Below are positions 1 through 32,000 of a stretch of 32,000 bases of DNA, piece by piece; position 1 is the first letter of the stretch, and every line of letters starts with the position of its first letter. The stretch lies in the NCBI RefSeq assembly GCF_000010625.1, contig NC_010296.1, positions 1,560,001-1,592,000 on the forward strand, read 5' to 3'. Source of the stretch: Microcystis aeruginosa NIES-843. Its GTDB lineage: Bacteria; Cyanobacteriota; Cyanobacteriia; Cyanobacteriales; Microcystaceae. The translations under genes were made by a program, and so were the position numbers. The notes beneath the pieces are model-generated. The model was not told where the DNA came from. It searched no databases and saw nothing but the letters and a program-made list of their open reading frames with translations.

Positions 1-579
1 TAATTCGGCGGGGTTAGGATCAGTAATGGTTCTAGAATAGGAACGAATGCGGAGATTACCGAGATAGGGCTGAGGTTGGGGGAGATGACTACTATCAAAA
101 ATCAAGCTAAACTTATCCGTAGCTAGACAGCGAGCCATCAGCAGGATATTTTCCTTGATTAAAGCATTTTCTGCCCCATCAGCAGTAATAAAAACCTCTT
201 TTCCGGCCCCAAGACTGCCATAACCGCTAAAGTGAAAAATTACCACATCCCCCAACCTGGCTTGGGCGATCAGGTGTTCTAAAAAAGCCGCTTCGATCGC
301 TTCTCGACTGGCTTGTTGTCCCGTTAAAGTTACTATATCAGCATCCTGAAAGCCAAAACGATAACGGAGAAGGTCTTTTTGTAACTCCACATCGGTAAGA
401 CAGCCGGGCAGCGGCGGAATATTCGCCCCATACTGGTCAATACCGACTAAAAGAGCCAATTTTCGGGGATTAGGGGTGGCGAGAGCGGCCAAATGACGGT
501 TAAGGGTCCCTTGACTAATCGCCAAAGTCAGCAACCCCCAACCTGTCTGCTGGATCAATTCTCGCCTAGTTATGTTCAT
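1..579 (-). CDS. Caspase-domain (peptidase C14) protein, N-terminal 193 codons only; the gene runs off the left edge. Tat-type signal peptide. Pseudo-orthocaspase type with Tyr/Ser in place of the His/Cys dyad.
   Basis: My own translation from ATG at 579..577: MNITRRELIQQTGWGLLTLA... (twin-Arg signal). It continues ALLVGIDQY...GC..DVE...VVIFHFSGYG...LIFDSSH, which matches the caspase p20 layout. The frame stays open to position 1. Absent from the ORF track because no stop lies within the window. Confidence 0.75.
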   Translation of the reverse strand, partial: MNITRRELIQQTGWGLLTLAISQGTLNRHLAALATPNPRKLALLVGIDQYGANIPPLPGCLTDVELQKDLLRYRFGFQDADIVTLTGQQASREAIEAAFLEHLIAQARLGDVVIFHFSGYGSLGAGKEVFITADGAENALIKENILLMARCLATDKFSLIFDSSHLPQPQPYLGNLRIRSYSRTITDPNPAEL

Positions 580-928
580 CGGAAATTTTGGGTCTGAAAC
601 CCCGCCGTTCTACGGCGGCTTTACGTTAGAATTAAAAGGCCAGTCTCGAAAACCAAGTGGACGGCGCAGCACCTTGAAAACTCGGCTTAGGGGGTTCCGA
701 CCAGAAAAGCTTGGCCGGGTAAAAAGTCGCGCGCAACAAGTACAAGAAGCTATAGGCGGTCAACGTACCGTGGGACACACGGAATCGGGCTTCTGAAATG
801 GGGCGAAAGTCTGTGGACTCTGTGTAAGACAGTACATGGTTTTTTAACTGTGGTATGCGACGGTGGTGGAAGCAGAAACTTAAATCGTGAGGTTTAGGAA
901 TCGCCGCACTTTTAGGGCGGCGAGGATG

Positions 929-2098
929 TCAAGATCCTTGCATGGCGCGGATTAATTCGGCAGCCACTTCTGGACGGGAGAATTCCGGAGGTGGTAATTC
1001 TCCTTTGCGCAGCAGTTCCCGGACTTTCGTTCCCGAAAGGTGGATTCTTTCTTCCGGTAAACTGGGGCTAGTTTTGGTGGTTGCCATTCCCGAAGTGCGG
1101 GTACAGTAGAAAGCGTGTTCAAACTTCATCGGCACGATTCCCAATTCCCCCGGCTCGAACTCATCAAAGATATACTGAGCATCGTAGGTTCCGTAGTAGT
1201 CGCCGACTCCGGCATGGTCACGACCGACGATAAAATGGGTACAACCGTAGTTTTTACGGATAATAGCGTGGAAAATTGCTTCCCGGGGGCCGGCGTAACG
1301 CATAGCTGAGGGGTTGATAGCCAGAATAACGCGATCTTGGGGAAAGTATTTATCCATCATGATCTCATAGCAACGCATCCGCACATCGGCCGGTACATCA
1401 TCGCTTTTGGTAGCGCCGACAAGGGGATGCAAGAATAAACCATCTACCACTTCTAGGGCGCATTTTTGAATGTATTCGTGGGCCCGGTGGATGGGATTAC
1501 GGGTTTGGAAACCGACAATCGTTTTCCAAGCTTTTTCGTGGAACATTTTGCGCGATTGCAGAGGATCGATCTGATATTTGGGAAACTGGGGATGAGGATC
1601 GCGCTGAAGTAACCATATTGGACCTGCGAGGTTAATTTCTCCCTGTTCGTAGAGGACTTTTACCCCGGGATGTTTCTGGTCGTCGGTACGATAGACGTTA
1701 ACTGCTTCGTGGGCTTTATTATAACGGTATTTTTGGGTTAGTTCTAGGACTCCGACAAAGTTGCCTTCGCTGTCATCTAAACGAATCCAGTTGCCTTCTT
1801 TGAGCGGATCCGCCACTTCTTCCCTAACGGAAAGAGTCACGGGAATTGCCCAGGGTAAACCATTGATTAGACGCATATCATCGACGACTTTTTCGTAGTC
1901 GTCCTGTTCCATAAAGCCTTTGAGGGGACTGAAACCACCAATAGCAATCATAACTAAATCCGAGAGCGCTCGTTCATCTAAGGAAACTCGCGGTAGTTTT
2001 TCAGCTAGGGCCAGAAATTCGGCTTTTTCGGCAGCGGTAGCAATACGATTAATTAATTGCCCACCGTGGGGCGCGATTCCTTCGGTCAGTACAGTCAT
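929..2098 (-). CDS. sat: Sulfate adenylyltransferase (ATP sulfurylase)
   Basis: 389-aa ORF with the hallmark ATP-sulfurylase motifs [11 protein letters not shown] and [10 protein letters not shown], plus a PUA-like N-terminal region. Confidence 0.95.
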
Positions 2099-2229
2099 AA
2101 AAATTTCTTTACATTGTCACGGTTTATCCTATCAGAAGTTGGCTAACCCTTAATCAAGGGGTTGGGACTAGCGATGATTTTCCAGTCGGAACAGTTTACA
2201 ATAAGATTTGTAAAGAATTATAAATAATT

Positions 2230-2934
2230 ATGAGCGAAAAAGTTGTCCTGATTGTCGGTGCTACGGGGGGTATCGGTGCCACTTTAGCCCGTAAACTAGC
2301 TGTTAATGGTCATAAACTCGTATTGGTGGCCAGAAATGCCGATAATTTATCTAATTTAGCCAGTGAGTTGCCTTGTCCCTCTTTAATTGTGCCGACGGAT
2401 ATCACCAATCCGACTCAGGTAGAAACTTTGATGGCAAAAATTGTCTCCCATTACGGCCGGTTGGATGTGTTGGTTAATGCGGCCGGAGCCGGTGTGATGA
2501 AACAATACAATAAAATCACGCCGGAAGATTTAGATAAAATGCTCGACCTCAATCTGAAGGGAAGTTTTTATACCTGTCAGGCTGCCGCTAATGTGATGAA
2601 GGAAAATAAAGCCGGTCATATCTGTAATGTGGTGGGAATTTTAGGTAAGCATTCTATGGCTATGGCTGCCGCTTATTGTGCTTCTAAATACGGGGTGGTC
2701 GGTTTTAGTAAATGTTTGGCCGATGAGTTAAAACGCTATGGTATTAAAATGACTTTATTCTATTTTGGTGGTGTCGATACTCCTTTTTGGGATCAGGTGA
2801 GCTTAAAAGTTGATCGCAATAAAATGTTAACCGCTCAAACCGCCGCCGATGCTATCTATTTTGCCATGAATGCTGAACCCCAAGCCGTCCCCATGGAAAT
2901 TAATATTCAACCCGATAGTCATCTCTTTTTTTAG
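2230..2934 (+). CDS. Short-chain dehydrogenase/reductase (SDR family oxidoreductase)
   Basis: N-terminal Rossmann motif VGATGGIGATLARKL, NAAG, and catalytic YCASK (YxxxK). Confidence 0.9.
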   Translation: MSEKVVLIVGATGGIGATLARKLAVNGHKLVLVARNADNLSNLASELPCPSLIVPTDITNPTQVETLMAKIVSHYGRLDVLVNAAGAGVMKQYNKITPEDLDKMLDLNLKGSFYTCQAAANVMKENKAGHICNVVGILGKHSMAMAAAYCASKYGVVGFSKCLADELKRYGIKMTLFYFGGVDTPFWDQVSLKVDRNKMLTAQTAADAIYFAMNAEPQAVPMEINIQPDSHLFF

Positions 2935-2940
2935 TCATCA

Positions 2941-3050
2941 GGAGTCAGGAGTTGAGAGTTGGGGTTTTAGGGAGTTGGGGTTTTGGGGTATTAGTTGAAA
3001 TTACCCTATCTCCTCACTCCCCCATTTCCCCATTTCCCCACTCCCCACTT
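2941..3050. repeat. Composite intergenic repeat, copy A. Order: GGAGTCAGGAGT, telomere-like G-rich arm, AGTTGAAATT core, then C-rich CCCCATT/CCCCACT heptamers.
   Basis: Same architecture and near-identical core (ggggtattagttgaaatt) as the copies at 6901-7147 and 17898-17984. The G-tracts at 2961-2988 fit G3+N1-7 repeated four times. Confidence 0.8.
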
Positions 3051-3082
3051 ACTAACACTCAACCACTTTTTTGACTTTATCT

Positions 3083-4168
3083 ATGTTTGTTGATCATATT
3101 CATTTTTATGTAGAATCGGCCAAAAAATGGCGAGATTGGTTTGTGCGGGTGATGGATTTTCAGGCGATCGCAAGTTTAGTTAATCTCCACACGCACACGG
3201 AAATAGTTGGCAATGGCATCCAAAAAGATAAAACTAAACAGATTATTTTTATCTTATCTTCTCCCTTAAATTCCCTTAGTCCCGTGGCGGAATTTTTAAG
3301 TAAATATCCTGAAGGGGTGGCGGATGTAGCTTTTCAAGTAGAGGATTTAGACAGTTTAGCTAGGAGAATTAAACAGGACATTTTTATTGAGGAAACTGTT
3401 TTGGCTAGGGGTAAGATAAAAAGCTGTCAAATCTCTAGCATTGCTGATCTCAAACATACGTTAATTGAAAGGCAGGGAATCACGCCAATTTTAGCCGATC
3501 CTAATCTGATTCAATACGATAGTCAGCAACAATATAATCAGGATATTCTGGCAATTGATCACTTAGTTTTAAATGTTTTTCAAGGGAATTTAGAGTTAAC
3601 AGCCAATTGGTATGAGGAAAATTTAGGCTTTAAAAAAAGGCAAACTTTTACTATTAAAACGGAGCGTTCTGGTCTTTATTCTCAGGTACTTGTTTACCCG
3701 AAAACTGAATTAAAATTACCGATTAATGAGCCAGATAGTAACAGTTCTCAAATACAAGAATTTTTAGATATTAATCAAAAATCTGGCATTCAACACATTG
3801 CTTTAAAAACAGAAAATATTGTAAACTTAACTCAAAAGTTAAGAGAAAAAAATGTAGAATTTTTATCAGTTCCCGACAGTTATTATCGACAAATTAACTA
3901 TCAAAAGAAAGCCTTTAATATTGCTGATTGGGAATGGTCAGAAATTAAAAAGCAGGAGATTCTCATCGATTTTGAACAAAATAGTTATTCTCTCCCGGAA
4001 AAGCCGACTTTACTGCAAATTTTCACTAAACCAATTTTTTCCCAGCCGACTTTCTTTTTTGAATTAATCGAGCGACGTCATGCCGCTAGAGGTTTTGGAG
4101 AAGGCAACTTCCGGGCCTTATTTGAAGCGATCGAACGGGAACAAATACAGAGAGGAACTTTGGATTAG
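3083..4168 (+). CDS. hppD: 4-hydroxyphenylpyruvate dioxygenase
   Basis: Two VOC/glyoxalase-like halves and the typical C-terminus FFELIERR...GFGEGNFRALFEAIEREQ. ATG at 3083 (MFVDHIHFYV) is preferred over the track's TTG at 3071. Confidence 0.9.
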   Translation: MFVDHIHFYVESAKKWRDWFVRVMDFQAIASLVNLHTHTEIVGNGIQKDKTKQIIFILSSPLNSLSPVAEFLSKYPEGVADVAFQVEDLDSLARRIKQDIFIEETVLARGKIKSCQISSIADLKHTLIERQGITPILADPNLIQYDSQQQYNQDILAIDHLVLNVFQGNLELTANWYEENLGFKKRQTFTIKTERSGLYSQVLVYPKTELKLPINEPDSNSSQIQEFLDINQKSGIQHIALKTENIVNLTQKLREKNVEFLSVPDSYYRQINYQKKAFNIADWEWSEIKKQEILIDFEQNSYSLPEKPTLLQIFTKPIFSQPTFFFELIERRHAARGFGEGNFRALFEAIEREQIQRGTLD

Positions 4169-4199
4169 AGTCAGAAAAGCGATAATTTTTCCCATGAGA

Positions 4200-4736
4200 C
4201 TATGAACGATAACGTAATTCGATCACATCTTTTTTGATCGTGACATCATAGGAACCAAAAAAAGTTTGTCCCAAGAGTCCTAACCCTTCCATTTGGGGAG
4301 AAATACCAACAATCTGATTAGATAAAGCCACCTCGCCAACTTTAACAGAATTAATGCGACCAAGATACACAGTAACGACACCGCCGGCGGTATGAGCGAG
4401 TACTTCCTTTTCCCGTTTGACTTTCATCGCTTTCGCCATGGCATCGGTGAGGACGATACCACTAGCTCCCGTATCAAAAAGCATTTCATAATAGTGACGG
4501 TGATTAAAAACCACCATCACCGTGGGAATGCCGTTAACCCGGCGTTGAATCGGTAACTGATAAACTTGCGGGGAATTTTTCCTATTTCTGGATGAACCGC
4601 CACAGAGACGGCTAAGATCTATGTGTTGTCCATCTGCTCTTTGGAGAAAGCATTCCGATTGAGCGAGAGTCGTAGGGGTGAAGGGAAATAACAGCAGGGT
4701 GCTGGCCAATGCGATCGCAGAAATAGACTTATTCAT
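4200..4736 (-). CDS. Secreted retropepsin-like (clan AA) aspartic protease
   Basis: Active-site motif FDTGASGIVLT. A signal-peptide-like N-terminus (MNKSISAIALASTLLLFPFTPTTLAQS) appears when translation starts at ATG 4736. The longer track ORF (to 4835) would overlap the HIT gene. Confidence 0.7.
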   Translation of the reverse strand: MNKSISAIALASTLLLFPFTPTTLAQSECFLQRADGQHIDLSRLCGGSSRNRKNSPQVYQLPIQRRVNGIPTVMVVFNHRHYYEMLFDTGASGIVLTDAMAKAMKVKREKEVLAHTAGGVVTVYLGRINSVKVGEVALSNQIVGISPQMEGLGLLGQTFFGSYDVTIKKDVIELRYRS

Positions 4737-4819
4737 GGGTTTAACATCGAGAAGACTGACTCGGAAAAGAACGCTTCTAGCCCTATAATTCCCCAAAAAA
4801 GCGGGAAAATAAGGGGTAT

Positions 4820-5167
4820 TTAACCCGGAGGCCAAGCCATTAGGCGATCGCCTAAGAGATGGACATGAAGATGATCGACGGTTTGACCCCCATGTTCCCC
4901 ATTATTGATCACCACGCGATAACCTTGACTTAATTTAGCTTCGGCGGCCACCTTTTTAACAGTTAGTAACAAATGCCCCAATAAATCGCGATCGCTGTCG
5001 CTGGCTTCCTCTAGTTTCGGAATCGGTTTTTTGGGGATAATGAGGATATGGGTGGGTGCTTGGGGATTAACATCTCGAAAAGCGAGAACCAGATCATCTT
5101 CATAAACGATCGAGGCAGGAATTTCTTTACGGATAATTTTGCTAAAAATAGTCTCGCTCATAGACAA
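4820..5167 (-). CDS. HIT-family (histidine triad) nucleotide hydrolase/transferase
   Basis: 115 aa with the histidine-triad motif HLHVHLLG near the C-terminus and the typical N-terminus IFSKIIRKEIPA. Confidence 0.9.
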   Translation of the reverse strand: MSMSETIFSKIIRKEIPASIVYEDDLVLAFRDVNPQAPTHILIIPKKPIPKLEEASDSDRDLLGHLLLTVKKVAAEAKLSQGYRVVINNGEHGGQTVDHLHVHLLGDRLMAWPPG

Positions 5168-5341
5168 ATTGCTTTTTTTTTAACTATACCATTAAGCTCT
5201 CAGCTTTTCTGGCTAGGTTATCCCTAGAAATACGCTGATTTTCTGGGTAAATTCCCAGATAAAATCATTTTTATGCGGAAAACTAGCCGAACATCCTGTT
5301 TAATTTTCCTAAGAACTCACTTTATTTTTAGTTGAGCCAAA

Positions 5342-6868
5342 ATGTTAGCAAGGGTTTGGAGTGCGGCAATTATCGGCATCGATGCCATTAAAATCGGGGT
5401 AGAGGTGGATGTATCGGGGGGATTACCCGGAATTGCCGTGGTGGGTTTACCCGATACCGCCGTGCAGGAGTCGAAAGAAAGGGTAAAAGCTTCCCTAAAA
5501 AATGCCGGATTTGCCTTTCCCATCCGCAAAATTGTCATCAATTTAAGTCCCGCCGATATCCGCAAAGAGGGGCCGATTTATGATTTACCGATTAGTATCG
5601 GCATTTTAGGGGCTTCCGAACAGGTAGAAGCCGATTTATTGGGGGATTTTCTCTTTTTAGGCGAATTATCCCTCGATGGTAGTTTGCGTCCCGTGGCGGG
5701 GGTTTTACCCATTGCTGCCGCTGCCGAAAAAATGGGGATTAAGGGTTTAGTGGTTCCTGCCGATAATGCCAAAGAAGCGGCCGTGGTTAAAGGCGTACAA
5801 GTGTATGGGTTTCGTCATCTATCGGAAGTGGTAAATTTCTTAAATGAACCCGATCGCCATTCACCGATGACTTTTAACGCTGCCGAGGAGTTCGGGCGAT
5901 CGCAGGTAAATCTCCCCGATCTCAAGGATGTCAAAGGCCAAGCCATTGGCCGTCGGGCCCTGGAAATTGCAGCGGCTGGAGGTCATAACCTAATTTTTGT
6001 CGGGCCACCGGGCAGCGGTAAAACCATGTTAGCGCGACGTTTACCCGGAATTCTGCCCCAGCTTACCTTTGCCGAATCCCTAGAAGTCTCCCAGATTCAT
6101 TCCGTCGCCGGATTACTGAAAGATCGAGGTTCCCTGGTGCGCGAGCGTCCTTTTCGCAGTCCCCATCACTCCGCTTCCGGAGCGGCACTGGTGGGAGGTG
6201 GCACTTATCCCCGACCGGGAGAAATCTCCCTTTCCCACCGTGGTATTTTATTTTTGGACGAATTAACGGAATTTAAGCGCAGTGTCTTGGAATATCTCCG
6301 GCAACCCCTAGAGGATGGTTATGTGAGCATTTCTCGCACTCGTCTTTCCGTCGCTTTTCCGGCGCGTTTTACCTTGGTGGCCAGTACCAATCCCTGTCCC
6401 TGTGGTTATTACGGCGATTCGGTGCAACCCTGCAGCTGTTCACCGCGACAACGGGAACAATATTGGGCGAAATTATCGGGGCCGCTTTTAGACCGTATTG
6501 ACCTACAAGTGACGGTAAATCGCCTAAAACCAGAAGAAATGACCCAAGAGAGTCGGGGAGAAGCTTCTGAGCAAGTGCGGCAACGGGTAGAAAGGGCCCG
6601 GCAAAAGGCCAGCGATCGCTTTCAGAATACGGGGATTCGCTCTAATGCGGAGATGAATTCCGAGCATTTGCGGGGTTTTTGCGCTCTTGATCATAGCAGT
6701 CGCCATATTTTAGAAGGGGCAATCCGAAAATTGGGTTTATCGGCCCGAGCAATGGATCGCATTCTCAAAGTTGCCCGCACCATTGCCGATTTAGGAGATA
6801 GTGAAATGCTGAAAAGTTCCCACGTTGCCGAAGCAATTCAGTATCGCACTCTCGATCGTTTAAGTTAG
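5342..6868 (+). CDS. comM: YifB/ComM-family Mg-chelatase-like ATPase
   Basis: Lon-like N-terminal domain, Walker A GPPGSGKT, Walker B ILFLDELTEF, a Cys cluster CPCGYYGD..CSC, and the ChlI-like C-terminal domain. Confidence 0.92.
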   Translation: MLARVWSAAIIGIDAIKIGVEVDVSGGLPGIAVVGLPDTAVQESKERVKASLKNAGFAFPIRKIVINLSPADIRKEGPIYDLPISIGILGASEQVEADLLGDFLFLGELSLDGSLRPVAGVLPIAAAAEKMGIKGLVVPADNAKEAAVVKGVQVYGFRHLSEVVNFLNEPDRHSPMTFNAAEEFGRSQVNLPDLKDVKGQAIGRRALEIAAAGGHNLIFVGPPGSGKTMLARRLPGILPQLTFAESLEVSQIHSVAGLLKDRGSLVRERPFRSPHHSASGAALVGGGTYPRPGEISLSHRGILFLDELTEFKRSVLEYLRQPLEDGYVSISRTRLSVAFPARFTLVASTNPCPCGYYGDSVQPCSCSPRQREQYWAKLSGPLLDRIDLQVTVNRLKPEEMTQESRGEASEQVRQRVERARQKASDRFQNTGIRSNAEMNSEHLRGFCALDHSSRHILEGAIRKLGLSARAMDRILKVARTIADLGDSEMLKSSHVAEAIQYRTLDRLS

Positions 6869-6900
6869 GGTTTGCGGCAAAAAGTTTGTTGCTGGGGTTA

Positions 6901-7147
6901 GGAGTCGGTCGTCAGGATTCAGGATTCAGGAGTCTGGAGATAGGGTTTTAGGGTTTTAGGGTTTTAGGGTGTTGGGGTTTTAGTTGAAATTCCCCCAATA
7001 CCCCACTACTCCACTTCCCCATTTCCCAATTCATAATTCCCCCATTTCCCCACTTCCCCATTTCCCCACTTCCCCATCTCCCTACACCCCACACCCCACA
7101 CCCTACACCCTACACCCCACACCCTACACCCTCTTTCAAGTCAGGAG
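6901..7147. repeat. Composite intergenic repeat, copy B (the largest). Order: CAGGATT/CAGGAGT units, (GGGTTTTA)n G-rich arm, AGTTGAAATT core, long C-rich heptamer arrays (CCCCACT, CCCCATT, CCCCACA/CCCTACA), then CAGGAGT units.
   Basis: Read directly from the sequence. Five G-tracts at 6943-6977; C-rich arrays at 6991-7132. Lies between the convergent genes comM and 7148..8452. Confidence 0.85.
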
Positions 7148-8452
7148 TCAGGAATCGGGGGATTCTAAGCGTTTTTGCCATTCTCGATCGATTTTATCCG
7201 AGCGCTCGCTCTCTTGTTCGAGATAGTCTTGATCCGTAGAATAACTAATATCAGCATCCCTAATCACTTTTTGGTCGGCAAATTGACGAGAGTAGGCCAG
7301 TTTTTGCTCTAATTCAGGATTATTTTGGGCTAATAAATCTGCTCTTTTTTCTCGCTGTTGATTGCGTTGATTAACCCGCTTATTTCTCCACTGTAAAAAG
7401 AAATAACGACCGAGGGGAATCCCCAAAAAAGCAGCGGCATAACTGAGGAGAAAACCGTAGATACCTGTGACTATCGACCCCAGAGAACCGCTCAAATCAA
7501 CACTATCACTGTTGAGCAAAAATCCTAAAACTAAAGCGAGGATAAAGTTAACCACCCCTAAACCTAAAGCTAAGATAATTTGACCGCTATCCGCTTCGCT
7601 AAACTTCCAGCTTTTTTCCCTTAGATAGGGCGAAACTGTTTGTAATTTTCTCTCTTTGGTTGTCACCTGTAGATCGGGAAAATAATAGATAATATCGCCT
7701 CGATCGGACACTTGCGGCAATCCATTAAAGCGAGTTAAAACTGGGAGTATATAGTCTTCTGTTTCCTCCTGACTGGGGGTAATACTATCGAGATAGGGGA
7801 CAATTTGTGGAGCGATAATCGAGCCACGATTATTTTGAATTACTTTACCGATAGTTTGCCAGCGTCTCTCCTCTAAATTAAAATTAGGATCGCCATCGCC
7901 AAAAATAAAAGAAAAAACTGCCTCGAGAAAATTCATCTTACTAGGGGGTTTTTCTGCCTTAACTTCCCGATCTCTTCTTTCGTAGTAGTTATTACTAAAA
8001 TCGGGATAAAAAATCCAGAAAAAGTCCGTGGGAAAGAAGTTAATATTAATTTTGCTATCTCCAGAATTGTTATCCGAGTCACCATCTTTGAACATTAAGC
8101 CGATCAGGATCGCCAGAATAGCGAGCAACAGGATTAAAATCGAAATAATTAAAACAATGCCAAAGGAAATGCGAATAACATAAAAAACTACTTGCCAGAT
8201 TTTACTCCCGAAAGCTTTTAACTGCAATTGCCAATATTTATTCAGAAGAATTGAGCGAAAATTTTCAGGGAAAAGATAGATAATCTCCCCCGTATCTGCT
8301 ACCTGTAAATGTCCCCCCGCTTCCGCCGCTAAAGCTAATAATCCCTGTTGTGCAGCATTAATCTCTAAACCCGATTTTGCCGCCACATCACCCACCGTAA
8401 CCCGATAGCCTAATTTTTCGATCGATTGTAATAGAGACTCTTGGGGATTCAT
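7148..8452 (-). CDS. Hypothetical membrane protein with two related soluble modules and two hydrophobic segments
   Basis: 434-aa ORF. An internally repeated motif (...GEIIYLFPENF / ...GDIIYYFPDLQ) is each followed by a long hydrophobic stretch. I recognised no family. Confidence 0.7.
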   Translation of the reverse strand: MNPQESLLQSIEKLGYRVTVGDVAAKSGLEINAAQQGLLALAAEAGGHLQVADTGEIIYLFPENFRSILLNKYWQLQLKAFGSKIWQVVFYVIRISFGIVLIISILILLLAILAILIGLMFKDGDSDNNSGDSKININFFPTDFFWIFYPDFSNNYYERRDREVKAEKPPSKMNFLEAVFSFIFGDGDPNFNLEERRWQTIGKVIQNNRGSIIAPQIVPYLDSITPSQEETEDYILPVLTRFNGLPQVSDRGDIIYYFPDLQVTTKERKLQTVSPYLREKSWKFSEADSGQIILALGLGVVNFILALVLGFLLNSDSVDLSGSLGSIVTGIYGFLLSYAAAFLGIPLGRYFFLQWRNKRVNQRNQQREKRADLLAQNNPELEQKLAYSRQFADQKVIRDADISYSTDQDYLEQESERSDKIDREWQKRLESPDS

Positions 8453-8571
8453 AGAAAATACTGTTCCTGTCGATTATCCTATTTTCTAGTGTAGTTTTGA
8501 TTTTGTCTTTTTGGCAGCGGCTATCTTGATTGACAGGTGCGGCATTTTGGACTCGATCGAGAAAATATCGT

Positions 8572-8577
8572 TATAAT
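8572..8577 (+). promoter_or_regulatory. Candidate -10 box (TATAAT) for the 8645 gene
   Basis: Perfect TATAAT 68 nt upstream of the start. The possible -35 TTGGAC (8547-8552) has a non-ideal 19-nt spacer. A perfect TTGACA at 8530-8535 has no matching -10. Confidence 0.3.
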
Positions 8578-8644
8578 TGTTCCAATAGTCGCAAAAAGCA
8601 GGGCTAAACTGTATAAATAGTTACTTTATAAGCAATTATCAGAG

Positions 8645-9079
8645 GTGAGCATGAATGCGTCGGAACAGGCAAAAGGATTAGAATTAACGGCGAAGATCGC
8701 CACACTCGTCAACCTGTTTAAACAACAATTCCCCGATGCAAAGGCAGATCTGAAACCCTGGCGCAATGATCCCCACACAAGGGAGTTAACGGATCCCGAC
8801 TCGATCGATATCGCTTTCCATTTTCCCGGTTGGAGTCCCAGAATTCAAGGGCGCAGTATTCTGGTACAAATTCGTTTTCATCTCGATAGCGAGGATCAGC
8901 ATCAGCGTTTGATTGGCTTAGAAATGCAGGCTTTTAACCATCAAGGAACCGCTTGGCGACTATCTACGGTGGAAAATTGGCAATTAGTCGGCAATTATCA
9001 ACCCTCTCCTAAGGTGGCTGATAAGTTAAAATATTTCAGCCGTCAGGTGTTTGAAGTTTTTAAAAATGAGCATCGATAA
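8645..9079 (+). CDS. Hypothetical protein (144 aa)
   Basis: Clean ORF with host-like composition. GTG start at 8645, or ATG at 8651. No recognisable motif. Confidence 0.6.
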   Translation: MSMNASEQAKGLELTAKIATLVNLFKQQFPDAKADLKPWRNDPHTRELTDPDSIDIAFHFPGWSPRIQGRSILVQIRFHLDSEDQHQRLIGLEMQAFNHQGTAWRLSTVENWQLVGNYQPSPKVADKLKYFSRQVFEVFKNEHR

Positions 9080-9153
9080 GGCTCTTTCGGCACTCTCGGC
9101 AAAAGATCGTTATTCGATCGAGATTAAATCGGTCATAATGTCAAGCTATAGGA

Positions 9154-9720
9154 CTAAATTAATTCTTGAAAGTGCTTCGCTTGAGCGGAAATTTTTAACA
9201 TTTTTTCTGGTTGATCATGAATCTCATTTTTTTGAGAGGATTTACGGCTGCTGGTGGTTGTTTTAGAAATACTGATATTTTTAATACTAACAAAGCGATA
9301 TTGATAGTCCTGAAGAAAATCGGGTTGATTCCAAAATAAGCGTCCGATTTCACGACAATAGGAGACAAAGCATTCGGCTCCTTTTAATTGTTTAATTATC
9401 GATGAATTAGAATCTCTGCTTTTCTTCATTTCCAAACAAAGGATAACTTTTTCAGTAGGGGTATTAGCGATAATTATAAAATCTGCACGCTTACACTCAC
9501 CTTTATTACCAGTAAAAATTGTGCGGACATCAAAAAACTCATCTAGCTTGATCGCAATAACTTGATCGGGTTCAGGCATTCCACTAATCACAAATGAATA
9601 GTTATCTTGATTTTCTATCAGTTTCAGTAAATAGCTATCTCGTTTGTATTCTTTTTTATACTCTAACTCTACTATCGCACACTTGCTAATCATTTCTTTG
9701 AGGATAGCAATATCAGACAT
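9154..9720 (-). CDS. Small protein with a PD-(D/E)xK-like nuclease motif, partner of the upstream ATPase
   Basis: 188 aa. CKRAD80-FIIIA followed 17 residues later by VILCLE97-M-K99-K. Each of the two motifs adjoins a hydrophobic (beta-strand-like) run, the classic restriction-endonuclease-fold pattern. Its start codon overlaps the ATPase stop (TAATG at 9718-9722). AT-rich. Confidence 0.65.
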   Translation of the reverse strand: MSDIAILKEMISKCAIVELEYKKEYKRDSYLLKLIENQDNYSFVISGMPEPDQVIAIKLDEFFDVRTIFTGNKGECKRADFIIIANTPTEKVILCLEMKKSRDSNSSIIKQLKGAECFVSYCREIGRLFWNQPDFLQDYQYRFVSIKNISISKTTTSSRKSSQKNEIHDQPEKMLKISAQAKHFQELI

Positions 9721-11108
9721 TACTCCTCACCCCAAATAATAGCCGTTTGAATACGATTCATATTTTCGATAGTAGTATCAAAACTACGCGCTTCAATACC
9801 CATTTCTGGATCAATTTTAGCGGGGTTTAAAGTGTGAAATTTGGTTTTTCTTTTCTGTCCTTTTAACATCTTTGAATCTTCTTCAGCAATATATACTTTA
9901 ACTTGATCGGCCGATAATAATTCCTCTTGTCTATAGCCTTCTTCTGCGGCAATTTGTTTCAGGTGTGGTTTATTATGGTTAAGCATAATTAATGTATTGA
10001 TTTCTTTGATAATATAATCACTGTGAGTAGTGATAAAAACTTTAATACCAATGTTGATCAGTCGAGCGAAAAGTTTAGCGATACGGCGTTGATTTTCTGG
10101 ATGGAGATTTAATTCAGGTTCATCTACTATCAACAAATCTCCGATGCGAGCTTCGTGTCTTAAATAAAAGCCAATGTCTAAAAGAGAACGTACAGCACTA
10201 GAACTTTCATCCATCGATAGTCTAAGTTTTTTTCCTTTAGGAATGTAATAAAGTTCATCATTGCTAGTAATCATATATTGACCACCAATAATATCGGCAA
10301 AATCTTCTAAAATACTGGGATGATTTTCGGCAATAAAGCTATTTTTTTTGACAATTGTTTCTATTTGTCTAGTAAAATCTACATTTTTTTTGACTGGTAG
10401 CGCATAATCCTGAGAAACATTAAATAACAGTTCCCTAGGATTAAAATTGCTATTTTTACTAATTTCTTCCAGTAAACGATTACGAGCAAAATTTAACTCT
10501 TTGCGAAAAATTGCCGCTCCTGTCCTTTCTGCACTGGCAATAAATGGCCTGGGAAAAAACTGAGAGAAAATTATATCTTGGATGCTGTCGTAAATGATAT
10601 CCTCAAGAAAATGCACTGGCAGATTTATTTTTTCTGTTTCTGTTAATAATGTGATGGATAAATAAGGGTCATTTTCAGGTTTGCTAATCGAGATAATTTC
10701 CCATGTTGCTGTACTAATTTTCTTTTCATACTTATTTTGAAATTGAATATTGTCAAAATTTAATTCTATCTGAAAATCAACATTTTTAAACCTCTCCTCG
10801 TTGGCCGCAAAAACTTCAGGTATTTGTCGAATATATCTTTGACAACCTGTAGTAAGAATACTTTCACACTGTTGAACATACTCCTGTAGATCGAGACTAA
10901 TTACACCATCAGAAAGTAGTTGATCAACTTTTTCTTTGAGGCTAAATGTTGATCCCTTTAATAGTTGTCGCCAAGTGTCTAAAAAACCAAATAAAGAATA
11001 TGTAGCATAAGTTTTACCTGTGTTATTACCACCACAGATAATTGTGAGGTTGCCTAGACTTAATTCTGCCTGTTTTAAAATGCCAAGATTTTTAATTTTA
11101 ACTTTCAT
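9720..11108 (-). CDS. ABC/OLD-type (AAA_15/AAA_21-like) ATPase
   Basis: 462 aa with Walker A GGNNTGKT (26-33), signature-like LSMDESSSAVRS (297-308), Walker B LLIVDEPELNLHP (D329/E330) and H-loop ITTHSD (H362). About 260 aa are inserted between Walker A and the signature, as in RecF/SMC/OLD-like ATPases. No TOPRIM or other effector domain is fused. Confidence 0.85.
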   Translation of the reverse strand: MKVKIKNLGILKQAELSLGNLTIICGGNNTGKTYATYSLFGFLDTWRQLLKGSTFSLKEKVDQLLSDGVISLDLQEYVQQCESILTTGCQRYIRQIPEVFAANEERFKNVDFQIELNFDNIQFQNKYEKKISTATWEIISISKPENDPYLSITLLTETEKINLPVHFLEDIIYDSIQDIIFSQFFPRPFIASAERTGAAIFRKELNFARNRLLEEISKNSNFNPRELLFNVSQDYALPVKKNVDFTRQIETIVKKNSFIAENHPSILEDFADIIGGQYMITSNDELYYIPKGKKLRLSMDESSSAVRSLLDIGFYLRHEARIGDLLIVDEPELNLHPENQRRIAKLFARLINIGIKVFITTHSDYIIKEINTLIMLNHNKPHLKQIAAEEGYRQEELLSADQVKVYIAEEDSKMLKGQKRKTKFHTLNPAKIDPEMGIEARSFDTTIENMNRIQTAIIWGEE

Positions 11109-11212
11109 ATTTGTCTTTAGGTTTAATATTCACGATGATAGATAATTGTGGGTAATTTGATCAAGTCCCAAACTATACATTCAACTTTGGTTATCAAGGT
11201 TGCTTACAGAAA

Positions 11213-11797
11213 TTATAACCTTTCTAAGGCTTTTCTCTCTTTTTCAGTCACTTCTCGCCATTGACCGGGTTGTAATCCTGTTAAGCATAATTTATTGTTT
11301 TTGTCAATAGTAATGGCTGTTCTAATTAATCTTAAAGTGGGATAACCAACGGCAGCCGTCATCCTTCTTACCTGACGATTTCTTCCCTCAGTTAAGGTAA
11401 TTTCTAACCAAGCGGTGGGGACAGATTTTCGATAACGAATCGGTGGCTCTCTGGGTGGTAAATCTGGTTCAAAATCTAGTAAATTAACTATTGCTGGTCG
11501 AGTGCGATAATCCTGAATAGGAAGACCTTGACGCAATTTTTCTAAAGCGTTTAGGTCTGGAATTCTTTCGACTTGTACCCAATAGGTACGCGGATGAGCA
11601 AATTGACGATGACCCAAACGATGCTGTAATTGACCGTTATCTGTGAGTAATAATAATCCCTCGCTGTCCCTATCTAAACGACCGACAGAATAGATATTCG
11701 GGATGGGAATATAATCTTTTAAAGTCGAGCGACCATTTTCATCAGTAAACTGACATAATACATCGTAGGGTTTATAAAAAAGGATATATTTATTCAA
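11213..11797 (-). CDS. rRNA pseudouridine synthase (RsuA/RluE family)
   Basis: 194 aa with the catalytic motif [17 protein letters not shown]. It lacks an S4 domain, as RluE-like enzymes do. Confidence 0.9.
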
Positions 11798-11923
11798 GGG
11801 AAAAAGGAGTCAGGAGATAGGAGTCAGGAGCTTTTTGCTTTTATCAGTAAAAATCAAACAGTAATCCGTGAAAAGAAAGCTCTGAACTTGCCACTTAATA
11901 CTATTCACTGAAAACTAAAATAT

Positions 11924-11975
11924 GATAACTGATTACTGATTACTGATTACTGATTACTGATTACTGATCACTGAT
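11924..11975. repeat. Heptamer tandem array (GATTACT, about 7 copies)
   Basis: gataact gattact x5 gatcact read directly. It abuts the stop codon of the ABC-2 permease gene. CAGGAGT units lie at 11806-11832. Confidence 0.9.
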
Positions 11976-12764
11976 TCAATCCCGTTGATGGGAGAATTGA
12001 TAAGCACCGACAATCGAGAGAAGAAGAGCGACGATTAATAAAATAGGGATAGCGAACCAAGGAAATTGATTTATATCGTAGGCTGCGGCTCTTAATCCCA
12101 GACTAGCATAGGTGAGGGGTAAGGAATAAACAATAATTTTTAATGGCCAGGGTAAAGTTTGGGGGTCGAAAAAAGTTGCTCCTAAAAAAGACATCGGCAC
12201 GATTAAAAAGTTATTATACAGACTGACACTTTCGAGGGATTTAACTCGCAATCCGACAATTGCCCCTAAACCGGCAAAGACGGCACAATTTAAGATTAAA
12301 ACTAATAAAAAGAGGGGATTGAGAAAACTGACAAATTTTCCTGTAAATAAGATAGCAACGAGAATCACCGATGCAGAAGTCATTACACCGCGCAAAATCC
12401 CCGCAAAAACTTTGCCTAAAAATAATGAGAGGGGATGGACGGGAAGTAATAATAATTCCTCGAAGGTTTTACTAAATAAGCGATCGCCACATATCGAAAA
12501 GGTGGTTCCCCCGAAACTGATCGCCATTGAGGACAGGGCCACCATTCCGGGTAAAATAAATTCTAGATAAGAATCGCCGAGCGAGGGTTTCATCGAGCGA
12601 TCGAGGGCGCTTCCCAACCCCAACCCGAAACCGATAATATAGATTAGGGGAGAAACTAAACCTGTGGCGGCGATCTGAAGGACTCTCGCGCGTAAATCTA
12701 GCCATTCTCCCCAAAATACGGTTAAAGTGTCTGTTAATATCGTCTGAGCTTGAGCTAGTTTCAC
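11976..12764 (-). CDS. ABC-2 type transporter permease
   Basis: 262 aa with about 6 predicted TM segments and an ABC-2 (NodJ/YadH-like) layout. No ATPase partner is adjacent in this window. Confidence 0.75.
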   Translation of the reverse strand: MKLAQAQTILTDTLTVFWGEWLDLRARVLQIAATGLVSPLIYIIGFGLGLGSALDRSMKPSLGDSYLEFILPGMVALSSMAISFGGTTFSICGDRLFSKTFEELLLLPVHPLSLFLGKVFAGILRGVMTSASVILVAILFTGKFVSFLNPLFLLVLILNCAVFAGLGAIVGLRVKSLESVSLYNNFLIVPMSFLGATFFDPQTLPWPLKIIVYSLPLTYASLGLRAAAYDINQFPWFAIPILLIVALLLSIVGAYQFSHQRD

Positions 12765-12853
12765 TGGTATTTTGGTTAATTAGTAAATACACTTTTAATA
12801 ATAATTAATAATTGTCCCCTTTTTCAAGAGTGGCTCATCCCAGTTTAGTAAAA

Positions 12854-12925
12854 TGTAGGGTGCGTTAGACGGCGACAATCTCTGCTTAAACTTGAATCTA
12901 ACAATCCGTCGTAACGCACCACACC
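12854..12925. repeat. Small palindromic (MITE-like) element
   Basis: Inverted repeat gggtgcgttagacgg (12858-12872) / ccgtcgtaacgcacc (12906-12920), with a third partial copy ggtgcgttac at 12943-12952. Confidence 0.6.
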
Positions 12926-13041
12926 TATCATTAATTTAATTTGGTGCGTTACTACTACTACTTACTTATGATAAAATGCCTTCAAAGACAGGTAAGGGAA
13001 AACTTTCAATTATTCACCCAATAAAATAACTAATAGCCGAG

Positions 13042-15318
13042 ATGAAACCCTGTTACTGCATTAATCCCGATTGTTCTCAACCAGGGCATCCGAGTAATAA
13101 TAACTCGAATACTCGTTACTGTCAAAGTTGCGGCTCTCAATTGTTGTTAAATGGTAAATATAGGGTGAGTCGGTTATTGAGTGATACGACCGGTTTTGGC
13201 ATTGTTTATGAGGCTTTTGAAGGTTTTACAGCCAAAATCCTCAAGGTATTACAAGAAAAATGGAATAATCAACCGAAGGCAGTGGAATTATTTAAACGGG
13301 AATATGACGTTTTATTAGAGTTAAGTCGTCAAAATGTCACCGGTGTTCCTCGAGCGGATGCCTATTTTCAATATTCCACGAGAGAAGGGAAAATATTACA
13401 CTGTTTAGTTATGGAAAAAGTGGAGGGTATTAATTTAGAACAGTGGCTAAAGCAGTATGATAAATTAAGTCAAAAACGAGCCTTAAAATGGCTGAGAGAA
13501 ATTACTTTAATTCTCGATAAAATTCATCAACAGAATTGGATGCATCAAGATATTAAACCCCCTAATATTATGTTGCGGAATAGTGGCGAGTTGGTGTTAA
13601 TTGATTTTGGGACAGCAGGGACAGCAAGGGAAGAAACCCAAACCTATCATCAAAAGGGAAAAGGTCAACAGGTGACAGGTATTACCTCGGTCGGATATAC
13701 ACCCAATGAACAACAACATAGCCAGGCGGTGATTCAATCAGATTTTCATGCTTTAGGACGAACTTTTATGCATTTATTAACCGGAAAACATCCCTTAGAA
13801 ATTTATTATGATGCGTATAATGATGTTTTAGCTTGGCGAGAAGAAACGGAAAATATTCACCCGTTATTGTTGGATTTTATTGACGAGTTAATGGGAAGAT
13901 TACCCAAGAATAGACCGGCTAATACTAGGGTTATTTTACAGCGTTTGGATGAGATTGAACGGCAATTAAAGTTACCTCCTATAACTCCTATTATAACATC
14001 TCCACCACCACCAAATCCGCAGCCTGTTGTAAATCAAAAACAACCACAGGTTATTCCTAATATTAATCCTTCTCCGCCGGTTTCACCTGTGGCTGTACCC
14101 AAAAAAACACCAGCACAACCGGTTAAAAATAATAAGCTGAGAAATAGAATAATAGCTCTTGGTGGAGTTTTGTTATTAGGAATAGGAATAACGCAAGGTT
14201 ATGGTTATTTAAAATATAAAAGATTTCCGGTTACTCCTCAATTTTTAATCTCTGGTTTAGTTGATACTCCCTTTCTTTATAAGACCTTTACTGGTCATTC
14301 TGAGGCGGTTAACTCAGTAGCTTATAGTCCCGATGGACGGTTTTTGGCGAGTGTGAGTAATTACGATAGCATCAAAATTTGGGATATAGAAAATGGAAAA
14401 GAACCGCTTAATCTTGCTAATAATTCTAGCTTGATTAACTTAGTAGCCTATAATCCTTTAGCAGTAATAATCCTTGATGGTATAGTCTCTCCTCTTCCTC
14501 TTCAACAACAAGTAGAGCTTAATCTTAATAAAGTCTTGTCAGTAGCTTATAGTCCAGATGGACGCTATTTAGCCAGTGGGGGTGGGACATTATTGACTCA
14601 GGGGGAAGAACAGGGGGAAGAACAAAGTGTAGATATCATCAAAATTTGGGATATAGAAAGGAGAAAAGAATTGTTTCCCATTACTGTTAATTCTCGGCAT
14701 ATAGTTAACTCAGTAGCCTATAGTCCCGATGGCCGCTACTTAGCTAGTGGAAGTGCGGACAAAACTATCAAGATTTGGGATACAAAAACAGGAACAGAAT
14801 TGAGTACCCTCACTGGTCATTCTGAGGCGGTTAACTCAGTAGCTTATAGTCCAGATGGAAGGTATTTAGCGAGTGCGAGTAGTGACGAGACTATTAAAAT
14901 TTGGGATGTAAAAAATAACAAAGAATTAAATACCTTTATTTATAATTATTCAAAGACAATAACAGGTGTGGGCTATTTAATTAGAATAGCCTATAGTCCT
15001 AATGGACGATATTTAGCCAGTGGATATCTTAATGGAACTATCCAACTTTGGGATGTAAAAACAGGAAACAAAGTGCATACTCTTACTGGTCATTCTGGTT
15101 CGGTTATTCCATTAGCATATAGTCCCGATGGCCGCTATTTAGCTAGTGGGAGTAGTGACGGGACTATTAAAATTTGGGAGGTAGCAACGGGAAAAGAATT
15201 GCGTACCCTTACTGGTCATTCTGACACGGTTTGGTCAGTAGTATATAGTCCCGATGGCCGTTATTTAGCTAGTGGGAGTGGTGACAAAAATATAAAAATT
15301 TGGCGGGTGGGACAGTAA
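13042..15318 (+). CDS. Ser/Thr protein kinase with N-terminal Cys4 zinc-ribbon, Pro-rich linker, TM segment and C-terminal WD40 repeats
   Basis: CINPDCSQ...CQSCG; kinase motifs HQDIKPPNIM and LIDFGTA; a PPPPNPQP linker; repeated VNSVAYSPDGRYLASGS.D.TIKIWD blades. Confidence 0.92.
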   Translation: MKPCYCINPDCSQPGHPSNNNSNTRYCQSCGSQLLLNGKYRVSRLLSDTTGFGIVYEAFEGFTAKILKVLQEKWNNQPKAVELFKREYDVLLELSRQNVTGVPRADAYFQYSTREGKILHCLVMEKVEGINLEQWLKQYDKLSQKRALKWLREITLILDKIHQQNWMHQDIKPPNIMLRNSGELVLIDFGTAGTAREETQTYHQKGKGQQVTGITSVGYTPNEQQHSQAVIQSDFHALGRTFMHLLTGKHPLEIYYDAYNDVLAWREETENIHPLLLDFIDELMGRLPKNRPANTRVILQRLDEIERQLKLPPITPIITSPPPPNPQPVVNQKQPQVIPNINPSPPVSPVAVPKKTPAQPVKNNKLRNRIIALGGVLLLGIGITQGYGYLKYKRFPVTPQFLISGLVDTPFLYKTFTGHSEAVNSVAYSPDGRFLASVSNYDSIKIWDIENGKEPLNLANNSSLINLVAYNPLAVIILDGIVSPLPLQQQVELNLNKVLSVAYSPDGRYLASGGGTLLTQGEEQGEEQSVDIIKIWDIERRKELFPITVNSRHIVNSVAYSPDGRYLASGSADKTIKIWDTKTGTELSTLTGHSEAVNSVAYSPDGRYLASASSDETIKIWDVKNNKELNTFIYNYSKTITGVGYLIRIAYSPNGRYLASGYLNGTIQLWDVKTGNKVHTLTGHSGSVIPLAYSPDGRYLASGSSDGTIKIWEVATGKELRTLTGHSDTVWSVVYSPDGRYLASGSGDKNIKIWRVGQ

Positions 15319-15473
15319 AGTTGTGTTTGGGGTGACAGCAATAACTTTTGTCTATCAAAAATGAGCGACACTTGCGTGAAACCCAACTACACCGATGTCT
15401 TTAAAAATGTTGGGTTTTGGCTCAAATTATTGAATCGAGCAGTTTTCTCCTAAATAGGGTATGCGGCAAAAAG

Positions 15474-15838
15474 TACGGGCGAAGCATTCGGATAGAAAAT
15501 CTGGCGTTGTCATATCAGAATAGGAAAGATGCAATGCTCCGGTGCTGATTCGGAGCATCTTTCAATTTGACAACGCCGATTGTAGGGCTAATTCATGAAT
15601 TAGCCCTACGCCGATTTTAGGGCTAATTCCACTGCTAAATCGAGCGACTCTTGTTCCCCACTTAAGCCCAACTATCGGCACTATTCGTTCATTAAACACT
15701 AATTGTCAAGATGCAGGGTAATCTTTCCTATCAAAGTAATTTCCGTTCCGGTGCTGATTGGGAGCATCTTTCAATTTGACAACGCCGAAAATCTACAGTT
15801 TCACCGATAGGTTATTGTCCGAATGCTTCGCCCCTACA
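15474..15838. mobile_element. MITE-like element with terminal inverted repeats, internally duplicated or nested
   Basis: TIRs gggcgaagcattcgga (15476-15491) and tccgaatgcttcgccc (15819-15834). The about 40-nt block ccggtgctgatt(c/g)ggagcatctttcaatttgacaacgccga occurs twice (15539-15579 and 15748-15788). A perfect palindrome tagggctaattcatgaattagcccta lies inside. Confidence 0.6.
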
Positions 15839-15963
15839 GGACGCGGGCCGATAAAGACGCAAGATTTTGAACGACGATTCTCTCACAATCTTGCACCTGT
15901 TTTGCGAGAAAAGCCACAAAATCTCTACCTTGCTTACATCTCACATTTATTCAGCAAACCCTA

Positions 15964-15969
15964 TATAAT
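15964..15969 (+). promoter_or_regulatory. Candidate -10 box (TATAAT) upstream of vapBC
   Basis: Perfect TATAAT 40 nt upstream of the vapB ATG. No convincing -35. Confidence 0.3.
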
Positions 15970-16008
15970 GTGTATATTAACAATCTACTACACACAACTA
16001 GGGATAGG

Positions 16009-16203
16009 ATGATGACTAACATTATCATTGATGACCAACTCATGGCTGATGCTCTTAAAGCTACTGGTTTAAAGACTAAACAAGAAGTTGTTGAATTGGG
16101 TCTTAAGACTTTGATTCGGCTCAAACAACAGGAGAAAATTAAAGCCTTTAAAGGTAAGCTTAAATGGGAAGGAAACCTTGAGGAAATGAGGCACAATCAA
16201 TGA
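16009..16203 (+). CDS. vapB: Type II antitoxin, VapB family
   Basis: MMTNIIIDDQLMADALKATGLKTKQEVVELGLKTLI... is typical of VapB/DUF2191-like antitoxins. Its stop overlaps the vapC start (ATGA). An internal ATG is preferred over the track start at 15970. Confidence 0.8.
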   Translation: MMTNIIIDDQLMADALKATGLKTKQEVVELGLKTLIRLKQQEKIKAFKGKLKWEGNLEEMRHNQ

Positions 16204-16571
16204 TTCTTGTGGATTCTAGTGTTTGGATTGATTTACTGCTGGGAGTTGAGCCGATAGCTATTGGTGATATTATTCTCACCGAAGTTCTCCAAGGTTTTAG
16301 GAGTGATAAGGATTATCAAATAGCCTATCGCTTACTAACTTCATTGACTATTTATGATTTACTAGGTTTGAGAATGGCATTGAAAAGCGCGGACAATTAT
16401 CGCCAGTTACGCAAGAAGGGGATAACTATTAGAAAAACTGCTGATGTTATTATTGCCTCCTTTTGTATTGAAAATAATCTTCCGCTCCTTTTTTCAGATA
16501 AAGATTTTATTCCTTTCGTGAAGCACTTAAAGCTAATTTCAGCTTGTCCTACTACTAATGATGAACGATGA
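16200..16571 (+). CDS. vapC: PIN-domain ribonuclease toxin VapC
   Basis: MILVDSSVWID... N-terminus with the first acidic PIN residue, and C-terminal ...LLFSDKDF. 4-nt overlap with vapB. Confidence 0.88.
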   Translation: MILVDSSVWIDLLLGVEPIAIGDIILTEVLQGFRSDKDYQIAYRLLTSLTIYDLLGLRMALKSADNYRQLRKKGITIRKTADVIIASFCIENNLPLLFSDKDFIPFVKHLKLISACPTTNDER

Positions 16572-16829
16572 TTGAGTTGCGACTCATTTCTATTAACGAA
16601 TGTTGAGTAAAAAGTGCTTCTATTTGGGTTAGATTATTCTGAAATAATGCTTCTAATTCGACATTTGTAATGTTACCCGTAGTAACTAGCAGAAGCTTAT
16701 AAGGTTCTTGACTAATTAAAAATGAATCGAGAAAATCTGTGTCTTTGGTAATAACAATACGATTTTGTTGAATTGAAAGAGCGTTAATTTCTGCATCTGT
16801 CGTGGCATTTTATCGACTAAAAACTTCAT
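16555..16829 (-). pseudogene. Decayed DUF5615 (Mut7-C/PIN-like) toxin gene, partner of DUF433
   Basis: ATG at 16829 overlaps the DUF433 stop (ATGA) and gives MKFLVDKMPRQ, then an early stop. Another frame reads DAEINALSIQQNRIVITKDTDFLDSFLISQEPYKLLLVTTGNITNVELEALF... to TAG at 16555-16557. This implies an internal out-of-frame deletion of roughly 25-30 codons. Confidence 0.65.
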
Positions 16830-17062
16830 GGTGCAATTTGGTAGATGCTTTTTACCTGAGTCAACCGAGTGGCAAACAATAACGCCGCTAGAATATCCTC
16901 CCGTTCCAAATCATCGTAGTCGGCTAAAATATCTTCGATACCCATGCCAGAACTAAGTAATTCTAGGATAAATTCAACAGGATAACGCAATCCTCGAAGG
17001 CAAGGTTTGCCATGACAGATATTTAAATCGAGGGTGATTCGCTGCCAAAGTTGTTTTTCCAT
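16826..17062 (-). CDS. DUF433-family protein (putative antitoxin)
   Basis: 78 aa; ITLDLNICHGKPCLRGLRYPVEFILELLSSGMGIEDILADYDDLEREDILAAL matches the DUF433 pattern. Confidence 0.85.
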   Translation of the reverse strand: MEKQLWQRITLDLNICHGKPCLRGLRYPVEFILELLSSGMGIEDILADYDDLEREDILAALLFATRLTQVKSIYQIAP

Positions 17063-17151
17063 CGGTAATTCAGTTGCTTGTCATCTGCCTTTTTCCCCAG
17101 GGGATATTTCTAAGAAGAAAGTTGCCCGCTAGTTTGTCCTTAGCTGCTATA

Positions 17152-17850
17152 TTAATTGGTTAAACCGTGTTTTAGGGCAAAACGTACCAATTCCGTGCGA
17201 CTATTAGTACCAGTCTTGCTAAATAAGCGACTGACGTATTTTTCTACGTTTCTGACACTGGTTTCTAGACGACTGGCAATTTCTTTATTCATCAATCCCT
17301 CCGCTACTAAATCTAAAACACTTTGTTCCCGGGGGGTAAGGTCAATTTTAATCGGGGGGGGAGTAGTAGTAAAAGTGTTCTGTTGTCCCACCTGCTGTTT
17401 TAATTCCCGGATATCTCGGGCAATTTCTTCTAATCTAGCGTTTTCGCTGGTGGCTTGCAGGGATTGACGACGGCGCTCGATTAAAGACTTGATTAATGCT
17501 TCTAATTCTTCGGGATCGAAAGGCTTGGATAAATAAGCATCACAACCGGCATTATAACCCTGAATGCGATCGCTCGTCATCCCCCTAGCAGTGAGAAAAA
17601 CCACGGGAATTGTCTGAAAACGAGCATCTTCGCGCAATTTCTTCAGAAACTGATAGCCATCCACCTGCGGCATCATAATGTCGGAGATGACTAATTCCGG
17701 AATTTCTTGATTGAGTAAATCCCAGGCTTCGTTAGCATTACTAGCAGTTCTTACCTCGAAGTCATCCCCGTACTGTAGATATGCTTGCACAGATTCACGA
17801 ACCCCCGGTTCGTCATCCACTAACAAAACTTTCGCAGGTGTGTCCATCAA
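17152..17850 (-). CDS. Two-component response regulator, NarL/FixJ (LuxR HTH) type
   Basis: Receiver domain (VLLVDDEP...SDIMMPQVDG...SKPF) followed by a LuxR-type HTH (LTPREQSVLDLVAEGLMNKEIASRLETSVRNVEKYVSRLFSK). Confidence 0.92.
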   Translation of the reverse strand: MMDTPAKVLLVDDEPGVRESVQAYLQYGDDFEVRTASNANEAWDLLNQEIPELVISDIMMPQVDGYQFLKKLREDARFQTIPVVFLTARGMTSDRIQGYNAGCDAYLSKPFDPEELEALIKSLIERRRQSLQATSENARLEEIARDIRELKQQVGQQNTFTTTPPPIKIDLTPREQSVLDLVAEGLMNKEIASRLETSVRNVEKYVSRLFSKTGTNSRTELVRFALKHGLTN

Positions 17851-17897
17851 TTTCTCGCAGCGATCGAATATTGTCCGAATCCTATCTTATCAGCTAA

Positions 17898-17984
17898 GGA
17901 GATAGGAGTCAGTAGTCAGGAGTTGGGGTTTTAGGGTTTTGGGGTATTAGTTGAAATTCCCCTATCTCCCCATTCCCTACACCC
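17898..17984. repeat. Composite intergenic repeat, copy C (left part), interrupted by the group II intron
   Basis: ggagataggagtcagtagtcaggagt, then tggggttttagggttttggggtattagttgaaatt, then cccctatctccccattccctacaccc. The C-rich arm resumes at 18770. Confidence 0.8.
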
Positions 17985-18769
17985 GTTACAGTAGAGCAGG
18001 AAGTCGCCTTCCCACCCCCTGCTTCAAAACCGGACTTACGACTTTCGCCGTATCCGGCTCCTGAGTAACTAGGCTACTGTCATTAGTAGAATAATAATGG
18101 GAATTATTATTTCCTTGTCTATTCAACCCTCTTGGCTGTATCCCCACCAGACAAGATTGTTGGTTTTAGGGCGTATATGACCGTTGATTGTTGCTTAGAC
18201 TTCCTAGTTACCCGTCCTTTGTCAGCATATCTTTGATATTACTCAAAGCCTTGGCTTTTAAGGACATCCTCTCCCTCTATTGACTTGCGGATGGTTTCCT
18301 ACTGCCCCGAACGGGCAGAGTCAATCAGGGTTACTTCGTTCCCTATAACCATTGGTTGAACCCTTAGGATGATACTGTCCACAACAGAGTAACGGGAATG
18401 CCTTACTGATAGTGGTATGAGCTATCAGCCCCAACTCTGTTAACTTTTGTTTCGAGCCTGTCAGCCTTTTGGCTCGTGGGTGTTGACGATGGTTAATTCG
18501 TATCTTCGCCCCAGGGCTATCCATAGGTTCTGGCTCAACGGGTTTCTGATTTAGGCTATCAGATACCGCTTTTTTTTCCTCGCTCACTACCTCAGATGTA
18601 CCAAGTCTAAAGCAGCAGGAAATGCCGTCACTCTAGGCATCTAGAGGACAGGACTAAGGTTATTACTAACCCGCACCTGTAGGGTTATAAAGTTATCAAG
18701 GTACTACATTTACCAAGCGGCTAATCCTCTAAACGTCTTACTGTCTAGTTTCTAGCCAACGAATCGCAC
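17985..18769 (-). mobile_element. ORF-less group II intron (about 785 nt)
   Basis: The minus-sense sequence starts GTGCG (18769..18765) and ends ...CTGCTCTACTGTAAC. Canonical 34-nt domain V: GAGCCGGATACGGC-GAAA-GTCGTAAGTCCGGTTT, with the AGC triad, a GNRA loop and a 2-nt bulge. It is followed by a domain VI hairpin whose candidate branch A sits 7 nt before the 3' end. Domain IV is reduced to a short hairpin (aataataat-tccc-attattatt). No RT ORF. Confidence 0.8.
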
Positions 18770-18814
18770 CACACCCCACACCCTACACCCCACTTCCCCA
18801 CTTCCCCACTTCCC
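18770..18814. repeat. C-rich heptamer array (CCCCACA / CCCCACT), right part of composite repeat copy C
   Basis: cacaccccacaccctacaccccacttccccacttccccacttccc read directly. Confidence 0.8.
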
Positions 18815-18923
18815 AGATCATCCTCAAGATAGTGACGGTGAGTTAAACTAGCAGATAGAACTAAAAAGTTACAAAAATCACCTAGATTATTTTAGAATCC
18901 TTTCACCATTCTTAACAAATCCC

Positions 18924-21080
18924 GTGACCATTCTCTGCTGGCTCGATCGCATTAGTGCTTCTGATCGCCCCCTGGTGGGGGAAAAAGCTTTTATTGCCAG
19001 TGAATTACACCAGGGAGGATACCCAATTATCGGGGGATTTGCCATTTTTAACCGCATTTTTGCGGAATTTTTGGAAACTATCAACAATGCTGACTCTTTC
19101 TTGACTGATTTTCCGCAATCTTCCCTCTATTTAGACGTAGATAACGCAAAAGCTCTGCAATTAGTCGCCAAAGAAAGTCGGCGCGCCATTTTACAAGCGC
19201 AAATTCCTCCTCTCTGGTTAGAAGAACTAGCGGCGGCCGTGGCACAATTATCCATGGATACCCTAGTATGGCGCTTTTCCCTACCAGCTAATCTGGCTCG
19301 GCGAACGCTCGGTTTATTTTCCGCCCCAATCAGTGGAATTAAAGCAGATAATCTAGAAAATGCCCTAAAACAAGCTTGGGCGGAGTTATTCAACGCCAAA
19401 AGTCTATTTTATTGGCGAAAAATGGGAATTGGTTTAGAAAAAATTCAATTATCTTTACTGGTACAACCGTTATTACCGGCCAATTGTGCGGGAAATGTGT
19501 TGATTAATGACGATAACTGGAAAATTCAGGCAGTTTGGGGGTTAGGACACAGTTTAGTTAATGGAGAAGTGGCACCGGATACCTATATTATTGATCGCTC
19601 CGGTCAATTACGCAGTCGGCAATTAGGCAATAAATCCCGCGCTTATTATCTCAATAGTGACAGTAATCTGCTCGCGCCACAATTATTAGCACCCAGTTTA
19701 CAGGAAAGCTACTGTTTAGATAATTTCGCCCTCGATCGCCTTTGTCAACTGGTTCAATCTCTACTGACGGAAAAACCGACGTTAACCAGCATAGAATGGC
19801 TGATGATGCTGGATGGTCAAATTTATATTCTTAACTGTCACAGTCAGGAAATCACCGCTACTACCTGCCATTATCCCTTAAGAGGATTAGGGGCATCCCC
19901 GGGGTTGGCATCGGGAGTGGCAAAAGTGATCAGCAATTTCGACTCCCCAGAGGCAAATTTTCAGGATTGCATTCTGGTTACTACTAATTTACCTCCGAAA
20001 AAACTGCCCCATTTACGCCAAATTCGAGCAATGATCACGGAACAGGGGGGATTAACTAGCCATGGAGCCATTTTAGCCCGGGAATTAGCCATTCCTGCCG
20101 TTGTCGGGGTGAAAAATGCCACGGAAATTATCCGCTCAGGGGAGATAATTTTAGTAGATGGTACGAGGGGAATTATTTCTCTAGCATCTCAGGAACAGAT
20201 TTCCTTACCCTCAGCACCCCCCAGAGAAACCGACGGGACGGCAATTGCTACCCGTTTGATGGTTAATCTCAGTCAAACTGAAAGTATTGCCGGAATCCAA
20301 GAGCTGCCTATTGATGGGATTGGTTTATTGCGCTCAGAATGGATGATTTTAGAGTTACTTTCTCAGCGTAATCTAGAAGAATGGTTAACACCAGAGCATC
20401 AAGAAGCATTGATCGAGAGATTAAGTGATTTAATCGCACAATTTGCCCTTAGTATCCAGCCTAAGCCTTTATTTTATCGTTCTTTTGATGCTCAACATTC
20501 GACTAAAGACAGTCGGGGAACCCATGGTTATATATTAGATCCGACTCTATTCGATCTGGAATTGCAAGCTTTACGACGGGTACAAACCACCAGCGCCACC
20601 AATATTAATTTACTGCTTCCCTTTGTCCGCGGGGTTGAGGAATTTATTTTCTGCCGGCAACGGGTACAATCGGCTTTACTCACTCAAGTCCCTTCTTTCC
20701 AATTGGGGATAATGGTGGAAGTACCGGGAGTAATCTTTCAATTGGGGGATTATGTGCAAGCGGGGGTACAATTAATCGCTATTGGTACTAATGATTTAAC
20801 TCAATTACTTTTAGGTAGCGATCGAGAACATTTCTCAGAATATTTTAACGCCCGTCATCCCGCAGTCAGGGCAGCTTTAAAACAAATTATCACTCAAGCA
20901 AAAGTTTTACAGATTCCCTGTTCCGTTTGCGGCATGGCCATCGTCCAGTATCCTGAAATTATCGATGATTTGATTGCTTGGGGTGTGACTTCTCTTTCGG
21001 TGGATACAGAAGCAGTTTTAGCCACTAGAGAGGCAATTGTTCGCGCCGAAAGAAGATTTTTATTGGAAAATAGCAGATAA
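18924..21080 (+). CDS. PEP-utilising enzyme, phosphoenolpyruvate synthase (PpsA)-like, with all three modules
   Basis: N-terminal PPDK_N-like region (DRPLVGEKAF...GGFAI), swivel phosphohistidine domain (TEQGGLTSHGAILARELAIPAVVG) and C-terminal PEP-binding TIM barrel (IGTNDLTQLLLGSDRE...CSVCGMA). GTG start. Confidence 0.85.
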   Translation: MTILCWLDRISASDRPLVGEKAFIASELHQGGYPIIGGFAIFNRIFAEFLETINNADSFLTDFPQSSLYLDVDNAKALQLVAKESRRAILQAQIPPLWLEELAAAVAQLSMDTLVWRFSLPANLARRTLGLFSAPISGIKADNLENALKQAWAELFNAKSLFYWRKMGIGLEKIQLSLLVQPLLPANCAGNVLINDDNWKIQAVWGLGHSLVNGEVAPDTYIIDRSGQLRSRQLGNKSRAYYLNSDSNLLAPQLLAPSLQESYCLDNFALDRLCQLVQSLLTEKPTLTSIEWLMMLDGQIYILNCHSQEITATTCHYPLRGLGASPGLASGVAKVISNFDSPEANFQDCILVTTNLPPKKLPHLRQIRAMITEQGGLTSHGAILARELAIPAVVGVKNATEIIRSGEIILVDGTRGIISLASQEQISLPSAPPRETDGTAIATRLMVNLSQTESIAGIQELPIDGIGLLRSEWMILELLSQRNLEEWLTPEHQEALIERLSDLIAQFALSIQPKPLFYRSFDAQHSTKDSRGTHGYILDPTLFDLELQALRRVQTTSATNINLLLPFVRGVEEFIFCRQRVQSALLTQVPSFQLGIMVEVPGVIFQLGDYVQAGVQLIAIGTNDLTQLLLGSDREHFSEYFNARHPAVRAALKQIITQAKVLQIPCSVCGMAIVQYPEIIDDLIAWGVTSLSVDTEAVLATREAIVRAERRFLLENSR

Positions 21081-21149
21081 CTTCCCCACTACCTCACTAC
21101 CCCACTACCCCATCAACCCACTTCCCCACTACCCCACTACCCCACTTCC
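21081..21149. repeat. C-rich heptamer array (CCCCACT/ACCCCAC variants)
   Basis: cttccccactacctcactaccccactaccccatcaacccacttccccactaccccactaccccacttcc begins immediately after the stop codon at 21080. Confidence 0.85.
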
Positions 21150-21498
21150 TAATTCATACTTTGTGCTTTTTGTCAAAAAAACTTTTTTTTTGCAATAAAA
21201 CTACACAAAAAAAAGATCATCGTTGTGGGTGAAATTGACTCATTTACCTGTCTTAATGAGGATTACCTTCTAGGTGTGGCAAGGGTTTCAACCGTTGCTG
21301 CCCAAAAAAGCATAGAGTACCCCACTATGAAATTCAGTAAAATCGCTGTAACCATTGTAACATCGTTGTTAAATAAAAATCTTTCTCAATTAATTCTTAA
21401 GAATTTGTAAATATTGCGAAATGTTAATTTAAATATTCTCAAGTTTTTGGAGTTCATAGATAATTTTTGCTTATCTTTGACCAACATTGGGTTAGAAG

Positions 21499-21541
21499 TC
21501 AGTTATCAGTTATCAGTTATCAGTTATCAGTTATCAGTTAA
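21499..21541. repeat. Heptamer tandem array (CAGTTAT, about 5.5 copies)
   Basis: Read directly from the sequence. Confidence 0.9.
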
Positions 21542-21552
21542 CTGAGAAAACT

Positions 21553-21647
21553 CCCCACACCCTACATCCCACACCCCACACCCCACACCCCACACCCCAC
21601 ACCCCACACCCCACACCCCACACCCCACACCCTACACCCCACACCCT
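21553..21647. repeat. Heptamer tandem array (CCCCACA, about 13 copies; GGGGTGT on the minus strand)
   Basis: Read directly. It ends 13 nt from the stop codon of the minus-strand gene 21660..24410. Confidence 0.92.
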
Positions 21648-21659
21648 GTCCCCTAATGC

Positions 21660-24410
21660 CTAGAGAATTTCAATAATTCCTTGACTGCCATCGAGACGAA
21701 TTAATTGACCATCTTTTAACAATTTCATGGCATTATGCACATCCATAACCGCGGGAATTCCGTATTCTCTGGCAATAATAGCACCATGGGATAATTGTCC
21801 CCCCACCTCGGCAATAATTCCCACAGCCTGGGATAATAAAGGCGACCATCCTGAGTCAGTATAGGGAATAACGAGAATAGTATTAGGGGCAATTTCTAGA
21901 TTTTGTAGGGTTGGCATAATTTTGATTCGTCCCTCCACTGTCCCCCCACTAGCGGCAATTCCCTGTAAGCGTTTTTTGGCAGTTAAATTTGAAACTAAAA
22001 ATTCTCTTTTCGGTGGTTGTCCATAAACGATGTAGGGAATATCGGTTAATTGAGAGTTTTCTTGGAATTGTTGGCGACGCTGACGGATAATCTGGTTAAG
22101 ATTGGCGATTTTATTATTCTGACCTAACTGGATAACTTCTGAGTAATTTAGATAAAATATATCTCCCGTCTCCGATAATATTTGCTGCTGTAACCAGAGG
22201 GTTTCTAAAGCGAGAAAATGCCAGCGTAGGTGAGCTAAAAGACGGGAGTAAATTTCAGTCACTTGGTTTTTGATATTTAATCTTTTTTGGACAGTATGAG
22301 AAGATTTAACTTTTTTATGGCTATTATTGCCCGGACTATCTAAGGGGAGTTGTAGCAGCTCTTGGGGATTTTCTCGCCATCTCGGTATGGAAATATCAGT
22401 CCCCACTTCGCTTAAATAACCGTAGGTTTCTAACCAGAGGGAAAAAGCTGAGTCAAAATCTCGATCGATCGTATTTTTTCTCAGTTCAGATAGCGATCGC
22501 ATTGAGGCTATTTCTGGCGCTTGGGAGTTATCCAATCTCTCAAAAGGTACTTGCGAAATACTGCGACGCAAGGCGAAGCTAAGAGGGGCAAGAATACTAT
22601 AATAGGTAGCTTTTTTTAAGACGGTTAAAATCTCCTCAATTTGCTCTAAAATCTCCCCTGAAGATAAAGCTTCTGGGGAAGTAGCGTTAATTTTTTTGAG
22701 CGTCGGGATAAAATAGTTTTTTTGATCTTGGCTAAAGTCTTTTTCTAACTGTAATTCCCGTCCTAAAAGTTTTAATAAACCAGGCGAATTAGCCAAAGTT
22801 GCCGTTAAAGGTGGTTTGGTAAACTTTGCCCCTTTGGTCAGGAATTCTAAGCTTTCTGGAGGTAATCCCATGCGACGGAAAATTGTTCCTAACAAAGAAG
22901 CATTAAAATAGGCTCTTTGATAGTGTAAAGTCGCTGTTTTATTGAAATCCAAATCGAGGGCTTTTTTGTCTAAAACTAACCAGAAAATATCTCCCCAAAC
23001 TCCACAAGTTAAAGGACGATTAATTGACCAAGGCAAAGGACGAATCACCCCGGGGATAACTTCAGCCGCGATTTTTCTTGTCCAAATTGGCTGTAAATTA
23101 GTGATAGGACGGCACTGTAATAACCATAATTTTCGTCCGTCATGAGTCCATTCTATATCTTGGGGAATGCCATGATCAAGGTTTTCTAATTGCCGACAAA
23201 GATTAGCTACCTGTTGAATAATAGCCGGGGGAATATCTCCCGCTCCGATGATGATATTTTCTTCTAAATTAACTCGATAACTTTCGGGGGTGATTCTTCC
23301 CGATACAACTCTGGTGGCATCTCCGGGTAAAGCTTCAATAACTACATCTAGACTGAGAGGATTAATCGGATCACGACTGAAGGCAACTCCCGAAAAAACT
23401 CCTCGAATTTGTTCTTGGATTAACACAGCCATGGCCGTGTTTTCTTGACCTCGATCGAGTCGATAATTAACAGCATTAGGACTATTATAGGAGGTTTGAC
23501 AACTTAAAATCGCCGCCGCTAAATTTTCTCGATCGATGACGTTAAGAATTGTGGTATATTGTCCCGCAGATGAAGCGGTTTCACCATCTTCTCCAATAGC
23601 GGAAGAGCGCACGACTAAGGGATGATTAATATCAGGATTAAGAGATTCTATTAACGGTTGTGGATCATCCCCCGGTGGTAAAATCCAACCCCTAGGAATG
23701 GGATAACCGGCACGCTTAAGATCGGCTAAAGTGGCGGCTTTTTGTCCCACTTTTGAAGCTACCAGATTGTCATCAAGAGTTTGGATCGATCGATCTCCAC
23801 GAAAAAAACGAAACATAGTTTTTGATTCATTGTTAACACTTGCTTCAGGTAAGTCTAAATCGTCGGCTATTTTTTGAAAAATTGCCCCTAATAAACAGGC
23901 TAAAGCAATGGCAGTTATAATATAACCTGAATCGTGGGGACGGCGCAAGGTGAGAATTAAAGCTAATAAAAATAATCCTACCAATCTCCCCGTAGATTTT
24001 TCTCGAAAAATAGTAAAGCTAATTCCACTAATGATTGAGGTGAGAAAAACAGCGACAAAATCGTGAACGATTAATCCCCAGAAAACATTAGTAGTTCCCG
24101 CACCTTTTCCTAACCAATAGCGCCCCACGACTAAGGCAATTAAAGCTAATAATTCCCAAGAAGAGCCGGTGGGAAAAAATAAACGGGTTAGGAGAATAAC
24201 GATAATTCCCTTGGCTGCTTCCGAAATTACCGCCAAAATTCCCACTAATTTCCCCCCATGATAAAAAGCGGCAGTTACACCGATATTACCAGTACCTAAT
24301 TGGGATAATTTACGTCCAGTTACGAGATAATTTATCCAATCGATCAGAGGCAGTCCCCCGATTATAGGACAGACTAAAAAAATAAATAGGGATCCCCAAA
24401 TTTCTCTCAT
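21660..24410 (-). CDS. Fusion protein: N-terminal PlsY-like membrane domain, PEP/pyruvate-binding (PPDK_N, ATP-grasp) domain, C-terminal swivel phosphohistidine domain; no PEP-binding TIM barrel
   Basis: 916 aa. The first about 190 aa are polytopic with a PlsY-like GTGNIGVTAAFYHGG motif. The middle has DDNLVASKVGQKAATLADLKRAGYPIPRGW and VRSSAIGEDG (PPDK_N). The C-terminus has IAEVGGQLSHGAIIAREYGIPAV. Confidence 0.85.
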   Translation of the reverse strand: MREIWGSLFIFLVCPIIGGLPLIDWINYLVTGRKLSQLGTGNIGVTAAFYHGGKLVGILAVISEAAKGIIVILLTRLFFPTGSSWELLALIALVVGRYWLGKGAGTTNVFWGLIVHDFVAVFLTSIISGISFTIFREKSTGRLVGLFLLALILTLRRPHDSGYIITAIALACLLGAIFQKIADDLDLPEASVNNESKTMFRFFRGDRSIQTLDDNLVASKVGQKAATLADLKRAGYPIPRGWILPPGDDPQPLIESLNPDINHPLVVRSSAIGEDGETASSAGQYTTILNVIDRENLAAAILSCQTSYNSPNAVNYRLDRGQENTAMAVLIQEQIRGVFSGVAFSRDPINPLSLDVVIEALPGDATRVVSGRITPESYRVNLEENIIIGAGDIPPAIIQQVANLCRQLENLDHGIPQDIEWTHDGRKLWLLQCRPITNLQPIWTRKIAAEVIPGVIRPLPWSINRPLTCGVWGDIFWLVLDKKALDLDFNKTATLHYQRAYFNASLLGTIFRRMGLPPESLEFLTKGAKFTKPPLTATLANSPGLLKLLGRELQLEKDFSQDQKNYFIPTLKKINATSPEALSSGEILEQIEEILTVLKKATYYSILAPLSFALRRSISQVPFERLDNSQAPEIASMRSLSELRKNTIDRDFDSAFSLWLETYGYLSEVGTDISIPRWRENPQELLQLPLDSPGNNSHKKVKSSHTVQKRLNIKNQVTEIYSRLLAHLRWHFLALETLWLQQQILSETGDIFYLNYSEVIQLGQNNKIANLNQIIRQRRQQFQENSQLTDIPYIVYGQPPKREFLVSNLTAKKRLQGIAASGGTVEGRIKIMPTLQNLEIAPNTILVIPYTDSGWSPLLSQAVGIIAEVGGQLSHGAIIAREYGIPAVMDVHNAMKLLKDGQLIRLDGSQGIIEIL

Positions 24411-24613
24411 TTAAAATGCGTCTTAGTTTACGATCTTGTCTTAGTAACGACCTTGAGAACATGAACACGAAAGTGATAAAAGAAATTGAGCTTAATGGCT
24501 TAAAACCCAAGCAGATGGAGCAAATAAAGGCAATAATTGCGGATTTTAAGCGGCAAAATCAACCCCTCAAACTGAAGAAAAAAGCGAAAAGAGTAAGGTG
24601 GACGATGCACACC

Positions 24614-25228
24614 CTACAGACTTAAGAAAATCTGATTGACAGTGAGATTTAATTCCGTGAAAGTCTGGGAGATCAGGATATCTCTGTCTCGAAATTGCCG
24701 AATTTGATATTCTTCCTCAACTAAGCGACAAACAGAGATGGTCGGTTGTTTAGGAGTGCCAAGAAAATTACGCCCACCCAAGGCTGCATAATCGACAATC
24801 CAATATTCGGGAATACCCATTTCTTCATAATCAGCAAATTTTAAGTAGTAATCATCACGCCAGTTAGTCGATACCACTTCAATGATCAGAGGGATAGATG
24901 CACCATCCCTAAGGATTGATTCTTTTTTCCATAATTTTTCCTGAGCGAGCTTGGTTCGATTTAGCACTAATACATCGGGAAAATAACCAGAATTTTTACC
25001 AGCAGGTCTGACAATCGCTTGGTTAGGAATTAAATAAGGAAGCCCTAGTCTATCAATTATTCCACTGAGTTTAACAGTTAAAAATCCTTTGATTTCCTCG
25101 TGTTCTCCTGCGGGTTGTGCCATTTCAATAATATTTCCCTTGTGTAGCTCATAACGCACTCCCGAATTTTCAGGCAGCCAAAGGACGAATTCCTCGAAAT
25201 TAACAGTTTTAGGTAAAGTTTGGCTCAT
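24614..25228 (-). CDS. Uma2-family (DUF820) putative endonuclease
   Basis: FEEFVLWLPE...YELHKGNIIEM..P...H and PDVLVL...PLIIEVVS...D...K...Y...GIPEYWIVD, the PD-(D/E)xK pattern typical of the family. ATG at 25228 is preferred over the track's TTG at 25237. Confidence 0.88.
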   Translation of the reverse strand: MSQTLPKTVNFEEFVLWLPENSGVRYELHKGNIIEMAQPAGEHEEIKGFLTVKLSGIIDRLGLPYLIPNQAIVRPAGKNSGYFPDVLVLNRTKLAQEKLWKKESILRDGASIPLIIEVVSTNWRDDYYLKFADYEEMGIPEYWIVDYAALGGRNFLGTPKQPTISVCRLVEEEYQIRQFRDRDILISQTFTELNLTVNQIFLSL

Positions 25229-25630
25229 AGCTGGCAAAATAGCATTCTCTCTCTACTAACTTCCTTAGCTCTATTTTACCTTGAAGTAAGGTGGGCATTG
25301 CCCACCCTACAAACTCTCTACACAATCTGCGATCGCACTATCGCTGCCAAAAACGATGAGGACGAAACCAAAAATATAATTGGTAACGACGGCGAGGTTC
25401 ATAAAAGGAGTCAGTTGCCAGTTAGTTTTTAGATCTCCATTTGGCAATATTACACCCTCATAAAATTCTTTACCACCGGAGCCGCCTAGTAAGTTTATAA
25501 AGAGGTCTCCTTGATTAACGCTGAATGTTCCAGCAATTCCTGATGATGAAGTTGATCTCGGCGGCTTAGATGTGTAGTTATAGCGCTTTTCACGTTACTG
25601 AGGTATCGACAAGTTTTGCCAACAAAGGGT

Positions 25631-26026
25631 TTAAGCCCCTTGCCCATGGCTCATTCTGATGAAAAATGCTATGATTGCTTTGAGCGCATAGAAGAGACGA
25701 GTGCTAATATTAGGAACAACAGCTTCGGAAATTTCCGATCCTCCTGGATAATAGATATAGCTATCGGAAATTTCCAATCCCTCTGGATAATTTGTCGGGG
25801 GAACGGCGAACGTAGTGATTTCCCTGGCAAGGGCTTCGGAAATTTCTGATTCTCCTGGATAATAGATATAGCTATCGGAAATTTCCAATCCCTCTGGATA
25901 ATAGGTATAGGTAAATGTGGTATATTTTGAGTTATCAGAAAATGCCGGGGGACGTAATTGAGGAATTTCTCCACCCACTACCGCAGCCCCAGAGCAATCT
26001 TCAAGGGGCATATATTGTTTAGCCAT
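25631..26026 (-). CDS. Tyr-rich repeat protein (131 aa), function unknown; possible Gly-Gly leader. May be the 5' part of a longer ORF disrupted by stop codons.
   Basis: Strong SD (AAGGAG, 6-nt spacer) before the ATG. Two 111-bp direct repeats (25723-25791 and 25834-25902) encode YPEGLEISDSYIYYPG(E/G)SEISEA. N-terminus MAKQYMPLEDCSGAAVVGG. Confidence 0.55.
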   Translation of the reverse strand: MAKQYMPLEDCSGAAVVGGEIPQLRPPAFSDNSKYTTFTYTYYPEGLEISDSYIYYPGESEISEALAREITTFAVPPTNYPEGLEISDSYIYYPGGSEISEAVVPNISTRLFYALKAIIAFFIRMSHGQGA

Positions 26027-26226
26027 CGAAATCTCCTTGGTAATTGATAACGGAAAAAACTGAGAGATTTAGCTGGAATTACACTGATGGACAAAATTAA
26101 TAAATCAACTCTGCTGTAACTCATACTACTCAGTCCTCTATGCTAAGATGATCCAAAAAACGCAAGTTTTTAAATTGATGGGCAAAAAAAATTTTGATTT
26201 TACTCAATAACCAAGTAATTATATAG

Positions 26227-27231
26227 ATGTTTATTTTTGACAGTAAAACCGATATTTTAATTAATTCTCAGGAATTAACCTTTAAAAGTGAATATTTTTG
26301 TGACTTTTCTCGCTATTTTCAGAATCGAGAATTTGTCAACGGAGATGCTTTACAACTCAGTGGTGATCATTTTGAAGGGTATCTTTCAAGGATCATCATC
26401 GATGAAGTGATGTTAGAATTATCGCAACGTAATTGTTTAATAAATGTTGTGGGAGTAGTCCATTCTAAAATGTGGGTTTTTGCGATTCCTATTCAGGTGA
26501 ATTCTGTCTTCTTCCAAAATTTGTATTCATTAGAAAATAACTATCTTGGGATTGTCCCCCCTAAATCAGAAATTTCCATTTTTCAACATCCCTTTTCCAA
26601 TCGTTTTCAGCTTTACGTTCATGATAATTATCTGCAACAATTGTGCCAAACTTTAGAGTTACCAGAAGCGAAAAAGTTTTTAAATTCTTCCGCTGCTTCT
26701 ATTGTGATTTGCCCATCGGAAAAAATTCGTCATCTCCAACAATCTTGTCATCAACTTTATCGAATGCTATTTAATTTAGATCGTCAACAAATATCTTGGC
26801 AAAGAAAAGCATTAAGATTAAATTTTTTCAAGCAAAAATTAAAAGAAGAAATTGTCAAAGATTTTCTTTTGACTTTAGCAGTAACCAAAGATATTAAAAC
26901 TCCTAAAAACACTATCAGACGCACCTCTATTCTCAAAAAAGCAGAAGAAATGATGAGAAAAAATCTGCGTTCTGATCTGACTATTCCAGCGATTTGTCAA
27001 GAATTAAAAGTAAGTCAACGCACCTTAGAATATATATTTAAAGACTTCTATCAAATGTCTCCTTACAATTATTTTAAATTGCTTCGTCTTAATGCTTTAC
27101 ATCAATCTCTTAACCAAAATAATCAGACAAAATTAGTTTATGAAATTGCTGAAGAATTAGGTTTTTTTCACCGAGGATATCTGGCCTCTGATTATAAAAA
27201 ACTGTTTGGTTACTTCCCCTCTGAAACCTAA
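26227..27231 (+). CDS. AraC-family transcriptional regulator
   Basis: 334 aa. The C-terminal double HTH (IPAICQELKVSQRTLEYIFKDFYQMSPYNYFKLLRLNALHQSL...IAEELGFFHRGYLASDYKKLFGYFPSE) is typical AraC/XylS. The N-terminal domain is unassigned. AT-rich. Confidence 0.85.
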   Translation: MFIFDSKTDILINSQELTFKSEYFCDFSRYFQNREFVNGDALQLSGDHFEGYLSRIIIDEVMLELSQRNCLINVVGVVHSKMWVFAIPIQVNSVFFQNLYSLENNYLGIVPPKSEISIFQHPFSNRFQLYVHDNYLQQLCQTLELPEAKKFLNSSAASIVICPSEKIRHLQQSCHQLYRMLFNLDRQQISWQRKALRLNFFKQKLKEEIVKDFLLTLAVTKDIKTPKNTIRRTSILKKAEEMMRKNLRSDLTIPAICQELKVSQRTLEYIFKDFYQMSPYNYFKLLRLNALHQSLNQNNQTKLVYEIAEELGFFHRGYLASDYKKLFGYFPSET

Positions 27232-27427
27232 AAAAATAGTAGGGGTAGGAATTAGGATTATTGTTAGATTTATCTGACTTATTTTTTCTTTGAGGACTAA
27301 ATTCCTAACTCCTCTTTCAATTCATCGGCTCTCCCGTACTTGTTTGGTAGGGGCGTATATTGTACGCCCTTTCTTCGATCTCATAACCTCAAGAGAGCCA
27401 TTAATAATTAGCCCCATCGAGATTAAT

Positions 27428-28081
27428 TTACTTAATTCCCACTAAAAAAGTTGTACCGATCGCCATAATTGCCAATCCGATGAACTTACTAATTAGAGTC
27501 GCTTGCTTGGCTAATTTTTCCTTAATGACACTGCCAAGGAAAAAAGCACCAGAGGAGATCGCTAATTGGATGACGGTAAAACCGATTAAATAGGCAACTA
27601 AAGCGGCAACTCGCGCCCCGATAATTGATTCTCCGTAGGCATAACCGTGGAAAATTCCCGCAATCATTGCCAGAGTTGCCAGAGCGATCGTATAGAGATT
27701 AGAATGAGTTTGTAACCCTTTTTTCAGGGTTAAAACCACGCCAAAAATTACCACAGAAAGGGCAACAATCCCTTCAGGAAAAAGTAAATTTATTCCCTGT
27801 AAATGAATACCTGTCCCGATTAAAGTGGCAATCGCAAAAGCGAGCGGAATTAATAAACCCTGTTCCATCCCCACAGCAATTAAACCACTAGCCACCACAA
27901 AAGCTAAATGATCTAAACCGATAACTGGGTGAGCTAAACCCGATAAAAATCCGTTCCAAAAATTATCGGGAGTTTGCCCTGCCATGGCATGATGGGCAAG
28001 GGTTTTGCTGGCAAAAATTAACAGGAAGAGAGGGACAATAGTTAATATCTTTGTCCAGCTTTGACGAAAAATTATCTTCAT
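27428..28081 (-). CDS. hupE: HupE/UreJ-family metal (Ni/Co) transporter
   Basis: Signal peptide then AHHAMAG, GFLSGLAHPVIGLDHLAFVVASG and a polytopic Gly-rich membrane body, which is the HupE/UreJ signature. Confidence 0.9.
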   Translation of the reverse strand: MKIIFRQSWTKILTIVPLFLLIFASKTLAHHAMAGQTPDNFWNGFLSGLAHPVIGLDHLAFVVASGLIAVGMEQGLLIPLAFAIATLIGTGIHLQGINLLFPEGIVALSVVIFGVVLTLKKGLQTHSNLYTIALATLAMIAGIFHGYAYGESIIGARVAALVAYLIGFTVIQLAISSGAFFLGSVIKEKLAKQATLISKFIGLAIMAIGTTFLVGIK

Positions 28082-28095
28082 TGATTACCTCAAAA

Positions 28096-29022
28096 TTATG
28101 ATTCGGAAACCCGCGCAACAATCGCCCGGTGTCGGGGACTGGTGGGGGTAATGATCGGTGCTTGAAACCCCGCTTCAACTAATGCCTGTTCGATATCGAG
28201 AGTAAAATATTGATCGAGATAGGGTTCGGTACTCTTGAGTAAGGTGAGGACATAAGGGGGCATTTTTCGATAAATTTCCGAGCGCGGATTCATATCCATC
28301 AGCGTCAAATAACCCCCCGATCGCAATAAACGACGCGCTTCGGCGAAAATTTCTCTAGTAGCCTGTTGGGGTAGTTCGTGGAACATTAAAAACGAAGATA
28401 CCAGATCGTAGGACTGACTGGGTAATTGAGTTTTTTCCGCAGCCGCGTGTTGCCATTGAATCGTCTTTTGTTTTTGTTGAGCTTGGTATTGGGCAACGGC
28501 TAAATAGTAGGGAGAGAGATCTAACCCAGTTACCCTGGCTTGAGGATAAGTATCTTGCAGCGCAAAGCTACTCATGCCGACACTACAGCCTAAATCGACA
28601 ATATCGTTAATTTCTGCCTTGATTTGCTCTTTTAATATCCGGTGATATTCCCGCCGCAATCGCGGATCGCCGTCCATCCCCGCCCCGGGCCAGATGGTAG
28701 AATGGACAGCATAGGCGGCAGATTCTACCTCAAAGGCTGGCAACCAGTCTAAATTGCCCTTTTCGTAAGCGTGGAAAGAACAAACGTAGTATTCGGGATA
28801 GACGAGATCGGGATTTTCTACCGCTTGCAGTTCCCAACTCCAATCCCGTTGTTGCCATTGTTTGACGGTTTCCCGCCAAGGTACGCCTAGTTTTTCGGCT
28901 CTTTTAATCATCATATTGCGCGCCTGATAGCGAGCGATGTCAAAAAGCGGTTTTATGCCGAGAATACGGTTAACTAGACCAGAAACAGGATTAAAGGAGG
29001 CTGGAACGGGTGTAACTGTCAT
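28096..29022 (-). CDS. Class I SAM-dependent methyltransferase
   Basis: Motif I IVDLGCSVGMSS, post-I GLDLSP, and motif II/III region YDLVSSFLMFHELP...LRSGGYLTLMD. Lies 14 nt upstream of hupE on the same strand. Confidence 0.88.
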   Translation of the reverse strand: MTVTPVPASFNPVSGLVNRILGIKPLFDIARYQARNMMIKRAEKLGVPWRETVKQWQQRDWSWELQAVENPDLVYPEYYVCSFHAYEKGNLDWLPAFEVESAAYAVHSTIWPGAGMDGDPRLRREYHRILKEQIKAEINDIVDLGCSVGMSSFALQDTYPQARVTGLDLSPYYLAVAQYQAQQKQKTIQWQHAAAEKTQLPSQSYDLVSSFLMFHELPQQATREIFAEARRLLRSGGYLTLMDMNPRSEIYRKMPPYVLTLLKSTEPYLDQYFTLDIEQALVEAGFQAPIITPTSPRHRAIVARVSES

Positions 29023-29065
29023 AGAAAAGCTTCGATCGTAAATTTTCCCTTTTTTATCTTATAAC

Positions 29066-29184
29066 AGTGATCAGTCATCAGTAATCAGTAATCAGTGAAA
29101 AGACAGCACTGTTACGGCCATTTAATACTGCTCAGTTAATACCACTCACTTAAAACTCACATCTGATTACTGTTTACTGACAAC
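29066..29184. repeat. Inverted pair of heptamer arrays (CAGTNAT x5 at 29066-29098; CTGNTTA x3 at 29164-29184)
   Basis: cagtgat cagtcat cagtaat cagtaat cagtgaa ... ctgatta ctgttta ctgacaa, in opposite orientation and separated by about 65 nt. Confidence 0.75.
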
Positions 29185-29224
29185 AGCAAAAAGCTCCCTA
29201 ACCACCATCTGGTCAATTTTTCTT

Positions 29225-30421
29225 ATGAGAACAATCGCTGAAATCAACGACAAAATTGCTAAAAAAACGGCTGTAGTCTGGACAGTAGAGGAATTAAAAA
29301 GCCGCGTGAGCGAGATGGGAATTAAGGAGGTTTTTTCCCAAGTAGATGTGGTTTGTACGGGAACCTTTGAACCGATGGAATCTTCGGGGGCAATTATTAA
29401 TTTAGGTCAGACGGATCCGCCGATAAAAATTCGTCAATGTTGGTTAGATGGGATTCCTGCTTATGCTGGTTTTGGGGCGGTGGATTTATATTTAGGAGCC
29501 AGTGCTATTAGTGATCTAGCGGCCAAAAATGAGAATTTAGAGGGAGAAAATCCCGAAAGGGGCGGCGGACATATTATTGAGGATTTAATCGCTGGAAAAT
29601 CGATTCAATTGCGCGCTGTCGGCCAGGCCACCGATTGTTATCCTCGCACTTCTTTTGAAACGATTATTTCTAAGGAGACTATCAATCAATTTTATCTTTT
29701 TAATCCTCGCAATCTCTACCAGAATTTTATCGTCGGAGTCAATGGGGGAGAGCGGACTTTATATACTTATTTGGGACCACTACAGCCGCGATTAGGTAAT
29801 GCAGTTTATTCTAACCCAGGGGCAATTTCTCCCCTGTTAAATGACCCCGATTTAGAGGCTATAGGCATCGGTACGCGCCTTTTTTTGGGAGGAGGAATCG
29901 GTTATATTGCCTGGGAAGGAACCCAACATTTTCCCCTGCAAAAACGCCTACAAAATCGAACTCCTATTGGACCGGCTTCCACCTTAGCCTTAATTGGTGA
30001 TGCTAAACAAATGAATGCTCGCTGGGTGCGGGGTTGTTATTTCAAAAATTATGGGGCTTCTTTAATGTTAGGGGTAGCAGTACCGATTCCAATTTTAAGC
30101 GAGGAAATCGTTCGACATTGTGCGGTAAAAGATGAGGAAATTGTCGCTCCAGTGGTGGATTTTTCTATTCCCCGGCGAGTCCGTCCTACCTTTGGTTTAA
30201 TCACCTACGCTAAACTAAAAAGCGGTCGGATTATGATCGAGGGAAAAAGTGTTAGGGTGGCTCCTTTGGCCAGTATTTCCTTGGCTCGGGAAGCCGCTTT
30301 AGAATTAAAAGCACTAATCGAATCGGGAGAATTTACCCTCACAGAACCCGTGGCAAAAATTAATCTAGAGCGGACTTTTATACCCCAGGATCGTTGGGGT
30401 GGAAAATTATCAATTGAGTGA
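29225..30421 (+). CDS. DUF39/COG1900-family homocysteine biosynthesis protein
   Basis: 398 aa. MRTIAEINDKIAKKTAVVWTVEEL..., DVVCTGTF, GGGHIIEDLIAGK, FNPRNLYQNF, GAISPLLNDPDLEAIGIGTRLFLGGGIGYI follow the conserved DUF39 pattern as I recall it. Confidence 0.8.
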   Translation: MRTIAEINDKIAKKTAVVWTVEELKSRVSEMGIKEVFSQVDVVCTGTFEPMESSGAIINLGQTDPPIKIRQCWLDGIPAYAGFGAVDLYLGASAISDLAAKNENLEGENPERGGGHIIEDLIAGKSIQLRAVGQATDCYPRTSFETIISKETINQFYLFNPRNLYQNFIVGVNGGERTLYTYLGPLQPRLGNAVYSNPGAISPLLNDPDLEAIGIGTRLFLGGGIGYIAWEGTQHFPLQKRLQNRTPIGPASTLALIGDAKQMNARWVRGCYFKNYGASLMLGVAVPIPILSEEIVRHCAVKDEEIVAPVVDFSIPRRVRPTFGLITYAKLKSGRIMIEGKSVRVAPLASISLAREAALELKALIESGEFTLTEPVAKINLERTFIPQDRWGGKLSIE

Positions 30422-30640
30422 GGAGTTAAAGGATTGCGTGCAGGTGGCACAACTACAATTAAGATGACGTAAAATCGGATTTTCTTCGCCGGTTGTCTTG
30501 CCGATAATCATGTCACCTAAGTTCTCGGTGTTGAAACTAGGATGAAAGGACTCTGGGGCAGCTTGTACGGAGTTAGTGGTAACTAATAGGGCTAATAAAC
30601 TAGCGGAAGCAGTGGCAAGAATAAAGACTTTTTGATTCAT
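30410..30640 (-). CDS. Small secreted hypothetical protein (76 aa) with a C-terminal Cys motif
   Basis: Translation from ATG 30640 gives MNQKVFILATASASLLALLVTTNSVQA|APE... (signal peptide). The C-terminus is HLNCSCATCTQSF. The 3' end overlaps the convergent DUF39 gene by 12 nt. Confidence 0.45.
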   Translation of the reverse strand: MNQKVFILATASASLLALLVTTNSVQAAPESFHPSFNTENLGDMIIGKTTGEENPILRHLNCSCATCTQSFNSSLN

Positions 30641-30946
30641 AAGTTTGCGGGAATTATTAGCAATGAATACCACTGATTATAGCACCCTCCTTGCCGATGA
30701 GGAGATATTCTAATCATAAGAGTCAGAGAGGGCTAACCGTCAAATTAGCCAGATTGCGAATTTCTACTTTTTGTTCTTGGGCGGCAATTTCTCCGGCTTT
30801 TTGTAACAACTTGAGGGCACTTTCCTTAATTCCGCTTTCCCTAAAAGGGCGGGTAATACTAAATCCTGTTTAAAAGGTATTATTAGGAGAATGGGAAGCG
30901 GGAAGCGGGGAGAAACAATCCAGATCTTGCGGATTTTTGCTTAACT

Positions 30947-31105
30947 CATCCCGATAGTTTCTGAATATCGGGAGCGGATTTTGTCGGTGAATCAGCACGA
31001 AATTGGGCGTAACCACCCGCTAAAAAAACGGTTTTACCCACGCCGCGTTGACCGATACCGAGTAAATTAAAAGGGGGGGGTTGTTGTGGGTGATAATATT
31101 TTCAT
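30947..31105 (-). pseudogene. 5' remnant of a P-loop NTPase gene (52 codons)
   Basis: MKILSPTTTPPFNLLGIGQRGVGKTVFLAGGYAQF... (Walker A GQRGVGKT), then a premature TGA. A separate 48-codon open fragment at 30723-30872 (...ALKLLQKAGEIAAQEQKVEIRNLANLTVSPL*) follows a GGGAAGC repeat insert. Confidence 0.35.
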
Positions 31106-31264
31106 GAGCAAATTACAGCGTTTCTCAGATACATGAGGTTGGTTCTTGCATCTGAAATACTTGATTATCGACGATTGGTCTGTGCTTCACCTTTACGAGA
31201 AAGGCTGTAATAGAGTAATCTAATTAGCTAATCGATCAATTTTTGGCAAGCACCTCCCAATTTA

Positions 31265-32000
31265 ATGACAAAAAAGACAGCTTATCATCTTAATACACCC
31301 ATAATTATACCCACGATCGCCTGTTTAGCCATTCTGTTAATTCTCGTGATAGCAGAAATTAGCGTGGCCCAGACGGCAACTAGCGACAATAGCGAGGCTT
31401 TATACCGAGAATTAAGGGTGAAAATCGATACTTTATGGGTAATTTTCACCGCTTGCCTTGTCTTTTTTATGAATGCCGGCTTTGCCATGCTAGAGTCTGG
31501 TTTTTGCCGCTCGAAAAATACCGTTAATATCTTAACCAAAAACTTAATTGTTTTTGCCTTGACAACGATCGCTTTTTGGTCTTTTGGTTTCGGCTTAATG
31601 TTTAGTCAAGGTAACGGTTTTGTCGGTCTTAGCGGTTTTTTTGTGCTAGGAGCCGATAATAGCCCCAATACTGGTCTCAACTATCTTGGCATCTTTCCCT
31701 CCCTTTCTTGGGCGGGCATACCTCTACAGGCTAAATTTTTCTTTCAATTAGTCTTTGCCGGCACTGCGGCCACGATTGTTTCGGGGGCAGTGGCCGAAAG
31801 AATCAAATTTCTGGCTTTTTTCCTGTTTAGTCTGCTATTAGTGGCTTTTATCTACCCGATCACCGGTCACTGGATTTGGGGAGGAGGTTGGTTAGCGCGG
31901 CTCAATTTTTGGGATTTTGCCGGTTCTACGGTAGTACACACGGTCGGTGGTTGGGCCTCTCTCGTCGGGGCAGTGTTATTGGGGCCGCGTCTGGGCAAAT
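31265..32000 (+). CDS. amt: Ammonium transporter (Amt family), 5' portion; runs off the right edge
   Basis: My own translation: ...[31 protein letters not shown]...[18 protein letters not shown]...HWIWGGGWL...[14 protein letters not shown]. These are hallmark Amt/MEP motifs. Absent from the ORF track because no stop lies within the window. Confidence 0.92.

Follow-up and report, generated by a model that had tools for sequence, protein, structure and literature searches.

The locus and its two genes

The window (the whole stretch of Microcystis aeruginosa NIES-843 DNA that was analysed, 32 000 nucleotides) contains two adjacent minus-strand open reading frames, here called A and B. An earlier note on this DNA, made from the sequence alone, had described both frames, and they were found again with the same coordinates and lengths (462 and 188 amino acids). 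Every motif that had been quoted for the two products was likewise located, at the residues given in the following list.

9720..11108, minus strand: gene A, 462-aa protein classed by sequence as an OLD-family ABC ATPase (PDC-M47A, related to PD-T4-4_A); from the ORF list
9154..9720, minus strand: gene B, 188-aa putative divergent PD-(D/E)xK-like protein (PDC-M47B); from the ORF list
11010..11033, minus strand: Walker A codons, GGNNTGKT, residues 26-33 of A, including K32
10185..10220, minus strand: ABC signature-like motif, LSMDESSSAVRS, residues 297-308 of A
10113..10136, minus strand: Walker B, LLIVDEPE, residues 325-332 of A, with the D-loop NLH after it
10017..10031, minus strand: H-loop, TTHSD, residues 360-364 of A
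9718..9728, minus strand: coupling junction GAGGAG-TAATG, a Shine-Dalgarno-like run followed by the stop of A and the start of B at base 9720
9424..9483, minus strand: putative catalytic codons of B, D80 (9481-9483), E97 (9430-9432) and K99 (9424-9426)
11135..11164, minus strand: candidate operon promoter, a weak sigma-70-like match (9/12 positions) located in the 104-nt spacer upstream of A

The sequence of the A/B junction is GAGGAGTAATG. The TAA stop codon of A and the ATG start codon of B have base 9720 in common, and they are immediately preceded by GAGGAG, which resembles a Shine-Dalgarno sequence. The proposal that the two genes form one operon, which had been made from this TAATG overlap, is borne out by the relatives of the pair. 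Of 80 related loci, 79 have A immediately before B; a 1-nt stop/start overlap is present in 56 of the 75 scorable junctions (TAATG in 49, TGATG in 6), the remaining junctions having intergenic gaps of at most 11 nt. A and B are a conserved, translationally coupled unit. The scan of the cassette region for promoters and terminators gave no signal above chance; the six promoter-like sites around the cassette are fewer than the mean of 9.6 obtained from shuffled controls. The sole terminator-like site is on the wrong strand, within B.

The cassette has a GC content of 33.0%, compared with 41.5% for the window, and is the lowest-GC stretch of 1955 nt in the window (0.8th percentile). It is therefore AT-rich, as had been claimed, but the contrast drawn at that time (25-35% GC against 53% in sat) was overstated: the sat gene as a whole has 49.1% GC, and the composition of third codon positions (GC3 of 0.24 for A and 0.30 for B) does not set the cassette below the adjacent pseudouridine synthase gene or the kinase gene (0.28 each). 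The flanking genes are those previously described. An ORF of 144 aa that carries no annotation converges on B, and A is preceded by a PseudoU_synth_2 gene. The convergent ORF (8645-9079) was considered as a third component of the cassette and was rejected, as it adjoins the cassette in Microcystis only.

Protein A is an OLD-type ABC ATPase by homology

The Pfam families matched by A are AAA_15 (2e-24) and AAA_21 (8e-14). The protein aligns end to end with the PADLOC PDC-M47A model PDLC04664 (E value of 5.8e-243, residues 1-462 on profile positions 1-461 of 461) and also matches the PD-T4-4_A models PDLC04033 (1.8e-163, full length) and PDLC04032 (3.1e-73). Weaker PADLOC matches were obtained to AriA (7e-27), Old (7e-14), GajA (5e-13) and PtuA (2e-11). 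The search against the PDB matched the OLD-family protein 6p74, and A shares 33% identity over its full length with a PD-T4-4_A-type ATPase from an E. coli plasmid. The matches to PHROGs are to function-unknown families only.

The ATPase motifs were assessed in 70 full-length homologues. Walker A is invariant at G26, N28, N29, G31, K32 and T33 and 99% conserved at T30; the SSSAVRS stretch of the signature-like motif is conserved at 99-100%, D329, E330, P331 and E332 of Walker B at 100% and the H-loop TTHSD at 96-100%. Overall, the core motif residues are 96-100% conserved, with some variation at flanking positions in the strings quoted above. No TOPRIM or other fused effector was found in A, since Pfam covers residues 2-367 and the remainder falls within the PDC-M47A model. 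The Pfam, PADLOC and PDB matches thus agree with one another and with the earlier reading of this gene as an OLD-type ABC ATPase that lacks a fused effector. As judged from these alignments, A is an OLD-family ABC ATPase with a complete and conserved motif set, and it is predicted to be the sensor or switch subunit of the pair.

Protein B is a putative nuclease

B aligns with the PDC-M47B model PDLC04668 over essentially its whole length (E value of 1.6e-79, residues 1-188 on profile positions 1-183 of 186) and matches four more PDC-M47B models. Its matches to the PD-T4-4_B HMMs are weak and partial (4.5e-6 for residues 57-160, and 2.2e-5). No Pfam match was obtained, so that HNH, TOPRIM and DUF4435 domains are all lacking, in line with the earlier observation that the protein carries none of these partner motifs; there was no match to PHROGs either, and the search of the B profile against PDB sequences gave spurious lactate dehydrogenase matches only.

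The putative catalytic residues lie in the strings RADFIIIA (residues 78-85, with D80) and LCLEMK (residues 94-99, with E97 and K99). Across 132 diverse homologues, which share 29-55% identity with the Microcystis B, E97 never varies, and conservation is 90% or more for D80, K99 and Q111. The N-terminus of B, MSDIAILKEM, is likewise invariant. The motif conservation in the homologues of both A and B is far above chance. An AlphaFold2 model of B built from the 132 diverse sequences has a pLDDT of 92.5; an earlier run with 28 close homologues had given a mediocre model (pLDDT of 70.9) and meaningless Foldseek output. The core of the better model is predicted to consist of strands 81-86 and 91-98, helix 105-129 and strand 140-147 (β-β-α-β), with D80 at the N-terminal end of strand 81-86 and with E97 and K99 at the end of strand 91-98. 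This predicted arrangement has the core topology of the PD-(D/E)xK superfamily, in which the Asp is at the start of β2 and the (D/E)xK motif is on β3, followed by α2 and β4.

Profile comparisons connect B to the small subunits of related pairs. One such subunit, a PD-T4-4_B-type protein from an E. coli plasmid that itself matches PD-T4-4_B at 1e-43, aligns with the profile of B (hhalign probability of 95%, E value of 3e-8), and the D, (D/E)xK and Q residues are in register between the two, the motif in the plasmid protein being DLK. The partner protein from a Vibrio P2-like phage also aligns with the B family (hhalign probability of 95.5%), with the motif again in register with DLK. The B protein of a P2 prophage in E. 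coli W was set aside as a supporting homologue (33 aligned columns, probability of 6%). By these profile alignments, B is homologous to PD-T4-4_B-type proteins and falls outside the PD-T4-4_B models proper.

Foldseek searches with the model of pLDDT 92.5 gave nothing significant (best E values of 0.13 in the PDB and 0.03 in BFVD). The weak local matches that were obtained are enriched in PD-(D/E)xK nucleases; for the PDB, 11 of the top 50 have this fold (FokI, Nt.BspD6I, Mus81, FAN1, Avs3 and DdmDE). The restriction-endonuclease-fold signature that had been read from the sequence of B is therefore upheld as far as the conserved D...ExK...Q residues on a β-β-α-β core are concerned, but a significant structural match in the PDB or BFVD does not accompany it. 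As such a match is absent, the fold assignment draws on the motif, the topology and the homology to PD-T4-4_B-type proteins, which together lend weak support to a PD-(D/E)xK-like fold. B is predicted to be the nuclease effector.

Proposed mechanism

The cassette is likely to be a cyanobacterial member of a two-gene anti-phage family that combines an OLD-type ABC ATPase with a small restriction-endonuclease-fold nuclease, and its mechanism can be modelled on that of its relatives. The sensor-ATPase and nuclease logic that had been proposed for the pair is supported in that other members of its family, PD-T4-4 and WonAB, have been shown by experiment to act against phages. PD-T4-4 protects against T4 and assembles into a higher-order complex. 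The activity of WonAB depends on each of its two genes, on the ATPase motifs and on the lysine of the nuclease, and the system acts by abortive infection once replication has begun (PMC12137116).

By analogy with these systems, A would dimerize around ATP, and the dimer would keep B inactive by binding it at its C-terminal extensions (about residues 370-462 of A), the kind of docking predicted for WonAB. A cue arising after the start of phage DNA replication would alter the ATPase cycle and thereby license B. The released activity of B would cut nucleic acid, so that late phage development is halted and the infected cell is sacrificed, as in abortive infection. That B cuts phage DNA in particular is put forward only as a proposal, because the PD-T4-4 complex cut no DNA in vitro and WonAB does not simply degrade DNA.

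The nature of the target leads to a second reading, which keeps the same family and architecture and which we regard as possible although doubtful. Here the effector would be an RNase acting, for example, on tRNA or mRNA, and abortion would follow from translation shutdown, as for PARIS AriB, PrrC and RloC. None of the 11 DNA substrates offered in vitro was cut by purified EcPD-T4-4 complex, and the authors of that work propose RNA or tRNA targets; this inactivity may, however, reflect only a missing activating cue. In WonAB cells phage DNA still replicates and persists in a compacted form while capsid protein assembly is missing, a pattern that would suit an RNase. PD-(D/E)xK chemistry is able to cleave RNA as well as DNA, and a 2026 preprint reportedly describes the OLD protein itself as an abortive tRNase. 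On the other hand, RNA cleavage has been reported for no member of the family, and the proteins to which B shows weak structural similarity are DNA nucleases.

Distribution, genomic context and evolution

Relatives of the pair are patchily distributed (235 among 185 579 species genomes), and the B family comprises 677 clusters at 50% identity. The cassette is syntenic in eight Microcystis species-level genomes, and its dS equals that of the flanking genes. Recent horizontal transfer, which had been suggested for the cassette, is rejected on account of this synteny and of the dS values. The dN/dS ratios in Microcystis are 0.34 for A and 0.65 for B, compared with 0.02-0.16 for the flanks, and the cassette is decayed or lost in some strains, in which B is truncated or A is absent. 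Raised dN/dS together with decay in some strains are patterns typical of accessory defence genes. The Microcystis locus is shown by these comparisons to be old, vertically inherited, fast-evolving and sometimes decaying.

Enrichment of the pair beside known defence genes, a check that the earlier note had named, was not observed. The 108 immediate neighbours of 54 non-Microcystis loci are mainly housekeeping genes; only a handful, scattered among the loci, match defence models, and there is no defence-island signal among them. The cyanobacterial neighbours are mostly of the housekeeping type (Mfd/TRCF, Uma2, DUF2656 and others), and in at least nine Nostocales loci the pair is directly downstream of mfd (transcription-repair coupling factor) on the same strand. 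Related pairs are also found on mobile elements. One in E. coli W occupies the slot of a P2 prophage that is bounded by the genes for the replication endonuclease and the portal, and another, in a Vibrio P2-like temperate phage, is located between the repressor and integrase genes. Further pairs are carried by non-mobilizable E. coli plasmids of 4-5 kb and by a cyanobacterial plasmid.

The model of the cyanobacterial-clade B contains an extra predicted N-terminal β-meander, and three cysteines (C76, C117 and C122) are invariant and specific to the clade. These two features, the lack of a significant structural neighbour, the chromosomal fixation in bloom-forming Microcystis and the adjacency to mfd in Nostocales are the grounds for considering that the cyanobacterial PDC-M47 clade forms a subtype of the OLD-ABC + REase family with a mechanism of its own, which we judge to be unlikely. 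In such a subtype the cue sensed might be cyanophage-specific or linked to transcription or replication, and the target might be RNA rather than DNA.

Two further readings depart from immunity altogether. It is very improbable that the pair is a selfish module, of an addiction or toxin-antitoxin-like kind or serving competition between elements, in which the ATPase restrains a toxic nuclease and loss is harmful, with no phage-related benefit. Inactivation of the WonA ATPase leads to loss of the WonB protein (PMC12137116), an effect implying that A keeps B under tight control, and a stabilizing role would be plausible for the pairs on the 4-5 kb plasmids; Pfam also labels AAA_21 as 'putative AbiEii toxin, type IV TA system', but this label is a family name rather than a tested function. 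Loss is tolerated, as the Microcystis strains with a truncated B or without A demonstrate, and the validated relatives protect against phages, with no toxicity reported. We give hardly any credence to a chromosomal housekeeping module for DNA repair or the handling of replication conflicts: the constant location of the pair among genes of housekeeping type in the eight Microcystis genomes, a dS equal to that of the flanks, the position downstream of mfd, the scarcity of defence genes among the neighbours and the relationship of such ABC ATPases to UvrA and RecF would fit it, but the patchy occurrence, the decay or loss in some strains, the low GC content and raised dN/dS, the close relatives on plasmids and in prophage defence slots, and the nearest tested relatives, which are defence systems, all argue against it.

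Comparison with known systems

The statement of the earlier note that the pair matches no named system did not hold: both proteins match PADLOC PDC-M47A and PDC-M47B end to end. On the basis of these model matches, the Microcystis cassette is a member of the PADLOC candidate PDC-M47 and hence is not new. PDC-M47 is a phage defence candidate of PADLOC-DB v2 (Payne et al., bioRxiv 10.1101/2024.01.29.577857), in which FAM_00005>>FAM_02059 defines the cassette. Its nomination goes back to one or more homologues that lie inside a BREX, DISARM or type I RM locus (10.1101/2024.01.29.577857). The Microcystis pair resembles it in matching both HMMs over their full length and in the A-then-B order on one strand. 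It differs in its surroundings, no BREX, DISARM or type I RM locus having been found around the Microcystis copy. A literature search found no experiments on any PDC-M47 member; the name 'PDC-M47' is absent from the main texts searched and present in a supplementary table. A defence role for the clade is accordingly suggested by homology and by 'guilt by embedding'.

The biological value of the result is modest: the functional call made from the sequence was right and the novelty call wrong, which one PADLOC-HMM scan was enough to settle. What is gained is the firm placement of a widespread cyanobacterial clade (235 species-level genomes) in the PD-T4-4/WonAB family, together with a confident predicted model and conserved putative catalytic residues for the small subunit. 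If the clade were shown to be protective, the OLD-ABC + REase family would gain a validated defence against cyanophages. This is of relevance to the control of harmful blooms by cyanophages; for the questions of trigger and substrate, which are common to the whole family, the Microcystis copy is not the easiest to use.

An operon of an 'OLD-ABC ATPase + novel REase' was described in silico by Krishnan et al. 2020 (PMC7544218), as reported in the WonAB and BREX papers, and the OLD-ABC + REase-fold design was later validated as PD-T4-4 and WonAB. PD-T4-4 of E. coli (Vassallo et al. 2022, PMC9519451) likewise has an ABC (AAA_15) ATPase gene followed by a gene for a small PD-(D/E)xK protein, although its effector is called an HNH nuclease in one preprint. 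The Microcystis B protein is strongly diverged from it (22% core identity), and PD-T4-4 is carried by an ICE or other mobile elements whereas the Microcystis copy is chromosomal and syntenic.

WonAB of the V. cholerae WASA-1 prophage (PMC12137116; WonA/WonB, AWB73975.1/AWB73976.1) was compared by architecture and through the related pair of the Vibrio P2-like phage. It consists of a TOPRIM-less OLD-type ABC ATPase and a separate small variant PD-(D/E)xK protein, as does the Microcystis pair, and differs in being prophage-borne; the pair of the Vibrio P2-like phage occupies the equivalent repressor-adjacent slot. According to the authors of the WonAB study, family members vary in their ATPase inserts, their C-terminal extensions and sometimes the nuclease.

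The more distant systems differ in their effectors and partners. OLD, GajA and AriB carry a TOPRIM domain and PtuB an HNH domain, neither of which is present in B, and the Microcystis pair does not include a helicase partner like the GajB of Gabija. With OLD, Gabija, PARIS and Septu it nonetheless shares the same ATPase clade and the logic of a sensor ATPase coupled to a nuclease effector.

Organization of the cassette

The two minus-strand open reading frames described in the earlier note are present at precisely the coordinates it gave, and every motif that it quoted is found at the residues it named in the ATPase A and the small protein B.

Features of the cassette
9720-11108, minus strand: gene A, ORF of 462 aa
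9154-9720, minus strand: gene B, ORF of 188 aa
A, residues 26-33: Walker A GGNNTGKT, with K32
A, residues 297-308: signature-like LSMDESSSAVRS
A, residues 325-332: Walker B LLIVDEPE
A, residues 360-364: H-loop TTHSD
B: motifs RAD80F and LE97MK99

At the A/B junction (GGTGAGGAGTAATG) base 9720 is common to the TAA stop codon of A and the ATG start codon of B, as in the one-base overlap originally claimed, and a Shine-Dalgarno-like GAGGAG lies immediately 5' of this overlap. A convergent 144-aa ORF was considered as a further component of the system and was excluded because it is specific to Microcystis.

Family assignment and conservation of the pair

In Pfam, A belongs to AAA_15/AAA_21, the ABC ATPase type of OLD, Gabija and PARIS, and its sequence matches in the PDB are UvrA, an OLD-family nuclease (6p74) and PtuA of retron Ec78. 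The core motif residues (Walker A, SAERTG at the Q-loop position, the SSSAVRS signature, Walker B DEPE, the NLH D-loop and the TTHS H-loop) are 96-100% conserved among 70 full-length homologues. There is no fused nuclease domain in A, in line with its first description as lacking a fused effector. No Pfam domain was found in B, and NCBIfam holds a specific model for neither protein. In PADLOC-DB, A and B match PDC-M47A (5.8e-243) and PDC-M47B (1.6e-79) end to end, which refutes the suggestion that no named system corresponds to this pairing. PDC-M47 is among the 145 'phage defence candidates' that were put into PADLOC by Payne et al. (bioRxiv 10.1101/2024.01.29.577857) because BREX, DISARM or type I RM loci have homologues of these cassettes embedded in them. 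The cassette is thus a PDC-M47 locus, already catalogued as a candidate and therefore not new.

A word-indexed search returned 571 relatives of B, all annotated as 'hypothetical', with identities of 81-96% in Microcystis and about 50-60% in other cyanobacteria; the B profile matched 677 clusters at E ≤ 0.001 among 1.84 billion cluster representatives. When a single genome was scanned for each species, 235 relatives were found, the best 80 of which are mostly from cyanobacteria, with a few from Methylococcales, Caldilinea, Desulfonema and Aminicenantes. A and B form a conserved unit: in 79 of these 80 loci B is immediately preceded, on the same strand, by a homologue of A. Where both gene ends could be aligned (75 loci), stop and start overlap by 1 nt in 56 (TAATG in 49, TGATG in 6), and the remaining gaps are of 11 nt or less. 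These junction sequences indicate that translational coupling of A and B is ancestral and has been maintained.

Predicted structure of the small protein

E97 does not vary among 132 B homologues with 29-55% identity to the query, and D80, K99, Q111, R78 and A79 are each at least 90% conserved. A shallow alignment gave a poor AlphaFold model of B (pLDDT 70.9), a deep alignment a confident one (pLDDT 92.5, pTM 0.89).

Secondary structure of the B model
N-terminal part: helix 3-10; β-meander 19-24, 27-36, 41-48, 54-58
Core: strand 81-86 (D80 at its N-terminal end); strand 91-98 (E97 within it, K99 at its end)
Core (continued): long helix 105-129, with Q111; strand 140-147

The predicted core is the β2-β3-α2-β4 arrangement of the PD-(D/E)xK fold, with the putative catalytic residues at fold-typical positions. 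A Foldseek search with the model gave no significant neighbour (best E of 0.13 in the PDB and 0.03 in BFVD). The weak local matches are enriched in restriction-endonuclease-fold proteins, namely FokI, Nt.BspD6I (r.m.s.d. of 3.8 Å over 73 columns), Mus81, FAN1, Avs3 and DdmDE in the PDB and UL24, VRR-NUC, Cas4/RecB and Mrr-like proteins in BFVD, an enrichment that is suggestive only. The restriction-endonuclease-fold signature read from the sequence is therefore supported by residue conservation, core topology and homology to PD-T4-4_B-type proteins, but not by a significant structural match. Cys76, Cys117 and Cys122 are invariant in cyanobacterial B proteins (conservation of C117 reaches at least 90% in the deep alignment) but are not conserved in PD-T4-4_B-type or Vibrio phage partners, and could make up a metal or redox site particular to the clade. 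The N-terminus, MSDIAILKEM, is almost invariant as well.

History and neighbourhood of the cassette

The earlier note took the AT-richness of the cassette as a sign of horizontal acquisition. The low GC content is real (33.0% versus 41.5% for the window), and the cassette is the lowest-GC 2-kb stretch of the 32 kb, but the contrast drawn with sat at 53% was exaggerated, the sat gene having 49.1% GC. GC3 in the neighbouring pseudouridine synthase and kinase genes is as low as in A and B, and genes for an AraC-type regulator (26227-27231, plus strand; 31.6% GC) and a glyoxalase-domain protein (3071-4168, plus strand; 35.2%) show that low GC is not unique to the cassette. Moreover, eight Microcystis species-level genomes are collinear across the cassette and ~5.7 kb of surrounding DNA, with nucleotide identity of about 95%, and median dS (0.098 for A and 0.078 for B) is the same as in the flanking genes (0.076-0.124). 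Cassette and flanks were therefore inherited together, which contradicts a recent acquisition. The dN/dS values, which as Nei-Gojobori estimates on short genes are indicative only, are higher in the cassette (A, 0.34; B, 0.65) than in the three flanking genes (0.02, 0.05 and 0.16). An identical B protein with the same neighbours is encoded on the 5.87-Mb chromosome AP019314.1. Another Microcystis genome has a truncated B of 146 aa, and Microcystis sp. T1-4 retains only the 3' part of B (8002-8601 of its locus, L025); unrelated housekeeping genes (IspH-like and ChlL-like) occupy the position of A there, which points to deletion or rearrangement.

Outside Microcystis the flanks vary by lineage and few of the flanking genes are defence genes, so that the enrichment beside such genes for which the earlier note proposed to look was not seen. 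Genes of the Uma2 family are among the commonest immediate neighbours in other cyanobacteria (8/108); the window itself has one, for a putative restriction endonuclease, at 24614-25237 (minus strand). In many Nostocales a gene for a protein of ~1150-1199 aa immediately precedes the cassette and is read from the same strand. TRCF/CarD/UvrB-interaction domains in 9 of 108 neighbour proteins mark this gene as mfd-like.

Nostocales loci with the ~1150-1199-aa gene upstream
L013, L035, L060, L064, L069, L071, L073, L078, L079: about 2900-6500, plus strand

This adjacency probably reflects lineage synteny, a functional link being conceivable.

Other features of the window

At 17985-18062 (minus strand) a match to the Rfam group II intron family (RF00029; 55 bits, E of 2e-8) could represent an intron without an ORF, or a remnant: the adjoining ORF (17152-17850) is a LuxR-type response regulator, and no ORF of reverse-transcriptase size is listed nearby. 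Intergenic tandem arrays of 7-8-nt repeats (CCCCACT/CCCTACA type, up to 17 copies) occur at 6941-7132, 18788-18814, 21080-21146 and 21553-21646; the array at 6993-7124 accounts for a spurious proline-rich ORF (6984-7226). A TGATTAC array of 7.7 copies (11923-11976) separates the pseudouridine synthase and ABC-2 permease genes. A PIN-domain ORF at 16200-16571 (plus strand; see also 40-644 of locus L085) is likely a VapC-type toxin. The kinase-WD40 gene is much shorter in the related chromosome AP019314.1 (404 versus 758 aa), where genes for a PIN protein and a VapB antitoxin adjoin it; the region differs between strains partly through 126-nt WD40 tandem repeats (14987-15303). Two PEP-utilising/PPDK-like genes are divergent (18924-21080, plus strand; 21660-24410, minus strand), the latter with an unusual fusion to an N-terminal glycerol-3-phosphate acyltransferase (PlsY-like) domain.

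Comparison with known systems

Related pairs turned up when E. coli genomes, plasmids and phages were searched. One, on an E. coli plasmid of 4.8 kb, comprises an ATPase of 462 aa with 33% full-length identity to A and a 198-aa partner identified by PADLOC as PD-T4-4_B (1e-43). The B-family profile matches this partner with 95% probability (E of 3e-8, 123 columns), and D80, E97xK99 and Q111 of B align with its D, DLK and Q. In a P2-like temperate phage of Vibrio, genes for an ATPase and for a partner of 209 aa lie between those for the repressor and the integrase; this partner matches the profile with a probability of 95.5% across 145 columns, and the motif is again in register. A PD-T4-4-type pair of E. 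coli W, the B protein of which barely aligns with the Microcystis B family, lies in a P2-like prophage between the replication endonuclease and portal genes, a position that probably corresponds to the P2 old/tin defence hotspot. A plasmid of the cyanobacterium Annamia dubia also carries a pair, with an A protein 61% identical to that of Microcystis.

WonAB of V. cholerae consists of an OLD-type ABC ATPase and a variant PD-(D/E)xK protein, both of which are required; protection is abolished by Walker, Q-loop and H-loop mutants and by nuclease K71A, and WonB, for which docking on the dimerised C-terminal extensions of WonA is predicted, is destabilised when ATPase activity is lost (PMC12137116). 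Its defence is a lysis-independent abortive infection acting after the onset of phage DNA replication, in which capsid assembly is blocked and DNA is not simply degraded. PD-T4-4 was discovered on an ICE-like element by functional selection in E. coli (PMC9519451). Its protection against T4 has been re-confirmed and it forms a higher-order complex; none of 11 DNA substrates was cut in vitro, for which a missing cue or RNA targets have been proposed. One preprint terms its effector an HNH nuclease, a label that nothing in B supports. OLD-ABC ATPases paired with a nuclease of the PD-(D/E)xK, HNH or PIN type have been described as a frequent back-up layer of BREX loci. The WonAB authors connect their system with PD-T4-4 and with the 'OLD-ABC ATPase + novel REase' operon of a 2020 survey of ABC ATPases (PMC12137116).

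The proposed logic of an ATPase sensor and a PD-(D/E)xK-like effector in a defence-type operon is well supported, and by analogy with these relatives their mechanism, with DNA or RNA as putative substrate, would most likely carry over to the Microcystis cassette. The cassette is a diverged cyanobacterial member of the PD-T4-4/WonAB/'OLD-ABC + novel REase' family: A matches PD-T4-4_A over its full length (1.8e-163), whereas B matches PD-T4-4_B weakly and over part of its length (4.5e-6, residues 57-160), and A and B together share with WonAB the same design of an OLD-type ABC ATPase and a PD-(D/E)xK-like protein.

Follow-up and report, generated by a model that had tools for sequence, protein, structure and literature searches.

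The minus-strand element at 17985..18769 (785 nt, 5' GUGCG ... AC 3'), numbered within the window, i.e. the whole 32,000-nt stretch of DNA that was analyzed, is a complete ORF-less group II intron inserted into an array of heptamer repeats. We regard it as very probable, from sequence evidence, that this element is an intact-looking, non-autonomous intron of subgroup IIB and of the cyanobacterial chloroplast-like lineage, and that it is one of a family, present in multiple copies in Microcystis-type genomes, that is spliced and retrohomed with a reverse transcriptase (RT)/maturase supplied in trans.

To begin with the ends of the element, the minus-sense GTGCG start that had been proposed in an earlier note was found at 18769 (18769-18765), and the 3' end, ...CUGUAAC, falls at 17985 with its AC at 17986-17985, such that both boundaries agree with the group II consensus (5' GUGYG, 3' AY) and are identical in all full copies. 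In the covariance-model check suggested in the same note (cmscan), the Rfam model for group II intron domains V-VI, RF00029, was matched over its full length (1-77) at 17985-18062(-), scoring 55 bits where the gathering threshold is 40 (E 2e-8). This match ends exactly at the proposed 3' end and is the only one in the whole window to exceed a gathering score. A permissive scan added two below-threshold matches, one to the plastid ndhA/ndhB domain V model (41.7 vs a cut-off of 61) and one, partial, to RF01999 D1-D4-2 at intron nt 147-214 (26.7 bits vs a cut-off of 36). The RNA of the whole intron also folds with a z-score of -5.1 relative to 20 dinucleotide-preserving shuffles. Because domains V-VI pass the covariance cut-off and the element's domains I-III have homologues in RT-encoding introns with which they covary, the element is, as judged from these comparisons, a group II intron.

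All six ribozyme domains could be placed, and all catalytic motifs are intact. Domain V (18027..18060(-), nt 710-743, from RF00029) is the 34-nt hairpin GAGCCGGAUACGGC-GAAA-GUCGUAAGUCCGGUUU with an AGC triad, a 2-nt bulge and a GAAA loop, and it had been called textbook from the letters. Domain VI (17988..18022(-), nt 748-782) carries the putative branch-point A at nt 778 (window 17992), which is bulged in both minimum free energy (MFE) and centroid folds and lies 7 nt from the 3' end, as had been anticipated. Domain I (18333..18769(-), nt 1-437) is closed by UUCGUU (nt 7-12) pairing with AACGAA (nt 430-435), and the conserved domain I segment previously pointed out, GGGAACGAA at nt 427-435, supplies this AACGAA 3' strand in a pairing that is invariant across 6 introns. 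Domains II (18273..18330(-), nt 440-497) and III (18214..18265(-), nt 505-556) were recovered from folds and consensus pairs, with both MFE and centroid folds giving domain II. The MFE and centroid folds further delimit domain IV at 18063..18213(-) (nt 557-707) as 151 nt made up of an 11-bp basal stem, an 85-nt arm, an AT hairpin (659-680) and a small hairpin, so that the earlier description of this domain was right in that no RT/maturase is encoded and wrong in reducing it to the AT hairpin alone. In related introns, the portion of domain IV that precedes the ORF can be aligned with the 5' strand of this domain.

Coding content in the element is limited to 6 overlapping ORFs of at least 30 aa, with sizes of 31-88 aa, none of which has a Pfam match. 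Blastx of the element against 4 related intron RTs returned nothing significant apart from a frame that reads through domain V, and the feature of an autonomous intron, an RT/maturase ORF in domain IV, was absent by Pfam, blastx and tblastn. The 88-aa ORF indeed lacks RT motifs by these Pfam and blastx comparisons, and we rejected it as a gene, as it is without a Pfam family and runs across domain I helices; it served just as an exact-match handle for retrieving copies. A 15-aa match considered as an ORF remnant in domain IV (E about 1) was taken as not significant.

Comparison with RT-encoding introns then connects the element to introns of other cyanobacteria. Blastn against plasmids gave weak matches in Nostocales and Crinalium plasmids, restricted to three regions (the 5' end, nt ~387-442, domain V), and these plasmids supplied two RT-encoding relatives, a 2427-nt intron of Fremyella diplosiphon NIES-3275 (L006) and the ltrA intron of Aphanizomenonaceae TIOX110 (L028), to which a metagenome scan added L039 (from an Oculatellaceae MAG) and L040. 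The 5' ends of the RT-encoding relatives from the metagenome scan are only 78-85% identical to the element over the first 52-96 nt, and L006, the sole relative measured over the first 442 nt, has ~64% nucleotide identity there. Within the 5' 570 nt of 6 introns, RNAalifold revealed 127 consensus pairs, 66 of them with compensatory changes, and the alignment held as invariant the 5' GUGCGAUUCGUU and GGAACGAAGUAA, the first 12 nt together with the AACGAA closing strand. The element thus shares with the chloroplast-like IIB introns of filamentous cyanobacteria (L006, L028) the 5' end and the AACGAA strand, the layout of domain I, and the places where the EBS1 hairpin and EBS3 lie, and domains V and VI are similar. 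It differs from them in lacking the 567-607-aa protein in domain IV, with RVT_N, RVT_1, GIIM and HNH domains (Pfam), that L006 and L028 encode, and in sitting at a heptamer repeat, whereas their targets are unrelated and non-repeat. It is a putative member of the chloroplast-like lineage that has no intron-encoded protein (IEP) and whose nearest RNA relatives encode RVT_N/RVT_1/GIIM/HNH proteins.

The DNA on both sides of the element is a continuous repeat. Removing 17985-18769 joins ...GGGTGTAGGGTGTGGGGTGTG to GGGTGTAGGG... in uninterrupted heptamers, which bears out the proposal that the insertion site is a repeat, and every flank that we recovered is likewise a GGGTGT-type array. The 5' exon (18770..18814(-)) contains IBS1 at 18770-18775, IBS2 at 18778-18783 and a TA (-16/-15) at 18784-18785, upstream of which stand GGGGAAGT units, while the 3' exon (17951..17984(-)) reads GGGTGTAGGGAATGGGGAGATAGGGG... 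with IBS3 as the G at 17984. The ligated-exon junction is predicted to be GGGGUGUG-GGGUGUAG.

Turning to copies elsewhere, a domain V pattern scan of contigs from one genome per species matched the MAG Microcystis aeruginosa Ma_QC_C_20070703_M131 at 9 contig ends, where the final 102-117 nt of the intron recur at 100% identity and a different flank follows in each case; beyond this one Microcystis genome, the same collection yielded an unrelated Pelosinus intron and nothing more. Exact matching of the 88-aa ORF retrieved 7 assembled contigs with complete copies, 6 of them 100% identical over 785 nt and 1 at 99.7%. Scanning metagenomes with the 5' 26-mer brought in additional copies, 99.7% and 98.6% identical, more 5' junctions, and two elements that insertion sequences had disrupted (by locus, L020-L025 are at 100% over 785 nt, L026 and L029 at 99.7% and L033 at 98.6%). 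The search for further copies that had been proposed was therefore successful for ORF-less copies in arrays, but a near-identical RT-encoding copy was not recovered, the RT-encoding relatives being in other cyanobacteria. After de-duplication, copies that are 98.6-100% identical were represented by 13 different flanks on the 5' side and 14 on the 3' side. As one 3' flank occurs with four different 5' flanks, the pairing of flanks in metagenome contigs was judged unreliable and the two sets were counted separately. The identity of the copies, and of the flanking response-regulator locus, to Microcystis-rich assemblies and to the M131 MAG also marks the window as coming from a Microcystis-type genome.

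These junctions revealed a single target register, TA-GGGTGT-R-GGGTGT-R | GG (also written TAGGGTGTRGGGTGTR|GG), in all copies, with the insertion falling between R and GGG in 1 of 7 possible registers. Positions -14..-9 and -7..-2 are GGGTGT in 13/13 5' flanks, at -8 and -1 there is a G in 10 of the 13 and an A in the other 3, and +1 and +2 are G in 14/14 3' flanks. Further upstream, -15 is A and -16 is T, each in 12/13 flanks, in contrast to the corresponding places in the repeat, -8 and -1, where G predominates; as this conserved T-16/A-15 lies outside the RNA pairings, it may represent a protein contact.

The constant positions of the target are exactly those matched by three exon-binding sites within the intron. 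EBS1 (CAUACC, 18414..18419(-), nt 351-356), predicted in the 9-nt loop of a hairpin at nt 342-364, would pair with IBS1 GGUGUG at exon -6..-1, with a mismatch at -1 (A opposite C351) in 3/13 sites. EBS2 (ACACCC, 18478..18483(-), nt 287-292) would pair with IBS2 GGGUGU at exon -14..-9, and EBS3 (C393, 18377..18377(-)) with the first base of the 3' exon, G at +1 (window 17984). Because EBS3 is placed apart from EBS1, the arrangement is that of subgroup IIB and not that of IIA, in which delta adjoins EBS1. Relatives sitting at unrelated targets provide an independent view of the same sites, as EBS1 and EBS3 covary there with the exons. The EBS1 loop is complementary to the intron's own 5' exon in four of them (L040 CAAGCA/UGCUUG, L028 GUCGCC/GGCGAC, L009 CCGCAA/UUGUGG, L006 UUCUG/CAGAA), and the segment homologous to EBS2 pairs with the own exon in L009 (AUAUCU/AGAUAU) and L006 (GCAUA/UAUGC). 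In the EBS3 column, the Microcystis element, L040, L039, L006 and L028 have C, U, U, C and G, and their 3' exons start with G, A, A, G and C, so that EBS3-IBS3 is Watson-Crick complementary in 5/5 introns. By these comparisons, EBS1, EBS2 and EBS3 would recognize two successive heptamer units through RNA-DNA pairing. The idea raised in the earlier note, that the abundant arrays could be homing sites, is strongly supported by 13 + 14 junctions in one register with EBS1/2/3 complementary to it.

We next considered whether the copies could instead be dead relics carried along passively, either with arrays that duplicated or recombined or inside a larger repeat element that transposed. Half of the 3' flanks (7/14) enter the same repeated element, GGGTTTTACCGATTTTSAGG..., a related 430-560-nt segment (86-87% identical) adjoins arrays at several loci, and no helper RT was found, all of which would fit such passive spread. 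The copies themselves, however, are nearly invariant at the identities given above while the neighboring repeat elements differ substantially, and between the intron and that neighboring element there are 0 to 2 heptamer units depending on the site. That the flanking repeat elements have diverged and the intron has not speaks for separate insertion events rather than for joint duplication of intron and flanks. Moreover, the shared sequence stops exactly at GUGCG and AC in every copy, the constant register matches EBS1, EBS2 and EBS3, and the catalytic motifs are intact. Among the copies recovered, we found no extended identical flanks common to each copy and another, and no copies lacking EBS/IBS complementarity. 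Passive spread is on these grounds very improbable, and the identical copies in the same position of many arrays are better read as those of a recently mobile, helper-dependent retroelement.

The genes around the intron lend themselves to another reading. The intron is flanked by a gene for a PEP-utilising enzyme (18924-21080(+)) and by a response-regulator gene (17152-17847(-)) that is read in the same direction as the intron, its start lying 138 nt farther downstream, as would be expected if the element were a domesticated regulatory intron in that gene's 5' leader, with splicing controlling expression. A weak promoter-like site lies upstream of the intron at 18889-18918(-) and would also suit a leader, but the promoter scan upstream of the intron was at chance level (3 found vs 2.0 expected), and elsewhere the intron is found downstream of unrelated genes or antisense to them. 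As copies stand beside unrelated genes, location follows the arrays and not a gene class, and a regulatory role of this kind seems to us extremely unlikely.

Taking the element as a mobile intron, the steps that we infer (transcription, splicing, spread by retrohoming, and both the existence and the identity of a helper) can be laid out as follows. The G-rich strand of the array would be transcribed and the intron would fold into the six-domain ribozyme, after which an RT/maturase supplied in trans by an RT-encoding intron of the same cell would allow splicing as a lariat. The resulting RNP would reverse-splice into DNA where EBS2 (ACACCC), EBS1 (CAUACC) and EBS3 (C) meet GGGTGT-R-GGGTGT-R|G, i.e. 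into two consecutive GGGGTGT/AGGGTGT heptamer units, and the helper would then complete retrohoming by making a cDNA copy of the inserted intron. As an intergenic microsatellite that recurs in many arrays, the target would provide many harmless sites per genome.

Such sites are also seen unoccupied within the window. One array of this kind, at 7080..7131(-), has 6 matches to GGGTGTRGGGTGTRGGG and 3 to the extended TA-form, and a second, a GGGGTGT array of 13 units at 21553..21646(-), has 9 core target matches and 1 extended match. Altogether the window holds 15 empty core targets (matches to GGGTGTRGGGTGTRGGG) and 4 extended ones, against a chance expectation of none. Targets are thus far from saturated, which implies either that mobility is infrequent or that it needs more than the sequence seen. 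An orthologous pair of occupied and empty sites for this locus was not recovered by exact-protein look-ups of both neighboring genes, because the short-read contigs for both flanking genes stop in arrays, and BLAST of all fetched loci against the window returned paralogous segments only (86-87% identical).

For the helper itself, several collections were searched. The metagenome scan with the 5' 26-mer turned up nothing but ORF-less copies, copies interrupted by an IS and distant RT-encoding relatives, with no near-identical parent among them; two scans of viral contigs gave one unrelated intron (L041) whose RT is about 25-37% identical; and the phage collection held no match to the element. 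Tblastn of related RTs against the window and the fetched loci revealed no Microcystis RT, and against plasmids there was no Microcystis record among the matches listed. The nearest RT is that of L039, and its 120 top-ranking homologues came from filamentous cyanobacteria, none from Microcystis; two multi-copy matches (P0090 and P0042) proved to be introns just 57-61% identical. Since no cognate RT was found in the Microcystis data, the need for a trans-acting protein, which had been put forward from the letters, is still something that we infer. M. aeruginosa NIES-843 has been reported with seven group II intron RTs (PMC8934634), and by this report helper RTs plausibly exist in the genus.

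A variant of the mobile-intron reading would have the element moved by a non-cognate helper, such as a relaxed-specificity driver RT of another family (e.g. the HNH-bearing NIES-843 RTs) or a free-standing maturase/RT. No RT intron with near-identical ends was recovered, although the 26-mer query is common to several RT-encoding relatives, the domain V pattern matched one Microcystis genome only in the one-genome-per-species collection, and relaxed-specificity driver IEPs are documented (PMC2882425), all of which would be in keeping with a helper of another kind. Yet each collection was scanned with a single exact pattern, short-read MAGs frequently lack repeated RT introns, and the alignment of the domain IV 5' strand with the pre-ORF part of its relatives fits a cognate-type protein. 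We therefore hold a non-cognate helper to be improbable and retain the reading of a family mobilized in trans by an RT-encoding intron of the same cell.

With respect to known systems, group IIC introns home to terminator stem-loops or attC sites and RmInt1 homes to ISRm2011-2. The Microcystis element resembles these in homing to a motif that recurs often in harmless places, but it is an intron of class IIB, not IIC, and their motifs are structured elements or a single IS site, whereas its own is a microsatellite-like array offering several overlapping sites each. A closer likeness is to the TeI3 ORF-less families of Thermosynechococcus elongatus (Mohr, Ghanem & Lambowitz 2010, PMC2882425), which are likewise IIB introns of a cyanobacterium, have lost the RT ORF and occur in multiple identical copies, and identical ORF-less introns are there mobilized by driver IEPs (PMC2882425). 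The TeI3 introns, however, target the RT ORF that other introns carry, an IS200-type element and assorted intergenic sites (PMC2882425), in contrast to the tandem heptamer of the Microcystis element, which has IBS1 and IBS2 in two successive units of one repeat. The drivers of T. elongatus are moreover known (PMC2882425), while none was found for the Microcystis element, whose host is mesophilic. Trichodesmium erythraeum, with its ORF-less introns and twintron (PMC4649490), is by description similar in combining an ORF-less family with a repeat-rich, bloom-forming cyanobacterium, the difference being that a link to heptamer arrays was not found for it in the literature searched.

That ORF-less group II introns exist, are mobilized in trans and home into repeated or mobile DNA is already established. 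The literature searched held no description of the Microcystis element or of a heptamer-array target, and two aspects look new against it: a heptamer microsatellite target that is read twice, by EBS2 and by EBS1, and a family that is abundant and essentially invariant in Microcystis populations. As the mechanism is the established one, the understanding of group II introns is unchanged.

Bringing these strands together, one may tentatively picture the intron family as an obligate microsatellite parasite whose EBS1 and EBS2 evolved to read successive heptamer units, for which the arrays would be a genome-wide landing pad. In this joint picture there would be no cognate RT parent in the population, a heterologous intron RT would act as driver with T-16/A-15 as the contact of the foreign protein, and the identical copies would provide portable homology for Microcystis rearrangements. 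As a whole we find this combination possible, though rather unlikely.

For the organism, the finding ties the intergenic heptamer arrays, an unexplained feature of cyanobacteria, to a mobile element, and suggests that a simple repeat can act as a multi-copy safe harbor for a retroelement. It also presents a natural case of ORF-less intron proliferation in a mesophile, with a target short enough for direct EBS/IBS tests, and, if the helper were identified, a possible tool for targeting repeats. For Microcystis genomes in particular, a 785-bp repeat that occurs at at least 9 sites in one MAG, at contig ends, may mediate rearrangements.

Evaluating the intergenic sequence of the window revealed composite arrays at 2938-3049, 6900-7153, 17904-18814 and 21080-21646, which are built from several kinds of unit of 7-8 nt (AGGAGTC, GGGTTTTA/TAGGGTTT, CCCCACTT, CCCCACA/CCCTACA and ACTACCCC), with the G-rich strand being the minus strand in all of them. 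At 21499-21540 six exact units of TCAGTTA form an array, and related arrays of TGATTAC and CAGTAAT lie at 11923-11976 and 29065-29096, respectively. TCAGTTA is the reverse complement of TAACTGA, a repeat previously reported from intergenic regions of Beggiatoaceae and from those of certain cyanobacteria, M. aeruginosa NIES-843 among them (PMC4679880). Among the genes of the window are a protein kinase-WD40 repeat gene (13042-15318) with a 126-bp tandem repeat at 14987-15303, and PIN and DUF433 toxin-antitoxin-like genes at 16200-16571 and close by.

Where the ORF-less group II intron sits in its GGGGTGT array, exon positions -16/-15 (window 18784-18785) read TA, and TA stands there, ahead of both target units, in 12 of the 13 distinct 5' flanks; in the two units that follow, G predominates at the corresponding positions. 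The TA is thus a determinant beyond the EBS pairings and a candidate contact for a protein.

At nt 582-626 of the intron, on the minus strand of the window (18144-18188), a reading frame gives INGHIRPKTNNLVWW, similar to residues 478-494 in three related RTs (VKGESSPYNGNLVYW), and this frame may be what is left of a lost ORF, judging by a sequence match that is not significant (E of about 1-2 for the closest two RTs and 10 for that of L006, the Fremyella diplosiphon plasmid intron). A degenerate 1129-nt relative on plasmid pn1 of Nostoc sp. UHCC 0926 (L007:3501-4629) retains the 5' 200 nt, RT ORF fragments and domains V-VI, with most of domain I missing; it is a decayed intron rather than a functional ORF-less one.

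Insertion sequences interrupt two of the intron copies. The first (L030:12471-14652) carries an ISL3-family transposase gene after intron nt 140, and the second (L032:3296-4670) a 1145-bp DDE_3 (IS630-like) element at intron nt 113-115, where 3 bp are duplicated; in this second copy similarity to the intron is lost once more after nt 228. Close to it, on the same Microcystis-type contig, lies a Cyano-1 RNA (RF01701, L032:5190-5263), which scores 52 bits where the cut-off is 41.

Comparison of flanks showed that different contigs (L022, L024, L025, L026 and L029) join one identical 3' flank to differing 5' flanks, and that L022:1-1122, set against window 18791 onward, begins to match the window only 21 nt upstream of the intron. 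These mixed flanks reflect either recombination breakpoints at intron copies or arrays, or assembler jumps among copies of a 785-nt repeat.

Many GGGGTGT arrays are followed by a diverged repeated element beginning GGGTTTTACCGATTTTSAGG, which is absent from the window and has exact matches in six loci (L015, L017, L019, L023, L030 and L033; for example L023:3238-3257). Among the 14 distinct 3' flanks of intron copies, 7 lead into this element. Upstream of several arrays a second motif recurs (...CTGAAAAAG.TTT...GGGGC.A), and the GGGGTGT arrays may be the inner part of a MITE-like unit. An array-adjoining intergenic segment of 430-560 nt (window 21083-21642), repeated with 86-87% identity at L029:4259-4809 and L030:11989-12416, represents a larger dispersed repeat family.
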